Shown: positions 1 to 64,000 of the stretch, piece after piece
Layout of the letters: each line of letters begins with the position of its first letter
How positions within the stretch are numbered: the first letter of the stretch is position 1
Origin: Candidatus Micrarchaeia archaeon
GTDB lineage: Archaea > Micrarchaeota > Micrarchaeia > CAILAH01
Reading direction: 5' to 3'
Assembly (NCBI GenBank): GCA_038874595.1
Contig: JAVZCB010000002.1
Coordinates: 96,001 to 160,000 of the forward strand
Length of the DNA stretch: 64,000 bases
Position numbers and translations under genes: made by a program
The notes under the pieces: model-generated
Seen by the model: only the letters and a program-made list of their open reading frames with translations
Database searches by the model: none
What the model was told of the DNA's origin: nothing

Positions 1-3000
1 ATATGAGCTTACATTAACCAACCTGTTATTAGTACCACCAATTAAAAGATATCCGGAATATGAGTTATTGTATGACTTGCCGCCGGTTACATTATTATAT
101 ACGGCCCCATTCAGGATAAAACCATACTCACCGTTAAGGTAGGCGGTATTATTATTTAGAGCATTATAACTGCTCTCAAAAACATCAAATCCATTCTTGG
201 TGTTTGAATACATCGTGTTGTTTATGATGTTTGATCTGGTTGACATATAAACAAGTACCCCATCAGGATTGTTGTTGTAGCCAATGTTATTTCTCATTGT
301 ATTGTTATCAGACTGATAAATTACATAACCTGCGTATGCACCGCTACCACAGTTATATACCGTATTATTCTCAAAGATGCTATGGTTTGATGAGTTCGTT
401 GCAATACCAAACGCAGAGTTGTTTATTACATTCCTGTATGCAACGCTGAGATTTCCAAGCTCATAGACTATTCCACCGCCGAACACCGCAAATGAAATCC
501 TGTTGCTTGAAACATTGATACGGCTGCTGTTGTATACATTGGTTGCGTGAGAATAGCTCAAGGACATGTTGTTTTCAGAAATGTTTGAGGTGGCTGAATT
601 CCTGAGCCGTATATGCTCATAATTCATCCTGAAAACGTTCTCCACCACTGTTATATTTGAAACAAATTCTGCAAGAATGCTTTTTCCATTGTTTGTTGTA
701 TGGTTCTCAAATATGTTGTTTTTAATGAGATTGTTACCGCTTTCTACCATGTGTATGCCGTAATATGAATTGTTTGCAATTTTATTGGAACCAATGAAGT
801 TATTCTGTGAATTGCTCTGGAAAAGCATCCCCTCCTGGTTTAAGCGCACTGTGTTGTTTGTGATAATCGTAGATTCTGTTCCGTATATGAGCATGCCTGC
901 ATTTGAATTTTGCGTCACGTTATTCAGTATAATAGATGAATTCCCACAGTAGGATAATGTAATACCGTATGAGTTGTTATATACGCTGTTCCCGTATATC
1001 GTCTGATTCCTTGATGGGTAGAAGTAGAGGCCGTGGCCCTGGTTCCTGTACACCTTATTAAGCATTAATGTGTTGTTGCTTGAGGCAGTCAAAACACCGT
1101 CCCCATAATTGTGGTGGATTGAGTTGTTGTATATATAAGAGTATGGAGACCTGTCACCTATAAGTATCCCAAATTGCGAATTGTTGTATATGTCGTTTCC
1201 ACTCAAGTTTGTATACATAACAGATAGTACAAGGTTGTATGAGTGGATTATCATCCCTCCCTGGCCGTTAAACGAAACATTATTCTGTAGTATTTTGCTG
1301 TTGTGGCTATCCCTTATAATACTAATGCCTGCCGCTGTGTTCCTGGTAAATGTGCTATTCCTGATTACGTTATCTGTACTACCATCCCTAAGAACAATAC
1401 CATTTTGCGAGTTAAATGACGCTATGCTGCTATTTATAATATTCTGGACACTGCCTATAAGGTAGAACCCATCGTATGAATTGTTGGATGAATTATATAA
1501 CGTAAAGTTATTGTTGTTTGAGTATTCAATGCGCACGCCATATGAATTATTAGATGATTTACCTCTTATTATCTTGTTAGAGTTGCTCGCGTAAATATAG
1601 AAGCCATAAAGATTTGAATATGCGGTATTGTTTGTGAAATTATTATATTGTGAAGATATATATGCCCCTAATCCTGCAGCTGAGTTGTTGTAGAGAGTAT
1701 TATTCTCAACGTTATTGTAATTTGACATATAAGCTAGTAATATTCCAAACTGAGAGTTGTTGAATACTGTATTGTTATGTATGAAATTCCCAGATGCCAA
1801 GTAAGTCGTAACACCATGAGTGTAATTTTGCACCTTACAATTTCTCACCGTAACATTCTGCCGGTTTGCATCCACAAGCACACCTATTGAACCATCTATT
1901 GAATTTGTACCGTTATTCCTAACAGAATACCCCATACAATCAAACACAACGTTTGATGAGTTAATCTCAACACAGACCGCAATCTGTTTGTTAATGTCTG
2001 ATAGGTATACTGTATAAGGCGCCCCTGTGATGTTGTTATAAAGAACATAAGAGCCACTGCTGCTTATCTTAAAGCACTCACTATCGTTTCTCTGCAAAAT
2101 ACCGTACTCACTTAATGGAACCACATCCCTTAAGGATAGGAAATTTGACACTGTGTCTGGTGTGTTATTCAGCAAAACCCAGCCGTGGGTTGTATTATAT
2201 TTCCAAAGCTCAAGCTTCTGCTCCTTATAACCAACTGTCTCTGAATCAGCCCAGTGCCATTTTATGCTATCAATGGAAGGTGTCCCTTCAATGGGGGATA
2301 TCCTCAAATATTTGCCCCTGAAGGAAGACCTTTGTGTCGGCAAAGATGCTGGCTGTGACGTCCAATTAATTACGTAAGATGTGCCTGCATCTATAACATC
2401 ACTAAGGTATATTCGTGTATAGTTCACATAATTGCCGAGCGGGTTGTCTATTGATGTGTTGGTAATGTTTATTACAAACCCTGAAAATGTGCTATTAATG
2501 AAAATATCATAGCTGTTGTTGTATATGTGCTCATTTGAAACTATGGAGTTATTCTGATTCTCAAACACATACCCAACTATTGAGCTTGAATGTAACGTAT
2601 TATTGGCCAGGCTTGTGTTAACTGACCCGCTAATAGATGCTCCAACAGGATTTAGGTATATTGAGTTGTTTGCAGCATCGTTGTTGTTTGCCCTCAAAAA
2701 TAACATGCCTGCCATCCTATTGGCGTATAACCTATTGCCAAAGATGTTTGTATTGTTTACCCTGTCAAGGGATATTGCAACATAAGCATTTGTAATGTTA
2801 TTGAGCCAAATCGTGTTATTGAGGCTGCGTGTCAGGTCTATACCATTCACAGCCGTTCCTGAAATATTGTTTGCAATTATCGTTATGTTGTATGCATAAT
2901 AATTAACTTCTATCCCATGATAATTGCAGTTGTAGATTTGGTTATGTAATAAGAGATTGCCATTGCTGTTATACATGAATGCCACACAATCATAAGTTGA

Positions 3001-6000
3001 GTTATATATTGAGTTGTAAGAAATGTTATTGTAGTTAGACTCATTCACAAAGACTAAAAACGAGCTATTATAAAGAGAGCTATTTACAAGCGTGTTATTA
3101 TTTGACCTGATTAAAGCAAAGCTTACATTTACGTTGTGCCTTGCAGTATTATTCGCGAACTTGTTATTTGAGCTCCTATAAATAAAGAACCCGAACTGCC
3201 TGTTGCGCTCTGCGGTGTTGTTTACTAAAGTATTGTTATTGCTGCCTATCTGTATTGTGCTCTCATAATATACATTAAAGCCACCAATAGAATTGTTATA
3301 GGCTAGATTATTACTCACGCTGTTGTTCTGAGAAGACCCTATTGCAAACCCATACTGTGTGTTATTGTATGCTATGTTTGATGTGATGTTGTTGTATGAG
3401 CTCCAAGTGAAATCAAAACCATCTTTTGAGTTAGTATAAACTGTGTTGTTATGGATAGTATTATTCCTACCCTTATAAAACACACAACCCTCTTTTTTGT
3501 TGAGGTATATAACATTCTTTATAATACGGCTGTCATTAAGATTGCTCGAGTAGAAACCATCCTCAAAGTTGTCAAAGAATATGTTGCTATTAATCTCAAC
3601 ATTTCTTGAATCCAGAACTCTGGCACCGTATCCAAAATTCTGGCTGAAGGTGTTGTTTACTATTTTTGAGGATGTCACTTGCGATACATAAATCCCATCA
3701 TTGTTATTCTGCCCGCTGTTGTTTGTTATAATTATGCCATCTGCATTGTTAACGAAAATACCACCATATATTTGAGTGTTATAAACTTGGTTTTTAGTTA
3801 TGTTTATGCTGTTTGCCTCACTATATATACCTATTCCTGCATAAGACCAGTCAACCGTATTGTTTAAGATATTGCTGCTATTGACCCTGTAAACAAGAAT
3901 GCCGGCACCATCTGTAGAATAATTAATTGTATTGTTAGATATTAGAACATCTCTTGCCGTGCTTACAAATATTGAATGTGATTCCGAATTGTTTAACACA
4001 AGGCCTGAGAGGGTTATGTTCCTTCCAATATATACATATGCATTGAACTGAGAATCTTCTAATGTGGAATTTAACAGCTTAGTCAAATTTGAGTTGTAAG
4101 ATACATAGTTATAATCATAACCATCTACCTTACAGTTTGATACTGTAACATTCGTTACGGAGCCGTTTATAAGCATGCCGAACGAATCCTGCACACCGCT
4201 GTTTTTGATTGAATACCCTTCACAATCAAATATCACGTTTGATGCAGTAATCTTCACACATGCATAACCGCTGAATGGGTCTGCTGCGTTTGGAGCACCA
4301 GTATAATTTGAGTCCATCAGATACGCACCGCTCTCATTTATTATGGGGCAGTTTACGCTCTCAAGTATAGTATAATTGGAAAGCGGGATATGATTACTGA
4401 GAGAGAGTGTATTCTGCTGTATGTTGGGGGTGCTATTTAGCAGGTGCCAACCGGTTGAATTGCGCTTCCAAAGCTGCAGGCGGCCCTCATCATAGCCGGA
4501 TACTTCACTATCTTTCCATTGCCAGGAAATGCTATCTATAGATGGCGTTCCTGAAGCAATTTTAATATCAATAACCTTGTTCCTGAAAACCCTCTTCATC
4601 TTAGGTAGGGTTATTCCATTGAGAGAGCTCCAGTTTATGTAGTAAGATGCGCCTGCATCATAATTGTCAGTGAGGTTTAGTGTTGTGTAATTTACAAAAT
4701 TGCCGAGGGGGTTATCAATAGTAAGGTTATTTATGCGAATGTAGCTGCCTGAAGAGATGCTGCCAACATAGAAATCATATGAATTGTTGAAAAGATGGGT
4801 ATCGTTTGCTGTTAGTGCTGCTGGTGATTGCAGGAATAGCCCATAGCCAGAACCTGATATTTCATTATTCTTCATTGTTGAAGAGCTACCAGCAGTGAAA
4901 ATGCCATACAAGCAGTTATATACTGTGTTTCCCCTTACCTTATTGTTAAGGCCCCCTTCTATTATGCAATATTCGCTGTTTCCATAAACTGTGTTGTAAT
5001 CAATGAAGATATCTGAACAGGATGCACTCTCGAGGTGAATACCCCTCTTAAATTGTGTTATGATATTCCTTGTGATGTTAAAGCTCTCCCCACCCGTTTT
5101 CATATAGATGCCAACACCGTTTCCTCCTGGTCCAATCAACGTGTTGTTGAAATATTTGTTGTTTGTCCCACCCTCTGAATAAATGCCATGGTACTGCGAT
5201 TTTATTGTCGTGTTAATCACACTATTGTAATCGTTGTTGGTGCCTGCCAAATATATTGAATAATAGGCCTGTGTTATGTTTGAGCTGTTTATTATATTGT
5301 TATCTGCGTTGTAAATCAGGATACCTATCAAATCCGCATAAGAAGTGTAATTCTGCAAAATGTTATTACGCGAATTGAAAGCAATTGCTACTCCTGAAGA
5401 AATTTCACTACCTATATTTGTAGAAGTATATGAATCTGTAATATTATTGTAGTTAGAGTCGTTTATGGCAAAGCCAAACTGCGTGTTCTGATACGCACGC
5501 GAGTTCCGTATTAGAGTCCTATTTGACTTATGAAGCAGAATTCCATTCAATGTGTTGTAATATGCGCTAACGTTTGAAAGCAGATTGTTGTTTGATATCT
5601 CTAAATATATGCCGTCATTATTGTTGTGTGCAATTGAGTTTGTAATTAAGTTGCGCTGCCCGCCAATAATCCTAAATCCTGCAAGCGAATTATACCGAGC
5701 TGTTGAGAGATTTAATGATACATTTACATTATTGCCCAAATGTATGCCCACAAGATTTCTTTCTGCCGTAACGTTGCTAATAGATGAATTAAAGGAGGAA
5801 TGTATTATTATCCCGTAGTTAGTATTGTTTGCAAGCAAGCTGTTCCTGAACGTGTTGTTCTCTGAGTATCCTACATAGATGCCTGTGTTTGTGTTGTTAT
5901 GTATAGTGTTATACTGCGCAATAGAGTCGTTTCCATTATTTATTGAAAGCCCGATGGAATTCTTTCTGAGGATGTTCCCTGATATATAGTTGTTGTTTGC

Positions 6001-9000
6001 ATTCTGTATATAAATGCCGTTCTCGCTGTTGTAAACAACATTGTTTGTAAAGTTGTTGTAGCCAGAGAAGGTTGCTATGCCTCCATAAGGTGTACAGCTA
6101 TAAACGGTATTATTATCTATCAGGTTGTAAGGTGATGATGTGTATGGTACTATGCCTGCCGCGGCATTGTATACTTTGTTCCCCCTTATGATGTTGCGGT
6201 TCGAAACATCTATGAGAATACCAACACCGCCTGAATTGCTAACAGTATTGTTTTCAACAAGATTTCCATAAGATTCAAGGTACAGCTGAATACCGTGCTC
6301 CTCGCTTGAGTCTACAGTGTTGTTAATCAGCTTGCTGTCAAAGACACCCTGTAAGAATATGCCGTTTTTATATCCGGTTATTGAACAGTTCTTAACAGTT
6401 ACATTATCCCTGTATACAGACAACACACCTATAGCATTGCTCACACCATTATTGGATATAGAATAGCCGTTGCAATCAAATTCAACATTTGAAGTGTTAA
6501 CAAAAATGCATACATTCTTGTTTACATAGGGTAGCCCTGTGTTTGGCGCACCGTATATATCATTGCGTATAGTATATCTTCCTGGCTGGTTTATTACCAT
6601 ACATATTGATGTTGTATTCTCCAAAATCCCGTATATGCTGGCTGGATTATGATTGAATAAAGAGAGCGTATTAAAGTTCACATCGGGACTTTGGTTTACC
6701 TGCGACCACACCCCGCTGCTATATTTGAACAAGCTAAACCTGTTTTCATTATAACCGCTCGTTTCCTGGTCATCCCAATGCCATACTATCTTATCTATTG
6801 AAGGGGTCCCTGAAACCGTAGATATGTCTACAAATTTCCTTCTAAATGAAACTGCATCGGTAGGCAATGCACTCGAGTTTGTTGTCCATTTTATGTAATA
6901 TTGCTCAGAGGACGGGACAACATCGTTTAGAGATAATATAGTATAATTTTGCTTTATGCCGGCAGGGCTATCTATCATCACGTTTGAAAGATTGTATGTA
7001 AGAGGGCCATTTAAAACGCGAATATCATTAGTGTTGTTGTAATAATGATCCCTGTCTACAAAAACATTTGTCGCGTTATTTATCCATAATGAGTAATATT
7101 GGTTTGTGCCTATCGTATTGTTGTAGAGAGATATGGTATTTGCCTTTGTGTTAAGATAAATACCCACATAGTTCTGCCGGCCGGTATTGTTTGCCAGTGT
7201 TGTGTTGTATGCGCTCTGGTAAATCTCATAAGCATAGTATGAGCATTTGCTTGCATTGTTGAATGCAACTATGTTGTGGCTTGAACTGTACCCTATAGCA
7301 TAGCCGTCGCGCGTAAAGTTATATGCGCGGTTCCTGAATATCTTGTTATAATTGGACGACCCTACAACAACGTAGCCATATCTGCCATTGTAGATATTGT
7401 TAAGTGAAATGTTATTGTAATGGGAAGCTGTTAAATAGACAGTATAACCATAGTTGGTATTTGTATAATTATAGAGCGTATTGTTGATAACTTTGTTATA
7501 TGAGGAGCTTGCCAATGAGATGCCATAAACATTACCACTATGCACCGTGTTATCCTGTATTGTTGTGTTCTGTGAGCTGCCTAAAGCAATCCCGTTATTT
7601 GTGGTGTAATATATCCTGTTTGACGTGATTGTGTTGTTATGGCTTGTATCTATGTATACTCCATAACGGCCAACACGATAAATGGTGTTATTATGTATGA
7701 GGTTTTTGTTTGAGGTTAAGGATACATAAACGCCATCCTGTGCTGATTGGTAAATTATGTTGCGTGTGAGATTATTGCTGGGAGATAAATACCTCACTGC
7801 CAGCCCACCTAATGTATTATTATAGAGGGTATTGTTTGTCAGAAGGTTATTCTGGGAATTATAAAATATGATTGCACCATATTGTGAGTTGTTGTAGATT
7901 GTATTTTTGTATATCTTGTTATTCTGTGCATTATACGTTGCAATTCCTTGCGTATAGTTAAGTACTTTGCAGTTCCTTATCGTAACATTTGACCGTGTGG
8001 AATCTACAAGTATACCAACAGCACCATTCGGTCCGAGCGTGCCATCATTTTTCACTGCGTACCCCATACAATCAAGAATAACGTTTGATGCATTAACATC
8101 TATACACGCTCTGACCTGCATCCCGACTTCTGGCAGAGAAACGAGTACTGGCGCACCAGTAACATTGTTGAATAAGATATACGTGCCAGATGAAGATATT
8201 ACTCCACAAGATGAGCCTGTGAAACTGAATAAGCCATAAACCGCTGGGAAGTTAACATTTGACAGACGTATTTGGTTGTTTGCAGTGTCCGGAGTGTTAT
8301 TGAACAAAACCCAACTGCCACTTGTATAGTTGTACCCCCATAACTCGAACGTGCCCTCATCATACCCCGGCAGCTCACTATCACTCCACGTGAATACAAC
8401 ATTGTCTATGCTTGTTGTTGTGCTGTTTATCAAGACATATTTATCTTTGAAAGAGACCCTGCCGGCTGGAGGGGACGCCGGTGCAGATGACCATTTCATA
8501 TAATACGGGATAGAGGAGGTATCTGTGAAGGACAAATTAGTGAATTTGCTTAAACCGTTTGTGGGCGAATCAAATGTTATGCCTGCGGCGGTTATTGAAG
8601 ATGAAGTATCAGGATAAAATACAAAATCAGTACTGCTCCCATTGTATATTCTCATATTTGATAAAGTAACCTGCGAAGATGTAATGTATAAGTTATGCTG
8701 GCTTGAGTGGTAAGTTGAATTTGAAATCTGGATATTATCGTCTTTTATAACCCTTAGCCCATACGCTCCAAAAGAAGCTGTGTTGTTCTTGATTATGTTA
8801 TATGATGTAAAGTGCGCAAAGTTTTGTGATATGATGTTTGCACTTGATGAGTTATAAACCGTGTTGTTTACTACTGTTATATTATAGGTGTTGTGAAGGA
8901 GGTTTATACCAACCCAGTTATTGTGTACTTTGTTATTTGTAATAATCGAATTTGATGCATTATACACTGTTATCCCATACATGTATTTAGATACGTTACA

Positions 9001-12000
9001 GTTCTTTACGGTTACATTTGACCGCCGTGTATCAACAAATATGCCCCCTGTGGTGCCACCAACATCTGTGTTTCTTATGAAATGGCCATCACAATCAAAA
9101 ACAACGTTTGATGCGTTTATCTCCACACACACCTTGGCGTCCATACCTAAATCGGCCAGATGTACATCAATTGGTGCACCTTCAAGGTTATTCTTTATTT
9201 TGTAGTTGCCGCTCTCGTTTATTATTATACAGGAATAAATGTCTGATGAGGTGGTATAACCACTGAACGAGGTTACATTAAACAAGACGTAATCCCCTGT
9301 GCAGGAGAGCAGCCTGCAGTTTGGGCACAAAAGGCCATATGTCAAAATCTCATTTCGTGATGTCGGGAACCCCGGCTTTTTGTATATTTTGAGCTTATTG
9401 CATGATGATGTGTTAAGTGTTATATTGGCAGGGATGTTTGTAAGTGTCGGCGCGTTTAAAGACACAAAATCTGGGGCTGCACGATAGTTAGTGGTATTTA
9501 CATCTGTGTACTGGATGTAAAAATCACCCATCTTTATCTTTCCAATCGATGAGTTATACCCCATCACCAACCCAACAAAACGTGGATTCTTCAGATAATT
9601 TACGGACCGGTTAACGAATAATGGAGATGAGGTGTTGTAAATTTGGATGTTATTGAACACAATCGCATAATCTCCTGTACCAACAAGGTAGTTTATGGCA
9701 TATAATCCATAGTTTGTTGTATTTTGTATATATGCGTTTTCTATTTTTGCAAATGTCACATTGTTAAGATATAACCCATAGCCACCACAGTTAGAGAACG
9801 AGTTGTTAAGGAATTTGTTAACCCCTTCGTACATAAATTCCCTGATGATCATACAGCTGCTCCCACACCTGTTAATTGAGTTGTTTGCAATTAATATCTC
9901 CTTTCCATACGAGACATCTGCTCCATCAATTACATCTACAAGCTGATTATTCGTAATATTAGAATAAGCAATCTCGGATAAAACAATTCCGTTTGAGTTT
10001 GATGAGAAAGTATTATTATTAAATTTAAAAAAACTTAGGGTTGTACCTGTAAGTTTTCTTGTGTTCGTAAAAGTATTATTTTCGAATTTAGATATCAAAA
10101 CGTTTGATACTACGCTCTGGCCAGCATCTACAAAACGGTTATCATAAACATCAATAGAGATTAGATTCTTTATATGTAATGCGCCTTCCATCCCCTTTAT
10201 AGTGTTGTTATAAATTTCAGTGTAAGCTAAATTCATTTCATCAGAATATGCTGTAATGCCCCATGCACAACCTCCGCATTTTCCATCTATGTGGTTATTG
10301 AATATCTGAAGAGAGTTTGGGTTCGCAACGCTTTTTAGGTAATAAATAAATATTCCACCAAGGTCTGAAATCAAAAGTGATCCTCCAAATGGGCCCTCAA
10401 TGGTATTATTATATATCGAAGATGAATGTATTGAATTTGCTAAAATAGTAATTCCTCCATTTGTATCTTTAATCGTATTGTTATATACCTTGGCATTTTG
10501 CATATCAATCATAACTATAGCTGTAGGTACTCCAAATTCTTGAGTATCTATAAACTGCTCAAAATAATTTCCACTGATATTCAAACCATCTTTTGATGAG
10601 GCAAAATAAATACTTATGGCATTTTTATAAAACGTGTTATATACAAACGTGATGTTTTCAGCAACTCCGGTTATAAAAAAACCAACACCTGTATTTGTTA
10701 CGTTATTTTTAGCGATTGTCACATTCTTTAAGGTCGTGACACAAGAAAAACAGGACTTTAGTAAATAACAGGTGTTGTTATAAAATGAGATATTCTCTAT
10801 GAGCTTATTTGATATATCCATATCTTTCAGTAAGTATGTACCGTCTTTTGCAATGTTGTTAGATATATTTGAATTAATCATATTTCGCACATAGATATAT
10901 CCCTTGTTATCCTGAATCTCACAGCCACTTGAATTCATAAAACGGTTCCCAATTATACGACTTTCACTAATATTTAATGCGATAATACCACTGCAGAATT
11001 CAGATTTACCTATATTTTGCACATTATTGCGGTTGATTGATACATTATACAAGTTTGAATAATACGAGAAAACAACAGAGGTTATTGTTTGAGGGAGGCG
11101 AGATGTGTTAACTAAATCAAGCGTATTCCCTGATATCTCGGAATTTGCAAGGATTTCAACTAGATAATTAACATAAACACCTATTGACGTGTTGAATATC
11201 TTATTATTTGATATGTTTATGTCCCAGAGGGTTTTCTTAAAGCTAGGGGATAATGTTCCTTCAGAAAGAGATACGCCAAAAGTACAGCTGGAAATGTTGT
11301 TTGATGATATCTCAATGTTGCTTGCTTTTGATATTTCTACAAATGATTGATAAAGCGGATCGTTTGCCGGCTGGTTTGGAGGGGGGTTTATCTTGTTATG
11401 GCGGATTATATCCTTTGTTGAATCCTGTTTATTTTCAAAAATAATTGCAGGAACGTTTTCACTAAGTAATCTCCTATTGAATTTATTATACTGAATTGAG
11501 TTCCCGCCATAATAATTCTGTATATATATCTCTAAAACTAAACTATAAAATGAGTTATTGAAGATTGTTGCGTTGCTCTCGTTTAACCATATACCGGTAA
11601 TGATGCCGTTAATGCGGTTTGAGGCAACACTTATATTTCTTGATTTTATTACATGTAAGGCCAGAATATCAACAGTTGAAAAATTAAAGACGCTGTTTGC
11701 TATAATTGATGAGTTTGTATTAACAAATTTAACACTTTCATTATTGGTCTTAAAACCAAATTGTGTGGAATTTACTATTATATATTTTGAACCCTCAGTG
11801 TATATACCTGCATTTGTGTGGCCTTCAATCAGCCCTTTTTGAATGGTTGTGTACTCAGAATTTACACTACATACTCCTCTATAGCCATAGTATGTTTGTA
11901 TAGGGATACCTCCTGTATAAACAGTGAAGTTGCTCCTATCAATAAATGAGCCCGTGCTTGAGATGATGTTTACACCACAATACTCATTTGCGAGCAATTT

Positions 12001-13530
12001 TGAGGTTCTTATTAAGGTATTATTGCTACTCGTGACCAAAATCCCATCATACTTATTCCTCCTTGCAATTGAATTTGTTATATTCACATCTAGGGAATTA
12101 GAAAGTGATATCCCCACCCCTCCTATCTTTGTTCCGTAAACTATTGTTCCATAAGCATTGTATACATTTGTGTTAGTTATTTCTGAGTTGTTTACATTGT
12201 CAAAAAGTATATTCACACCATACCCAGTAACCGTACAAGATGTTATTAGAATATTGCGCCTGTTCTCAGCATAAATTCCTACTGAAGTGGCATCATTTGA
12301 TGAAGATGAAATCGTATACCCATTACAGCTTAAGATTACGTTGTTTGCGTTTATGTTTATGCAATGGTTATCTGACTGCACACCTGAGATAGACCTCATC
12401 AAAACATAGGTATTGCCTTCTGTGTCAAGGTTTCCACAAAATCCAATATATATTGTTGGGTCAAGCGTAACCCATCCTTCAGGTGTGTAAAACCTCATAG
12501 ACCACTCCACACTTTCACTTGCATTTACTCTGAGGAACACTGTTTTTGACTCACCCGGACCAAGTATTACAGCATCGTAGTCCCTGCCCGCGGCCTTGGG
12601 CTTCTTCTTACTTACCTTCTCATAAATCTTAAACCCTGCTTCTGTCTTTTTGCCTCTATGCAGAGAAACCGCTTTTACTGCTTTTGCATCTGAAAATTTT
12701 GCATCATCCATCAATATTTCTACAGTGTTCTGGCTATCCATATTTTCAATATCTATTGGTACATCACAGATGTTATCATATAGACAATATACCTCCTTAT
12801 CTGCTGATATCCTTATGCTACCTGATGAAACCACCTTTTTATTATCAGCCACACTCTCTTGATAGTTTGCTGTCCTTGATAAATCAATATCTTCTGTGAG
12901 TGTATAATCATCAATCGCTGTTTGGTTTAAACCAATACCTAGTTCACTGCTGGCATTACTTAACGGCTCTTCAGGTGCCAGCCCCCAATCAATTGCACTC
13001 TCATCAGCCGTCTCATCGCTAGGAGGTTCCATCGAATTTGCTTCAGAAAAGTTGCTCTCAGGGACAGGTGGCAAAGGCTCACTTGCTATGTCCACTATAT
13101 CCACGTATAGGCCTGTTGCGTTCTGGGTTTTATCCTCATCAACCTGGATCTTGCTTATATCTGCATATATCGCATTATTGGAGGAGATATCCATCTCATC
13201 AATATCCGATTTAATATTATCAGCGTTCCATTGCTGCATTTCCTGCTGCTCTGATAAGTCTTCATTATCTGGATTATTCGCTTGCAGCGGCAGGCCAACG
13301 CTTGGCAGCACACCTGCTTCGTTTTGGGTTGAGGAGGGAGGTTGTGCTGTATCTGTATTCCATTTCGTCTGCATTTCATCCTGAATAGCAAAAGATTCGT
13401 TAGAAACATTCCCAATCTGTTGTGTATAAATGCTAAACGTATCATTAGAAAACGTCGCAAATATGCTCAGCAATGCTAAGAACAATGTTATATCTAATAT
13501 AAAAACAAAGACTGCCAAACGCCCATGCAT
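1..13530 (-). CDS. Giant (>4,510 aa, 3' end outside the window) secreted surface protein with parallel beta-helix (NosD/CASH/PbH1-like) modules
   Basis: ATG at 13530 gives MHGRLAVFVFILDITLFLALLSIFATFS (signal/anchor). The same frame is open at every point I translated (12960, 11460, 9300, 2460, 60-1: YSGYLLIGGTNNRLVNVSSY), and the ORF track lists no stop-bounded ORF in this frame. Six modules begin with C-x-I-x3-G-x-Y...C(V/I)xINxSNVxFDCxG(Y/H)xI...NVTVxNC and continue as Asn-rich beta-helix coils with many NxS/T sequons. Confidence 0.9.
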   Translation of the reverse strand, partial: MHGRLAVFVFILDITLFLALLSIFATFSNDTFSIYTQQIGNVSNESFAIQDEMQTKWNTDTAQPPSSTQNEAGVLPSVGLPLQANNPDNEDLSEQQEMQQWNADNIKSDIDEMDISSNNAIYADISKIQVDEDKTQNATGLYVDIVDIASEPLPPVPESNFSEANSMEPPSDETADESAIDWGLAPEEPLSNASSELGIGLNQTAIDDYTLTEDIDLSRTANYQESVADNKKVVSSGSIRISADKEVYCLYDNICDVPIDIENMDSQNTVEILMDDAKFSDAKAVKAVSLHRGKKTEAGFKIYEKVSKKKPKAAGRDYDAVILGPGESKTVFLRVNASESVEWSMRFYTPEGWVTLDPTIYIGFCGNLDTEGNTYVLMRSISGVQSDNHCININANNVILSCNGYTISSSSNDATSVGIYAENRRNILITSCTVTGYGVNILFDNVNNSEITNTNVYNAYGTIVYGTKIGGVGISLSNSLDVNITNSIARRNKYDGILVTSSNNTLIRTSKLLANEYCGVNIISSTGSFIDRSNFTVYTGGIPIQTYYGYRGVCSVNSEYTTIQKGLIEGHTNAGIYTEGSKYIIVNSTQFGFKTNNESVKFVNTNSSIIANSVFNFSTVDILALHVIKSRNISVASNRINGIITGIWLNESNATIFNNSFYSLVLEIYIQNYYGGNSIQYNKFNRRLLSENVPAIIFENKQDSTKDIIRHNKINPPPNQPANDPLYQSFVEISKASNIEISSNNISSCTFGVSLSEGTLSPSFKKTLWDINISNNKIFNTSIGVYVNYLVEILANSEISGNTLDLVNTSRLPQTITSVVFSYYSNLYNVSINRNNVQNIGKSEFCSGIIALNISESRIIGNRFMNSSGCEIQDNKGYIYVRNMINSNISNNIAKDGTYLLKDMDISNKLIENISFYNNTCYLLKSCFSCVTTLKNVTIAKNNVTNTGVGFFITGVAENITFVYNTFYKNAISIYFASSKDGLNISGNYFEQFIDTQEFGVPTAIVMIDMQNAKVYNNTIKDTNGGITILANSIHSSSIYNNTIEGPFGGSLLISDLGGIFIYYLKSVANPNSLQIFNNHIDGKCGGCAWGITAYSDEMNLAYTEIYNNTIKGMEGALHIKNLISIDVYDNRFVDAGQSVVSNVLISKFENNTFTNTRKLTGTTLSFFKFNNNTFSSNSNGIVLSEIAYSNITNNQLVDVIDGADVSYGKEILIANNSINRCGSSCMIIREFMYEGVNKFLNNSFSNCGGYGLYLNNVTFAKIENAYIQNTTNYGLYAINYLVGTGDYAIVFNNIQIYNTSSPLFVNRSVNYLKNPRFVGLVMGYNSSIGKIKMGDFYIQYTDVNTTNYRAAPDFVSLNAPTLTNIPANITLNTSSCNKLKIYKKPGFPTSRNEILTYGLLCPNCRLLSCTGDYVLFNVTSFSGYTTSSDIYSCIIINESGNYKIKNNLEGAPIDVHLADLGMDAKVCVEINASNVVFDCDGHFIRNTDVGGTTGGIFVDTRRSNVTVKNCNVSKYMYGITVYNASNSIITNNKVHNNWVGINLLHNTYNITVVNNTVYNSSSANIISQNFAHFTSYNIIKNNTASFGAYGLRVIKDDNIQISNSTYHSSQHNLYITSSQVTLSNMRIYNGSSTDFVFYPDTSSSITAAGITFDSPTNGLSKFTNLSFTDTSSIPYYMKWSSAPASPPAGRVSFKDKYVLINSTTTSIDNVVFTWSDSELPGYDEGTFELWGYNYTSGSWVLFNNTPDTANNQIRLSNVNFPAVYGLFSFTGSSCGVISSSGTYILFNNVTGAPVLVSLPEVGMQVRACIDVNASNVILDCMGYAVKNDGTLGPNGAVGILVDSTRSNVTIRNCKVLNYTQGIATYNAQNNKIYKNTIYNNSQYGAIIFYNSQNNLLTNNTLYNNTLGGLAVRYLSPSNNLTRNIIYQSAQDGVYVSLTSNKNLIHNNTIYRVGRYGVYIDTSHNNTITSNRIYYTTNNGIALGSSQNTTIQDNTVHSGNVYGISLASSSYNKVINNTLYNYTNTNYGYTVYLTASHYNNISLNNIYNGRYGYVVVGSSNYNKIFRNRAYNFTRDGYAIGYSSSHNIVAFNNASKCSYYAYEIYQSAYNTTLANNTGRQNYVGIYLNTKANTISLYNNTIGTNQYYSLWINNATNVFVDRDHYYNNTNDIRVLNGPLTYNLSNVMIDSPAGIKQNYTILSLNDVVPSSEQYYIKWTTNSSALPTDAVSFRRKFVDISTVSGTPSIDKIVWHWDDQETSGYNENRFSLFKYSSGVWSQVNQSPDVNFNTLSLFNHNPASIYGILENTTSICMVINQPGRYTIRNDIYGAPNTGLPYVNKNVCIFVNTSNVEFDCNGYSISNNGVSNAIGVLSVYRDNVTVKNCSITGYKNGIFLQGVFDSKLINNTVDSSEEHGIQLYLESYGNLVENNTVSNSGGVGILIDVSNRNIIRGNKVYNAAAGIVPYTSSPYNLIDNNTVYSCTPYGGIATFSGYNNFTNNVVYNSENGIYIQNANNNYISGNILRKNSIGLSINNGNDSIAQYNTIHNNTNTGIYVGYSENNTFRNSLLANNTNYGIIIHSSFNSSISNVTAERNLVGIHLGNNVNVSLNLSTARYNSLAGFRIIGGQRNLITNSIAHNNNDGIYLEISNNNLLSNVSAYYNTLNGILLHKSNRTLIRNSRAYQNTQFGFAINDSNYNNITDSYTSTNIGSEISSGVAIAFNSRNNILQNYTSYADLIGILIYNADNNIINSSNITQAYYSIYLAGTNNDYNSVINTTIKSQYHGIYSEGGTNNKYFNNTLIGPGGNGVGIYMKTGGESFNITRNIITQFKRGIHLESASCSDIFIDYNTVYGNSEYCIIEGGLNNKVRGNTVYNCLYGIFTAGSSSTMKNNEISGSGYGLFLQSPAALTANDTHLFNNSYDFYVGSISSGSYIRINNLTIDNPLGNFVNYTTLNLTDNYDAGASYYINWSSLNGITLPKMKRVFRNKVIDIKIASGTPSIDSISWQWKDSEVSGYDEGRLQLWKRNSTGWHLLNSTPNIQQNTLSLSNHIPLSNYTILESVNCPIINESGAYLMDSNYTGAPNAADPFSGYACVKITASNVIFDCEGYSIKNSGVQDSFGMLINGSVTNVTVSNCKVDGYDYNYVSYNSNLTKLLNSTLEDSQFNAYVYIGRNITLSGLVLNNSESHSIFVSTARDVLISNNTINYSTDGAGILVYRVNSSNILNNTVDWSYAGIGIYSEANSINITKNQVYNTQIYGGIFVNNADGIIITNNSGQNNNDGIYVSQVTSSKIVNNTFSQNFGYGARVLDSRNVEINSNIFFDNFEDGFYSSNLNDSRIIKNVIYLNKKEGCVFYKGRNNTIHNNTVYTNSKDGFDFTWSSYNNITSNIAYNNTQYGFAIGSSQNNSVSNNLAYNNSIGGFNVYYESTIQIGSNNNTLVNNTAERNRQFGFFIYRSSNNKFANNTARHNVNVSFALIRSNNNTLVNSSLYNSSFLVFVNESNYNNISYNSIYNSTYDCVAFMYNSNGNLLLHNQIYNCNYHGIEVNYYAYNITIIANNISGTAVNGIDLTRSLNNTIWLNNITNAYVAISLDRVNNTNIFGNRLYANRMAGMLFLRANNNDAANNSIYLNPVGASISGSVNTSLANNTLHSSSIVGYVFENQNNSIVSNEHIYNNSYDIFINSTFSGFVINITNTSIDNPLGNYVNYTRIYLSDVIDAGTSYVINWTSQPASLPTQRSSFRGKYLRISPIEGTPSIDSIKWHWADSETVGYKEQKLELWKYNTTHGWVLLNNTPDTVSNFLSLRDVVPLSEYGILQRNDSECFKISSSGSYVLYNNITGAPYTVYLSDINKQIAVCVEINSSNVVFDCMGYSVRNNGTNSIDGSIGVLVDANRQNVTVRNCKVQNYTHGVTTYLASGNFIHNNTVFNNSQFGILLAYMSNYNNVENNTLYNNSAAGLGAYISSQYNNFTNNTAYSNLYGFYIYASNSNKIIRGKSSNNSYGVRIEYSNNNNFTLYNSSNNSYDGFYLIGSVQNIINSSIASFNSQNGIVLRDGSTDNVIRNSTFTRNTAAGISIIRDSHNSKILQNNVSFNGQGGMIIHSYNLVLSVMYTNLSGNDIYNNSQFGILIGDRSPYSYIYNNSIHHNYGDGVLTASSNNTLMLNKVYRNQGHGLYFYPSRNQTIYGNSVYNNSYGITLSYCGNSSIILNNVTQNSNAGMLIYGTESTIITNNTVRLNQEGMLFQSNSQNNFIGSNKIANNSYYGIHMVESGNNLIKNNIFENHTTNNGKSILAEFVSNITVVENVFRMNYEHIRLRNSATSNISENNMSLSYSHATNVYNSSRINVSSNRISFAVFGGGIVYELGNLSVAYRNVINNSAFGIATNSSNHSIFENNTVYNCGSGAYAGYVIYQSDNNTMRNNIGYNNNPDGVLVYMSTRSNIINNTMYSNTKNGFDVFESSYNALNNNTAYLNGEYGFILNGAVYNNVTGGKSYNNSYSGYLLIGGTNNRLVNVSSY

Positions 13531-13813
13531 CAATTCTTATGTAATGACAAAGTTTATAAAGAATAATTTAGGTTACGCATCTTTAGATTCTATTATGATA
13601 TTATTGCAATAGATTTAATACAGTATATAGAGTTTTTTAGTACAATGTATAACATAGGTTACGTATACAACAAACAGCATGTTGGGCGGTGTTGTATGTT
13701 ATAAAAAAGGATCTTTTTCTGAAAAGCAACAGCACATCTTCCGGCCTCTTTAAGTTTTACTTTTGTGATTGAAATTAGCAAATGCTTAAAAAAAGCCAAA
13801 CTATAATTTTAGC

Positions 13814-15082
13814 ATGCTAGACATTGATATGTTCAGAAAAAACGCTGACGCAATCAAGGACAGCGAGAGGAGAAGATTCAAGGACCCCACAAAGGTGGAT
13901 GAGGTCCTGCGTCTTGATTCTGAATGGAGGGATGCACTAAAGCAGCTGGAGCTGCTCAGGAACAAAAGGAACATTGTATCTGAGGAAATAAACAAGATGA
14001 AGAAGGAGGGAAAGGAGGGTATCCAGGGCAAAATTGAGGATATGAGAAATGTTAATAGGGAGATATTAGAGCTTGAAAAAAGGTGCGAAGAGCTGCTTGC
14101 ACAGAGGGATGCTGTCAGGTATGGAATAGGGAATATATTACATAAGGATGTCCCCGTGGCTAAGGATGAAAGCGGTGCAAAAACAGTAAGAGAATGGGGA
14201 AAAATCGAGGAAAAGCCATTCAAGCCAAAGAGCCACGTTGACCTGCTTTTGGAAAGGAAGCTCATTGATATTGACACGGCAGGTGAGATAAGCGGTGCAC
14301 GGTTTTACTTCCTTAAAGGAGAGCTGGTGCGCCTTAATTTTGCACTTATCAATTATGCAATGGATTTCCTAATAAATGAAGGGTATACTCCTATGCATAC
14401 GCCTTTCATAATGAGAAAAGAGTATATGAAAAGGGCGGCAGAACTCTCAGATTTTGAGAATACCTTGTACAAAATAGATGGGGAAGATGCGTTCCTGATT
14501 GCAACAGCCGAGCAGCCACTTGCGTCATACTACGCAGATAAGATCTTAAATGAGGAAGAGCTGCCCATAAAGCTTGCGGGGTTCTCAACCAATTTCAGGA
14601 AAGAGGCGGGTGCACACGGAAAAGATACGAAAGGGATATTTAGGGTACACCAATTTGAGAAGGTTGAGCAGTATATATATTGCTTGCCAGAAGAGAGCTG
14701 GGATTGGCACGAAAAACTTATTAGAACAAGCGAGCGCCTGATACAGGGCCTGGGGCTGCCGTACAGGGTTGTTGACATTGCGAGTGGTGATATGAACGAT
14801 AACGCGGCAAGAAAATATGATATTGAAGTGTGGATGCCTGTGCAAAATACATACAGGGAACTGGTATCCTGCTCAAATACCACCGATTACCAGGCGAGGA
14901 AGATGAACGTGCGTGTGCTCAGGAAAAGCGGTGAAAAGCAGGTAGTCCATACGCTCAATTCAACTGCGCTGGCAACTGAGAGGACAATTGTGGCAATAGT
15001 TGAAAACTTCCAAAACGAGGATGGGACTATAACAATCCCCCGGGCACTCAGGAAATATATGGATAGCAAGGACAGAATATAA
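13814..15082 (+). CDS. serS: Seryl-tRNA synthetase
   Basis: MLDI start with N-terminal coiled coil; LIATAEQPL, FRKEAGAHGKDTKGIFRVHQFEKVEQ, ELVSCSN and HTLNSTALATER class II motifs. Confidence 0.97.
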   Translation: MLDIDMFRKNADAIKDSERRRFKDPTKVDEVLRLDSEWRDALKQLELLRNKRNIVSEEINKMKKEGKEGIQGKIEDMRNVNREILELEKRCEELLAQRDAVRYGIGNILHKDVPVAKDESGAKTVREWGKIEEKPFKPKSHVDLLLERKLIDIDTAGEISGARFYFLKGELVRLNFALINYAMDFLINEGYTPMHTPFIMRKEYMKRAAELSDFENTLYKIDGEDAFLIATAEQPLASYYADKILNEEELPIKLAGFSTNFRKEAGAHGKDTKGIFRVHQFEKVEQYIYCLPEESWDWHEKLIRTSERLIQGLGLPYRVVDIASGDMNDNAARKYDIEVWMPVQNTYRELVSCSNTTDYQARKMNVRVLRKSGEKQVVHTLNSTALATERTIVAIVENFQNEDGTITIPRALRKYMDSKDRI

Positions 15083-15191
15083 TGGGAGTTATTTGGGCTG
15101 AATAGCCTTAGGAGGTATTTCCGCACCGCTTCTCCTAACATCCAATCTGATTTATAAATGTTCCGCACAACACAATATTAGAGGTGTGCAT

Positions 15192-15587
15192 ATGGTAAAA
15201 TGGGAAACTATTGCAGAATTCTCCTTCCTGCTCGGTGTTTTGCTGGCGGTTTTCGTTGGCACGATGAATGCAGGAAATGATATGTCATACAACCTACTTA
15301 TGGCACTTGGTGTTATAGTCGGTCTCGTGAACATATTTGATTCGCAGCTGGAAAGGTTTCTGAAGGCGCTCACATATATGCTAATCTGCACAATAACATT
15401 CTATGTGCTTGCAACGCTCTCCGGTAATCCGATGCTGATGTTCTTTAAAGAGCTTTCAACCGCAATTGCGCTGTTTATAGCACCTATAGTATTTGTGCTC
15501 TCTGTGATAGATGTTTACCAGATAGCGATGGACTATAGAGAGAAAAAGGAAAGGGCTGCAAAAGCAGGTGCAAGAAAGAGAAGATAA
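15192..15587 (+). CDS. Small four-TM membrane protein, function unknown
   Basis: Four hydrophobic segments, GVIVGLVNI motif, basic tail; GAGGTG RBS upstream. Confidence 0.75.
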   Translation: MVKWETIAEFSFLLGVLLAVFVGTMNAGNDMSYNLLMALGVIVGLVNIFDSQLERFLKALTYMLICTITFYVLATLSGNPMLMFFKELSTAIALFIAPIVFVLSVIDVYQIAMDYREKKERAAKAGARKRR

Positions 15588-15610
15588 TTTTTTCCCATTT
15601 TTCATAATTT

Positions 15611-16417
15611 TTATTGTTGTGCCTTTGATATTATTCCAGCCAGTTCCGTGCCTATTTCAAGGATTTCATTATTGCTGAGCTCAAAGATGCGTTTTGAAAG
15701 GCCGTATTTATCAAACTGTTTTGGTATGGCGACGGGCTTTTTGCCTGCGACCTGCTTAAGTATTACCTTAAGTGAGGAGGCAAGCGTTTTCGGCCGATGC
15801 TGGAAAAGCATCGTTATTGCTGATGAAACTTCTTTGCTGAGTGGTGCAACCTTCTTAGGGACGAGCTCTATGAGCATTGAATCAACCTTTGGCACCGGCC
15901 TGAATGCTTGGCGCGGGACTGTAAATAGTGGCTCCATATCAAAGTAATACTGGCTGAAGAAAGACAGGCGCGATTTAACTTTGCCAGCCTCAAGCATTTT
16001 TAGGCAGAACTCTTTCTGGTACATCAGCACCGCACGCTTAAACCTCCAGTCAAGCAGGCGGAAAGTAATTTGCGAAGAAATATAATATGGGATATTACCG
16101 CAAACAATGTCTACTTTGAATGGAGCAATCCCAAGAAAATCCCCTTCTATCACTTCAACATTATATCCTTCAAATTTATTCCTGAGAATGGAGGCATATT
16201 CCGCATCTTTCTCGATTAGGAAAAGCTTTTTTGCACCAAGCGAGATGAGCCTTTCTGACAGCCTGCCATCTCCCGCACCTATCTCAACAATAGTCTTCTG
16301 GGAAGGGGCAACCAACTCCGCCTCAGCATCAAGATACTGTGCACTTGAAAGAAAACACTGGCCAAGTGATTTACTTCTTTTAAGGAAAAACTGCCGCCTC
16401 GATGTTTCACCTGACAT
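15611..16417 (-). CDS. ksgA: 16S rRNA adenine dimethyltransferase (KsgA/Dim1)
   Basis: LGQCFL, EIGAGDG, GNIPYYISS, MYQKEF and FRPVPKVDS motifs; conserved rpl21e-rpoF-DUF655-ksgA order. Confidence 0.93.
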   Translation of the reverse strand: MSGETSRRQFFLKRSKSLGQCFLSSAQYLDAEAELVAPSQKTIVEIGAGDGRLSERLISLGAKKLFLIEKDAEYASILRNKFEGYNVEVIEGDFLGIAPFKVDIVCGNIPYYISSQITFRLLDWRFKRAVLMYQKEFCLKMLEAGKVKSRLSFFSQYYFDMEPLFTVPRQAFRPVPKVDSMLIELVPKKVAPLSKEVSSAITMLFQHRPKTLASSLKVILKQVAGKKPVAIPKQFDKYGLSKRIFELSNNEILEIGTELAGIISKAQQ

Positions 16418-16421
16418 GGTT

Positions 16422-16994
16422 TTACCTGTACCTTGCAGGCCTTACAAACAAGTAATACTTTGAGCCTTGGAGCTCTTCCTCAACCCTCTGCGCAAGGAAA
16501 TCTGGAAGCCTGTTTATGTGTATACGCTTTTCGATATCCATGAAACTCTCGAATGGCTTCTTTGAGCGCTCTTCAACAATCGATGTCATTATTTTCTTGC
16601 CTATGCCGGGGATAAGCTCAAGCTGGTGGACGCGAATATTTATCGGGCCGCTCCTGTTAAAGAAGTCAACAAATTCCTGCTCCCTCAACGAAATTATCTT
16701 TGTTATGACATCGTGCAGGCTGCTTCTTGACGCGGAAGTAAGGTCATTAAAAAACACGCGGCCTTTTATACTTGCAATCTTATCACGCTCGCCCTTCCCG
16801 ACGTAAACACGCTCGCCAACTGTGAATGTCACACCTACTTTTGGGTAGGCTTCGAGTATTGTGAAAAACTTCTCACCAATAAGCTGTACAACGGGCTGCC
16901 TACGCGGGTCATCTGACTTACCGTAGGGAAGAAAGTCCAGGACGTATGCATTCTCTTCCATCTGCTTCTCAAATGATGCGCGCTCTTGCTCCAT
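16422..16994 (-). CDS. DUF655 family predicted RNA-binding protein
   Basis: YVLDFLPYG, RVYVGKGERDKI, HQLELIPGIGKK, PFESF; lies in its usual position between rpoF and ksgA. Confidence 0.92.
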   Translation of the reverse strand: MEQERASFEKQMEENAYVLDFLPYGKSDDPRRQPVVQLIGEKFFTILEAYPKVGVTFTVGERVYVGKGERDKIASIKGRVFFNDLTSASRSSLHDVITKIISLREQEFVDFFNRSGPINIRVHQLELIPGIGKKIMTSIVEERSKKPFESFMDIEKRIHINRLPDFLAQRVEEELQGSKYYLFVRPARYR

Positions 16995-17003
16995 ACAAAC
17001 AAC

Positions 17004-17342
17004 CTACAACGCAGACAATATGTCAAGCACCTGCTTTGCCTGGGCGCTCGTTATATCGCGTTTCTCCTGCTGAAATATAAGCTTAACTTCCTCCTCGGTC
17101 TTTGGCATGAGATCAATCAGCTTGACTGCCATAGCTTCGGAAGCAAACTGTAAATCTGCTATCTTATGCATAAGCTCGTGCGCTTTCGCGACACTCACGT
17201 GGCTGTACTTCTGTGCATAGTCAAGCGTAGCCTTCTGCTCAAAGCCAAGCTCGCCTTCCTTCTGCCTTTCCTCAAGTATATTTGCAACTTCACAGAGCGG
17301 AACCGCCCTTGCACTCTTTATCTCCTTACCTATCATCGCCAC
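17004..17342 (-). CDS. rpoF: RNA polymerase subunit Rpo4 (F)
   Basis: MIGKEI..., ELGFEQKATLDYAQK, AVKLIDLMPKT; operon context. Confidence 0.93.
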   Translation of the reverse strand: MAMIGKEIKSARAVPLCEVANILEERQKEGELGFEQKATLDYAQKYSHVSVAKAHELMHKIADLQFASEAMAVKLIDLMPKTEEEVKLIFQQEKRDITSAQAKQVLDILSAL

Positions 17343-17354
17343 ACCATTTTTGCG

Positions 17355-17633
17355 TTATCGTGCCATCTCAAGATGGACTGGCTGGGAGATAAGCCTCTTC
17401 TTCATCCCACCGTCCTGTATCTCAACGATGTATGAGCTGCCTTGCTTGCCAACGATGGTGCCATGCTTGCCCCTATATCGAGGGTGAGGCATGCCGCCGT
17501 GGCCTGCCTTAATGCATATTGTTACCTTGTCGCCTTCCTTAAATACCTTGAACACCTTTGTTACGCCCAGCCTGCCCTGCGATTTGAGAGACCGCGTATA
17601 TGTAGATAATGTTCCTCTTGACCGCTTAACCAT
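17355..17633 (-). CDS. rpl21e: 50S ribosomal protein L21e
   Basis: MVKRSRG...GMPHPRYRGKHGTIVGKQG...PVHL; start moved to the ATG at 17633. Confidence 0.95.
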   Translation of the reverse strand: MVKRSRGTLSTYTRSLKSQGRLGVTKVFKVFKEGDKVTICIKAGHGGMPHPRYRGKHGTIVGKQGSSYIVEIQDGGMKKRLISQPVHLEMAR

Positions 17634-17754
17634 TTTAAACAACCTTCCCCACACTGCTGATGGATGTGGTTTCTACCTGATGGGATATTTGGGTTTTAAT
17701 ACCTTTTTAAACTTAACTTGATAGTTATATATATGTATTTAAAAAGGTGGTTGT

Positions 17755-18045
17755 ATGCCTAAAAAACCAAAAAGAATTCCTCAACCAAAGTTCAGGATTG
17801 AAAACATCGTAGCATCAGCAGCGCTTAATGTTGAGCTTGACCTTTACTCAATTGCTATGGAAGTCGATGATGTGGAGTATGAGCCGGAGCAGTTTCCGGG
17901 TGCAATACTCAAGCTGAAAAACCCAAAGGCATCGCTCCTGCTTTTCAAGAACGGCAAAATCATATGTACAGGTGGGAAGAGCGAGGAAGAAGTTAAAAAC
18001 GCAATAATGCGCGCAATTAAAATCCTCACACCATACATAAAGTAA
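17755..18045 (+). CDS. Single-repeat (half-length) TATA-box-binding protein homologue, 96 aa
   Basis: One complete TBP repeat: IENIVASAAL...EYEPEQFPGAILKLKNPKASLLLFKNGKIICTGGKS; AGGTGG RBS at 17745-17750; TAA at 18043-18045. Confidence 0.92.
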   Translation: MPKKPKRIPQPKFRIENIVASAALNVELDLYSIAMEVDDVEYEPEQFPGAILKLKNPKASLLLFKNGKIICTGGKSEEEVKNAIMRAIKILTPYIK

Positions 18046-18050
18046 CCTTA

Positions 18051-19013
18051 TTATCTTTTTGATTTTGTGTTTTTTGGTGCAACTTTTTCGTGTAATGACA
18101 ATGCTAGCAGCGGGAATGAGATTGACGCCTCGTCATTGACAAGGACGTGCTTTGCAGAAGGCCTTATCTTGCCCCAGCTTATGGCCTCGTGCGGGAACGC
18201 TCCGCTCAGTGAAGCATCAAACTCTTGCGCTGTTGAGATGTATACTGCCCGCTCTAGGCCTTCGCGCAGCAGGTTAACCCCTATCGTGTAGTGCTTAACT
18301 GCACCTCCACCTATTATGAATGCGCCTGTGCGTTTTGCATTCAGTGTTGTATTTGCAAGGTCACTCATATCTGCGAGCTGGTCAAGAACAAACCCGGGAT
18401 GCTTCTGCCTGTAAAAATAGAGCTGCAGGCCAAGCGCGCCATCTATTATTGATGGGCAGAACACCTTTGCACCCACATCGCGGGCTGCTTTAAGGATTGA
18501 GCCGTTATCGGTTATGCCCTCTGATAATGCATTTATAAGGCCGCGCACAGATACCGGCTTGCCGCCACTTTGCGAGTCCAGAGACTTAATTATGGGCTGT
18601 ACGTAAGATTCAAGTTCTTCGTACCTCTCATTGGGCACAAATATATTCCCTATGCGATTCAGCCCTTTTCTCCTAAGATCAGAATCGTCCGAGTTGAAAC
18701 TGCCAAGGAAAAAGCTACCTTTGCACTTCATTATGTCTTCCTCAATCGCACCTGCTGTCGTTATTATTACGCCTGGCCTGGCATCGCGGATAAACTGTGC
18801 TGCAACTTCGCGCAGCCCCGAGCTAGCTATGTTTGATGTAAAAGAGAAGAAGAGGAGGGTTTCATCATCGGAAACCATCTCATATAGTATCTCATCTGCA
18901 GCTGAAAGGTTGGTTGCCTGGATACCTATCGTTTTATATGCACGAAGCAGTTTCGAATAAGACCTAACATCCTCAAAATCAAAACCTTGTATTTTATCTT
19001 CCATAAAAACCAA
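18051..19013 (-). CDS. dys: Deoxyhypusine synthase
   Basis: GIQATNL, SFTSNIASSGLRE, TAGAIEEDIMK, NRIGNIFVPN, GGGAVKH, DASLSGAFPHEAISWGK (catalytic Lys). Confidence 0.95.
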   Translation of the reverse strand: MVFMEDKIQGFDFEDVRSYSKLLRAYKTIGIQATNLSAADEILYEMVSDDETLLFFSFTSNIASSGLREVAAQFIRDARPGVIITTAGAIEEDIMKCKGSFFLGSFNSDDSDLRRKGLNRIGNIFVPNERYEELESYVQPIIKSLDSQSGGKPVSVRGLINALSEGITDNGSILKAARDVGAKVFCPSIIDGALGLQLYFYRQKHPGFVLDQLADMSDLANTTLNAKRTGAFIIGGGAVKHYTIGVNLLREGLERAVYISTAQEFDASLSGAFPHEAISWGKIRPSAKHVLVNDEASISFPLLALSLHEKVAPKNTKSKR

Positions 19014-19084
19014 TCCGCCGCTGAGCGGCCAATGAGATGTTACTCATAAAGAATAAAAAATAATACGCACTTAAAACTTTGCGT

Positions 19085-19207
19085 GCCCCAGTAACTCAGA
19101 CTGGTAGAGTGCGTCCTTGGTAGGGCTTTTTCTTTGGCAAGGAAAAACCATGGAAAAAGAGCAATCCGGAAAGGACGAAGTCGGGAGTTCAAATCTCCCC
19201 TGGGGCT
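19085..19207 (+). tRNA. tRNA-Thr(GGT) with a 49-nt intron at canonical position 37/38 (intron 19123-19171)
   Basis: Acceptor GCCCCAG/CTGGGGC plus discriminator T; D-arm ACTC/GAGT; anticodon stem CGTCC/GGACG with loop TT-GGT-A^A; T-arm GGGAG-TTCAAAT-CTCCC; bulge-helix-bulge-like pairing TTGG/CCGG; no encoded CCA. Confidence 0.95.
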
Positions 19208-19233
19208 TTGTTTGCAAAATATAAGGTGGAGCT

Positions 19234-19812
19234 ATGGTAGGAATAGTTGAGCCATTTATACTTCTTCTCGTGATTATGGACCCTCTGGTTAGTATGAGTG
19301 CGTTGCTTTCGATTGTTGGGAACAAGGATGGGAATGAAATTAGAAATATTGCAGTAAAAGCTGTTTTTGTTGCAGCGCTTGTATTCTTCCTGTTTGTATT
19401 GGGCGGCGAGATGGTCCTTGATGTACTGGGAGTTAACATAAACAGCTTCAAGGCCGCTGGAGGAATCGTGCTTGTGCTTTTGGGAGTACAGATGGCGCTC
19501 GGCATCTCATTCCGCAAAGAAAAGAAGGACTTGAGCAGTGCGGCCGTTGTGATCGGCACACCGCTCATTACCGGGCCGGCAACAATAGCCACAACCATCA
19601 TACTTGTAAAGCAGGTTGGGGTTATTAACACGTCTGTTAGTGGTGCGCTTGCGCTTCTTGTTGTCCTTTTCTCATTGCTGCTGGTGCGCCCAATAAGCAA
19701 GTTTTTGGGAAAAAATGGTATGCAGGTCCTTTCCACAATGATGGGTATTGTAACTATTGCCTGGGGTGTCCAGTTTATGCTAAGTGGCGCATCCGCTTTC
19801 CTTGGCGTGTAG
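19234..19812 (+). CDS. MarC family membrane protein
   Basis: LLVIMDPL, GEMVLDVLGVNINSFKAAGG, PLITGPATI. Confidence 0.92.
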   Translation: MVGIVEPFILLLVIMDPLVSMSALLSIVGNKDGNEIRNIAVKAVFVAALVFFLFVLGGEMVLDVLGVNINSFKAAGGIVLVLLGVQMALGISFRKEKKDLSSAAVVIGTPLITGPATIATTIILVKQVGVINTSVSGALALLVVLFSLLLVRPISKFLGKNGMQVLSTMMGIVTIAWGVQFMLSGASAFLGV

Positions 19813-19828
19813 GGATGGAGGTTGTATT

Positions 19829-20014
19829 ATGTGCAAAGATACTGTAAATGTTGAGTGCTGCTGCGGCTACAAATTGCCTTTGAAAAAACATTCTGGGGAA
19901 AATTATACCTTTTCTGCAAAATGCAGGTGCGGTCGGTACTGGATTCTTGAAGATATGAGTGAGGGGTTAAAGGAAAATATACGTGATGATGGCGAGCTTG
20001 AGGATATGTTCTAA
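19829..20014 (+). CDS. Small Cys-rich putative zinc-ribbon protein (61 aa)
   Basis: ECCCG...KCRCGR Cys pairs; GGAGG RBS before the ATG at 19829. Confidence 0.6.
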   Translation: MCKDTVNVECCCGYKLPLKKHSGENYTFSAKCRCGRYWILEDMSEGLKENIRDDGELEDMF

Positions 20015-20019
20015 TTTTA

Positions 20020-20634
20020 CTAGTACGGTACTATTTGTTTCAGCTGGTCAAGCCTTGAAATTGCAAAATCTGCGCCCAACTCATTAATTTTTTTAGGTTC
20101 GGTTATTTTCTGGGCAGTTATTCCAAACCCGTTCTCCTTTGCGGCAAGGAGTACGCTCTTCGTATCATCAACCACCACAGCATCCCCTGCAATATAGCCG
20201 TGCGCGTCAAGATAGCGTTTCACTATAGTGAACCCTTCCTCTTTTGTAGATGCCATAGCATCTGTGCAGAAGACGTGCCTGAAAACATAATCAATCTTTG
20301 ATTTCTGCAGGAACAGGTGCAGCGGCCTGCTGTAGAAATGCGTATACAAAAAAACATCGCCTATCTCATCAAGCGAGAATAGGGACTGGTCTATAAACTC
20401 TACCATTTTTGTGGTTGCATACTCAAGCCGGCTCTCGTAATCTACACGCTTGCTGGCTAATAAAGATGAGAAATCGCGCTCTGTTGCCCTGCCTTCACAA
20501 ATATCAAAATAGGCTTTTTTTATTTCGGCGTGCTCAGGCCTTCCCTTAAACTCCGGCACGAGAAAGTAAGAGAGAAAATGCGGGTTGTCAACAACAACCC
20601 CAAATAAGTCAAGTATGATTGCACGCCTCACCAT
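20020..20634 (-). CDS. HAD-superfamily hydrolase (degenerate motif I)
   Basis: AIILDLFGVV (second Asp missing), VVDD motif IV, ADFAISRL tail. Confidence 0.75.
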   Translation of the reverse strand: MVRRAIILDLFGVVVDNPHFLSYFLVPEFKGRPEHAEIKKAYFDICEGRATERDFSSLLASKRVDYESRLEYATTKMVEFIDQSLFSLDEIGDVFLYTHFYSRPLHLFLQKSKIDYVFRHVFCTDAMASTKEEGFTIVKRYLDAHGYIAGDAVVVDDTKSVLLAAKENGFGITAQKITEPKKINELGADFAISRLDQLKQIVPY

Positions 20635-20729
20635 ATTATATTAAGAACGCATAAGTGTTAAAATAATACCAGCTGCCTGAACACTGCCCCCGCTGCTCCA
20701 GCGCTGAGTGAGAGGTTGGTGTGTCACAA

Positions 20730-23700
20730 TTACCTGAACACTACCCCTGGAGGGGATGAGTCATCGCCTGGAAGGTGCGGCTTATACCCAAGCGGTGGCT
20801 GGGTGGATATTTCATTGTTACTGCTTGAGATTTCTTTTGTGTCCTGCCCATGTTTAGCGTTCCTCTGGCTTTCCTCAGCTTTTCTCTGGAATTCCTTGTT
20901 TATTATTATCTTACCGCTGTCCTCTGAAAGGTAACCCTTCTCTATAAGCTCATCAACAGCTACGCCCACCCTGCCTTTAAATTTAGGTATCATTTTAGGT
21001 GCACCGAAGATTACCAATACTTCGCGTGGGATATCCTCACGCGCAATGCTTATCGCATTGCTTACCACAAGAAGCACTGCAAGCCGTATCTCTGGTGCTG
21101 GGATATAATTGAGCGGGCGGATTTCAGCATCACTTCTCCTTATGTTAAACATAAACCTGGGCTCGCCTGGCCAATACAACTCACCATCAATTTTTATGTC
21201 CTGGCACGGCAAGTGCAAGTTGAGAACTTCATCAAACCTGTTCCTTGCACGCACACCATCCTTGACACCGTAACACTCAAAAATGCGCTTCATCAGCAGG
21301 TCGCGATGTATCGGCCCTTCAGATTTTATGATATCGCGCACACTGTTAAAGAAGTCAGTCTTCATAAAATCGTCAGGTGAGCCGAGCATGGGGCACACGA
21401 TTGTAGGATATTCTTTTATTGCAAATGAGAGCTCGTTATCTGCAAGCAGTTGGCGCTGCCTGGTGCCTTCGTGGTTATCCTGCGCCCGGGTGATTTTCGC
21501 ATCAGGAATTTTAAGGTGCTCAAGTATGCGCTCGGCCTCCTTATCTGGGTTAAGCACCCAGTCATAAGACCATATACGGTGAACCTTCCAGCCAAGAGAT
21601 TCAAGAACCTCGCGCCTGAGCCTGTCGCGGTCACGTGTGCTTTTTGCGCTGCCATATGCCTTGCTATCAAGCTCAATAGCGAGCAGGTAACGGTTGCTAT
21701 CCTCGCTGCTCTTGACTGCAACATCTATGTTGAACCTTGAGCTGCCAACACTTTTATCAACCATAAGGCCATAGGAGAGCAGTTTCCTGTAAACCGCTTC
21801 TTGCAGCTCTGAGTCAAACTCGCTTTGCCTCTTAACCTGTGCTTCGCCTGCTCGCGCATACTGCAAGTATTTCTTGAGCAGGAGTATGCCTTCACTGCCA
21901 ACGCGCAATTCGTTGATATCTTCTGGTAATATTGAAGATACAACTTTGATGCGTTCTATTGCTCTGGATATTGCAACGTTAAGCCTCCGCACGCCGCCAT
22001 CACGGTTGAGTGGGCCAAAGTTGAGTGATAAGTTTCCCTCAGCGTCACGGCCGTAGCCTACGCTCAGTATTATTACATCGCGCTCGTCACCCTGTACTGT
22101 CTCAAGGTTTTTCACGAAAAACCCGCGCAGGTTGCTGCCGTTAAGGAATCTTTGGTATGACGGGTGCCATGTAATAAAGTGGTCAAGCTCTTCAAGTATC
22201 GCCTGCTGCTGTGCAATGCTAAATGCGATTACGCCGAGTGATTTCTCCGGCGTCGTATCATAATGCTGCTTAATGAGCTCAACCACCTTCTTTGCCTCAA
22301 CGCGGTTCTGGCGGCTGCCTCCACGCTCATACACGCCGTTGTGAACGTATACAAAGTCGATTGCAAAGCTATCAACCAGGTTGTTCGGGAAGGTTATAAG
22401 GTCCCCATTATAGAAATACTTGTTTGAGAAGTCTATCAGAGATTCATCCTTGCTCCGGTAATGCCAGCGAAGCATATGTGTTGGGAGGGCTGCAGACGCC
22501 TCATCGAGTATGCTTGCTGCCTCTTCCATTCCCTCTTCAATATCAAGGTCCTCATTAACTTTGAAGAACATCGTGGGAGGTAGCTGCTTTGAATCGCCAA
22601 CTATTATCACCTGCTTGCTGCGTATTATTGCGCTTATTGCATCCTCAACCATAACTTGAGATGCCTCATCAAATATTACTGTATCAAATTCGATTACATC
22701 TGGGTCAATGAACCTGGCGACCGAAAGCGGGCTCATCATAAAGCACGGCTTAAGGACGAATACAAGGTTCTTTATTTCTGAGAACAGCTTGCGCAGTGGC
22801 TTGTGCCTCCTGCTCTTGCTTATCTCCTTTGAGAGTATACCTACCTCTGAGCTGCGCGATGTCAAGCTTATCTTTGGCTTTTTTGCCTCAATCATCTCAA
22901 TGATGCGGTTGCGCGAATAGAACTTGTGCTCCCTATCACTTTCAATAAACTTGCTGTATACCGTGTCCAGGTACTCGCGGCTCTTCCTTGCAATCTCTAC
23001 ATCCATCTGTGAGAGGCACTCCTGCAAGAAGACCTTTTCGTAAAGCTCGCTTAACTTGTAGTTGCGCTCCTCGATTGAAATATATTTATCAAAAACTCTC
23101 CTCGGCTCTGGTGATAGCTTGTCCAGGGTTGCCTTAAACTCAACCCATTTTGATATCTCGCCGGCTTTATTAGAGATGTATTGGAGCCGCTCCTCGAGCC
23201 GCTCCCAGGACGCAGAGAGCAGGAGCCGTTCTGATGCCTCCGTCTCAAAGTATTCGCTTATTGCTAAGTAACTATCCGTAAGTGCGCTTGCATGCGCCGA
23301 AAACTTCTGCGCCAGTGATGCAAAGTCGGCGCCGTCACACACAGAGCGGATAAGCCGGCCGTTGCACATACCTTCAATTGATTTGAGACCCCGTATCCAG
23401 GAGAATATTGCCTGCAGCTCGGCTGGTTCCAGCCGCTCCTCCTTTAGGATACTTTTTATCTCACGCTCCTGTTCTGAAATTTCATTCCAGATGCCTTTGC
23501 ATAACATTGCCTTGCGTATATCGTTCGCCATCTCCTCGTGTGTCAAGTTGGCCTTCTCAAGAAGCAACGCGTGCATATGGTTAGAAATCTTCTTGTACCG
23601 CGGGTCCACCCACCGAACCACCTTAACGGAATACAATCCATCTAATTTTGATACCATATCCTCAAGCTCGTGGTATGAGTGGTTCAGCAGGTTTTCCTTA

Positions 23701-25508
23701 TACTTTGAGAGGAGATATTTGCGCAGTGCTGTATATTCCCCAACCTTGACAATATACTTGTTGAGGCGCATCTCAATATCATCAATATCAATACCAAACC
23801 ATTCCTCATGTATGCGGTAGGATGTTTTTGGCTGCCTTGCCAAGAGAGATATCTTGCCTTCCATCAGCCTGAAATCAAGCAACCTCTTAAAATATAGACC
23901 TGCCTTTTCTTCAAGCTGCCTGCTCTCCTCTTTTATATACTGTATAACCTCAATAGCATTGCCTATGTGCTCCTTTAAAGACTCCTGCTTGAAATCCGTG
24001 AACGCCCTGAAATTCTTATGGTTGACATAGCGAAGGATGCTTGTGTTAAACTCACGCAGCTGGTCTTCGTAGAGGTCAATCTCTTCCATAATGCGCATAT
24101 TATGCTGGAACTCACTGAAATCTGGATGCACACTAAGCCCCACATCTGAGATTTTGACGTGCTCAAGCCGCGCCAGGCGCCCAAGTATCCTGTATAAAGG
24201 CATCTGCACGCTGCCGCTACTCATCAGCTCATCACCGTATGCCTTTAGCACGTTGCGGACATCCTTAAGCTGGTCTATGAGTTGCTCATTGCTTGCATAA
24301 AGCCTGTTCTCTACTAGTGCCTTCTCAAACTGCTCAAGCACCCATTTCTTACCTGCTGTGTCTGCGTTGTGCATCTCAAGCAGGTAAGTGCCTATGCCTG
24401 TGGAATCAAGCCGTTTCTTAACAACTTCAAGTGCGGCCATCTTCTCACTGACAAACAACACCTTTTTGCCATCAGCGAGCTGCTGCGCAATTATGTTTGC
24501 AATCGTCTGGGATTTGCCGGTGCCTGGCGGCCCTTGCAGCACGAAGCTCAGGCCTTTTCGTGCAGCTATTATGGCCTCCTGCTGGCTTGAGTCAGCATCA
24601 AGTACAAAAAATGACTCTTTTGGGTCCAGCGTGTCCACATCTATACTCTCGGGCGGTTGGTAGTGGAGCGCACTCGTATCTCCTGCCAGTGCACGCACAA
24701 CAGGGTGTTTAAGTATGCGCTCCCTGTTTAATTCAAGGTCCCTGTAAAGTGAAAGCTTCTGGAATGAGAATATTCCAAGGTATACTTCATCTGAAGTTAC
24801 TCTCCAACCATATTTTTTCACTTCGGTGGACAATTTGTTAAGGTATTCGTCTAGCGTCTCAAACGGGAAATCAATATCAATACCATTCTGCAGGAGCAGT
24901 TTCTGTCTAAGTGCCGGGTTGATGTGTATATCATCGTCAAGAAATGTGATTGAAAAGGGGTGCTTATCACGTGCTGCCTCTTTCCTGCGCTCAATTTTTA
25001 CCGGGACGAGGATGAGTGGTGCGCGTATTGAACTGCCCACAGCTGAGTTGTCAAGCTGTAGTTGGCCTGGTTGGTGTGATGCGCCCGCCCTGCCCTTCCC
25101 CTTTCTTCTTGTTGAATCGCCAGCCGAATCTATGCTTTCATACTCGAGACAGCCAAATGCCAAGTAAAGTGTGTTGACACCTTGCTCAGAGAGGCTCTCG
25201 CTTGATGCCAGGTAAATGCTGTAAAGCCGGCGGTATGTATCCGCATCGCTATGCTGTGTGCGTAGCACACCTGGCTTTTGGTCGGCTGAGCTGCTCTTTG
25301 CAAAATAGAACCTGCCTGTGCCTGAGATAAAATCATCATAAAACGCCTTCGGGTCTTTAAGGGACAGCTTTAGAGAAGATGCGCCGCCGTCCTTAAAATT
25401 AATGAGCCTGTTGCGCAGGGAGATGTCAAGCAGCTTGCCTTTCCATAACTCTATCTTCTTCTCAATCTTCTGCTCAATAGAAGTAGCCACTCCCTCCGGT
25501 TCGCCCAT
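20730..25508 (-). CDS. DUF4011 - SF1 (DNA2/NAM7-like) helicase - Vsr-like (MTES_1575) nuclease - DUF3320 protein; Hhe-type antiviral defence architecture
   Basis: WKGKLLDISLRNRLINF (DUF4011), QGPPGTGKS, FDEASQ, GDSKQLPP, HYRS, VQGDERD, RRLNVAISRA, RDRDRLRREVLESLGWKVHRIWSYDW, C-terminal EGPIH wHTH-like region. Confidence 0.88.
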   Translation of the reverse strand: MGEPEGVATSIEQKIEKKIELWKGKLLDISLRNRLINFKDGGASSLKLSLKDPKAFYDDFISGTGRFYFAKSSSADQKPGVLRTQHSDADTYRRLYSIYLASSESLSEQGVNTLYLAFGCLEYESIDSAGDSTRRKGKGRAGASHQPGQLQLDNSAVGSSIRAPLILVPVKIERRKEAARDKHPFSITFLDDDIHINPALRQKLLLQNGIDIDFPFETLDEYLNKLSTEVKKYGWRVTSDEVYLGIFSFQKLSLYRDLELNRERILKHPVVRALAGDTSALHYQPPESIDVDTLDPKESFFVLDADSSQQEAIIAARKGLSFVLQGPPGTGKSQTIANIIAQQLADGKKVLFVSEKMAALEVVKKRLDSTGIGTYLLEMHNADTAGKKWVLEQFEKALVENRLYASNEQLIDQLKDVRNVLKAYGDELMSSGSVQMPLYRILGRLARLEHVKISDVGLSVHPDFSEFQHNMRIMEEIDLYEDQLREFNTSILRYVNHKNFRAFTDFKQESLKEHIGNAIEVIQYIKEESRQLEEKAGLYFKRLLDFRLMEGKISLLARQPKTSYRIHEEWFGIDIDDIEMRLNKYIVKVGEYTALRKYLLSKYKENLLNHSYHELEDMVSKLDGLYSVKVVRWVDPRYKKISNHMHALLLEKANLTHEEMANDIRKAMLCKGIWNEISEQEREIKSILKEERLEPAELQAIFSWIRGLKSIEGMCNGRLIRSVCDGADFASLAQKFSAHASALTDSYLAISEYFETEASERLLLSASWERLEERLQYISNKAGEISKWVEFKATLDKLSPEPRRVFDKYISIEERNYKLSELYEKVFLQECLSQMDVEIARKSREYLDTVYSKFIESDREHKFYSRNRIIEMIEAKKPKISLTSRSSEVGILSKEISKSRRHKPLRKLFSEIKNLVFVLKPCFMMSPLSVARFIDPDVIEFDTVIFDEASQVMVEDAISAIIRSKQVIIVGDSKQLPPTMFFKVNEDLDIEEGMEEAASILDEASAALPTHMLRWHYRSKDESLIDFSNKYFYNGDLITFPNNLVDSFAIDFVYVHNGVYERGGSRQNRVEAKKVVELIKQHYDTTPEKSLGVIAFSIAQQQAILEELDHFITWHPSYQRFLNGSNLRGFFVKNLETVQGDERDVIILSVGYGRDAEGNLSLNFGPLNRDGGVRRLNVAISRAIERIKVVSSILPEDINELRVGSEGILLLKKYLQYARAGEAQVKRQSEFDSELQEAVYRKLLSYGLMVDKSVGSSRFNIDVAVKSSEDSNRYLLAIELDSKAYGSAKSTRDRDRLRREVLESLGWKVHRIWSYDWVLNPDKEAERILEHLKIPDAKITRAQDNHEGTRQRQLLADNELSFAIKEYPTIVCPMLGSPDDFMKTDFFNSVRDIIKSEGPIHRDLLMKRIFECYGVKDGVRARNRFDEVLNLHLPCQDIKIDGELYWPGEPRFMFNIRRSDAEIRPLNYIPAPEIRLAVLLVVSNAISIAREDIPREVLVIFGAPKMIPKFKGRVGVAVDELIEKGYLSEDSGKIIINKEFQRKAEESQRNAKHGQDTKEISSSNNEISTQPPLGYKPHLPGDDSSPPGVVFR

Positions 25509-25619
25509 GAGATAATTATGCCTTATAATTATATAAAATTAGGATATCATAGGGGTTAAAAAGCGAAAGGTTTTAGATTGTGCTAAGCTGTTAAAAGAAA
25601 AAATGTGGCAATATCATGC

Positions 25620-26867
25620 TTATTTCCAGCTGTGCACATACTTCTCCTGCTCTGCCGTCATGCTATCGTGCTTCACACCGAACGCTTCAAGCTGGAGGCG
25701 TGCAATCTCCTGGTCGTACTCTTCCGGCAGGCGGAGCACTTTTGGCGGCAGCTTGCCCATATTCTTGAGCAAGTACTCAATTGCAAAACACTGCCCAAGG
25801 AAGCTTGTCGCCATAACTTCAGATGGATGGCCCTCTGCAGCTGCAAGGTTGACAAGCCTGCCTTCACCGCATACATAAACGCGCCTGCCGTTGGAGAGCA
25901 GGTACTCATCAAGATGCTGGCGCACCCGCCTTTTTGATTTTGCCTTCTTGTTAAGAGTTGCCACGTCCACCTCAACATCAAAATGACCGCTGTTTGCAAG
26001 TATTGCGCCATCTTTCATTGTAAGCATGTGCGCATAAGTTATAACACCTGTGTTGCCTGTGACGGTAACAAAAATATCACCTATGCGGGCCGCCTCGGCG
26101 ATTGGCATTACCCGGAAGCCGTCAAGGTGCGCCTGCAATGCATTGAACGGGTTCACTTCGCACACAATAACGTTTGCACCCATCCCCTTTGCGCGCTGTG
26201 ATAATCCCTTGCCGCACGGCCCGTAGCCGCACACCACAAAACTCTTGCCTGCAAGCAGGATGTTGGTGGCGCGCAGGATACCATCTATAGTGGATTGGCC
26301 TGTGCCATAATAATTATCAATGAGGCGTTTTGTGTTGTTATCATTGACTGCAACAACTGGGTATTTCAGGACACCGTCACGCTCCATCGCCTTAAGCCTT
26401 ATTACACCTGTTGTTGTCTCCTCACAACCGCCAATCACCAAGCCAAGCTTGTCCTTATGGTTCTGCAGCATCTCAACTGTAAGGTCCCCGCCATCATCAA
26501 GCACTATGTTTGGCTTGTGCATTGCAACTGCGCGCAGGTGCTCCTTGTACTTTCCAGTACTCTCCCCTTTCCTGCCATAAACAAAAATTCCCTCCTTAAC
26601 GAGCGCAGCAGCAACATCATCCTGTGTTGAGAGCGGGTTTGATGCACAAAGTGCCACCTTCGCACCTGCTGCTTTAAGTGTCTTGCACAGCACTGCCGTC
26701 TCTTTAGTTATGTGCATGCACATGCCAATTGTAAGGCCTTTCAGGTGGCTGGATTTGGCATATCTGGCCCGGAGTGCAACTAGTACAGGCATTTGCCGTT
26801 CGGCAAGATAAATCTTATCTGCACCTTCACCAGCAAGCTTCATGCTTGCAACATCTGATTTCTGCAT
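25620..26867 (-). CDS. ahcY: S-adenosylhomocysteine hydrolase
   Basis: SNPLSTQDD, LDDGGD, EETTTG, DNYYGTGQS, GYGPCGKG, NSGHFD, GRLVNLAAAEGHP. Confidence 0.97.
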   Translation of the reverse strand: MQKSDVASMKLAGEGADKIYLAERQMPVLVALRARYAKSSHLKGLTIGMCMHITKETAVLCKTLKAAGAKVALCASNPLSTQDDVAAALVKEGIFVYGRKGESTGKYKEHLRAVAMHKPNIVLDDGGDLTVEMLQNHKDKLGLVIGGCEETTTGVIRLKAMERDGVLKYPVVAVNDNNTKRLIDNYYGTGQSTIDGILRATNILLAGKSFVVCGYGPCGKGLSQRAKGMGANVIVCEVNPFNALQAHLDGFRVMPIAEAARIGDIFVTVTGNTGVITYAHMLTMKDGAILANSGHFDVEVDVATLNKKAKSKRRVRQHLDEYLLSNGRRVYVCGEGRLVNLAAAEGHPSEVMATSFLGQCFAIEYLLKNMGKLPPKVLRLPEEYDQEIARLQLEAFGVKHDSMTAEQEKYVHSWK

Positions 26868-26906
26868 AAGGATTAGTTTATATAAAAAATTTTTAATGAT
26901 GATTTT

Positions 26907-27473
26907 TCATTCGCTGAACTTTTCAACTGTATAGGTGTAATATTTCATCCCTGGCTTCTTCCATTCATCAGGCCCAAGCCCTGCCTTTAAGCAGAGGTTT
27001 GATAAGAATTCCTCGTGTGTTGGCAGCTCTTCCCATACCTGCGGTAGAAATGTTGCACCTGCCCATCCCTTTCGTATTATAAGGCCGTCAATACCTGGCC
27101 TAAGCTGCTTCAGTAGCTCCTGTGGACCATTAACTTTAAGCTCTTTGAGCGGCGAAAGTATTGATATCTCTATTTTTATGTTGTCCAACTCACCTGCATT
27201 TAATGGCTGAAACCGCGGGTCTTCAAATGCTGCGCTCTGCGCGTTGTCAGCAACCGCCTGCACGATTGTCTTGATTGGCTCAAGATACCCAATACACCCG
27301 CGCAGCTCCCCACCCTTCGTAATAGTAACAAAAACACCGCGCTTCTCAAGCAGCGAAGGCGAAGGTGGTTTAGGAATTGTTGGCTCTTCACCGGCAAGGC
27401 GTGCCGCAATTGCGGAGCGGGCAATTTTCAGCAGGTATCTTTTTTCAGTATCGTTGAGCATATGACCACTCAC
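26907..27473 (-). CDS. amrA: AmmeMemoRadiSam system protein A (AMMECR1 domain)
   Basis: GVFVT...LRGCIG, AAFEDPRF, EISILS, ATFLPQVW, LCLKAG. Confidence 0.93.
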   Translation of the reverse strand: MSGHMLNDTEKRYLLKIARSAIAARLAGEEPTIPKPPSPSLLEKRGVFVTITKGGELRGCIGYLEPIKTIVQAVADNAQSAAFEDPRFQPLNAGELDNIKIEISILSPLKELKVNGPQELLKQLRPGIDGLIIRKGWAGATFLPQVWEELPTHEEFLSNLCLKAGLGPDEWKKPGMKYYTYTVEKFSE

Positions 27474-28250
27474 TTATTCCTCAAAAAAGCCATAGCATCC
27501 GTAACCGACAACACTATCCTTGTCACCTGCCGTATCCCCGGAGTTGCGGTAATCAAGAACCACACCTTTCCAGTGGAAATGCTGTGCCAGGTACATTACT
27601 GAAAGAATTGCTGACTTGCCACACGCCTCAACATCGCGCTTCACGCGCTGTATGTCCAGTGAGGGTATCGCCGAGTTTGCAATCGAATCAATCCGCACCG
27701 CCTCAGCATATGGATGGTAATGGCTCAGGTCTGAGCTTGCAATCACTAATGTGCGGTCTGTAAGGCGGTTGTATATGTCATTGGCCATCTCCTCAGGGGT
27801 TATACTACCGCCCATAAGAAGTGGGAATATCTTTGCATTGGGTGCGCACACCTGCAGGAAAGGCACCTGGACTTCAAGCGAGTGCTCGGGAATATGCGGC
27901 TCGCGCAGCGGGACAATCTGCTTGCCTGCCATTGGCTGCATTACAACCTGGCCGAGCGGCGTCTCCCAGACATCTGATACAACAGATGCAGCACCGTAAA
28001 ACGTCATGTAATGGGAAGGGCCTATAAGTATTATATCATCATACTCATCCTTGTGCTCCTTCAGGATTTTGTACCCTGCAGCGGCAACTATCCCTGAATA
28101 TATGTAGCCCGCGTGCGGTACTATGAGGCCGCGAAGCTTCCCGCGTACTGGCGGGCTCTTCGCATTCTTCAGGAATCCTTCAATCATCCTGAGCAACTCC
28201 TGGCCGTCAGCCGGGTAGAAAGTTCCTGCAACTGCTGGTGATCTCATCAC
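27474..28250 (-). CDS. amrB: AmmeMemoRadiSam system protein B (MEMO1 family)
   Basis: PAVAGTFYP, PHAGYIYSG, GPSH, EHSLEVQVPFLQ, SSDLSHY, ACG, SGD...VVGY. Confidence 0.95.
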   Translation of the reverse strand: MMRSPAVAGTFYPADGQELLRMIEGFLKNAKSPPVRGKLRGLIVPHAGYIYSGIVAAAGYKILKEHKDEYDDIILIGPSHYMTFYGAASVVSDVWETPLGQVVMQPMAGKQIVPLREPHIPEHSLEVQVPFLQVCAPNAKIFPLLMGGSITPEEMANDIYNRLTDRTLVIASSDLSHYHPYAEAVRIDSIANSAIPSLDIQRVKRDVEACGKSAILSVMYLAQHFHWKGVVLDYRNSGDTAGDKDSVVGYGCYGFFEE

Positions 28251-28268
28251 ATCACTTCCTTGCTGTTA

Positions 28269-29333
28269 TCATCTTCCTGGACGCTTGAGCGCGTTTGCCT
28301 GCTCGCGCGTCCATACACCTGCTATGTGCTGGCCGCATCTCCTGCATCTTGAGTTTGCAGTGTCAAACTCATCTGTAATGCGGGAGGAAAACCACTGCCT
28401 CTCAACGAGCAGTGCGCCGCATTTCGGGCAAAACGTGCTCTCTGCACGTGAGCGAACATTACCTACATAAACATACTTGAGTCCTGCTTCGATTGCAACA
28501 TCGCGAAGAGGAAGTATCTGCTGCTCGGTTGCCGACGGTACATCGAGCATCTTATAACTTGGATGGAATGCTATTAAATGAAGTGGCATCTCAGCGTCTA
28601 TCGCTGCTAGCCATTCAGCTTCCTGCCGAGCCTCCTCCCTGCTATCTGTTTTGCCTGGGATTACCAGGGAAGTCACTTCAACCCATATGTTCTTGTATTT
28701 CTTTGCTTCCTTTATAGAATCAAGGACGTGGTCGAGCTGTGCACCTGTATACTCAAGGTAGAATTTTTTGTTAAATCCTTTCAGGTCTATGCTCGCTGCG
28801 TGTATATACTTTGATGCTTCCTTCCAGAATTCCGGTGTGCCGTAGCCATCTGTTACGAGCACGTTGAACAGGCCTTCCCCTAGCGCTATGCTGCCTATAT
28901 CCCTGTGGTATTCGAACCATATTGCCGGCTCGTTGTATGTATATGCAATAGAATCACAGTTGTATGATTTTGCATTTTCAACTGCTTTCGCGGGCGGCAG
29001 GTCTATCCAGTTATCTAATGGGAGGTGCTCACGTATCGCCTGTGCAAGCTCCCAGTTACAGCAGAATTTGCACATAAAAGTGCAGCCGTACGTGCCAAGC
29101 GAGTATGCGCCTGTCCCTGGAAGAAAATGGAACTGCGGCTTCTTCTCTATAGGGTCTATACCGAATGCTGATGGTCTACCGTAAACAACCAGGTCGAGCT
29201 TGCCGCTGGTGTTTTTGCGTATCCCGCAAAAGCCTGTTTCGCCTTCACGTATGAGACATCTTCTTGCACATGCCTTGCACTGTATTGTGCCGTCATCCTT
29301 GTAATCAACAAGTGGGTTATTAACAATCATCAA
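28269..29333 (-). CDS. amrS: AmmeMemoRadiSam system radical SAM enzyme
   Basis: N-terminal CKACARRC...GFCGIR, DPIEKKP, CTFMCKFC (CxxxCxxC), IAYTYNEP, IDLKGF, C-terminal CPKC/CRRC. Confidence 0.95.
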   Translation of the reverse strand: MMIVNNPLVDYKDDGTIQCKACARRCLIREGETGFCGIRKNTSGKLDLVVYGRPSAFGIDPIEKKPQFHFLPGTGAYSLGTYGCTFMCKFCCNWELAQAIREHLPLDNWIDLPPAKAVENAKSYNCDSIAYTYNEPAIWFEYHRDIGSIALGEGLFNVLVTDGYGTPEFWKEASKYIHAASIDLKGFNKKFYLEYTGAQLDHVLDSIKEAKKYKNIWVEVTSLVIPGKTDSREEARQEAEWLAAIDAEMPLHLIAFHPSYKMLDVPSATEQQILPLRDVAIEAGLKYVYVGNVRSRAESTFCPKCGALLVERQWFSSRITDEFDTANSRCRRCGQHIAGVWTREQANALKRPGR

Positions 29334-29366
29334 ATTATATTATGCGTTCTGATTTATATGATTAAC

Positions 29367-29756
29367 ATGGCGAGATTTCTTGTACTAGGTAATGAGAGCG
29401 TATTTGAAGATGGGACAGCTGTAAGGCTGATGCCCTTACTTAAAAAAGAGTTTCCCATGCACGAGTTCGTTGTGTTTGACCCTAACGAGAGCCTGCCCGT
29501 AGAAAACAAGGACCTCTTATTGATTGATGTCGTAAGAGGGATTAAAAGGGTTGAAATATTCACGGAAGAAGATATAGACCGCTTCAGCGATTTTCCAAAG
29601 GTCGGGGTGCACGATTTTGACCTTACGTTCCAGCTTAAGCTGCTGCTCCGCCTTGGTAAAATAAAAAACGTAAGAATTATAGGGATACCTCACGGAATGG
29701 ATGATAAAACTGCCCTGGCGCAGGCTGTCAACGCACTCCGAGCACTTCGGCTTTGA
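29367..29756 (+). CDS. Hydrogenase maturation protease-like protein (HycI/HybD family, short)
   Basis: VLGN...EDG, LLIDVV, VHDFDL, IIGIP; hydrogenase large subunit with a cleavable tail lies 3.6 kb away. Confidence 0.7.
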   Translation: MARFLVLGNESVFEDGTAVRLMPLLKKEFPMHEFVVFDPNESLPVENKDLLLIDVVRGIKRVEIFTEEDIDRFSDFPKVGVHDFDLTFQLKLLLRLGKIKNVRIIGIPHGMDDKTALAQAVNALRALRL

Positions 29757-30273
29757 GGATTTGGAGCAGCTCGCGCAGCCAGCGTACCAGCAGTGTTATG
29801 CTTAAGGGATACGGTGAGCCAAATAGCATAACGGATAATGGTGAAAGCTGTTTCCTAAACAGCATGCCTGCCCGTAACGTATGATAATTAGATGTAACAA
29901 CAGCTATACTGTTGATGTGCAGCTGTTTTGCTATCTTACGCACCTCAACCGCATTTTCGTATGTGTTTGTTGAGTGCTCTTCTAATATAATATTCCGCTT
30001 TTTTATACCAAGCCCCAACGCTATGCGCTTCATATAAGACGCCTCGGAAATTTTGTTGCTGAATGTGTATCCACCACTCAAAATGAGGTAGCGTGCTGCT
30101 GATTTCCTGAAAATGGATACTGCAAGCTCAACGCGTGCCGCTATATCCATACGGGCTTCCTCGGTTGTGGGTTTCCTGCCAAGGCATACCACTGCATCAA
30201 ATCTTTTGCGTGGGATATATATTTTAAACCGAGAATCTCTGCGGCCTTTCATACCAAAACCAAACACTTGCAC
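29728..30273 (-). CDS. YdcF/DUF218 family protein
   Basis: AVVCLG, LILSGG, SEASYM, EEHSTNTYENA, VVTSNYHTLRA. Confidence 0.9.
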   Translation of the reverse strand: MQVFGFGMKGRRDSRFKIYIPRKRFDAVVCLGRKPTTEEARMDIAARVELAVSIFRKSAARYLILSGGYTFSNKISEASYMKRIALGLGIKKRNIILEEHSTNTYENAVEVRKIAKQLHINSIAVVTSNYHTLRAGMLFRKQLSPLSVMLFGSPYPLSITLLVRWLRELLQILKAEVLGVR

Positions 30274-30279
30274 TAGAAA

Positions 30280-30621
30280 TTATTTTGGTTTGTTAAGGTT
30301 CTGTGCTGGCTGTGCTGCCTTTTCAACAAGGCTTACTTCAAGCCCTCCGGTATAGTCTGAGATGAGGTTATATATGAAAGCGACTACTGCACCTATGATT
30401 GCACCATATATTGCACCTACCAGTGGGGATATGATGAAAGAAGTTATGCAAGATGTGGCACCACCAACCACGCTCATCCCTAAACCGGCCCCAATTACAG
30501 ATATAATGACAGATACGCCGCCGTAGACCGCACCTGCGATCAGGAATAGCAGTGCATGCAACAGAGCAGATACCTTCACAGCAGAAATTATGCTGATGCG
30601 CCTTACGATGAATAATCCCAT
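30280..30621 (-). CDS. Small membrane protein (DUF3566-like)
   Basis: RISIISAVKV...AFIYNLISDYTGGLEV pattern; two long Gly-rich hydrophobic segments. Confidence 0.65.
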   Translation of the reverse strand: MGLFIVRRISIISAVKVSALLHALLFLIAGAVYGGVSVIISVIGAGLGMSVVGGATSCITSFIISPLVGAIYGAIIGAVVAFIYNLISDYTGGLEVSLVEKAAQPAQNLNKPK

Positions 30622-30686
30622 AAAAGAGATTCTCTCAAAATGCTTAAATATTATTGGTGGCGTATATATGCTGGAGAAGTGATACT

Positions 30687-31457
30687 ATGAAGGCAATCTA
30701 TGCTCTATCTATACTGGTGCTGCTGGCGGTTATGATGGGTTGCATTTCGCAGCCAGAGACACAGCAACCGCAAGGTACACAGCAGCCTGAGAATATAGCA
30801 CCCGAGCTGCCCACAACCACTGTTGTGAAGGAAAAGCCAAAAATTGTGCTTGAAGAATATCCAACACAGATAAAGGCGGGTGAGACGGCAAGCTTTAAGT
30901 GGTCTGTAAGTGGTGCAAAAGGCACTGTTGCCTACACATCCGTACGTATCGGCAAGGAGAGTAATGTTGTTAGTGACAGCATATCACCTGACAGGACCTC
31001 ATACACATTAAGCACGCCCGGCTATCCTGCAGGAAGCTATAATGTACCTGGGAAATTTACTGACTCAATAATGATAAGTGAGCCGGGCACCTACTATGCG
31101 CGTGCACACACTGTTGTGGATGGGAAACATGTATGGAGTGAGGAGATATCGTTTACTGTGCTGGGTGCGATGGGCCAGCCGGTAAAGGAGTTCAATGTCA
31201 AAGTGACTGACAGCGGGTTTGAACCTAATACATTCACCGTACGCAAGGGAGACCTTGTAAAAATGCACTTTGAAGTTGATAAGGGAGTTAACCCATCTGG
31301 TGTGCGTATAGTAAGCCCGGGCTGGAAAAATGCACCTGCACTCAAACCTGGAGAGATGCAGGATGTTGAGTTTACTGCTGATTCCAGCTTTGAGTTTAAC
31401 CTCTACTGGCTTGCTGGTAACCTGTTAAGAGGCAAGGCAAAGATTACCGTAGAGTAA
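30687..31457 (+). CDS. Lipoprotein with Ig-like and C-terminal cupredoxin-like domains
   Basis: Lipobox-like MMGC, Q/P/T linker, GTYYARA, GFEPNTFTVRKGDLVK...G.ITVE; no Cu-ligand Cys/His visible. Confidence 0.7.
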   Translation: MKAIYALSILVLLAVMMGCISQPETQQPQGTQQPENIAPELPTTTVVKEKPKIVLEEYPTQIKAGETASFKWSVSGAKGTVAYTSVRIGKESNVVSDSISPDRTSYTLSTPGYPAGSYNVPGKFTDSIMISEPGTYYARAHTVVDGKHVWSEEISFTVLGAMGQPVKEFNVKVTDSGFEPNTFTVRKGDLVKMHFEVDKGVNPSGVRIVSPGWKNAPALKPGEMQDVEFTADSSFEFNLYWLAGNLLRGKAKITVE

Positions 31458-31530
31458 AAAAGCACCTTTTCATTTTTTTATTTGCTTCCTATTCCTGCAC
31501 ATATTTAATTATTGCTACTGATAGATTAGC

Positions 31531-31767
31531 ATGAGCAAACAACTATTGGTTATTCTGGCTGTGCTTATGGCGCTTAGCGGTGTTGCTTTTGCGGCAAACC
31601 AGTGGTGCTATGATGATAGCGACTGTGATTATGACGAGTATTGCGGCTCAAACAACAAGTGCGTTTCATACTCTGGTGGTGGAAGCAGCAACTGTTGCAG
31701 CACATATGCAATCCTGCTTGGTATTATAGGCCTGGGCGCATTTGCAAAGTATAAGCACATTATTTAA
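31531..31767 (+). CDS. Small secreted Cys-rich protein with C-terminal CC-TM-basic tail
   Basis: Signal peptide (VAFA), CYDDSDCDYDEYCGSNNKC, GS linker, CCSTYAILLGIIGLGAFAKYKH. Confidence 0.8.
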   Translation: MSKQLLVILAVLMALSGVAFAANQWCYDDSDCDYDEYCGSNNKCVSYSGGGSSNCCSTYAILLGIIGLGAFAKYKHII

Positions 31768-31835
31768 AGTGTGCCAACCTTTTGGTGGCAGTTACTGCCT
31801 ATTTTATTTTAGGCAAAAATTTGGATTTGGTGCAA

Positions 31836-32486
31836 ATGATTTCTGCAATTTTGTTTGATATGGATGGTGTTGTCTCAAACACCGAGCCGGCACACGAGAA
31901 AGCGGATTCGATGATACTGAGCGAGTATGGTGTCCGGCTTGACAGTAGGTGGAAGCAAATTAAGGGGATGAAAGAGCTTGATGTGTACAAAAAGGCAATT
32001 GAGATGTATAACATAAAAGGAGCAACACCTGAGGAAATACTATTAAAGAAAATCAAGATGTTTGCAAATTTTACAGATGATATAAGATTGTTCTCCGGCC
32101 TGCACAGTGCGCTTGGCAGGCTCAAAGGCAAATACCGGGTTGCGCTTGTGAGCTCAAGCCCAAAGCAGATTGTTGATATTGTTGTAAAGAGGTTTGAATT
32201 GGAGAAATACTTTGAGCGCATAATAACCGGTGATGATGTCGTGAAGGGCAAGCCGGACCCGGAGCCATATCTTAAGGCTGCAGAAAAGATGGGAGTAAGC
32301 CCCGCTGAATGTGTTGTTGTTGAGGACTCGATAAACGGGATAAAGAGCGCAAAGGCTGCTGGAATGAAATGTATCGCAATTACAAATTCTTTCCCCCATG
32401 AAGAGCTCGTAAAGGCCGGGGCGGATGCGGTTATAAACGTGATTGTTGAGCTGCCGGTTGCGCTTGAGGAAATATCACAAAAATAA
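31836..32486 (+). CDS. HAD family phosphatase (beta-PGM-like)
   Basis: FDMDGVV, VSSS, GKPDPEPY, VEDSINGIKSAKAAGM. Confidence 0.92.
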   Translation: MISAILFDMDGVVSNTEPAHEKADSMILSEYGVRLDSRWKQIKGMKELDVYKKAIEMYNIKGATPEEILLKKIKMFANFTDDIRLFSGLHSALGRLKGKYRVALVSSSPKQIVDIVVKRFELEKYFERIITGDDVVKGKPDPEPYLKAAEKMGVSPAECVVVEDSINGIKSAKAAGMKCIAITNSFPHEELVKAGADAVINVIVELPVALEEISQK

Positions 32487-32519
32487 TACGCTTTTATTTG
32501 TTTGCAGAGAGCTCTTCCT

Positions 32520-33008
32520 ATGAAAAAAGCCTTAACCGTTGCAGTTGTTGCGCTTGCAATCCTAGGAATTGTGTTTGCAGATATAGGCCCCTCTCCTCAG
32601 GCACCTGAAATATCCGTTTCATTGTTAAAAGGAGGGGTGTCTTACAGTGGTGAGGCGGTGGTTGAGTTTGTATGTTTGGATGCTGGGCCTGCGGATGATA
32701 GCCCTGTCGGGGAGAGAGTTATCCAGCTGAGATGCAATAAAGGGTCCTGTACAAATGAGATGTGGTTCTACAAGCTTAACCCGTGCTACACACCAGGGAA
32801 GGGCAAATTTAGGTATAAACTCGAGGGCTGGGATGAGTATAAGGAAACCGGCCTGTTTGATTTCTCAAAGCCGGGCAAATATATTATTATGCTTGATGCT
32901 GAGACGGGCAATTATTCGAAAAGCTGGTCAAGTGGTTCCTGCCAGGGTATAATTGCATTCCTGTGTGCTGTTGGGTTGCTCGCTCTTGTAAAATACTGGT
33001 TAAAGTGA
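32520..33008 (+). CDS. Secreted protein (mature N-terminus DIGP) with C-terminal Cys-TM-basic tail
   Basis: Signal peptide ending VFA/DIGP; four internal Cys; ends SSGSCQGIIAFLCAVGLLALVKYWLK. Confidence 0.75.
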   Translation: MKKALTVAVVALAILGIVFADIGPSPQAPEISVSLLKGGVSYSGEAVVEFVCLDAGPADDSPVGERVIQLRCNKGSCTNEMWFYKLNPCYTPGKGKFRYKLEGWDEYKETGLFDFSKPGKYIIMLDAETGNYSKSWSSGSCQGIIAFLCAVGLLALVKYWLK

Positions 33009-33347
33009 GTGAAAGTGGGTTTTATTAATGCACTCTTGATAACGCTTGCTGTAGAATCGGTGATTATTGGCTGGCTGCTGCAGGGCAAATTCCCGATGCG
33101 TGCCGTTTTCCTTGCTGCGTGCACTGCAAGCGCTATAACGCTTCCTCTTGTATGGTTCGCTTTCCCAATGATAGGTGTTGGGCTGTTCTTTTCAGAGGTG
33201 TTTGCTATTGCGGCTGAGGCGATGTTTTATCATACAGTATTGCGGGGAGTTTCCTGGGCGACCGCTTTCTATGTATCACTTATCGCAAATGCTGCGTCTT
33301 TCATTGTGGGTATCATCATAATGACATTTACAACTGGAATAATCTAA
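33009..33347 (+). CDS. Four-TM membrane protein with intramembrane Glu residues
   Basis: ITLAVE, ASAITLP, SEVFAIAAE, SLIANAASF; starts immediately after the upstream stop codon. Confidence 0.75.
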   Translation: MKVGFINALLITLAVESVIIGWLLQGKFPMRAVFLAACTASAITLPLVWFAFPMIGVGLFFSEVFAIAAEAMFYHTVLRGVSWATAFYVSLIANAASFIVGIIIMTFTTGII

Positions 33348-33367
33348 CTTCAAAAATAAATCTACGT

Positions 33368-34666
33368 TTATTTCCAGTTAACTTGGAGGAAATGTGTTGC
33401 ACAGCTCATACACGGGTCGTAGGCGCGTATCAGCATCTCAAGCTCTCTTTCTATCTGCTCTTTTGGTATCCCCTGCTCAATGCATTTCTGTGCAAGCAGG
33501 CCGGCATCCTTCTCCATCATAATATGGTTTTGTGCAGTTGGAATAACCAGGTCGGCGACAGAAACGTTGCCAGCAGCATCAAACTCAAGGTAGTAATACA
33601 AAGTGCCACGTGGCGCTTCAACAATCCCTGTGCCTCCCGCCTCCTTCGGCTCAACAGGCTGCGGCTTTTCATCCCTGAATTCTGTAGTTTCAAGAAGTTC
33701 TAATGAGTGGTCAAATGCATGGACTATCTCAATTGCCTGTGCGAGATTATTATGGAAAATATTATCACTTGGGAACTTTGAAATATATTTGCCGAGGTCG
33801 CGTTTTGTATCCTTGTGTAATGTATCCTTTCCGACGTTCATGCGCGCAAGCGCACCTACCATGTACGTCTCACCCTTATAAAGAAATCCTTCGGCTTGTG
33901 AGTAAGGTATCACAACTTTGTAGAGATGTTCAGTAAATGAGAACTCTGGTATACATACTCCGTTTGAATCACAAAGCTGACCTTCCCAGAAATTATAAAA
34001 AGAGTTCTTTGTTGCAACATATTTTGTTTTTCTTACAAGCGTTTTGTCCCATTCCCCAAACAGCTCTACAAATTCAATTGCGTGGTCGCGCTCTTCCCGT
34101 ATCATTGAGATAAGCTTTTTCACATCACCTGGCTGGGGGGCTTTTGCAAAACCGCCAATTGTTGGAATTGTGGGGTGGACGGCACGGCCCGCAATAATCG
34201 TGCCGATAGAGTTCCCAACCTCCTTGACATGGAGCGCCTTGTGTAAAATCTCTTTTTCCTTATCGGACTTAAAATCAAGCACTGAATCTTTCCCAAACAA
34301 GTCAGGCAGGCAGAAGAAGAAAAGATGCATTGCGTGGTCGCGCACCTGCAGGCCGTTCATAGTGAGATGTTTCAGAACAGCTGCCTGTGGCGTAGGGGTT
34401 ATGCCAAAAACGTTTTCTATGCATTCTATACATCCCATCAGGTGTGCTGTGCTGCACGTCCCACATATGCGGGAGACCAGCTGGTGAGCGTTAACGAACT
34501 TCTTGCCGCGGACCGATTCCTTGAAAAACCTCAAGTTCTCACTCACTTTAAGGCGGACACCGCGGACCTCGCCGCTACGCACGATTATATCAAGCCCAGC
34601 GTGGCCCTCAATCTTGCTTATTGAATCCAGTGTTATCTCAAAATCCTCCTTGTGCATAACAACCAC
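33368..34666 (-). CDS. [NiFe]-hydrogenase large subunit, group 3b-related
   Basis: KIEGH, L1 RICGTC...H, EAPRG, PTAQN, L2 RAYDPCMSCATH followed by a short cleavable tail FLQVNWK. Confidence 0.93.
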   Translation of the reverse strand: MVVMHKEDFEITLDSISKIEGHAGLDIIVRSGEVRGVRLKVSENLRFFKESVRGKKFVNAHQLVSRICGTCSTAHLMGCIECIENVFGITPTPQAAVLKHLTMNGLQVRDHAMHLFFFCLPDLFGKDSVLDFKSDKEKEILHKALHVKEVGNSIGTIIAGRAVHPTIPTIGGFAKAPQPGDVKKLISMIREERDHAIEFVELFGEWDKTLVRKTKYVATKNSFYNFWEGQLCDSNGVCIPEFSFTEHLYKVVIPYSQAEGFLYKGETYMVGALARMNVGKDTLHKDTKRDLGKYISKFPSDNIFHNNLAQAIEIVHAFDHSLELLETTEFRDEKPQPVEPKEAGGTGIVEAPRGTLYYYLEFDAAGNVSVADLVIPTAQNHIMMEKDAGLLAQKCIEQGIPKEQIERELEMLIRAYDPCMSCATHFLQVNWK

Positions 34667-35148
34667 TAAACCCTAAATATTTCAAAATATTTGTTTAGTA
34701 CCCTTATGAAAGATTTCTCATCCATAGGGCAGCCCATCACCATATCATCAACCTTTACCAGCTTTGTTACTGGCAGCACTTCGTTGAGCAGGCCAAATTT
34801 CTCTATCCGCGGCCGTATCTCCGCCTTTGTCCTGTCATCAAAAAAGTTGCGCTGTGCAGAAGGCATGCCTGTGCAGGCGCACGCGCCTATCGTCACTATG
34901 TATTTTGATATGCTACGGATGTACTCGAGCTTTTTCTTCTCGTCATCCGTGCTTATCGCCCCCTCAATAAAAAACACATCTATATCACGAAGAGAGAAAA
35001 CATCACTGCTCTTCTTAAGTGCGTTGCAGTATACAAAATCTATCTTCCCTGACCAGTCAAAGAAATTCTTGTTTAGCAGCTCAAGAAACAGCACTGTGCT
35101 GTCCTCACTGCATGTAAATGTTATCCATCCGACCCTCATCTTTGGCAT
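34666..35148 (-). CDS. [NiFe]-hydrogenase small (delta) subunit, truncated 160-aa form
   Basis: TCSEDS in place of CxxC, FIEGAI, IGACACTG, GCP; its stop codon overlaps the large-subunit start. Confidence 0.88.
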   Translation of the reverse strand: MPKMRVGWITFTCSEDSTVLFLELLNKNFFDWSGKIDFVYCNALKKSSDVFSLRDIDVFFIEGAISTDDEKKKLEYIRSISKYIVTIGACACTGMPSAQRNFFDDRTKAEIRPRIEKFGLLNEVLPVTKLVKVDDMVMGCPMDEKSFIRVLNKYFEIFRV

Positions 35149-35200
35149 AGAGTTTATTATACATATAAGGCTTTTAACTTGTAACACCAAAAATTATGAT

Positions 35201-35650
35201 ATGGAGTATGAAGTGCCAGAGCAAAACCTTGTTGAAGAGCTTGAGATGAGAGGTATTGGGTATCGCAAAGATAATGGGTATTTTGTGGATGTTTTGCAGG
35301 CAGCTTATCTTACAGAGATTGGAAAGGCCAAATATGATGATGCGCGGGATGTTGTGGATAAGAATGAAAAGCTGCGCCTGGCGTATGTTGTATTCAGAGA
35401 CTTGAGAAAGAAGATGCATGTTGCAAACTACATTGAGAAGGATGATGTAATACTTGCTTATGAAAAGGGAATGGTACCTAAGCATGCAGAAAGCAAGTTC
35501 GTAATCAAAGTTATAAAAAATATGAACATAAAGCTTGATGAGATGGTAAAGCTTAGGGATGATGTAAGGAAAGCCAGAAAGGACCTTTTGTTTGCTGTGG
35601 TGGACGGTGAAAAAATATCATATTACAAATTCAATGAAATTGAGTTGTGA
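35201..35650 (+). CDS. tRNA-splicing endonuclease (EndA)-like subunit, probably non-catalytic/structural
   Basis: LQAAYL, YVVFRDLRKK, RKARKDLLFAVVD...ISYY; the catalytic GxKFGxDF.Y...H segment is not recognisable; true start is the ATG at 35201, not 34691. Confidence 0.78.
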   Translation: MEYEVPEQNLVEELEMRGIGYRKDNGYFVDVLQAAYLTEIGKAKYDDARDVVDKNEKLRLAYVVFRDLRKKMHVANYIEKDDVILAYEKGMVPKHAESKFVIKVIKNMNIKLDEMVKLRDDVRKARKDLLFAVVDGEKISYYKFNEIEL

Positions 35651-36078
35651 GTGAGATTATGGAGAAATGTGCGCTGTGCGAAGAGCTGCAAAAGCGTAAG
35701 AACGTTGCATACATAAGTGACCATTCTTTTGTGCTCGTGAATTTGAGGCTCCTTAAGCCCGGCCATGTGCTTGTTCTGCCGAAAAAGCACAGGGAAGCTT
35801 TTGATGAGCTCACGAAAGATGAGGCAAAAGAGATATTTGATACTGTGGAGAGGTGCGCGCGCGCAATCCATAAGGTTTATGGGCATTATCCAATGGTTAT
35901 AATCAACCCTCAGACAAAACGATCCGAAAGACACATACATATACACCTTGTTCCAACAGAGTACGGGGCGCGCGATTACATCGCTAAGATTGAGAACCTT
36001 CCTTACAATGAAGAAGCGCCCGCCGAAATCAGGGAAATCGTACGTGAGGAGATTGCAAAAGCTATGGAAGAAGAATAA
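35647..36078 (+). CDS. HIT family nucleotide hydrolase
   Basis: CALC, PGHVLVLPKKH, HIHIHLVP histidine triad. Confidence 0.93.
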   Translation: MSEIMEKCALCEELQKRKNVAYISDHSFVLVNLRLLKPGHVLVLPKKHREAFDELTKDEAKEIFDTVERCARAIHKVYGHYPMVIINPQTKRSERHIHIHLVPTEYGARDYIAKIENLPYNEEAPAEIREIVREEIAKAMEEE

Positions 36079-36087
36079 TGGCTTGTG

Positions 36088-36765
36088 TTATTTTTTGTTT
36101 GCTGCTTTTAACGCATCTCTCCTACCAAACATGCACATCCTAAAAAGAGGGCAGGATATGCATTTCGGGTTTGATTTTGTGCAGTGTTTCTTGGCGTGTT
36201 CTACCAGGAGAGCGTGCATCTCATTATATTTTGGTGCACTTTTTCCGAGCGCCTTCTCAAACACGGTGCGCACCTTTTCATAATCAAGTGCTGTGCTTTC
36301 ATTTCCTTCAAAAACGCGGCCATAGATGCGTTTTGTGTATGCATCAACCACAAAAATCGGCTTGTTGAAAGCATATAATAAAATTGAATCTGCTGTTTCA
36401 CGGCCTATCCCTTTTAATGAAAGCAGGTGGGCACGCGCATCGTGCAGAGACATTTTTCTTATTGCATCAAAGTACACGTGCCTGCAGAAATATTTGAGCC
36501 TGGCCGCCTTTTGCCTATAAAACCCTGCTGGCTTAATGGCCTTCTCAAGAATATGTGTTGGAGAATCAAGTATTGCCGAACCACTGAGCAGGTTGCCTCT
36601 TTTCATGTTTGCAATCGCTTTCTCAACGTTTTTCCAGGAAGTATTCTGGGTAAGTATTGCACCAACGCATACCTCAAATGGTGTATCGGCCGGCCACCAG
36701 TTCTGTTTTCCATAAGTGCGGCTCAGGATATTAAACATAGTGCGTATTCCGCTGCCTACATCCAT
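36088..36765 (-). CDS. Endonuclease III-related HhH-GPD protein with FCL [4Fe-4S] motif
   Basis: WWP..TPFEVCVGAILTQNT, LKGIGRETADSILLY, VVDAY, CTKSNPKCISCPLFRMC. Confidence 0.92.
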   Translation of the reverse strand: MDVGSGIRTMFNILSRTYGKQNWWPADTPFEVCVGAILTQNTSWKNVEKAIANMKRGNLLSGSAILDSPTHILEKAIKPAGFYRQKAARLKYFCRHVYFDAIRKMSLHDARAHLLSLKGIGRETADSILLYAFNKPIFVVDAYTKRIYGRVFEGNESTALDYEKVRTVFEKALGKSAPKYNEMHALLVEHAKKHCTKSNPKCISCPLFRMCMFGRRDALKAANKK

Positions 36766-36800
36766 AATATAAATTACAGGCCAAGCAATAAATATGGCGG

Positions 36801-37952
36801 CTAGCGCACCCTTATCTTGGAATTACCCTGCTCTAAGGAAGCTACCGCATTCTTTTTAAGGAGTTTTTTATTGAGGTCTTTATAAGTTGGGGAAGGGTAA
36901 TTTGCATTTGCAAGTGCCATTTCCTTTAACTTAGTATGGCTTATTTTTCCAGTCGCAAAATCAACAAATTCTGGGTAATAGGTGCTAAGTATTGTGAGCA
37001 TAGCAAGAACTTTTGGCACATAATTTACATTCTCAACAAAGCCGCGCAGTGCGTCTGGCTTATTACCTGTATTTTCGGCGCTTGCCACTAAAAATTTAAG
37101 GTAGTCTTGATAAGAGATGGGTTTTTTGCTCTTCTTTGAATTTGCAAGATATTTCCAAGGAAGGCCTGAATTGTATGCTGAAAGTGTAAGGTACATGTCT
37201 CGATTAAAAGTTATATAGAGATCGTAAAGTAGTTGTGCAGCAGCTTTTGCGGAGTCATAGTTCTTATGACGCTTATCGGTCACACCAATCAATCTGCCTT
37301 TTTTATCACGATGCTCCCTGACAAGCCCATATTTTATTGCGGTTTCCCGCGTGAACTGGTAAGGTCCAGCGGCTTTCTTGGGCGAAGAAGTATATGACCA
37401 ATTTGATTCTACTAAAGGAATGAAAGATAATGCCCTTAACTCTTCACGTTCTTTTGGCGTAAGGTTGCCGTTCTTGGCTTCACGCTCAGCAAGCCCTTCT
37501 TGAAATCCTCTCACAGCACCTAGGAGTTCACCTTTACGAAGCGTGCGAAACAGCGCGCTCTGGATTACGTTTGAGTGTGTGCCTGTAGTGTATTCCATAA
37601 CCCAGACCTGGCTAAGAATAGATACTGCATCTGGGCAAGACCTAACTAATTCGAGTAAAAATTTAGGGTCTTTTCTTAAAGATGTGCTCGATATTGGAGG
37701 GAGCTTGCATTTTTGCGGCTCGCTCTCATTATCTCTTTCTTCGGAAACGCCATTCGGGTCCTGAAGAAGCATCTCAAGTGCGGAGTTGGTTGATTGATTC
37801 CTGCATACGTTACTGTTATTGTCGTCATTGCTGTAAATATAACTTTCATTAGGGCTAACACTAGATGTACGGGAAGGAGGAAACAAAGATGCTGCAAATA
37901 TTGCGCTCGGCAGCAGCACAGCCGCGACGAGCCTTTTGAGTAGCCCACTCAT
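36801..37952 (-). CDS. Secreted lytic transglycosylase (SLT/MltD-like, GH23)
   Basis: N-terminal hydrophobic signal; IPLVESNW (catalytic Glu), AAGPYQF...TAIKYGL, DKR...SAKAAAQLL, LSAYNSG, ENVNYVPKVLA. Confidence 0.85.
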   Translation of the reverse strand: MSGLLKRLVAAVLLPSAIFAASLFPPSRTSSVSPNESYIYSNDDNNSNVCRNQSTNSALEMLLQDPNGVSEERDNESEPQKCKLPPISSTSLRKDPKFLLELVRSCPDAVSILSQVWVMEYTTGTHSNVIQSALFRTLRKGELLGAVRGFQEGLAEREAKNGNLTPKEREELRALSFIPLVESNWSYTSSPKKAAGPYQFTRETAIKYGLVREHRDKKGRLIGVTDKRHKNYDSAKAAAQLLYDLYITFNRDMYLTLSAYNSGLPWKYLANSKKSKKPISYQDYLKFLVASAENTGNKPDALRGFVENVNYVPKVLAMLTILSTYYPEFVDFATGKISHTKLKEMALANANYPSPTYKDLNKKLLKKNAVASLEQGNSKIRVR

Positions 37953-38003
37953 AGTGCATCTATTATGTAATTTCTAAAATAAAAACTTTTCTATTTTATA
38001 CGT

Positions 38004-38627
38004 CTATTGTTGAGATGGCTGTGGCTTTTGCGGCTCCTTGAGCAGAATCTCGGTGCTCTCAGCCTGCTTGAGCATCACAATATCCTCTTCATTAACAAAA
38101 ACGTAGTGTGCGGATGCAAGATTGCTGTATATCCTCTTTTGTGCAGACATCTGGGCCGGCTCATCAACTATCTTTGCAATCCCTGTCCACACACCAAACC
38201 ATCCGGCAACCATAAGTATGCTAAACATTGCGCTCAATAAAGGGTAGGATTCCTTTGGGGTGAAAACATCAAGGAGAATTATCAGTGCTCCTGCCACAAT
38301 ATATTTGATGCCCCTTCTCTGATAACTGTGGATTTCGCTGGTATAACTCTCAACCCTCTTTGCAAAGTGCTGGCGTATCCTTCTTATTATTGCTCGCTCA
38401 ACTGTGGGGTCGCGCTTGGATGAGGGAATTGATAATGTAATCTGGAGCTCTTTTGTGTCATACTCGCCACTAGTGCGTTTTATAAGCTCCTTCACAAAAT
38501 CCTCTGAGAGCTCGCGCTTTGAATAATGCGAAATATCAAAATCAGAATATAAGTCTTCGTAGCTCTCCAGCGCAATGTCTATATTCTTAAAAGAAATCTT
38601 TTCCATCAGACCACTTACCATAATCAC
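38004..38627 (-). CDS. Conserved hypothetical two-TM membrane protein
   Basis: IDIALESYEDLYSDFD...RELSEDF N-terminal domain, two TM helices, GWFGVWTG. Confidence 0.75.
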   Translation of the reverse strand: MIMVSGLMEKISFKNIDIALESYEDLYSDFDISHYSKRELSEDFVKELIKRTSGEYDTKELQITLSIPSSKRDPTVERAIIRRIRQHFAKRVESYTSEIHSYQRRGIKYIVAGALIILLDVFTPKESYPLLSAMFSILMVAGWFGVWTGIAKIVDEPAQMSAQKRIYSNLASAHYVFVNEEDIVMLKQAESTEILLKEPQKPQPSQQ

Positions 38628-38648
38628 AATATTGTGTGCGAAATCCTA

Positions 38649-41015
38649 TTACCGCGTCGGTGGATTTTTATTGCCTTGACTGCTGTTACCATTATCCTTT
38701 CCATTGCCACCACTCTTTGGTTGGGCATCTTTGCTTACTGGAGGTTGCCCGCTCATCTCTTCACGTATAACCTCTTCAACTTCCTTCCCTGCTATGACTT
38801 CCCTGCTCACCTTTTCAGCTTCTTCCTTGAGCGCACGCTGGCGTGCGCGCTCATCCGCCCACGAGCGATACGAAATGGAAAGCACTAGCGCTGCAGCCAC
38901 AACTCCTATCACAGGAATGGTCGCTAATGCGGCAATCACAGGTACAAAGAAGTATGCTGCCTTGTGCATGTTTGTCCTACCGAGATATGCTGCTGCAGCA
39001 GCCATCGCAATAACAACAACCCATATCAAATCACACAAAATAACCGGGAGGCCTTCAACATAAAACCCTTCACAGCCGGACTTGACAAGCGCACCCAGCC
39101 CTATTGTCTCTGATATAAACTCTGCTGCAGATTTAGGAGGCTTCTTTTCAATAATTGGCTTCTCAAAGGGCTTTTCAGGTGGCCTCTCAGGTATCTCTAT
39201 CACGCCTCGGTAAGGCTCGCATCCTTCCTTGGACATAACAATAGTATAATTATTTGGGATCTCAACACGCACGTTTATCTCGCCAAACGAATTTGTATCG
39301 TAAATATAATCTCCTATAACAACGCGGACATCACTTATACACTCCTTATCTGGTGAGGTTGCGGTTATGATGAAGTTCTCTTTAGAATACATCTCCTTCG
39401 GGAAAAGCGGGATTATGGGGGGCCAGCTCACTTGGATTGTCCCCTTAAACGTTTGGTAATCCTCCTTACGTGCGGTAAAATCATAACCGCCCGGCTCGGC
39501 AAGTACTATGCTTGTGACCTTGCCATCCGCTCCTGTCGTATAAGTTGGTTTGCCTTTTATCCGTATTTCAACATCCTGAAGAGGGCGGCCAAATGAGCTT
39601 GCTAATACATCAAACTCTTGCCGTGCATAAACGCTTGGTGGATAATCTATATTAAGTGGGTAAAGAAATACATTGACAACTGCGGCGCCATCATCATAAA
39701 GCGCTTTCTTGGCAACAATTGCATATATACCTGGGATTCTAACGGCACCTGGAGAGAATACGCACCTGCCATCCGGGCCCGTTGTGCACACATCTGCAAC
39801 CGCACCTGATGGGGAATATAGTTTTGCCTGGGCACCATCAACTGGCTTGCCCGTCCTTGGGTCTGTTATCGTTACAGAAATCTCTGTACGGACATAGAGC
39901 TCGCTTGGTGATGCAACAGCCAACTTTACTTTTTGGAGGTCAAAATATTCCTCATCCGAACGGATATATCCTCCCTTTGATGCATATGCATAATAGGTTC
40001 CTGCCTCATCAAGAGCAGAGGGGTCTGCCGTATATATTCCGTTCTCATCTGTCTTTCCTGTATCAACAAGGGTGGAAAAACCTCCGTGCTCACGGTAAAC
40101 ACGCACCGTGGCATCTCTTACCGGGTCCCTGCTCGATACTGTAAAAACGACTGGGTCATTAATATACCCTGTTGTTGATACTGAAATGTAAAGGTTTTGC
40201 AGTCTCTCTTCGCCGCCACAGCCCGGTATTGGTACGCACACGCCCCCATCACATCTCTGGCAGTAACCACAGTCTAAATCTGTGATGCATGCAGGCGTAT
40301 AAAGCTTCGCTGTCAGGTTGTTGACTTTTATGTATGTATAGTTGGTCCGTGGAAACACTGCATCCGTGACCCTGTCAACAAGCGTACTATTAATAAAACC
40401 GCTGGCGTTCCATAGAGACACAATAAGATATGGCTTGTTTGTGGTTATTTCACTGTTGCCCGAGTAGTATATTTTCTCAAGGTGTATTACTGTGTTAGTT
40501 GGTGTTGATTTATCAGAATACCTATACTCCCCATAAAGGAGGCCAGTATAGTTAGTAAGGTCAACAAATTGCGGGTTCTGCATCAGTGGTGATGTTGAGA
40601 TGCCTATCGAGAGAATCCCCGGGTAAAATGCTTTGTAAACACTCGTGTCAACATCAACTACTGTGCAGTTTGAAGCATTTACATAAGTTATATTTGCAGG
40701 TATTAACCCTATGCTTATGTTGATTGCCCCTGACCGGTAATAAATAGAAACAAACTTTCCTATGAGCTCTGTACCCTGGTCAGCGCACAGCTCAACATAT
40801 ACATTCGGGTTGGCAAAGGAAGTGTCAACATATGTTGCAGTCCGCGTATCAAAGTAGAGCGTTGCGTTCGAGCCGTTGATAAACACAAGCCGGCCCGAAG
40901 TTATTGCTGCTGAAGGGGCTGATGACACAAGCAGGAATACCAGGATTGCTATAAGTATTGCCCTGCTATGCAAGGGATTTCCTGCCACTGTGTTGCGTTT
41001 ATGCATAACTTGCAC
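38649..41015 (-). CDS. Membrane-anchored surface protein with tandem Ig-like (carboxypeptidase-regulatory-like) repeats
   Basis: Signal peptide; Cys knot CITDLDCGYCQRCDGGVC; four repeats of the form TDxxG...GxYxxxAxKxGY; three C-terminal TM segments and a charged tail. Confidence 0.8.
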   Translation of the reverse strand: MQVMHKRNTVAGNPLHSRAILIAILVFLLVSSAPSAAITSGRLVFINGSNATLYFDTRTATYVDTSFANPNVYVELCADQGTELIGKFVSIYYRSGAINISIGLIPANITYVNASNCTVVDVDTSVYKAFYPGILSIGISTSPLMQNPQFVDLTNYTGLLYGEYRYSDKSTPTNTVIHLEKIYYSGNSEITTNKPYLIVSLWNASGFINSTLVDRVTDAVFPRTNYTYIKVNNLTAKLYTPACITDLDCGYCQRCDGGVCVPIPGCGGEERLQNLYISVSTTGYINDPVVFTVSSRDPVRDATVRVYREHGGFSTLVDTGKTDENGIYTADPSALDEAGTYYAYASKGGYIRSDEEYFDLQKVKLAVASPSELYVRTEISVTITDPRTGKPVDGAQAKLYSPSGAVADVCTTGPDGRCVFSPGAVRIPGIYAIVAKKALYDDGAAVVNVFLYPLNIDYPPSVYARQEFDVLASSFGRPLQDVEIRIKGKPTYTTGADGKVTSIVLAEPGGYDFTARKEDYQTFKGTIQVSWPPIIPLFPKEMYSKENFIITATSPDKECISDVRVVIGDYIYDTNSFGEINVRVEIPNNYTIVMSKEGCEPYRGVIEIPERPPEKPFEKPIIEKKPPKSAAEFISETIGLGALVKSGCEGFYVEGLPVILCDLIWVVVIAMAAAAAYLGRTNMHKAAYFFVPVIAALATIPVIGVVAAALVLSISYRSWADERARQRALKEEAEKVSREVIAGKEVEEVIREEMSGQPPVSKDAQPKSGGNGKDNGNSSQGNKNPPTR

Positions 41016-41021
41016 CTCAAC

Positions 41022-42740
41022 CTACCCTATCCACTTTGAGAGTGCTGCAAACACGTTGTATGCAAACTGCGCTATTTGAGAGATATATTCGTCCCGGTGC
41101 ATTGGGTTTGCAGTGCCCTCCTCAGCCTGTGAAGGTATACGCGCGCTCATATTCAGCAAAGTAAAGTTATACTGGCTTATTAATGCCGTACCGTTTGTCT
41201 GTTGCAGCTCCTCACCTGAGGTTATATTGTAAACCTTGAGGTATAGTGAATATTCCCCTACGTAATTTGAAACCTGCAGATATGCATATTCAGGAGTATA
41301 CAGTTTGTTGCCTGTTGGGATTATTGTATAATTGACAATGCCAAAGCGGGTTCTTGACTCGCCGTAGCTAACTGATTTAAGGCCCCTGTAAGGAGATGTT
41401 GTGCTATCTATGCGCTGTATAGGCGAAAACAGGCTTATGCCATTCACTTCATACATGCGCACCGTAACGTTTGCTGGCACACCATCACTGTCTGTAACGT
41501 TTATTGTGAGGTTGTACGGCCTGCCCGCATCAGGAAATGTTTTTGATTCAATACCATTTATGAATGTGCGAACCCGGTATGTCTTTACAATCGTTAGCAC
41601 CGCAGAACTTTGGTTGTTTGACAAATCACAATCGGCAATTGTGGTCGGGGCGAGCCTCGCCAATATTGTATGTGGCCCTGATGAGTTAAGGCCCGTATTA
41701 AGCGTAAATGACCTGGTTGTTGATGTGTATTTTGCGAGCCCGCCCGCAACTGTAAGCACTTGTGTGGGTATACCATCAAAATAGACGTTGACATCAAAGG
41801 GCTGGGTGATATCAACATTTCCATCATTTCTTATTGTAACCGTGACAAGGACTTGGCCGCCGGCAAACTGCGTTGACGGAGCCAAGCTTACACCAACAAC
41901 CGCCGGGTCCGGGCCAATACAGAAAGACCTATCTATACCGTTTATCAAATAGTACTTTGTGTACTTTGCAGTGTCTGGTGGGGAGACCACTCCTGTATGT
42001 AGCGAGTATGCAACACCGCGCGATACACCTGACCTGCCACCTGTACACGCCCATGCAAAAAGAGAAGGTGACGGCTCACATATGCCTAGCTGGAAGTATG
42101 GAAGGTTTACGTTGTTCGTTGCCGAACCGGTACGTGTATAACTTGTAACCCCTGTTATTGTGAGAGTAACATTACCGGTTGCACTGTTGTATGTGCTTTC
42201 TACATCGTTTGTTGTGTATGCACCACGAAGGTGGCTCTTTGGGCCAACCGCTATGAAGGTATCTGATTCTGTGAACACCTGGTCATCTGAAACGATTGCA
42301 TATATGTACGCAGGGTAAACTGCCGTGCCGCTGTAGAAATTGTACGGGCCTACCGGCTGGCCGCCAACATTGTTTATTGCACTCATACAGCACGTGCCAG
42401 AGCAGTTAGTAAGCTGGGTATGGTCTTTCCCTGTATTATCCTTTGATATGTTTTGGAACCCGGCAACGTTACCTGTCCTGTATACAAACATTACGTACTT
42501 ATTCTGTATTTCTCCAATATTGCCCGGTGCATCAACACAAACCTGTACAACTGTGTCTGGATTACCGCCTACGGAATCAATATATGAAGTGCTCCCTATA
42601 TCCCAGCTCATATTTACGGGAACGCGTTGTGCCTGATTGAAACTCACATTCAAGATTGTTGCGCTTGTTATTGACGCGTATGAGAGCGGTAAGGCAATCA
42701 AGAGTAACAAGAGGAACTTTTTCTTTATCATAAGATGCAC
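41022..42740 (-). CDS. Secreted CARDB-domain surface protein
   Basis: Signal peptide; PDPAVVGV...VTIRNDGN...GPHTILARL...DCDLSNN CARDB pattern. Confidence 0.8.
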   Translation of the reverse strand: MHLMIKKKFLLLLLIALPLSYASITSATILNVSFNQAQRVPVNMSWDIGSTSYIDSVGGNPDTVVQVCVDAPGNIGEIQNKYVMFVYRTGNVAGFQNISKDNTGKDHTQLTNCSGTCCMSAINNVGGQPVGPYNFYSGTAVYPAYIYAIVSDDQVFTESDTFIAVGPKSHLRGAYTTNDVESTYNSATGNVTLTITGVTSYTRTGSATNNVNLPYFQLGICEPSPSLFAWACTGGRSGVSRGVAYSLHTGVVSPPDTAKYTKYYLINGIDRSFCIGPDPAVVGVSLAPSTQFAGGQVLVTVTIRNDGNVDITQPFDVNVYFDGIPTQVLTVAGGLAKYTSTTRSFTLNTGLNSSGPHTILARLAPTTIADCDLSNNQSSAVLTIVKTYRVRTFINGIESKTFPDAGRPYNLTINVTDSDGVPANVTVRMYEVNGISLFSPIQRIDSTTSPYRGLKSVSYGESRTRFGIVNYTIIPTGNKLYTPEYAYLQVSNYVGEYSLYLKVYNITSGEELQQTNGTALISQYNFTLLNMSARIPSQAEEGTANPMHRDEYISQIAQFAYNVFAALSKWIG

Positions 42741-42823
42741 CTTATGCTGCTGAGTATAATTGCGTATGTATTATTTAAATATATATCAGAAGAAGGAGGG
42801 AGGTAATTAACGTTAAGCAATAT

Positions 42824-44536
42824 TTACTGCACCCTAAACAGCATGTTTATATTGTCAACAAATGTGTTTAGAATCCCCATGAATCCTGGCCTTGGCAGGT
42901 CTGGAACATTTATGTTAAGCACGCATGCGCCGTTGCTGCATCCCTGAGTGCACCTTACCCTTGTATTGGTAATTTGGTTATATGTGGTGCAGGAATACTC
43001 TATAACGTAATCCCCATCGCACTGGTCCGTCCGTGCTTGGTGGCCTCGTGTTACCGTTGACCTTTTGAAAATGCTTCCATCGCCATCCTCTTTATCCGGG
43101 TCAACACAATAAATGCCATCCCATATCTTTCCATTCCAGCATTCTTGGTAATTGCTTGCCGTGTATGTCTGGTAATTGAAGCTGTACGGGGATGTGCAGT
43201 AATACTCTGTAAGACGCTCAAAGCTGTTGCACGTGTCACTATATTTAGAATTGCCATATAAAAGCTCACCGTATATTTTGGGGTAGTTGCCGCCATCTGT
43301 ATCATAACAGTAAATGTACTGCTGGCCATCGGCATCACTCTCTCGAACACACTTACCAAGAGAGCATACATAACCAGCTGGGCAGTGCTGGATAACATAA
43401 TCCACATCGCCTTTGGATGTACAATAATAATCCCTTACACGATAGCTGTCAATGCATTCGTCCCTATAAGTAGTAAAGTAACCCGTGGGATATTGATAGA
43501 TAACATCCCCACTGACATATATTTCCTGCCCAACATCTGTATCATAACAGGTCGATGAAAGGTTCACGCAAGCACCGCCATAACAATTATAACCTGCCGG
43601 ACATTTTTTGGTGAACATCTGAAGGTTTGACCCTTCACAGTAATATTCTTTTATTTCGGTTGAAGAAATGCATGAATCTGTATATTCGACACCACGAACA
43701 AATGCCTTGCCCGGTGTGTAAATATCCTTGCCATCACTATCCTGGCAGCTGTTTGATTTGCATGCGCCATCATCACAAATGAAACCTGTAGGGCAAACTG
43801 TTATTTGTGAATCTATCTGCCCATCCTGCGCACAGTAAAAATCAAGCACCTTTTGTGAATTAATGCAATAGTCTGTTTTACTTACGTTGCCGGCAGAAAC
43901 TGTATCTTTCATGTATATATTATAGGGTGTGTCTGTGAGGTTTGAGGTTGTGGTACAGCCCTCAATACACATTCCATCAGAGCACACATAACCTGCCTGG
44001 CAGAAAACCACGGCCTCTTTAATCTCGTTGTTATCGCAGTAGTACTTTACAACCCTATTATTATCAAGGCAGTGGTCTTCTTTTATTACGTCTGCTTTTG
44101 TGGTTTTTCCTTTTGAGTAAGGTGAGAGGCTGTTATCAGAATCTGTGCATTTTGGTAAAACGCATGCACCGCTTTCACAAATATATCCTGCCGGGCACTG
44201 TTCCCGTACGGACTGTATGGCGCCGTTAGCACAGTAGTACTCAAGCACCATTCCACCCGAGCATGAATCGGTGTATGTGTTTCCGTTAATGGTTACCGTA
44301 CCTGCCTGCATAAGGTTTTTTCCGTTGTCACTTTCACTGCATACTGCACAAGCCCCATCATATGCAACTGTTGTACCGGAAGCACTTGCTTTGCAGGCAT
44401 TTCTGTATGTGATGCCGTCAGCACCGCATACCGGGGCGTACGTATCATCACAGTTAAACTGCGTTACGCATCCGCTTATTATAATTATCGAGAAAAGCAC
44501 TGATGCCAGTACGGCCCCGTGGATAAATTGGCGCAT
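42824..44536 (-). CDS. Lipoprotein with a Kazal domain and seven Cys-rich repeats
   Basis: Lipobox-like ISGC; Kazal CDDTYAPVCGADGITYRNAC; repeats CxDxDxG...DxC...EYYC...CPxGYxCxxGxC. Confidence 0.85.
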   Translation of the reverse strand: MRQFIHGAVLASVLFSIIIISGCVTQFNCDDTYAPVCGADGITYRNACKASASGTTVAYDGACAVCSESDNGKNLMQAGTVTINGNTYTDSCSGGMVLEYYCANGAIQSVREQCPAGYICESGACVLPKCTDSDNSLSPYSKGKTTKADVIKEDHCLDNNRVVKYYCDNNEIKEAVVFCQAGYVCSDGMCIEGCTTTSNLTDTPYNIYMKDTVSAGNVSKTDYCINSQKVLDFYCAQDGQIDSQITVCPTGFICDDGACKSNSCQDSDGKDIYTPGKAFVRGVEYTDSCISSTEIKEYYCEGSNLQMFTKKCPAGYNCYGGACVNLSSTCYDTDVGQEIYVSGDVIYQYPTGYFTTYRDECIDSYRVRDYYCTSKGDVDYVIQHCPAGYVCSLGKCVRESDADGQQYIYCYDTDGGNYPKIYGELLYGNSKYSDTCNSFERLTEYYCTSPYSFNYQTYTASNYQECWNGKIWDGIYCVDPDKEDGDGSIFKRSTVTRGHQARTDQCDGDYVIEYSCTTYNQITNTRVRCTQGCSNGACVLNINVPDLPRPGFMGILNTFVDNINMLFRVQ

Positions 44537-44566
44537 ATACCACTTTTTTAAGAAAGGAATATAAAA

Positions 44567-45448
44567 CTAGCATATGATGCGTTTTGAAAGTATGCTTAAT
44601 TCATCAACTACCATGTCCGGCGTGTATGCGCTCAGCGATTTTATAAGACCTGGTTCCTCCAGCATATCCGGGTAGATGGGGATTGCGACGCCGTCAACTG
44701 TTTTGGCATCTGACATATGAAGCGAGAATGGCGCACGCGCAAGCTTTCCTGGAGGTGTTTGGGATGGGTCTAAAATTATTGCATTCGCAACTTTTTCGTG
44801 GCCTGCCAAAACGTTTATACCTATCTCTGCGCATATTTTTTTAGCCCATTTAGTGGCAAAAGATGATGATTGCGATTTGCCAAATGCAAAATACTTATCA
44901 TAAAAAGATTTTGGTTGCGGCTTTTTTAGTAAAATATAAACATGGAATGAGCTCCCTGTGTACTGCACATATATTTTTGATTTCGTGAGTGATTGGAAAT
45001 CACTATCTTCCTGTATTGCAACTACTAGAGAATATGCAACTTTTTGTGCTGTGGCTGTACTTATACCTTCCCCACGGTCTATATCAAAAAATATCCTGTC
45101 TATATAAGTACCTTTCTCACCGTTTGTTGCATAAAATAAGTCTGCAAGCTTTCTTGGTGGGAAATACCTCCATATTATTTGTTGCGTGGGTGTTAACTTA
45201 TCCTTAACATCTTCTAAATGGTGCCCTTTCCGGATTTCAAGAAATTTGTCATCAACGTTCTCTGCAAGCTGTTTGACAAATAAAGGAGGTAATTTGGTAC
45301 CTCGCGTAAGCAGTGGGCGCCGTGCGCCCGGAAACAGCACCTTGCCTGCAAGTTCTTTGCCAGCTAGGAAATTTTTCAGCTTTGATGAAATCGTGGAATA
45401 ATAACCAACAACGTCAAGATCTCCGAATGGGTGCAGAACATCTGGCAT
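44567..45448 (-). CDS. Archaeo-eukaryotic primase superfamily primase-polymerase (LigD PolDom-like), stand-alone
   Basis: DRIFFDID (motif I), TGSSFHVY (motif II), ILD (motif III), ARAPFSL. Confidence 0.78.
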   Translation of the reverse strand: MPDVLHPFGDLDVVGYYSTISSKLKNFLAGKELAGKVLFPGARRPLLTRGTKLPPLFVKQLAENVDDKFLEIRKGHHLEDVKDKLTPTQQIIWRYFPPRKLADLFYATNGEKGTYIDRIFFDIDRGEGISTATAQKVAYSLVVAIQEDSDFQSLTKSKIYVQYTGSSFHVYILLKKPQPKSFYDKYFAFGKSQSSSFATKWAKKICAEIGINVLAGHEKVANAIILDPSQTPPGKLARAPFSLHMSDAKTVDGVAIPIYPDMLEEPGLIKSLSAYTPDMVVDELSILSKRIIC

Positions 45449-45505
45449 AATTCTAATATGTTCACATATTTATAAAAATTGCCGAATAGAATCAAAGGAT
45501 AAGAA

Positions 45506-47245
45506 ATGAAAAGAATCTTGTTGCTGGTACTAGTTATTTGTGCGGTTGTAACAGCAAAGGATTATTCTATTGTTTCTGCAGACGAGAAAATAACTATAAA
45601 AGATAACGGCATAGTGCATATCACCGAAACAATAAACTATGATTTGTACGATTGTAATGATAACAAATTCAAAGAGCTATACCTAACAAAACCAAGGGAT
45701 TTGGAAATCAGAAATGCGCGAGGGTATTGTATTGGTGCTTTGTGCAATTTCAGGGTTGATGAGCCAGAAGTTTCTGTAAGCGGTGACAGGGAACTGATAA
45801 ATGAGCTTGTTGGGGGCGGGTGCGGGAAGGTTACTGCTGTGTTTGAATATGATGTAAAAGCAATTACAATTTACCCGGATACTTCACAGTTTTACTATAA
45901 GGTTTGGGGGGATAAGTGGGAGAAGCCTGCAAAGCTGAGTGTGAGTATTTACCTGCCCGGGAAAGCAAAGGAGACTGTATATTTTGTGCATTACGATTAT
46001 TTTACATTTACACCTCCAACTAACTCCAGCAGTGGGAATATCATAAGCATCAGTGCTGACCAACCGGCAAACCGGCTGCTTGAAATAAACCTACTGATGC
46101 CAAAAGAGTGGTTCAATGAGAACGGAGACTACTACTACAACAACAATACGAGAAAGAAAGACATAATAAGTATTGAAGAGCGAACAATGTCAGCACTAAG
46201 TATTAAGCGCTTTGTTGATATTTTACTCCTGATTTTGTTTGTTGTATTTATAACAATACCTTTTGCTGCTATAATCATATCATACCTGATTTTTGGAAAA
46301 GAACTTTCTGGTGAAGATGTTGGGTACAATGGATTGTACGAGTATGATCCACCTGAAAATAGGGGTGCGGCTGAAAGCATATTCTTTATAACAATGGATA
46401 AAGACTGCACTAAGAAGGATCTTGGAAATGCCCTCTCCTCAACAATGATGGCCCTTGTAAACAAAGGTGCATTTGATATACAGGAGAGGGAAGTTAGCGG
46501 GCTCTTTGGGAAGACGAAAGAGATTGTATTTATTGTTAGAGAGCCAAAAGAAGAGTTGCTCGATTATGAAAAAATGCTGTTTGATTTTATGAAAGAGAAG
46601 GCAGTCAACGGAGAAATTAGTATGGATTCTTTTGCAAAAACAGTCGGCAAAACAAAAGAGTTTTATTTTTTCTCCCTAAAGTGGTGGAAAACAGTAATAA
46701 ATCATATAGATGAAAACAAATTCGCAGATTACAAAGGATACTATATCCTTATGGCTATCATATTAATACACTTCTTTTTGTACTTTTTTGCCATAGTGCT
46801 TTTCTCATCAATAAATACTGTTATTCCCATAAATCTTTTTGCACTTATAGACTTTTTTTTGCTCATAATAGTTACTCCAAGAAAAAAAATTTGGGGAAGA
46901 TGGACAAAGGAAGGAAGGATACTCAACCTCAAATGGGAAAATTTCAAGAAGTACTTATCAGATTTCAGCGCGCTTGAAGAACACCCTCCTTCAAGTGTAA
47001 AAATCTGGGACCATTATATGACGTATGCAATTGCGCTTGGAGTTGCGGAGAAAACAATAGAAGCAATGAAAAAAATAAGTCCCTTGGTGGTGCAACATTC
47101 AAGGGGCAACTATGTGTATGCAAACTATGGATTGTATACTTCTTTCAGTACAAGTATGACCCCAAGCTACAAATCATCATCACGTGGAGGTAGAAGTGGC
47201 GGGTTTGGTGGCGGTAGGGGCGGTGGCGGCGGCGGTGCAAGATAA
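45506..47245 (+). CDS. DUF2207 family membrane protein
   Basis: YSI...I.IKDNG.VHITETINY, W..FKKYLSDFS.L...IWDHYMTYAIALGVA, Gly-rich GGFGGGRGGGGGGAR tail. Confidence 0.9.
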   Translation: MKRILLLVLVICAVVTAKDYSIVSADEKITIKDNGIVHITETINYDLYDCNDNKFKELYLTKPRDLEIRNARGYCIGALCNFRVDEPEVSVSGDRELINELVGGGCGKVTAVFEYDVKAITIYPDTSQFYYKVWGDKWEKPAKLSVSIYLPGKAKETVYFVHYDYFTFTPPTNSSSGNIISISADQPANRLLEINLLMPKEWFNENGDYYYNNNTRKKDIISIEERTMSALSIKRFVDILLLILFVVFITIPFAAIIISYLIFGKELSGEDVGYNGLYEYDPPENRGAAESIFFITMDKDCTKKDLGNALSSTMMALVNKGAFDIQEREVSGLFGKTKEIVFIVREPKEELLDYEKMLFDFMKEKAVNGEISMDSFAKTVGKTKEFYFFSLKWWKTVINHIDENKFADYKGYYILMAIILIHFFLYFFAIVLFSSINTVIPINLFALIDFFLLIIVTPRKKIWGRWTKEGRILNLKWENFKKYLSDFSALEEHPPSSVKIWDHYMTYAIALGVAEKTIEAMKKISPLVVQHSRGNYVYANYGLYTSFSTSMTPSYKSSSRGGRSGGFGGGRGGGGGGAR

Positions 47246-47348
47246 GAGTATGTTGGATTATTGCACAAATGCACTGCCATCGTTTTCTGCTTAACGGTGT
47301 GGATAGAATTCCCTCAATGTGCCCTCTTATACACCGCACTATAATATT

Positions 47349-49001
47349 TTATTGACATTGTAATGGTGGTTCTTTACTTCTTTCGGTGCTGTTTTGTGTA
47401 TCTCTCTTTTTTATTGCCGCATCAATAAGAAACAGGAAAAGTGGTGCCGGCTTCTCAAGGCGGCTCTTAAACTCTGGGTGTGCCTGTGTACCAATACCAA
47501 GGCCGTTTGGCCATTCAACCATCTCAACAATGCCTGAATCCTTATGCCTGCCAGAGATAACAAGGCCGTGCTCTTCAAGGTCGGGCACAAACTCCGGGTT
47601 AACTTCATAACGGTGCCGGTGCCTCTCATCAACAAACTCAGAACCATAATATGAATATGCCGTTGTGCCTGGGAAAACGTGCATTGTGTAGGAGCCAAGG
47701 CGCATTGTGCCTCCCTTCCTATCAATAAATTTCTGGTCTGGAAGCAGGTCTATAACAGGGTGTTTTGTTTCTGTGCTGAACTCTGTTGTGTGCGCATCAT
47801 CCCATCCTAATACATTACGCGCATACTCAACGACCATCAGCTGCATACCAAGGCAAAGGCCAAGATAAGGGATATTGTTTGTACGTGCACAGTTGATTGC
47901 TGCAATCTTGCCTTCAATACCGCGTTTTCCAAAACCGCCAGGTACGATTATGCCATTATACTTTGCCAGAAGTTGTGGCCCGCTCTCCTCAATTAAAGTA
48001 GATTCAACAAAATCTATAACCGGCTTTACATTGTAATGGGCGGCTGCGTGGATTATGGATTCGTAAACGGATGCATAAGCATCGCGTGTGGAAGTATATT
48101 TGCCTACAAGAGCTATGTGTACCTCTCCATTAGATGGTGATATAATGCGATTAACAAGAGAGCTCCATGATGAGAGGTCTGGCGGGGTCTCATCCACATC
48201 TAATTTTGAGGATATTGCACGCATTATGCCCTGCTTGTTCAAAATGATAGGAAGCTCATAAATCGTACTTACAGTTGGATCATCATATACAAACTCTGGC
48301 TTGATGTTTGCAAATAAGGCAATTTTTTCTATGGCTTCCGCGCTGAGCGGCTCGTCCTCCCTGCACACAATAGCATCCGGGCGTAGGCCCAGGCTTTGTA
48401 TGAGGCGGTTGGCGTGCTGTGTTGGCTTTGTCTTTGGCTCTCCCTTGGTAAGGCTCGGTACGCGCGTAAGTTGTATTGTCATAAAGTATTTTTCTTCATA
48501 GGATAACTGGCGGATTGCTTCAATGAAATATGAGTTCTCAAGGTCACCAACCGTACCACCAACCTCTATAACAACAAAGTCGGCGTTTGTCTCGTCACCT
48601 AAACGGCGTATCCAGTCTTTAAGCTCATCTGTCAGATGAGGAATTATCTGGACATCGCGACCAAGGAAACGGCCCTCGCGCTCTTTTTGTATTAGGTGTT
48701 GGAATATCTTGCCGCCAGTTATGCTGGAAAATTTGGTCATAGGTATACCTAAAAACCTCTCGTAAGTGCCAAAGTCCATATCCACTTCAGAGCCGTCATC
48801 GAGCACAAACACCTCGCCGTGCCTGAAAGGGTTCATCGTCCCGCAGTCAACGTTTAGGTAACCGTCAAACTTGAGCGGGACAACCTTGTAGCCTTTGAGT
48901 TGCAGAAGCTTGCAAATCGATGCGGTCAGTATTCCTTTCCCAAGGCCGGACATGATGGAGCCGAGAATTGCGATATATCTCCTTTTGTTTGGCGCTTGCA
49001 T
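47349..49001 (-). CDS. pyrG: CTP synthase
   Basis: MSGLGKG, NPFRHGEVFVLDDG.E.DMDFG, KTKPTQ, GLCLGMQ, RHRHRYEVN, HPEF. Confidence 0.97.
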   Translation of the reverse strand: MQAPNKRRYIAILGSIMSGLGKGILTASICKLLQLKGYKVVPLKFDGYLNVDCGTMNPFRHGEVFVLDDGSEVDMDFGTYERFLGIPMTKFSSITGGKIFQHLIQKEREGRFLGRDVQIIPHLTDELKDWIRRLGDETNADFVVIEVGGTVGDLENSYFIEAIRQLSYEEKYFMTIQLTRVPSLTKGEPKTKPTQHANRLIQSLGLRPDAIVCREDEPLSAEAIEKIALFANIKPEFVYDDPTVSTIYELPIILNKQGIMRAISSKLDVDETPPDLSSWSSLVNRIISPSNGEVHIALVGKYTSTRDAYASVYESIIHAAAHYNVKPVIDFVESTLIEESGPQLLAKYNGIIVPGGFGKRGIEGKIAAINCARTNNIPYLGLCLGMQLMVVEYARNVLGWDDAHTTEFSTETKHPVIDLLPDQKFIDRKGGTMRLGSYTMHVFPGTTAYSYYGSEFVDERHRHRYEVNPEFVPDLEEHGLVISGRHKDSGIVEMVEWPNGLGIGTQAHPEFKSRLEKPAPLFLFLIDAAIKKRDTQNSTERSKEPPLQCQ

Positions 49002-49081
49002 GTGTATCAGCTATATTACGATCCAAACAATAAATATATGACTGGCCAATAACTCAGTTTATTATAATTTGTTGAAATAAA

Positions 49082-50236
49082 ATGTGCATGCATAAGCCGA
49101 TATGTATAGTAATCCTATTAATTCTCTTCTTATTTACCTCTATAACAATCGCACTTGAGAATGCTAAAACTGAAGAGAATCAAAAAGATGGCCTAAGCGA
49201 TACAATTAATATCGATTTTTATTATGGGATTGGGTGCCCACATTGCGCTGCAACTGAAAAAATATTTGAGAAGTTGAGTGCAGAGTACAAACTCAATATT
49301 ACAAAGTATGAGGTATATCAAAATGCCGAAAATCGCCAGAGAATGTTCAAAGAGTATGAGAGATTCAATGTGAGTCTCAGCCAGGGCGGTGTGCCAACTT
49401 CTGTGATACGTGGGAAGGCTTTTGTTGTAGGCGAGCTTGCTGAAGAGCAGTGGAGGGAGCTACTTGATGCTGCGTGCAGTGAGGATACCTGCCCTGTTGG
49501 TGTTATAACGCAGAAGAACTTCAATATCATACACGAGAGAGATAGTACATCTGCGTTAACCTGGCCGGTCTTGATTGGAGCGGCGCTTGTGGACTCTATC
49601 AACCCGTGCACAATTGCAATTATGGTTATCCTTATCAGTACTATTTTATACTCAAAAGGCAGGAAAGAGGCGCTCGTTGCAGGCATTATGTTTGCAGTGA
49701 CTATTTATGTGATGTATTTCCTTTATGGGATTGGAATCATGAAAGCGGTTACAACTTTAGAAATAAGCAATTTGTTCTATGTTCTTGTTACGCTTGGCGC
49801 ACTCATACTTTCAATTATGGAGCTTAATGCATATTTCAACTATAAGCCAGGGTTCTTTTCAGTGGAGATGCCCGTATGGCTAAGACCGCATGCGCACGAG
49901 GTAATTGAGAAAGCCACCACGCCTCTCGGAGTTGTTGTTGCGGCCGTGTTCTGCTCTTTGTTTTTACTACCGTGCTCATCCGGGCCATACCTTATGGTTC
50001 TCGGGATGATTGCAAAATCTGCAACGTTGCAGACTTTCACTTATCTTGCAGTTTATAACCTGTTCTTCATCCTGCCGATGATCGTGATAACTATATTGAT
50101 ATACTTTGGAAAAACCACAGTTGAGAAAATTGGTGAAATGAAAGAAATGTATGTAAGACAGATACACTTGGTTTCAGGTATAATACTGTTTGCTCTGTTT
50201 ATCCTAATGATAAATGAGCTCCTAAAAATCGTATAG
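49082..50236 (+). CDS. Thioredoxin (CPHC) plus DsbD/CcdA-like transmembrane thiol-redox protein
   Basis: Signal peptide, GCPHC, GVPT cis-Pro loop, TM domain with DSINPCT and LPCSSGPY cysteines. Confidence 0.85.
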   Translation: MCMHKPICIVILLILFLFTSITIALENAKTEENQKDGLSDTINIDFYYGIGCPHCAATEKIFEKLSAEYKLNITKYEVYQNAENRQRMFKEYERFNVSLSQGGVPTSVIRGKAFVVGELAEEQWRELLDAACSEDTCPVGVITQKNFNIIHERDSTSALTWPVLIGAALVDSINPCTIAIMVILISTILYSKGRKEALVAGIMFAVTIYVMYFLYGIGIMKAVTTLEISNLFYVLVTLGALILSIMELNAYFNYKPGFFSVEMPVWLRPHAHEVIEKATTPLGVVVAAVFCSLFLLPCSSGPYLMVLGMIAKSATLQTFTYLAVYNLFFILPMIVITILIYFGKTTVEKIGEMKEMYVRQIHLVSGIILFALFILMINELLKIV

Positions 50237-50259
50237 TGCCACACCAAATTAAGCTAACT

Positions 50260-50745
50260 TTACGGGTTTTGCTTTCTTATGTCTTCAACAAATTTGGCAA
50301 TGCTCTTTTTATAGCCGCCAGTGAAATAGCTCATGTGCGAAATGCACATTACTGCGATTGGTTGCCGGCCGCACAGGTAGGACATATCCTTTATTGTGTT
50401 CTTGGCACCAAACCCCCCGCCAGTACAAAAAAATGCTATTTTTCCAAACTTGTGCTTCATACGGGTAATGTACGCTTTTACCGGGAGAGACATTGTGCCT
50501 GCCCATACGGGCGTTCCTATTATAACGACGTCGTATTGTGACGGGTCTTTCGCTGGAGACTCTATCTCAGAAAGATGATGTAGAAAAACATCCTTCCCTG
50601 TCCTTAGTATACCTATAAGGCCTTCCCTGTTTTTCTTATCCATAATCCTCTCAATATCGGCACCGAGCTCTTTTGCAATAATGTTGGCTACTGCCGCAGT
50701 TACCCCACTTCTTGAATAAAAAACAACCAGGACCTTGGAAGGCAT
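50260..50745 (-). CDS. Flavodoxin family protein
   Basis: VLVVFYSRSGVT, YDVVIIGTPVWAG, AFFCTGGG; true start is the ATG at 50745. Confidence 0.88.
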   Translation of the reverse strand: MPSKVLVVFYSRSGVTAAVANIIAKELGADIERIMDKKNREGLIGILRTGKDVFLHHLSEIESPAKDPSQYDVVIIGTPVWAGTMSLPVKAYITRMKHKFGKIAFFCTGGGFGAKNTIKDMSYLCGRQPIAVMCISHMSYFTGGYKKSIAKFVEDIRKQNP

Positions 50746-50776
50746 GCCGTTTTTTAGGTGTGCGCTATATATAAAC

Positions 50777-51454
50777 TTATTTTGAGGCCGTGCGTTTACG
50801 CCCCATCTTTTTTCCTGAAAGCTGTTGTGCGGCCGCCTTGAGCGTCTTGCGGGTGTACGGCTCAACTTGCTTTGAGAGGGCTGCTTTCTTAAGTGGCATC
50901 CATACGTGTTCTTGCCCTTCACTGTTTAACCTTACAGATGATGGGTTTCGCGCGCGGCAGAGGTAGTCAAACATGATGAAATGGCGCTTTTTCCAGAATG
51001 CTGGATCGTGTATGAATTCCTGCGTTATTATGTGGCGTATGTTATATATGTCAAGGTTGGTTTCTTCTTTTATCTCGCGCCTGAGTGCGTCCTCTGCACT
51101 CTCCCCAAGCTCGATGTGACCACCAGGTATAACATACTTGTTATGCCATTTATGAGAACGCATTAGGAAAACTTCACTATTATTATTTAAGATGACTGCA
51201 CCAACAACCGGTTCTGGGAAATACTGGTGCTCTTTCACTAATTGTATTGCGTCCAGGAGACCGTATGCATAATCAGAGCATCCAAAAGAGGTGAAGTAGT
51301 CACCCTTATTAAAATAATGCACCGCATCCCTGTAATACTGCTCTGCCAAGGCGTATTGGGTGCCAAAGTTATGTGCAAGCTTCTTACATTTCTCAAGGTT
51401 TTCCTTGAGAAGACGAATGCTCTTCTCAGCACGAGAACGTTCTGTTATATCCAT
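50777..51454 (-). CDS. DUF357 - Nudix hydrolase fusion
   Basis: N-terminal AEQYYRDA.HYF.KGD...SFGC.DYAYGLLDA (DUF357); C-terminal GGHIELGESAEDALRREIKEET Nudix box. Confidence 0.85.
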   Translation of the reverse strand: MDITERSRAEKSIRLLKENLEKCKKLAHNFGTQYALAEQYYRDAVHYFNKGDYFTSFGCSDYAYGLLDAIQLVKEHQYFPEPVVGAVILNNNSEVFLMRSHKWHNKYVIPGGHIELGESAEDALRREIKEETNLDIYNIRHIITQEFIHDPAFWKKRHFIMFDYLCRARNPSSVRLNSEGQEHVWMPLKKAALSKQVEPYTRKTLKAAAQQLSGKKMGRKRTASK

Positions 51455-51506
51455 GTTTAAATGCTCGGTATTATAATATAAAAATGTTTCAACACCCAAA
51501 TTCTAT

Positions 51507-52508
51507 ATGCTTGGTATATCAGAACTCAAAAAAAGGATGAGCGAGAAAGTTATTGACGTTGAGAAAACAATGCTGCATATAATGCCGAACAGGGAGCCAG
51601 CAAGTGTTTATGAGCTTGCCTGGGATTTTCTTAATAGGGGTGGAAAAAGAATCAGGCCATACCTTTTGCTTACTTCTGTTGAGGCTTTTAATGGAAATCC
51701 AGAAGATGCGCTTGAGATTGCTGCTGGAATAGAGATATTTCACAATTTCACGCTCGTCCACGATGATATAGAAGATAACTCTGAGATGAGAAGGGGTAAA
51801 CCGTGCCTGCATATTTCTTATGGTATTCCTTTGGCAATCAATGCTGGTGACGGGATGTTTGCGCATGTTTTCAAGTCTTTAAAAGAGTCAAGACTGACAC
51901 CTTACCAGAAAGATAGAATTATTGGGATGTTTGCTGAAGCATTTATAGGGGTTGTTGATGGTCAGGGATACGAGATCGGCTGGATTGAAAATAATATGTG
52001 GGATATTTCTGAGAAAATGTACTTGGATATGGCTGGTGGAAAGACCGGCGACTTGATGGGTGCGTGCACACAGATAGGGTCATTTATAGGTGGTGCCAGT
52101 GAAAGAGATATGGAGGAGATGCGGCTGTTTGGGTATGAGATTGGGCTTGCGTTCCAGATACAAGATGATGTGCTAAACCTTGTTGGTGAAGAGGAAAAAT
52201 ACAAAAAAGAGATTGGCGGGGATATCAGGGAAGGAAAAAGGACGCTTATTGTAATAAAGGCGCTTGAGAGGCTTGGGGAAAATGAAAAAAGAGAGTTGAT
52301 AGGCATACTCGCAAAAAAAGAAAACACACATGAGGAAATCGTGAGAGCGATTGAGCTTATGAAAGGGTGTGGTGCAATTGATTACGCAAAAGAGTACGCT
52401 GAGAGGCTTGTTGCAAGCGCTAAGAACAGGCTAAGCGTGGTAAAAAACGCTGAAAAAAAGGAAGAGCTGGAAGCGATTGCTGATATGTTCATCAAAAGAG
52501 AGGCGTGA
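51507..52508 (+). CDS. idsA: Polyprenyl (geranylgeranyl) diphosphate synthase
   Basis: GGKRIRP, LVHDDIED...RRG, AINAGD, GQ..E, KTG, FQIQDD, DIREGKRT. Confidence 0.93.
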   Translation: MLGISELKKRMSEKVIDVEKTMLHIMPNREPASVYELAWDFLNRGGKRIRPYLLLTSVEAFNGNPEDALEIAAGIEIFHNFTLVHDDIEDNSEMRRGKPCLHISYGIPLAINAGDGMFAHVFKSLKESRLTPYQKDRIIGMFAEAFIGVVDGQGYEIGWIENNMWDISEKMYLDMAGGKTGDLMGACTQIGSFIGGASERDMEEMRLFGYEIGLAFQIQDDVLNLVGEEEKYKKEIGGDIREGKRTLIVIKALERLGENEKRELIGILAKKENTHEEIVRAIELMKGCGAIDYAKEYAERLVASAKNRLSVVKNAEKKEELEAIADMFIKREA

Positions 52509-52512
52509 TTTT

Positions 52513-53205
52513 TTGGTAAAGGAATATACTGCTATCGTAGGAAAAGTTGTGGTGTGGGCGGACGGCCTAAAATCTATCTACCTGAGGTTTAAGGATGAGA
52601 AGATGGCATTCAGCGCCGGCCAGTATGTAATGCTCCGTGCAAAAATTAATGATAAGCTGGAAAGTAGGGCATACTCAATCGCATCAACACCTATTGATGA
52701 TGAGATTGAGATAATATTTAGGGTTGTTGGGCCATTTACAACATACCTTGACAGATTAAAGGAAGGAGATATAATAGAGGTTGTTGGGCCGTTCGGCCAC
52801 CTAAATAAGGGGATGGCAAAGCGTAGAAATGCTGTGTTTGTGGCAACTGGAACTGGGCTGTCGCCACTCTTAAGTATAATCACTGATATAATTAAGAGTG
52901 GGGAATGTGCAAGATTTGGGTCAATCGTGCTCTTATACGGGACAAAATATGAAAATATGCTCGTGCATAAAAAAGAGATTGAGGAGCTTATGGCAAAATG
53001 CCCTAATTTTGTGTTTTGCCCAATACTAAGCAGGGAAGAAAAATGGGTTGGCAGGAGTGGGCATGTGCAGGCACATATCGGGGAATTCATAAAGGATGAT
53101 ACGGACTATTTCATTTGTGGGCTGCCGGCCATGACTGACGAGGTCGAGAAAATACTTCTTGAAAAAGGAGTTAAAAAAGAATGTATACATCTTGAAAGGT
53201 TCTAA
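52513..53205 (+). CDS. Ferredoxin-NADP reductase-like FAD/NAD(P)-binding oxidoreductase
   Basis: AGQY, RAYSIAS, GPFG, ATGTGLSP, ICGLPAM, terminal ERF; probable TTG start at 52513. Confidence 0.9.
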   Translation: MVKEYTAIVGKVVVWADGLKSIYLRFKDEKMAFSAGQYVMLRAKINDKLESRAYSIASTPIDDEIEIIFRVVGPFTTYLDRLKEGDIIEVVGPFGHLNKGMAKRRNAVFVATGTGLSPLLSIITDIIKSGECARFGSIVLLYGTKYENMLVHKKEIEELMAKCPNFVFCPILSREEKWVGRSGHVQAHIGEFIKDDTDYFICGLPAMTDEVEKILLEKGVKKECIHLERF

Positions 53206-53624
53206 TTTAAATTCATTTTATCTTTTTTTGGTTAGATTCTTGAAACGAAGTAAAAAGATGTGTTCGCCTTGAAAGGCCTAATTCTAAATCAATCTTAATT
53301 CTTAATTCTAAATTTTGTCTTTTTGTTTTTGGTTAGTGAGATTCTTGAAACGAAGTAAAAAAAAGATTTGTTAATCTTGGATGTGGAGGTCTAAATCCAA
53401 TCTTTTTTGATATTGGTTGGGGTTCTTGAAATAAAGTAAAAGAGAATATTGTGCTAATCTTAAAGGTTCTTAAAAAAATCTGCTTGGATTTATGAAATAC
53501 TTCTCAAAAAGTTAGAAATAGCTTAAAGAACAAGTAATGCTTTCTAAATTTTCTTGTTGGTTTAAAACTTCTTAAAAGAGTTAAAAAATAGTTTAAAGAT
53601 ATCTAGAAAGATTCCAAAACGTAA
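53206..53624. repeat. AT-rich intergenic region with three degenerate direct repeats
   Basis: AGATTCTTGAAACGAAGTAAAAA identical at 53234-53256 and 53339-53361; degenerate third copy GGTTCTTGAAATAAAGTAAAA at 53421-53441. Confidence 0.85.
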
Positions 53625-54428
53625 TTACTTGTCGTCCTGTTTTTTATTGAGAATGTCAGAGAGCTTGACGCCTTCTATTGCCCTAAGGACTTCAACAGGC
53701 AACAGCACAACAACTGTGTTGCTCTGGTCGGCAGACACGTCCGCAACCGTCTGTAACGTCCTCAGGTGCAACGCTCCCGGGCCTGAAAGGTTCTCGGCTG
53801 CCTTTTTTAAGTTGGCTGATGCCTGTAACTCTCCCTCTGCCATAATAATTGTTGCGCGCTTCTCCCTCTCCGCTTCTGCCTGCCTTGCCATCGCCCTCTT
53901 CATATCACTTGGTAGCTCTATATCCTGGATTTTTATTGCGGTTATATCTATCCCCCATTCGCTTGTTTCCTTATCTACAAGTGATTTTATTTCCCTTGCA
54001 ATCTCATCACGCTCGGTTAATACAAAATCCAACTCTTTGTTTCCAATAACATCACGAAGGGCTGTTTGGCCATACTGTGCAACTGCATACATATAATCCT
54101 GTATTTTTAAGACGGCGTCCTCGGGGTTTTCAACTTTATAATAAATCACTGCATTTACACTTACAGGAACATTGTCCTTGGTCATTACTTCTTGTTTTGG
54201 AATGTCCACGGTCTTTATCCTCATATCAACGGTGCGTGCCGATTCAATCACGGGAATCAAAATATTAAGGCCCGGCCTCAGCAACCTGTGATAACGGCCA
54301 AGCCTAAATACCACTGCACGTTCATACTCAAAAACAACCCTTAAAGACATCAGTAGCAGGACACCTATAATTATTAGTATAGGAAAAGCACAGCTTAAAC
54401 CAATCCCAATCGTTTCAAGGTCGGCCAT
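53625..54428 (-). CDS. SPFH/stomatin (slipin) family protein
   Basis: YERAVVFRLG, QEVMTKDNV, QTALRDVIG, MARQAEAERE. Confidence 0.95.
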   Translation of the reverse strand: MADLETIGIGLSCAFPILIIIGVLLLMSLRVVFEYERAVVFRLGRYHRLLRPGLNILIPVIESARTVDMRIKTVDIPKQEVMTKDNVPVSVNAVIYYKVENPEDAVLKIQDYMYAVAQYGQTALRDVIGNKELDFVLTERDEIAREIKSLVDKETSEWGIDITAIKIQDIELPSDMKRAMARQAEAEREKRATIIMAEGELQASANLKKAAENLSGPGALHLRTLQTVADVSADQSNTVVVLLPVEVLRAIEGVKLSDILNKKQDDK

Positions 54429-54481
54429 TTTTACACCACACTAATAATATTAAAAAAGGTTAAAAAATAGCTGTAGCTTTT

Positions 54482-55489
54482 TTATGAGGGTTGTGCTTCC
54501 TGCATGCCGTTCGCTGCCATGTATTCCTTATAAGTTTCAAGCTCGTTCCGTGAGCTGATTATAATATTTGCAGTGCAGTTTGGCCCTGGGTACCATGGCC
54601 GTATCGGTGATGGGGAGGTGCGCATAAACGTCGTGCTGTTAGGTGACCCTGCAAAACAAGCTATATCTGCAGATGCGCCTTCACTTACAGAAATTTCAAG
54701 AACATAATCGCCAGCTGGGAGCGTTCCCTGCTGCGTCTTGCGCCTTAAAATTGAGATGCTTCCCCAATCACCGCCTAGGTTGAAAAGTGAGGTGCTAAAC
54801 CGCATAACACTTTCCCTTGAAGGGGTATTATTTACTACGGGGTATATACTATAATTCAACGTTGAATTGGGTGAGAACATAAAGTTCCTTCTTAAGAATG
54901 TGCCTATTGAAAAAATCTCCGTGTCAGCATCAAAGTGCAAAAGCATACCGTACGTGCGCCTCTCTGAGATGCTTGTATAATTATCAACGTCATAAAACAC
55001 TTCCTCTTTCTTACAATAATTTGTGCTGGATGTATTGCACTCGTAATAGGCAGTTTTTGTTATTCTGTTAATGACTGCTGTATAATTGCCATACGGAAGC
55101 ACCTTCACAGGCAGGGTTTTGAAATCGTTTGAAATGTTTGTGTCTATAAAGGATGCGTTGAGAAGCAAAACAACTGCGGTTATGTTGTGTTGGCCGTCCC
55201 TGCTTGCCGGGAGTTCAAGCTCTTTTGTGAGGTTGCCGCTTGCAGAATATGACTGGGTTCTTTCACCGTCAACTTTTATATCAACCCTGTAAGTTGCTTC
55301 TTCGCTTGTTGATGCTGTTTCAACCTTGATTTTATATTTTGAGCCTAGCACTGGAATTTCCTGGCTAGGTGATGATAAGGAAACAACGCTTACATCTACT
55401 TTCTTATCGTGTTGTTCTGGTGGGTTGGTACAACCCACAAGCACAATTATTAATAATAACCCTATTACAAACACCGCTTGGCGATTCAT
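54482..55489 (-). CDS. Lipoprotein with a CARDB-like domain, function unknown
   Basis: Lipobox-like LVGC; GQHNITAVV...DTNISND. Confidence 0.7.
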   Translation of the reverse strand: MNRQAVFVIGLLLIIVLVGCTNPPEQHDKKVDVSVVSLSSPSQEIPVLGSKYKIKVETASTSEEATYRVDIKVDGERTQSYSASGNLTKELELPASRDGQHNITAVVLLLNASFIDTNISNDFKTLPVKVLPYGNYTAVINRITKTAYYECNTSSTNYCKKEEVFYDVDNYTSISERRTYGMLLHFDADTEIFSIGTFLRRNFMFSPNSTLNYSIYPVVNNTPSRESVMRFSTSLFNLGGDWGSISILRRKTQQGTLPAGDYVLEISVSEGASADIACFAGSPNSTTFMRTSPSPIRPWYPGPNCTANIIISSRNELETYKEYMAANGMQEAQPS

Positions 55490-55543
55490 AAGAAAGGATT
55501 GGGGCAGACAACATTAAAATAATTAGCTTTTTGAATACGATGG

Positions 55544-57328
55544 GTGTTTTCTTTGATTACTGCTAAAGAGCTGCGACAGAAGTATTTGGATTATTTCAGA
55601 CAGAAAGGGCATACTATAATAGAATCTGCCTCTGTTATACCTGAAAACGACCCCACTGTCTTATTTATAAGTGCAGGGATGCATCCGCTTGTGCCGTTCC
55701 TGCTTGGCCAGCCGCACCCTGGCGGGAAACGGCTCGCCGATATACAAAAATGCTTGAGGACAGATGATATAGATGAAGTTGGTGATGGGTGCCATCACAC
55801 GTTCTTCTTTATGCTCGGCAACTGGTCTCTCGGTGACTATTTCAAGAAAGAGGCAATTGAGATGAGCTGGGAGTTCCTTACTAGTAAGGAATGGCTCGGG
55901 CTTGATAAGGAAAGGATTGCTGTAACGTGTTTTGAGGGTGATGATGACGCACCGCGTGACGAGGAGAGTGCAAAAATATGGGAATCGCTAGGTGTGCTGC
56001 GTGAGAGGATATTCTTTAATGGGAAGAAAGATAACTGGTGGGGCCCTGCTGGCCAGACCGGGCCGTGCGGGCCGGATACGGAGATGTTCTATTACACTGG
56101 TAGAAAAGAAAAGGAATGTGACCAGGAAGGGTGTGGGCCGGGCTGCCACTGCGGCCTATGGGTTGAGATATGGAATGATGTGTTTATGGAGTATAATAAG
56201 ACAAAAGAAGGTAGGTTTGAGGCACTTAAGCAGAAAAATGTTGATACTGGGATGGGTTTGGAGCGCATAACTGCGGTTATGCAGAACGCTGCGAGCGATT
56301 ATGAGACTGAGCTTTTTGCACCTATAATGAAATGGATCAAGGAAAATTCAAAGAATTATGATGAGAGGGCGGCACGCATAATTGCAGATCATCTACGCGC
56401 GGCCGTGTTTGTGCTTGCTGATGACAGGGCGGTTGTGCCGAGCAATGTTGAGCACGGTTATATATTAAGAAGGTTAATCAGGAGGGCTATCAGGCACGGG
56501 AGGCTGTGCGGGCTGCCATCGCCTTTTTGCAGAAAAATTGGGGAAATTGTCATTGAAATATACAAGGATGACTGGCCCGAGCTTGAAAAGAATGGCGGGT
56601 TTGCGATTGCTGAGTTGGAGAAAGAGGAGAACAGGTTTGCAGAAACGCTTGAGCGCGGGCTGAAGGAGTTTGAGAGGATATTTGCATCTACTAAGGATAA
56701 TGTGATTGATGGTAAGCACGCGTTCCTGCTGTTCCAGAGTTATGGATTTCCATTGGAGATGACTGAGGAGCTTGCAAGGGAGAGGGGCAAAACGGTTGAT
56801 AGGAAAGGGTTTGAGAATGAAATGGAAAGACATAAGGAGCTGTCGCGTGAGGGAATTTCACAAAGGTTTGCGTCTGGGCTCGCTGATTACAGTGAGAAGA
56901 CTGTTGCGTTGCATACCGCAACGCACCTGCTGCAGGCTGCCCTTAGGAAAGTGCTTGGGGAGCACGTGCAGCAGAAGGGCTCTAATATTACGCCTGAACG
57001 GCTCAGGTTTGACTTTACGCATGGTGAGAAGCTAACACCAGAACAAATAAAGCAGGTTGAAGAGCTAGTTAACAAATGGATTAAGGAAAAAATCAATGTT
57101 GAAAGAAAAGAAGAGACAATAGAAGAGGCGCGGGCTGAGGGCGCGCTTGCATTCTTCAGCGCAAAGTATGGTGAAAAAGTTTCCGTTTATGTAATACCTG
57201 GAGCGAGCAAGGAAGTATGCACCGGGCCACACGTGAATAATACCGGTGAGCTTGGCACATTCAAAATAATTAAAGAAGAATCTGTAAGCGCAGGTGTAAG
57301 AAGGATTAAAGCAATCCTAGAAAAATAA
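55544..57328 (+). CDS. alaS: Alanyl-tRNA synthetase, short form (594 aa, no C-Ala domain)
   Basis: AGMHPL, HHTFFFMLGNWS, GPCGPDTE, DTGMGLER, ADHLRA, HTATHLL, CTGPH editing motif; ends GVRRIKAILEK. Confidence 0.96.
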   Translation: MFSLITAKELRQKYLDYFRQKGHTIIESASVIPENDPTVLFISAGMHPLVPFLLGQPHPGGKRLADIQKCLRTDDIDEVGDGCHHTFFFMLGNWSLGDYFKKEAIEMSWEFLTSKEWLGLDKERIAVTCFEGDDDAPRDEESAKIWESLGVLRERIFFNGKKDNWWGPAGQTGPCGPDTEMFYYTGRKEKECDQEGCGPGCHCGLWVEIWNDVFMEYNKTKEGRFEALKQKNVDTGMGLERITAVMQNAASDYETELFAPIMKWIKENSKNYDERAARIIADHLRAAVFVLADDRAVVPSNVEHGYILRRLIRRAIRHGRLCGLPSPFCRKIGEIVIEIYKDDWPELEKNGGFAIAELEKEENRFAETLERGLKEFERIFASTKDNVIDGKHAFLLFQSYGFPLEMTEELARERGKTVDRKGFENEMERHKELSREGISQRFASGLADYSEKTVALHTATHLLQAALRKVLGEHVQQKGSNITPERLRFDFTHGEKLTPEQIKQVEELVNKWIKEKINVERKEETIEEARAEGALAFFSAKYGEKVSVYVIPGASKEVCTGPHVNNTGELGTFKIIKEESVSAGVRRIKAILEK

Positions 57329-57329
57329 A

Positions 57330-57800
57330 CTATTCTTTCTTTTTCATTATTTTACCATAAATATAGTATATATTTTTCCAATGTGTGCCTTCCCAGTATG
57401 CTTTATTGCAGGATGGACAAATCCAGAAGTTTCCCCCTTTCTCAATAATATCCTGGGGCACATGGCCATACGCTTCAGCCTGTGATATTTTTCTGAGCTC
57501 AACGTTGCAGATTGAGCAACGGGTCTTTTCCGGGAAGGTGAGCTCAATCCCAGTTACTGAAATTATATGCCTTATTTGCTCTACCGGGTCCGTGCTTTCA
57601 ACAAGCACTGAAGGGATGTTTTTTGAGATGCACCGCACATAAACCTCCCTATCGCGCGTAACGAGTATGCGGCCTTCCTTTACTGCTGTTTCTATCAATT
57701 CAGTATCATTGCGTGGGTGAAAGTATGCTGTATCAACACCAAATATGCGGAGTAATATTGCTGTGTTCTTCAACATTTCATCAAGTATGAGTTTTTTCAT
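57330..57800 (-). CDS. Mut7-C RNase (PIN-like plus Zn ribbon) domain protein
   Basis: LILDEML...LR.FG.DT, RILVTRD, RCSICN, CPSCNKAYWEGTHW. Confidence 0.92.
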   Translation of the reverse strand: MKKLILDEMLKNTAILLRIFGVDTAYFHPRNDTELIETAVKEGRILVTRDREVYVRCISKNIPSVLVESTDPVEQIRHIISVTGIELTFPEKTRCSICNVELRKISQAEAYGHVPQDIIEKGGNFWICPSCNKAYWEGTHWKNIYYIYGKIMKKKE

Positions 57801-59775
57801 CGGCACCACCACGAGCAAAAAGAGGGCTGTCTATCACTAATGATTCGAATTCTCCACCTTCCCCGGCTATATTTATCCCATACCTTTTACTTAATTTTAC
57901 AAGGATATCTATATCTTTAAGCGTGATCTCACGATTCAGCCACGATTTATCGAGCCCTTCTGCTGCAACAGATGTGATTATAAACCTAAAACCGTCCTTT
58001 ATTAGCCTACGCATGTGCATTTCCTGGTCAACGTGCCAAAGAGGGGAAAATACGCGCAGGCCAAGCCTGTCACATACCGATTCTATACGAGTGCGCTGGT
58101 ACTCTGAACTTATCGCACCTGTAACAACACCTTCAATATTGTATTTTTTTATTGCATCAAGAAGTGCCGTTTCAAGATCATAAAGCTCTCTCTCCTTTTC
58201 GCCGGCAGTCTCCTGCATTATGAGAGGGAGGCCCATGCGCGCAGCGTGCGTGCGAACGTTGTCTATCTCAGGTGTGTGGTATAAATATGAGTCCTTGTTC
58301 CGGCTCTTCAATGTGACAAGGCATTTTATATCATAATTGCGCTGGCTCATAAGATAAAGAGCGTATGCGCTATCCTTACCACCACTGTAAAGTGCTGCGA
58401 GTGGAATATTCTTTTTGTGGTGTTTGCTAAGAAACTGGCCAATACTCATTCCTTCCTTTGCGGCAAGCCTGCGCAGAAGAGCCATTGATTTTGTACCATA
58501 TTGTGCTGCCTTTTTTGGGCGTGACCAGAATTTTTCACTGACATTATAATACTCTCTTAAGATACGGCGCAATATTGCTTTGTTTGTAAGTTGATGCACT
58601 GAAAGAGAAAGTGAGTTTGTTACGACCTGCTTATCAAGAAAAGGCACCCTGAGCTCTATGTTGTTATACATTGTAATACAGTTGTCCCTGTAAAGGTCTC
58701 TTTCGTAAATTGATCTAAGAGAACTTACCTGTTCGTTGTGCATTGCCTCTGTTAAGCGGTCTTTTGCCAGGCTTTCATAATGGAGCGGCCGGAACCGCGC
58801 ATAGCCAGCAAAAATATCATCCGCACCAATACCTGAAAAAAGGACTTTGACCTTGTCTGCAGATGCTTGCCTTGCAGCAAAAAAGATGGGTATCGCTACG
58901 CCCACCTTTACAGAATCGCTTGAATCTATTACTTTACATATCTGTGGGATTTCTTGTAAAATGGACTTTTCTGAAATTTCGGTTTCAACGTGGTCAAAGC
59001 CAAATGTGCGGGCAAATTCCTTTGAATATGTTGCATCTTCGGAATTCTTGTTGCAGTATGCCGTGTATAGTGTTATTTTTACGCCCTTCTCTGCAAGCCG
59101 GAGCGCTATCAGTGCCGAATCTACACCGCCTGAGAAAAGAACGCCTTGCTTGGCTTCAGCTATGCGCTTGTCAATCGCATCAAATAAGTAATCGCGCATT
59201 TCTTCGTAAGAGGTCTGCCTGCCGCTAAGAACAAATATATCTTTATAATGAGACCTCGCTGTGCCATTAGTCACATCATAAAATATTACCGTGCGTGGGT
59301 GAAGCTCACGCAGTATCCCTGGGTTTGCCTTTCTCTCAGATGCTATGAAGAGAGGATTGAATGAAAAGAAGAGTGGGTTAACACCTAAAGGGTCACGAAA
59401 AAGAACGAGTTGGCCTTCCCTATAATATACACATGCAAAATCGCCATCAAGAGAATCAATTATTTTTAGGATTGACTTTTCAGAGTTGTCTGAATTTTCA
59501 AGAAGGCAAAATAGGAGCTCTGCATCGTTCCTTGCCTGGATGCCGTGCTCTTCCGCAAGCTGTTTCCAGTTATATATTTCACAGTTTGCAGCAAGGATAC
59601 CTTTACCTGAAAATGGCTGGACTATATTATGGCCAACAACCGAATGTAGAAAATGTGAAAATGTTATTCCATCTCTTTCTATTCGTGAATGGTTGTCTTT
59701 ACCCCTATGAGATATTGAAGATTCTGCTGTGAAGAGGTTTTTGTTACTCGTGTTACATACAATAATCCCGCACAT
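57781..59775 (-). CDS. Asparagine synthetase B-like (Ntn GATase plus synthetase) fused to diphthine-ammonia ligase (Dph6)
   Basis: MCGI, HRG.D, NCEIYN, RDPLG, SGGVDS, SGIGADDIFAGY, ELRVPFLD; then LYSGGKDS, GAISSEYQRTR, PLW, AGEGGEFES. Confidence 0.88.
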   Translation of the reverse strand: MCGIIVCNTSNKNLFTAESSISHRGKDNHSRIERDGITFSHFLHSVVGHNIVQPFSGKGILAANCEIYNWKQLAEEHGIQARNDAELLFCLLENSDNSEKSILKIIDSLDGDFACVYYREGQLVLFRDPLGVNPLFFSFNPLFIASERKANPGILRELHPRTVIFYDVTNGTARSHYKDIFVLSGRQTSYEEMRDYLFDAIDKRIAEAKQGVLFSGGVDSALIALRLAEKGVKITLYTAYCNKNSEDATYSKEFARTFGFDHVETEISEKSILQEIPQICKVIDSSDSVKVGVAIPIFFAARQASADKVKVLFSGIGADDIFAGYARFRPLHYESLAKDRLTEAMHNEQVSSLRSIYERDLYRDNCITMYNNIELRVPFLDKQVVTNSLSLSVHQLTNKAILRRILREYYNVSEKFWSRPKKAAQYGTKSMALLRRLAAKEGMSIGQFLSKHHKKNIPLAALYSGGKDSAYALYLMSQRNYDIKCLVTLKSRNKDSYLYHTPEIDNVRTHAARMGLPLIMQETAGEKERELYDLETALLDAIKKYNIEGVVTGAISSEYQRTRIESVCDRLGLRVFSPLWHVDQEMHMRRLIKDGFRFIITSVAAEGLDKSWLNREITLKDIDILVKLSKRYGINIAGEGGEFESLVIDSPLFARGGADEKTHT

Positions 59776-59831
59776 CCTACCCGATATTGAACAAACCATA
59801 TTTATTATATTTAGGTTTCCGAGAATATTCT

Positions 59832-61163
59832 ATGCCTCCAAACCCAATTCTCATAGCATACTCTGAGATAGGAACTAAAGGTGAAACAACCAGACCGCGT
59901 TTTGAAAAGATACTGCTGAATAATATAAAGAGGTTGGGTGCAAAAATTAAAATATCCAGACAAAGCAGGAGAATATTAGTTTATCCGATAACTGAAAAGG
60001 ATAATGCATTCTTATTAAGCAAATTAAGGTATGTGTTTGGGATAAAATATTATGCACCGGTTAAAAAAACCACGTTTAATAGTATTGAGGAGATTGCAGA
60101 TTTTGTTGCTGAAATATATTGTAAAAAGGTTGTTGGAAAAACATTCAGGGTGACTGTGCACAGGGTTGGAAGACATAACTTTAATTCAATTGATGCACAA
60201 AGGGTAATCGGTGCCAGGCTGGTTGAATGTGGCGGGAAGGTCAATCTCAACAATTTTGAAATGGAAATTGCTGTTAATATAAAGGATAACGTTGCGTTTG
60301 TGTTTGATGAAAAGATATGTGGCCCAGACGGCCTGCCTCTTGGTTCTGAAGGTAAAGTGCTTGTATTATTCTCAGGGGGTATTGACTCGCCTGTTGCTGC
60401 GTGGCATATGATGCGCCGCGGGTGCTCGCCAACTTTCCTTTTTGTAAATTTAGGGGGAAGAGATAACTTAACAAAGGTGTATAAAGTATACAAAAAACTC
60501 GTTGATGTTTGGGGATGTGAGAATGCTCCTTTTCTGGTTGCCGATGGTAATAAAATCATCTCTGAAATAACAAAAAAAATAAAACCATCTTATAGGCAAG
60601 TTGTGCTAAAAAGGGCATTCTATGAGATTGCTGAGAAGGTTTGTAGGGAGTATGGATTAGATGCAATTGTTACTGGAGAATGTGTTGGCCAAGTATCTTC
60701 CCAGACTATAAAAAACCTGTGGGCAATAGGACACAATACAAACTTGCTCGTGCTCAGGCCCCTCATTGGAATGAACAAAGAAGATTGTGTATGTAAGGCA
60801 CAAGAAATTGGTACGTATGATCTCTCTATAGAAATTGGCGAGCTTTGCAACATATCAAAGGGAAGTGTAAAACTTTCTGCGAGGCCTTACGAGGTTGATA
60901 GGGAATATTCACATATAAGAGATGTAGTTAAAAACATAAATGTAACTCAAGTTACACACATCCGGGCTACGCACCATAAAAATAATATCACAAAAACCAT
61001 AGATATAGATAAAGAAAAAATAAACTACTCTGAGCTTGACCCTAAAGTAGAATACGTCATTGTATGCAAGGATGGCGTGCGGGCATCTATTGAATGCGAC
61101 ATCCTGCGCGGTATGGGATATATGTGTACTAGCAGGAAAAAACATTCTTCGGATAATAAATAA
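59832..61163 (+). CDS. thiI: tRNA 4-thiouridine synthase (THUMP, PP-loop and reduced rhodanese-like tail)
   Basis: YSEIGTKG, GPDGLPLGS, SGGIDSPVA, TGECVGQVSSQT, RPLIG; C-terminal VIVCKDGVRA. Confidence 0.93.
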   Translation: MPPNPILIAYSEIGTKGETTRPRFEKILLNNIKRLGAKIKISRQSRRILVYPITEKDNAFLLSKLRYVFGIKYYAPVKKTTFNSIEEIADFVAEIYCKKVVGKTFRVTVHRVGRHNFNSIDAQRVIGARLVECGGKVNLNNFEMEIAVNIKDNVAFVFDEKICGPDGLPLGSEGKVLVLFSGGIDSPVAAWHMMRRGCSPTFLFVNLGGRDNLTKVYKVYKKLVDVWGCENAPFLVADGNKIISEITKKIKPSYRQVVLKRAFYEIAEKVCREYGLDAIVTGECVGQVSSQTIKNLWAIGHNTNLLVLRPLIGMNKEDCVCKAQEIGTYDLSIEIGELCNISKGSVKLSARPYEVDREYSHIRDVVKNINVTQVTHIRATHHKNNITKTIDIDKEKINYSELDPKVEYVIVCKDGVRASIECDILRGMGYMCTSRKKHSSDNK

Positions 61164-61164
61164 A

Positions 61165-62160
61165 TCACAAAAATATCTCTTTTCTTTCCTTATCAATATT
61201 AAGTTTGATACCTGCGATCTTGCTTATCGTATATATATTTGTGGAAGCGTGGCTGGAAAGTAAGTTGTATCTTAACCTGCCTTTCCCTGCAAGTACAACA
61301 TAAACCATCAGCTGGTCTACCATGTTTTGGTCTAATGCATTATGTTGTGCATCTTCCCTGTACAAGCGCAACAATTCATCCACCACCACTTCTGCTGGTT
61401 TGCCTGCCTGGCCAATCACATCAACACCTATATTATAATTATCATACTCACTGATGAGCGTTATGGAATTCCCTTTGCTTGCACAGTTCATATAATTTGT
61501 TTTTATTACCTCGGTGCTGCTGCCTAAAGCACTCTTTATTCTTGCTTCTTCCCTTTCTAAGATGTGTGTGGGAAGATCAGCTAGTAATATGTACGCTGTT
61601 GTCTTTTTGAGTGCACCGCGCCCTGTAAGTTCTGCATTCTGTACGCCAGAGGGAAATATGGTAAGGCATACCTCACCACCACCCTGGGGGTAAAAGCCAG
61701 GCCGTTTCAGTTCAATGTGTGCCTTCACACCCATCCGCTGTATATTCGGTAAAAAGCAATAAGCAAAGTATTCGTATGTTGGCGATTTTATAACGTGTGT
61801 TCCTCCTTTAATTGTAACCGTGCTTTTTGCATCTGCAAATGTAAGTATAGGTATAAGTGCTTGCAAAAGCAGCGTTACCGAGCCCGCCGTGCCTATATCA
61901 AATTCAAAATCGCCCGCCTTAATCTCTGTTGGATAAAAAGATAACTTTGTTGAATTTAAGGTATTTCCTTCCACTTTTGCATTACACACTTTTGCAACAG
62001 CATTAACCGCTGCGAGGTGCTGAGGCAGGAGGCCTGGTTTTGGTCTGTTAGCCCTTATTTTAGTTATTGTGAATGGCGCTTTATATATTGCGCTTAAAGA
62101 AAGGGCAGTCCTAAGGATTTGGCCTCCGCCTTCTAAATATGACCCGTCTATCTCTATCAC
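61165..62160 (-). CDS. rtcA: RNA 3'-terminal phosphate cyclase
   Basis: [55 protein letters not shown]. Confidence 0.95.
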
Positions 62161-62247
62161 ACTCTTTTTTCAGGAAAACATATTATTTAAAAGGGAGTGG
62201 GGAGGGGTCACTTCCACTATTATTTATATATAATAAATATAAAATTT

Positions 62248-62263
62248 TGTTACTCAAGTAACA
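62248..62263. promoter_or_regulatory. Perfect 7-2-7 palindrome (operator-like) just upstream of the ATG at 62265
   Basis: TGTTACT-CA-AGTAACA, downstream of an AT-only TATA-like tract (62221-62247). Confidence 0.55.
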
Positions 62264-62264
62264 T

Positions 62265-62516
62265 ATGGCAAAATTAAACCTTCTTTACGTTTATGACATA
62301 AAACCCCAAAACCCCTCAAAAAAAGGCAGCATAAAAAGAAATTTTTATTATCATATGGAAAAGTTACGCCCCTTCATAAGAAGGGCCACAGAGTCGGTTA
62401 TTTTAACCTCAAAGGAACACGAGAGCACGATAGATGGCTTTTTTATGCGCTTCCTAAATGATGTAGAAGTATACAAATGTGATATAACTAAACTAACAAT
62501 CCTTAAAAAAATGTGA
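62265..62516 (+). CDS. Orphan Cas2/VapD-like small protein (83 aa)
   Basis: LYVYDI first strand with Asp, a basic helix, and RATESVIL resembling the Cas2 RxQxSV motif; size typical of Cas2. Confidence 0.55.
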   Translation: MAKLNLLYVYDIKPQNPSKKGSIKRNFYYHMEKLRPFIRRATESVILTSKEHESTIDGFFMRFLNDVEVYKCDITKLTILKKM

Positions 62517-62572
62517 AATCAATTAAACGTAGCCCACACCGGATATAAAAGAGAATAGTGGAAGAAACCCCC

Positions 62573-62824
62573 CTATCTCTCTTTATAGTTGTCTTCTACA
62601 ATAACAACATCACCGACAGATTTTACTTTTTTATAAAGGATGCTTTTATCCTTAAGAACCTGCCTGGCCTCCTCACGTGAGCTAATGCTGGTGAGAGGTT
62701 CCATAGAGATGCGAATTACCTCGCCTTTCTCTAGATCCACGATAACGTCCTGGACTTTACCAACAAACTTACCGCTTGCCGTGAAAATGTCCATGCCATA
62801 GAGGTCTGCGATGTTTAATGCCAT
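62573..62824 (-). CDS. PRC-barrel domain protein (CdpB-like)
   Basis: LYGMDIFTASGKFVGKVQDVIVD...VKSVGDVVIV; GGTGG RBS. Confidence 0.9.
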   Translation of the reverse strand: MALNIADLYGMDIFTASGKFVGKVQDVIVDLEKGEVIRISMEPLTSISSREEARQVLKDKSILYKKVKSVGDVVIVEDNYKER

Positions 62825-62889
62825 TTTACCACCTACACTATACATTATATAGTAAAGTATTTATTCTTTATAGAGTAGTCTCTTCCTAT

Positions 62890-63153
62890 ATGACAATCCC
62901 ATTTATTCGTGAGCGACCCGCGGCAATAATGTTACTTTTAAGAAATACAACAAAAACGTGGTGCGTTTCCTCACTCTCTCGTGAAGCAGGGCTCACATAT
63001 CTTCACACACTGCATCTTTTATCCCAGATGTATAATTTAGGGTTGGTGGACTATAAAAAAGAGGGAAGGAGGAAAGTAGTTTTCTTAACAGAAAAAGGAA
63101 AAAGTATATCCTCAACCTTAAACCAGCTGATTGATGATTTAAAAGAACAATAA
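62890..63153 (+). CDS. Winged-helix (MarR-like) DNA-binding protein
   Basis: SSLSREAGLTYLH...GLV..KKEGRRKVVFLTEKG. Confidence 0.82.
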   Translation: MTIPFIRERPAAIMLLLRNTTKTWCVSSLSREAGLTYLHTLHLLSQMYNLGLVDYKKEGRRKVVFLTEKGKSISSTLNQLIDDLKEQ

Positions 63154-63157
63154 ATAA

Positions 63158-63523
63158 TTAGACAACCCTTAATGTGATTTCCTTAAGTGTACTCCCAATT
63201 ATGTGTGAGAACCCTCTATAGTGTTTGTTTGCGGAAACCTTTACAGTATAACTCCCCGGCGTTGTTTTTGGGTGTGAGAATAAATCCACAAAAAACACCT
63301 TCTCCTCATTTGGGAGCATTTTTCCAATTCGGATTTCTTTTTTGAAAACAATACCTGTCTTATCAAACCCAACAGCCGTCGGTATATCCACAACAAGGCT
63401 TGCAAGAACATCCTCGGGCTCCTTGTTTTTGAGCCAAACCTTCATTTGTACAGGTCTCTCATCACCTTTTTTCAATCTGAGTGGTGATAACTCGATTTTC
63501 ATATCAAACGGTGAACCAGCCAT
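63158..63523 (-). CDS. Hypothetical Ig-like beta-sandwich protein (no signal peptide)
   Basis: V.LKN, PNEEK, PGSYTVKV pattern; GGAG RBS. Confidence 0.7.
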   Translation of the reverse strand: MAGSPFDMKIELSPLRLKKGDERPVQMKVWLKNKEPEDVLASLVVDIPTAVGFDKTGIVFKKEIRIGKMLPNEEKVFFVDLFSHPKTTPGSYTVKVSANKHYRGFSHIIGSTLKEITLRVV

Positions 63524-63601
63524 GGTATCAACTCCACAATGTGTAATATAGTATACAATTATTTTTATAATTTCACAAATAACATAAATGGCATGTGTGA
63601 C

Positions 63602-64000
63602 ATGTCTATAAAAGGAAATACGCTCGTTTTTGACTGCATTAATTCGCCATATGAATTTATGAGCCCGGAATTTATAGCAAACAACATTCGTGCAATGACG
63701 ACGCTTGTCCGCACAGATTTTGAGAAGATAAGGTATGAGGAGCAGCTGGTGTTTGAGTTATCGGGTGAAAAAGCAGAGATAATTCTTTCATACATCCGCT
63801 TTCTCAAACAGGTGGAAAAGCTCCTTATGAACAAGCAGATATATGGAAGAGAGGATGATGATTCATATGTGCTTAGGAAAACAACACTTTCAAAAGTTTA
63901 TGAAGAGCTTATGATGAACCCGCTTTTTGCAGAGCGTACGATAAACGAGTATAACGAGCCGCAACCTACAAAATCTGCATTTTATGAGGCTTACAAGGCA
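63602..64000 (+). CDS. Partial ORF (runs off the window); possibly the N-terminus of a type II/IV secretion-pilus ATPase
   Basis: Open from the ATG at 63602 to the window end (MSIKGNTLVFDCINSPYEF...IRYEEQLVFEL...). The product guess rests on recalled resemblance only; no Walker motif lies inside the window. Confidence 0.6.
   Translation, partial: MSIKGNTLVFDCINSPYEFMSPEFIANNIRAMTTLVRTDFEKIRYEEQLVFELSGEKAEIILSYIRFLKQVEKLLMNKQIYGREDDDSYVLRKTTLSKVYEELMMNPLFAERTINEYNEPQPTKSAFYEAYKA

Follow-up and report, generated by a model that had tools for sequence, protein, structure and literature searches.

The gene at positions 17755-18045 of the window (the whole 64,000-nucleotide stretch that was analysed) encodes a TATA-binding protein (TBP) consisting of one repeat instead of two, and it is the only TBP repeat that we found in its genome. 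The single-repeat TBP is real, conserved and lineage-wide, and the one described here probably serves the cell as its housekeeping TBP in the form of a symmetric homodimer that is oriented by the contact of TFB with the BRE. To our knowledge, TBP has everywhere been described as a monomer with two repeats, and its symmetry has been taken to indicate an ancestor, now lost, with only one. Across much of two archaeal phyla, the cultivated A_DKE among them, the half form appears to be the sole TBP type, and our search of the literature, outside which most subscription journals lay, found no published description of a single repeat serving as the sole TBP.

A Pfam search placed exactly one PF00352 repeat at residues 12-92 of the 96-aa protein (profile positions 1-83 of 85, E 2.3e-29). 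The motifs NIVAS (residues 17-21), EYEPEQFPG (41-49) and GKIICTG (67-73) and both phenylalanines, F47 and F64, are all present, as the first-pass annotation had reported from the letters of the DNA. That annotation had also credited the gene with its own ribosome-binding site and TATA-like tract and had described it as boxed in by its neighbours; a Shine-Dalgarno-like element and two TATA-box candidates do precede the gene, and the boxing-in was confirmed (Table 1). The ATG of the divergent rpl21e, at position 17633, is 121 nt from the gene, while the stop codon of the convergent dys, at 18051-18053, leaves a gap of 5 nt; hemmed in by these two genes, the locus cannot accommodate a second repeat. 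A canonical TBP is defined by two tandem repeats in one chain of about 180 aa; this protein has one repeat in 96 aa and falls below all of the NCBIfam TBP cut-offs. Its orthologues are often annotated as "hypothetical protein". Alignment with the structures 2Z8U, 1MP9 and 1AIS showed that the acidic stirrup and the DNA-contact residues (the S1 asparagine, the phenylalanine pair and GK..TG) are retained. Across 51 single-repeat proteins the segment Y42-G49, which aligns with archaeal TBP stirrups, was invariant, as were the DNA-contact and stirrup residues N17, E43, E45, F47, P48, L62, F64, G67, K68 and I70. The exact 96-aa protein was found on five contigs, its 90% cluster has 11 members, all of 94-98 aa, its nearest relatives (97% identity) belong to Ca. 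Micrarchaeota, and the best-matching sequencing runs are hot-spring metagenomes.

Table 1. Features of the single-repeat TBP locus (positions in the window)
Feature	Position	Strand	Description or basis
Single-repeat TBP gene	17755..18045	+	ATG start, 96 aa, sole TBP repeat of the genome
Codons of strand S1 (residues 13-26; predicted two-fold dimer axis at N17/I18)	17791..17832	+	Interface list of the model
Codons of the acidic stirrup and first DNA-kinking Phe (residues 41-49)	17875..17901	+	Y42-G49 invariant; archaeal TBP alignment
Putative Shine-Dalgarno-like AGGTGG	17745..17750	+	Sequence
TATA-box candidate TTTTTAAA	17704..17711	+	Best match to the genome's own promoter matrix, 12.0 bits
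Palindromic TATA-box candidate TATATATA	17726..17733	+	Modal spacing (-29; genome mode about -30), 7.6 bits
rpl21e	17355..17633	-	First gene of the divergent rpl21e-rpo4-DUF655-ksgA run, the marker of the tbp locus in single- and two-repeat relatives alike
Deoxyhypusine synthase (dys), convergent	18051..19013	-	Closes the locus; neighbour common to the family, including the two-repeat G004

The genome under study, a metagenome-assembled genome (MAG) of Micrarchaeota, comprises 917,795 bases in seven contigs and is 93.5% complete. The genome-wide search for further PF00352 genes that had been proposed was run on the whole of this assembly (Pfam and six-frame phmmer searches, tblastn and a motif search) and found no second TBP repeat: 17755-18045 alone carries one. 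The stretch at C4:100265-100429 was considered as a second TBP and rejected (tblastn E 0.005, phmmer E 0.28, TBP motifs absent). At 93.5% completeness a second TBP gene could be missing, and extra single-repeat paralogues exist in relatives belonging to families f5, f6 and f9. The genome encodes two full TFBs, each with a zinc ribbon and two cyclin repeats. In its promoter motif, derived from 326 upstream regions (log-likelihood of 377 versus 58 +/- 6 in shuffles), an A-rich BRE-like element precedes a TTT(A/T)TAAA box, which lies some 30 nt ahead of the start codons and is a full, near-palindromic element of 8 bp. Because these ordinary archaeal promoters are present and the TBP repeat is the sole one, only the 17755-18045 protein is available to read them. 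Promoter symmetry itself was dropped as support for a symmetric TBP. More palindromic TATA boxes were the predicted side effect of such a protein, and they were not seen in comparison with two-repeat relatives: asymmetry was 0.135 in the genome under study and 0.118-0.130 in the relatives, and the TATA matrices of two two-repeat genomes were also near-palindromic, with bootstrap ranges, based on crude gene calls, that overlapped that of our genome.

The AlphaFold2 model of the monomer (pLDDT 90) has the topology of a TBP lobe and superposes on one lobe of the M. jannaschii TBP 2Z8U with a TMq of 0.82 and an rmsd of 1.3 A. All 44 Foldseek matches at E <= 0.001 were TBP chains or TBP-containing complexes, and the top sequence matches in the PDB were archaeal TBPs, either repeat of 2Z8U aligning equally well (75.0 and 72.4 bits). 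A TBP saddle requires two lobes, each of which supplies a phenylalanine pair and half of the sheet. Since the single gene encodes one lobe, the lobes must come from two chains. The modelling of a homodimer, suggested by the first-pass annotation, was carried out for the protein pair and gave a score of 0.59 versus 0.01 for the best control, with contacts agreeing to at least 91% between runs and a pLDDT of 86; in calibration, the mark was attained by 20 of 30 known dimers and 1 of 23 monomers. The modelled interface sets S1 against S1' about N17/I18 and adds the C-terminal helix. In solved two-repeat TBPs the same interface is formed within one chain, so the high score may have been carried over by the predictor from those structures. 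Natural fusions are better evidence for pairing than the dimer model: head-to-tail duplicates of the half-TBP gene occur at the same locus in P0001 and G004, and their existence indicates that two such repeats can form one TBP.

We propose that two copies of the protein would pair on a two-fold axis through their antiparallel S1 strands (at N17/I18) and their C-terminal helices, which would rebuild the ten-stranded saddle, each subunit contributing one phenylalanine pair (F47 and F64) that would kink the TATA box and one acidic stirrup. Such a dimer would have no polarity of its own, and TFB would set the direction of transcription through its reading of the BRE, which lies upstream of the box. 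A passage in PMC6640164, citing Bell et al. 1999, states that archaeal TBP binds symmetrically and that TFB sets its orientation, so the missing polarity of the dimer is no obstacle. It is quite unlikely that the protein is instead a monomeric half-saddle that forms no stable homodimer and dimerises only on DNA or when held by TFB. Single TBP domains do bind nucleic acid in RNase HIII and in DNA glycosylases (PMC3597702), but the TATA motif of the genome is the full 8-bp box and residues I18-A22, at the modelled S1 interface, are invariant or nearly so.

The locus was examined for collapse or misassembly, which the first-pass annotation had named as a refuting case, in contigs from sequencing runs. 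Run X1 gave a 26-kb contig and run X2 one of 24 kb, each of which spans 16400-19100 unbroken, and no misassembly was found; X1, and possibly X2, may be the source sample of the assembly. That two near-identical repeats had been merged into one by the assembler is extremely unlikely, although the risk is real in this clade, where the exact DNA runs shared within two-repeat TBPs can be as long as 95 nt. One such TBP (L144, G040:C12:15512-15856) was indeed collapsed and has an N gap where the stirrup core is shared. In addition, runs X2 and X3 contain a 301-nt loop contig with a 282-nt period, apparently the TBP of another organism. However, X1 contains no such loop, and in X2 its depth is about four-fold that of the half-TBP locus (49.6 versus 12.9), the locus being whole in both runs. 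The same single gene is also found in six other species of the family, and long-read closed genomes agree with the single-repeat state. Where a MAG of a two-repeat family is called as having a single repeat, the call may in some cases be an artefact; L074 is a suspect.

The survey of homologue length and synteny that had been suggested showed that the single-repeat state is widespread. A TBP match was obtained in 188 of the 192 Micrarchaeia genomes that are at least 90% complete, and 52 of the 192 contain exactly one repeat genome-wide (one of them partial); the possibility that all orthologues are two-repeat genes is thereby removed. At the level of families, single-repeat genes were found in the members examined of 18 families (129 genomes), while 8 families (63 genomes) have two matches per genome, in the same frame where inspected (f21 excepted); these counts are family-level readings, for which a subset of the matches was inspected individually. 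The one-contig genomes G127 and G139 each contain one TBP repeat in total. Two separate single repeats and no two-repeat gene were found in Ca. Micrarchaeum harzensis A_DKE (989,838 bp; QRF74309.1, 110 aa), whose chromosome was closed with PacBio reads (PMC8975820), and in Ca. Mancarchaeum acidiphilum Mia14 (116 and 119 aa); the complete chromosome CP058998 of Ca. Fermentimicrarchaeum limneticum Sv326 has three single repeats and no two-repeat gene. In Diapherotrites/Iainarchaeota (the phylum of locus L043, by NCBI names), 22 of 31 sampled genomes have single repeats only and 5 of 31 have a two-repeat gene; many further Diapherotrites TBPs are two-repeat proteins.

Whether they have one repeat or two, the genes stand head-to-head with rpl21e at nearly all primary loci with upstream sequence, and rpo4, DUF655 and ksgA usually come next. 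Because they share this place, the half gene is the tbp orthologue and not an extra copy, and the orthology is supported both by position and by a tree in which it forms one clade with the two-repeat forms. Purifying selection on the gene is strong: in comparisons with six family members that also have one repeat, dN was 0.013-0.068 and dS was at least 1.4 or saturated (dN/dS 0.01-0.03), which disposes of relaxed selection on this copy. Of the functions that the first-pass annotation had offered, the homodimer is well supported, as the protein is the sole TBP of its genome and the positional tbp orthologue.

Canonical archaeal TBPs (2Z8U; S. acidocaldarius 1MP9; P. woesei 1AIS/1PCZ/1D3U) share with the half-TBP the lobe fold, stirrup, phenylalanine pair, S1 asparagine and promoter type, but they carry two repeats per chain, whereas in the half-TBP the saddle is predicted to lie between chains and to be exactly symmetric. 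Halobacterial TbpA (Brindefalk et al. 2013, PMC3597702) is likewise a stand-alone single repeat that clusters with true TBP domains; it is, however, non-essential and occurs beside full-length TBPs (PMC3597702), while the half-TBP is the only TBP, occupies a housekeeping locus and is present in many families of two phyla. The monopartite proteins of Thermococcales (P. furiosus NP_578195, 96 aa; PMC3597702) have the same size and a single domain, but they are far diverged, form their own cluster and accompany a normal TBP, unlike the half-TBP, which stays close to other TBP repeats and keeps every core motif. As in these accessory proteins, the single TBP domain makes up the whole protein; coexistence with a full-length TBP was not observed in the genome under study or in closed relatives. 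Micrarchaeota are not mentioned in the PMC3597702 survey, which is from 2011, and a survey of DPANN lists TBP merely as present (PMC8407392).

The occurrence of monopartite TBP-domain proteins beside normal TBPs in Halobacteria and Thermococcales (PMC3597702), together with the seven-contig state of the MAG, could suggest that the protein is an accessory decoy or modulator like TbpA and that a true two-repeat TBP lies in unassembled DNA. We consider this highly improbable: the gene occupies the tbp locus itself, and no two-repeat TBP was found in PacBio-closed A_DKE, Mia14, CP058998 or the other one-contig genomes, so that the closed genomes have already largely refuted it. The first-pass annotation had listed a TFB decoy or regulator among its options, and this one is unsupported in a genome that has no canonical TBP to modulate.

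Another of its options, a split TBP in which the protein pairs with a different single-repeat partner encoded elsewhere, is very unlikely here and fails for the genome under study, where the second half was not found. Two halves do occur in every Micrarchaeaceae (f5) genome examined: half A lies at the rpl21e locus and half B in another place. They belong to two lineages (B clade 100/100), and their residues at the modelled contact are reciprocal (Y13/A20 versus I13/V20). Neither our genome nor the other single-repeat genomes of its family contains a second repeat, however, and 52 near-complete genomes, two of them one-contig, have one repeat in total. Outside f5, distinct second halves were found in some genomes of f6 and f9 but in no other family, and a split TBP is plausible for Micrarchaeaceae, which carry two distinct halves.

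Several observations were made on these additional genes. Two single-repeat genes per genome, A at rpl21e and B elsewhere, were recorded at L115-L130 and L270-L282 (f5, including A_DKE and Mia14) and at L154 (f9). With interface residues that are mostly Y13/A20 in A and I13/V20 in B, they are candidates for a split heterodimer or for two insulated homodimers. At L131-L134 (f6, including CP058998) there are two extra, near-identical single-repeat paralogues off the rpl21e locus, located 1.3 kb apart in G043.

The history of the repeats was analysed with a repeat-level tree of 79 rows and 84 columns (LG+G4 without mixture for the topology tests), with an outgroup that included Thermoplasmatota, Theionarchaea and Methanosuratincola and left out Altiarchaeota and Nanoarchaeota. 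All repeats of Micrarchaeota and Iainarchaeota, whether single or fused, grouped together (96/100), and the outgroup N (63/88) and C (79/82) repeats lay outside that group. Forcing the conventional N/C split on the ingroup was rejected (AU p 7e-5), as was a single ingroup duplication (p 2e-5), and within the family of the genome under study the fused forms nest among the singles. The repeats of two-repeat ingroup proteins are unusually alike, with a median within-protein identity of 71% (aa) versus 38% in 129 cluster representatives of other TBPs, and the dS between them is often low (0.15-0.6), which indicates recent duplication or continuing gene conversion. These two processes are inseparable on an 84-column tree, and the two-repeat ingroup forms apparently result from one or the other. 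The two-repeat TBPs of Micrarchaeota and Iainarchaeota (P0001, G004, Anstonellaceae and Diapherotrites) share with the half-TBP the locus and the repeat clade, with up to 90% identity per repeat, and differ in that their repeats are fused, unusually alike and outside the N/C split of other TBPs. P0001 (L204:552-1115) is an in-frame head-to-tail duplicate that includes the leader and has repeats 77% identical in DNA, and G004 (L135/L041) is a second in-frame head-to-tail fusion in the same family and at the same locus; both appear to represent a re-birth of the two-repeat TBP.

Secondary reduction is likelier than an ancestral relic as the origin of the single-repeat state. It is favoured on two grounds. 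Micrarchaeota and Iainarchaeota are not known to branch alone at the archaeal root. A single N/C duplication of old date is common to the remaining archaea and the eukaryotes (PMC4910066). The single-repeat state would have come from homogenisation or collapse of two repeats in the Micrarchaeota-Iainarchaeota stem, and the two-repeat genes of the clade would later have been re-duplicated or kept alike by gene conversion. In a chimera test, where an N-like left and a C-like right part would be the sign of recombination collapse, the singles scored +3.4 +/- 4.0 versus +15 for N and -15 for C, with no left/right switch. Direct descent of the single-repeat TBP from the unduplicated ancestor of all TBPs, with a branching before the N/C duplication, is unlikely. 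The ingroup, outgroup N and outgroup C repeats do form three groups in the tree, and the singles score neither N-like nor C-like, but this descent would require that both phyla branch before all other archaea or that several independent duplications occurred elsewhere. The resemblance to the proposed ancestral TBP that had been suggested for the protein thus stands for its architecture, while descent from that ancestor is the less likely history.

The clade offers a natural series of the duplication step: homodimer-type genes stand beside A+B split pairs, fresh re-fusions and forms with three or four repeats, the number of repeats per TBP protein ranging from one to four. It opens tests of directional initiation by a perfectly symmetric TBP, of the share of TFB-BRE in polarity and of the gain from fusion and divergence of the lobes. 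The use of repeat similarity as an indicator of TBP age (PMC4910066) is undercut: the highest repeat identity reported there was 61.5% (nt), whereas the two-repeat genes of this clade reach 64-89%, apparently via recent events.

Other TBP-like genes were noted during the survey. Four-repeat (726-aa frame) and three-repeat TBP-like proteins are encoded at G224:C8:9538-10695 and in P0008 and P0121, and G224 also has a two-repeat TBP. At L040:4200-4420/L020 (G003), the last 90 nt or so of the single-repeat gene recur immediately downstream of it at least two more times as a degenerate tandem at a contig end, left either by a duplication or by the assembly. In genus g8, a TBP-domain match that is weak (E about 4e-6, 273-aa frame) and possibly represents the N-terminal domain of a DNA glycosylase was seen at G031:C1:118644, G051:C36:6014 and G021:C2:40922. 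In the genome under study, but outside the window, ARAGORN (introns allowed; only 20 tRNAs in all) called tRNA-Pyl(CUA) at C1:93393 and C4:126535, probably miscalled intron-containing tRNAs. Within the window, a 1592-aa helicase-like ORF at 20730-25508 on the minus strand (Walker A, DEA.Q) resembles, by eye, the DUF4011/AAA superfamily-1 helicases.

Follow-up and report, generated by a model that had tools for sequence, protein, structure and literature searches.

A gene for an MltD-like GH23 lytic transglycosylase was found in the genome of a Candidatus Micrarchaeia archaeon (assembly GCA_038874595.1). The gene lies in a window of 64,000 nucleotides (contig JAVZCB010000002.1, positions 96,001 to 160,000), and its product, P0001, combines the motif set of family 1 lytic transglycosylases with a predicted lysozyme-like fold. 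It belongs to a clade confined to one Micrarchaeota family, whose nearest non-archaeal relatives are proteins of CPR/Patescibacteria, and it is present in some members of the family and missing in others. The protein is probably an exported glycan-strand cutter that would act on bacterial murein, although several alternative uses of the enzyme have to be weighed.

The predicted enzyme and its family

The open reading frame and the GH23 motifs described in an earlier sequence-only reading of this DNA are present on the minus strand, with ATG as the start codon. The parts of the gene and its neighbors are collected in Table 1. The spacer that precedes the ATG is possibly the gene's own archaeal promoter, since it holds TATA-like boxes at a suitable distance.

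Table 1. Coordinates of the P0001 gene, its predicted parts and its neighbors, in positions of the window.
Feature	Position	Strand	Evidence
SLT/GH23 coding sequence (P0001), 383 aa, stop codon included	36801..37952	-	ORF list, translation; Pfam SLT
Residues 1-26, basic n-region (K6, R7) and hydrophobic segment of ~17 residues	37875..37952	-	hydropathy
Residues 27-95, S/N-rich low-confidence linker	37668..37874	-	composition, sequons, pLDDT 38-78
Residues 96-350, predicted all-helical lysozyme-like catalytic domain of MltD type, beta-hairpin insert at ~211-226	36903..37667	-	
Predicted catalytic Glu182 codon (E-S motif; VES is residues 181-183)	37407..37409	-	invariant in 38 homologs
Motif II, AAGPYQF, residues 194-200 (GLMQ equivalent)	37353..37373	-	G196 and Q199 invariant
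Motif III, AYNSG, residues 259-263	37164..37178	-	Y260 and N261 invariant
Motif IV, ENVNYVPK, residues 307-314 (MltD-type E-x-x-x-Y-V/P-x-K)	37011..37034	-	N310 invariant in the archaeal family
Residues 351-383, basic low-confidence C-terminal tail (8 K/R against 2 D/E)	36804..36902	-	model, composition
A/T-rich spacer of 51 bp before the ATG; TATA-like boxes TATAAAATA and TTTTTATTTT ~25-30 nt upstream of the ATG	37953..38003	-	direct reading
Upstream neighbor, 207-aa membrane protein with two predicted helices and no Pfam family	38004..38627	-	Pfam scan, synteny
Downstream neighbor, endonuclease III (HhH-GPD)	36088..36765	-	Pfam scan, synteny

The signal-type segment claimed for the N-terminus was also recognized. 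The residues MSGLLKR are followed by about 17 hydrophobic residues that form the only strong hydropathy peak of the protein (maximum of 2.19 at residues 8-22), and this pattern was common to the orthologs P0002-P0005, P0009 and P0010 when their hydropathy was compared. Residues 1-26 would therefore serve as a Sec-type signal peptide or an N-terminal membrane anchor for export. On inspection, no lipobox cysteine was found after the hydrophobic segment (the first cysteine is residue 50), and no class III (prepilin) cleavage motif of the type [K/R][G/A/S] was found before it. No pilus genes were found near the SLT gene, whose neighbors encode a membrane protein, surface proteins and endonuclease III. 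A pilin-type carrier was discarded, since neither the N-terminus nor the neighbors fit it.

The linker is as rich in S and N as had been described: 61% of residues 27-95 are S, N, T, D, E or P, and four N-x-S/T sequons are included. It is of low confidence or disordered in the AlphaFold model, and the alignment showed that Cys50, Cys82 and a DPNG motif within it are conserved. Such a flexible and probably glycosylated segment would hold the enzyme at or beyond the Micrarchaeota cell surface.

In the Pfam scan, P0001 matched SLT (PF01464) with 36.9 bits against a cut-off of 21.3 over residues 168-266. This was the only Pfam family found, and no LysM match was obtained at E ≤ 0.1, as the sequence-only reading had stated; the genome search likewise found no LysM domain anywhere in the host. 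The motifs of family 1 lytic transglycosylases were all recognized (E182-S183, G196 to Q199, A259-Y-N-S-G263 and, downstream, Y311) and are invariant or nearly so in homologs. The catalytic domain is of the subfamily 1D (MltD) type. A profile built from the alignment of 38 homologs matched the MltD of Pseudomonas aeruginosa (PDB 8rhe) with an E value of 4e-34, Glu182 being aligned with the Glu of the MltD "IES" motif, whereas a search of solved structures with the single sequence gave no match. The AlphaFold model (mean pLDDT of 81, above 90 over residues 90-350) predicts a mostly helical, lysozyme-like catalytic fold, and MltD was its best match in Foldseek (probability 1.00), with lysozymes clearly lower.

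Six residues (E182, S183, G196, Q199, Y260 and N261) are invariant in the alignment of the 38 homologs, so that the motif set must be more than a chance resemblance. When the comparison is restricted to the archaeal family, there are 15 invariant columns despite the paralogs being only about 30% identical. From this conservation we infer that P0001 is a catalytically competent enzyme.

The profile, fold and motif results agree and support an MltD-like GH23 lytic transglycosylase domain. This part of the earlier claim holds, but P0001 is not MltD proper. The references for the comparison were the proteins of P. aeruginosa (PDB 8rhe, 8rhf and 8rhi) and Escherichia coli (b0211), both of them MltD (membrane-bound lytic murein transglycosylase D, family 1D, GH23). 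Against the NCBIfam MltD equivalog (NF008050/PRK10783) P0001 reached 36.3 bits, with a cut-off of 508, and aligned only to profile positions 118-203 of 457. Together with this score, the missing lipobox and the absence of the C-terminal LysM repeats of MltD proper rule out that assignment. Sequence identity to MltD is only about 24%, and a long branch (100/99) separates P0001 from E. coli MltD in the tree. P0001 further differs from MltD in its S/N-rich linker and basic tail, and in belonging to a host in which no murein synthesis genes were detected.

A conserved site in an archaeal genome

The host MAG comprises 917,795 bp in 7 contigs and is 93.5% complete, with 0.05% contamination. The SLT gene is located 37 kb inside the window, on a contig of 216,714 bp, and is flanked by archaeal genes. 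Deoxyhypusine synthase, an AMMECR1/Memo/radical-SAM trio, a NiFe hydrogenase, AlaRS and CTP synthase are encoded among these neighbors. The closest homolog of P0001 is annotated as Candidatus Micrarchaeota archaeon, and ortholog loci are present in named Micrarchaeota MAGs, which NCBI now places in the phylum Microcaldota. These homologs, together with the deoxyhypusine synthase, the AMMECR1/Memo/radical-SAM trio and an intron-sized tRNA, agree with the earlier description of the surroundings as archaeal. The tRNA (window 19085-19207, plus strand, 123 nt) was detected with Rfam and was not reported by ARAGORN. A giant open frame (window 1-13533, minus strand; more than 4511 aa) extends past the edge of the window; its GC content is 0.374, compared with 0.44 elsewhere.

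The site was compared in two other genomes. In G002, an independent MAG of the same genus, the genes for a surface protein, the 207-aa membrane protein, SLT, endonuclease III and HIT follow each other in the same order as in the host. The neighboring proteins are 78%, 82% and 75% identical between the two genomes, whereas the SLT orthologs are only 55% identical. In G003, from another, third genus, the surface protein, membrane protein, endonuclease III and HIT genes are found together and SLT is absent (L058, G003:C23:4166-7705). Identities to the host at this empty site are 43% for the surface protein, 45% for the membrane protein and 61% for endonuclease III, and the membrane-protein and endonuclease III genes overlap. 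These two genes therefore mark a conserved site with the SLT gene present or absent, and the filled site of G002 and the empty site of G003 make the SLT gene a presence/absence character. Its GC content (0.428) and GC3 (0.391) fall inside the range of the neighboring genes, so its acquisition was not recent.

The possibility of a chimeric contig, which the sequence-only reading had raised against itself, was dismissed on this conserved synteny. A bacterial fragment joined to an archaeal contig by an assembly or binning error is hardly credible. It is true that the protein family is bacterial, that its nearest outgroup is formed by CPR bacteria and that CPR bacteria often co-occur with DPANN. 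Nevertheless, the length of the contig and its archaeal flanking genes, the identical gene order in the independent MAG, the orthologs in named Micrarchaeota records, a composition like that of the neighbors and the very low contamination all speak against such an error.

In four genomes the gene of the 207-aa membrane protein immediately precedes the SLT gene, whereas it occurs without SLT in G003 and is unlinked from SLT in G004. Identity of the membrane protein is 82% with its counterpart in the sister MAG and 36-47% across the family. A holin-endolysin-like pairing of the two proteins was set aside because of the G003 and G004 arrangements, and their adjacency may simply reflect the insertion site. 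A provirus or mobile element was also considered and rejected, as no phage or integrase family was matched by Pfam among the neighboring ORFs scanned.

The SLT gene is part of a co-directional run of surface-protein genes. Just upstream of it (window 38649-44536, minus strand) the run encodes large secreted or anchored proteins: one of 788 aa that has CarboxypepD_reg repeats and a membrane anchor at its C-terminus, one of 572 aa with CARDB and one of 570 aa that begins with a Kazal domain. These genes may form a cell-surface cluster.

Distribution and bacterial relatives

Genes like that of P0001 were detected in four of the eight other genomes of the same family, in three genera, and a search of 52 further genomes of the class with P0001 as the query gave no match. 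G001 has three or more paralogous copies, two of which are in tandem. The LysM domains of the archaeal paralogs P0007, P0008 and P0011 are bona fide, and those of P0009 and P0010 are weak. The member found in G004 (L007, G004:C5:22521-23207) is likely a pseudogene, given its in-frame TAA and its very long branch of 3.27; the membrane-protein gene of that genome is not linked to it.

This distribution bears on the idea that the gene survives from an old horizontal transfer only as a decaying or neutral leftover, with its frame intact but without a role. The patchy occurrence, the empty site in G003, the G004 pseudogene and the low identity between orthologs would all fit such an origin, but paralogs of about 30% identity show no change in the catalytic and substrate-binding residues, the duplicates of G001 have been retained, and a streamlined genome of 0.9 Mb keeps the gene together with its signal segment. 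A leftover is thus very improbable.

An exhaustive search of 1.84 billion representatives gave 168 matches, only about a dozen of which are alike beyond the SLT core; the next tier includes proteins of Candidatus Moranbacteria. For related loci, a search with the single protein gave no relative, and the scan was seeded with a tighter alignment (A3). The tree was built from 62 rows and 157 columns under LG+C20+F+G4, with the root placed on E. coli MltD. It excludes L007, a pseudogene with a very long branch, the rows L042 and L032, which are long or partial, and the majority of the unnamed representatives.

All the rows from genomes of the Micrarchaeota family fell into one archaeal clade (14 rows, 98/97), which is in line with the DPANN clade that the sequence-only reading had proposed to look for. 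Within it, P0001 belongs to a LysM-less subclade of 7 rows (99/97). The sister of the archaeal clade is a group of 37 rows (98/86) from Moran-, Falkow- and Parcubacteria and from MAGs labeled "uncultured Gammaproteobacteria". Both groups and two unnamed sequences form a clade of 53 rows (100/99, branch of 1.15), and the MltD proteins of Bacteroidota, Marinimicrobia and E. coli fall outside it.

The MltD-like SLT proteins of CPR/Patescibacteria, for instance that of Candidatus Moranbacteria (OGI26575.1, P0013) and those of the Falkow- and Parcubacteria loci L024-L045, are the nearest non-archaeal relatives of P0001 (E value of 1e-17, 49% identity over the core). They share with the archaeal clade a beta-hairpin insert, an "ESxW" motif and an "SYxGYL" segment. 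Many of them have LysM or TAT-type signals, whereas P0001 has no LysM. The CPR bacteria that carry these proteins encode Mur ligases and so have a wall of their own to remodel, unlike the archaeal host.

The MAGs labeled "Gammaproteobacteria" (G301-G304, loci L025, L029, L034 and L046) are small, with genomes of only 0.9-1.4 Mb, and contain genes for Mur ligases. In the tree, the MltD-like proteins of these MAGs are intermingled with those of CPR. Their taxonomic labels may be wrong.

The tree is consistent with one transfer from a CPR-related lineage to the archaea, followed by duplication. The tree itself does not root the event; the direction from bacterium to archaeon is suggested by the bacterial outgroups and by the native substrate of the enzyme. 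A bacterial origin is also in keeping with the Mur ligases of the bacterial relatives and with LysM, a murein- and chitin-binding module, having been kept in P0007, P0008 and P0011. The donor would have been a bacterial relative of today's CPR/Patescibacteria and the recipient an ancestor of the archaeal family, in which some of the resulting paralogs would have LysM and the P0001 subclade none. The tree thus supplies one more concrete case in which gene flow has linked CPR-type bacteria with DPANN archaea.

Candidate substrate, role and published precedents

Genes for murein synthesis were searched in the 93.5%-complete host genome, and no Mur_ligase_M, Transpeptidase (PBP), GT51 or FtsW/RodA (SEDS) was found, with profile controls that were positive in 10-12 of 14 reference genomes. 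The enzyme would therefore have no murein to remodel in its own cell, nor any pseudomurein made via Mur-type ligases, and remodeling of its own wall was rejected on these grounds. AnmK and GH3/NagZ were not found in the host genome, and neither were M23 and Amidase_2. An NlpC/P60-like match in a frame of 283 aa (L053, G000:C5:87068-87415) remained below threshold, with 21.5 bits against a cut-off of 23; it may correspond to a second murein-directed enzyme.

The invariant active site and the export segment argue for a working extracellular enzyme, and the lack of detected murein or pseudomurein synthesis genes argues for a foreign substrate. The most likely one would be bacterial peptidoglycan, cut at its MurNAc-beta-1,4-GlcNAc bond by Glu182, the only acid/base, so as to leave 1,6-anhydroMurNAc ends. 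Its likely use would be to breach the bacterial wall locally, for contact, access or antagonism. Wall breaching is favored over scavenging since AnmK and NagZ were not found, and a complete pathway for feeding on muropeptides is unlikely given that M23 and Amidase_2 were not found either and NlpC/P60 was below threshold.

Digestion of environmental murein debris for food (amino sugars and peptides), instead of an action on living cells, is improbable. A reliance of DPANN on scavenged building blocks is assumed (PMC8204110), and a small enzyme of soluble type with no targeting module would suit this purpose. AnmK, GH3/NagZ and a finishing amidase or endopeptidase would be expected to accompany it, and none was found in the genome, which is a weak argument against it.

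The main rival to an action on bacterial murein is the repurposing of the enzyme for another GlcNAc polymer, such as chitin, chito-oligosaccharides or the surface glycans of an archaeal host or of the cell itself, in attachment to an archaeal partner or in its remodeling. The absence of LysM from the P0001 subclade is compatible with such a change, as is the faster evolution of the protein. MltD itself binds chito-oligosaccharides, according to the title of PDB 8rhi, so that a polymer of GlcNAc other than murein is a possible substrate. Cultured Micrarchaeota also have archaeal hosts, which are wall-less (PMC5864196). Against repurposing, no part of the lytic-transglycosylase motif set varies, and this holds for the E-S arrangement with its single Glu as well. 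The structure closest to the model is that of a murein enzyme, with lysozymes clearly behind, and an informal look revealed no second catalytic carboxylate like that of chitinases or lysozymes. Repurposing is therefore judged unlikely.

Besides the chito-oligosaccharide binding and the archaeal hosts, other observations count against an action on bacterial murein. P0001 has neither LysM nor any other recognizable wall-binding module, and no partner hydrolases of the M23 or Amidase_2 type were found in the genome. Selection may moreover be relaxed in places, since the SLT orthologs are 55% identical when their neighbors are 75-82% identical and one member of the family is a pseudogene.

We know of no bacterial partner of Micrarchaeota. 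If P0001 cuts bacterial murein at the archaeal surface, this would support the idea that for some DPANN, among them Micrarchaeota, interactions are not limited to archaea but extend to bacteria as partners, prey or competitors. As a further and tentative step, rather doubtful at present, the members of this family could be cross-domain episymbionts or predators that open the wall of a bacterial partner, possibly a CPR bacterium of the donor lineage, with a cutter of the P0001 type and, in sister genomes, with the LysM-bearing paralogs. If true, this would place a cross-domain lifestyle in a phylum for which wall-less archaea are the only hosts known from culture.

The earlier reading had regarded such an enzyme as notable for a DPANN cell. 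This was overstated, since both the observation and its interpretation have been published. Chen 2018 (PMC5864196) described a lytic murein transglycosylase exportable by Sec-SRP in three Micrarchaeota genomes and offered it as evidence that bacteria are targeted. Castelle 2021 (PMC8204110), citing Rinke 2013 and Castelle 2015, reported large murein-like lytic transglycosylase proteins (fam00969) in Woese- and Pacearchaeota, and the same bacteria-directed interpretation is repeated by Vigneron 2022 (PMC9723730) and in PMC10936187. Lytic transglycosylases directed at bacteria are therefore already known in DPANN, and the idea has been in the literature since 2013.

The published proteins belong to the same superfamily as P0001 and were read in the same way, as Sec-exported enzymes with bacterial walls as the target. 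By description, those of Woese- and Pacearchaeota are set apart as multi-domain proteins of up to about 3000 aa, whereas P0001 has 383 aa and SLT as its only recognizable domain. The excerpts of the four accounts (PMC5864196, PMC8204110, PMC9723730 and PMC10936187) used here contain no MltD-type, CPR-related clade confined to one Micrarchaeota family, no paralogs with and without LysM and no filled and empty site. The clade, the LysM pattern of the paralogs and the filled or empty site are thus increments on the published DPANN finding. Neither an enzyme assay nor a bacterial partner is mentioned in the same excerpts. P0001 is a convenient candidate for a test, being small and single-domain, and should be expressed far more easily than the Woese- and Pacearchaeota proteins of 1000-3000 aa, with E182Q as the obvious control and the LysM-bearing paralogs as a natural comparison.

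SLT domains are common across Micrarchaeia, and thus beyond Woese- and Pacearchaeota. In a survey of the class, PF01464 matches were obtained in 97 of 301 genomes (53 of the 169 of high quality), in open frames of about 150 to 2700 aa. The best ten of these frames gave nothing or at most 17.5 bits with the profile of the P0001 clade. On these scores, and because the P0001 query gave no match outside its own family, the class-wide domains were rejected as the same gene; they are heterogeneous and belong to other SLT subfamilies.

A second SLT gene was observed in the host itself, about 54 kb upstream of the window on the same contig (L001:970-1887, G000:C2). Its product of 305 aa matches Pfam SLT with 50.8 bits, has the motifs "AEQSG", "GLMQIT" and "AAYNAG" and lacks an N-terminal hydrophobic segment. 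The gene adjoins one for a Cys-rich secreted protein, and its product belongs to an SLT subfamily other than that of P0001.
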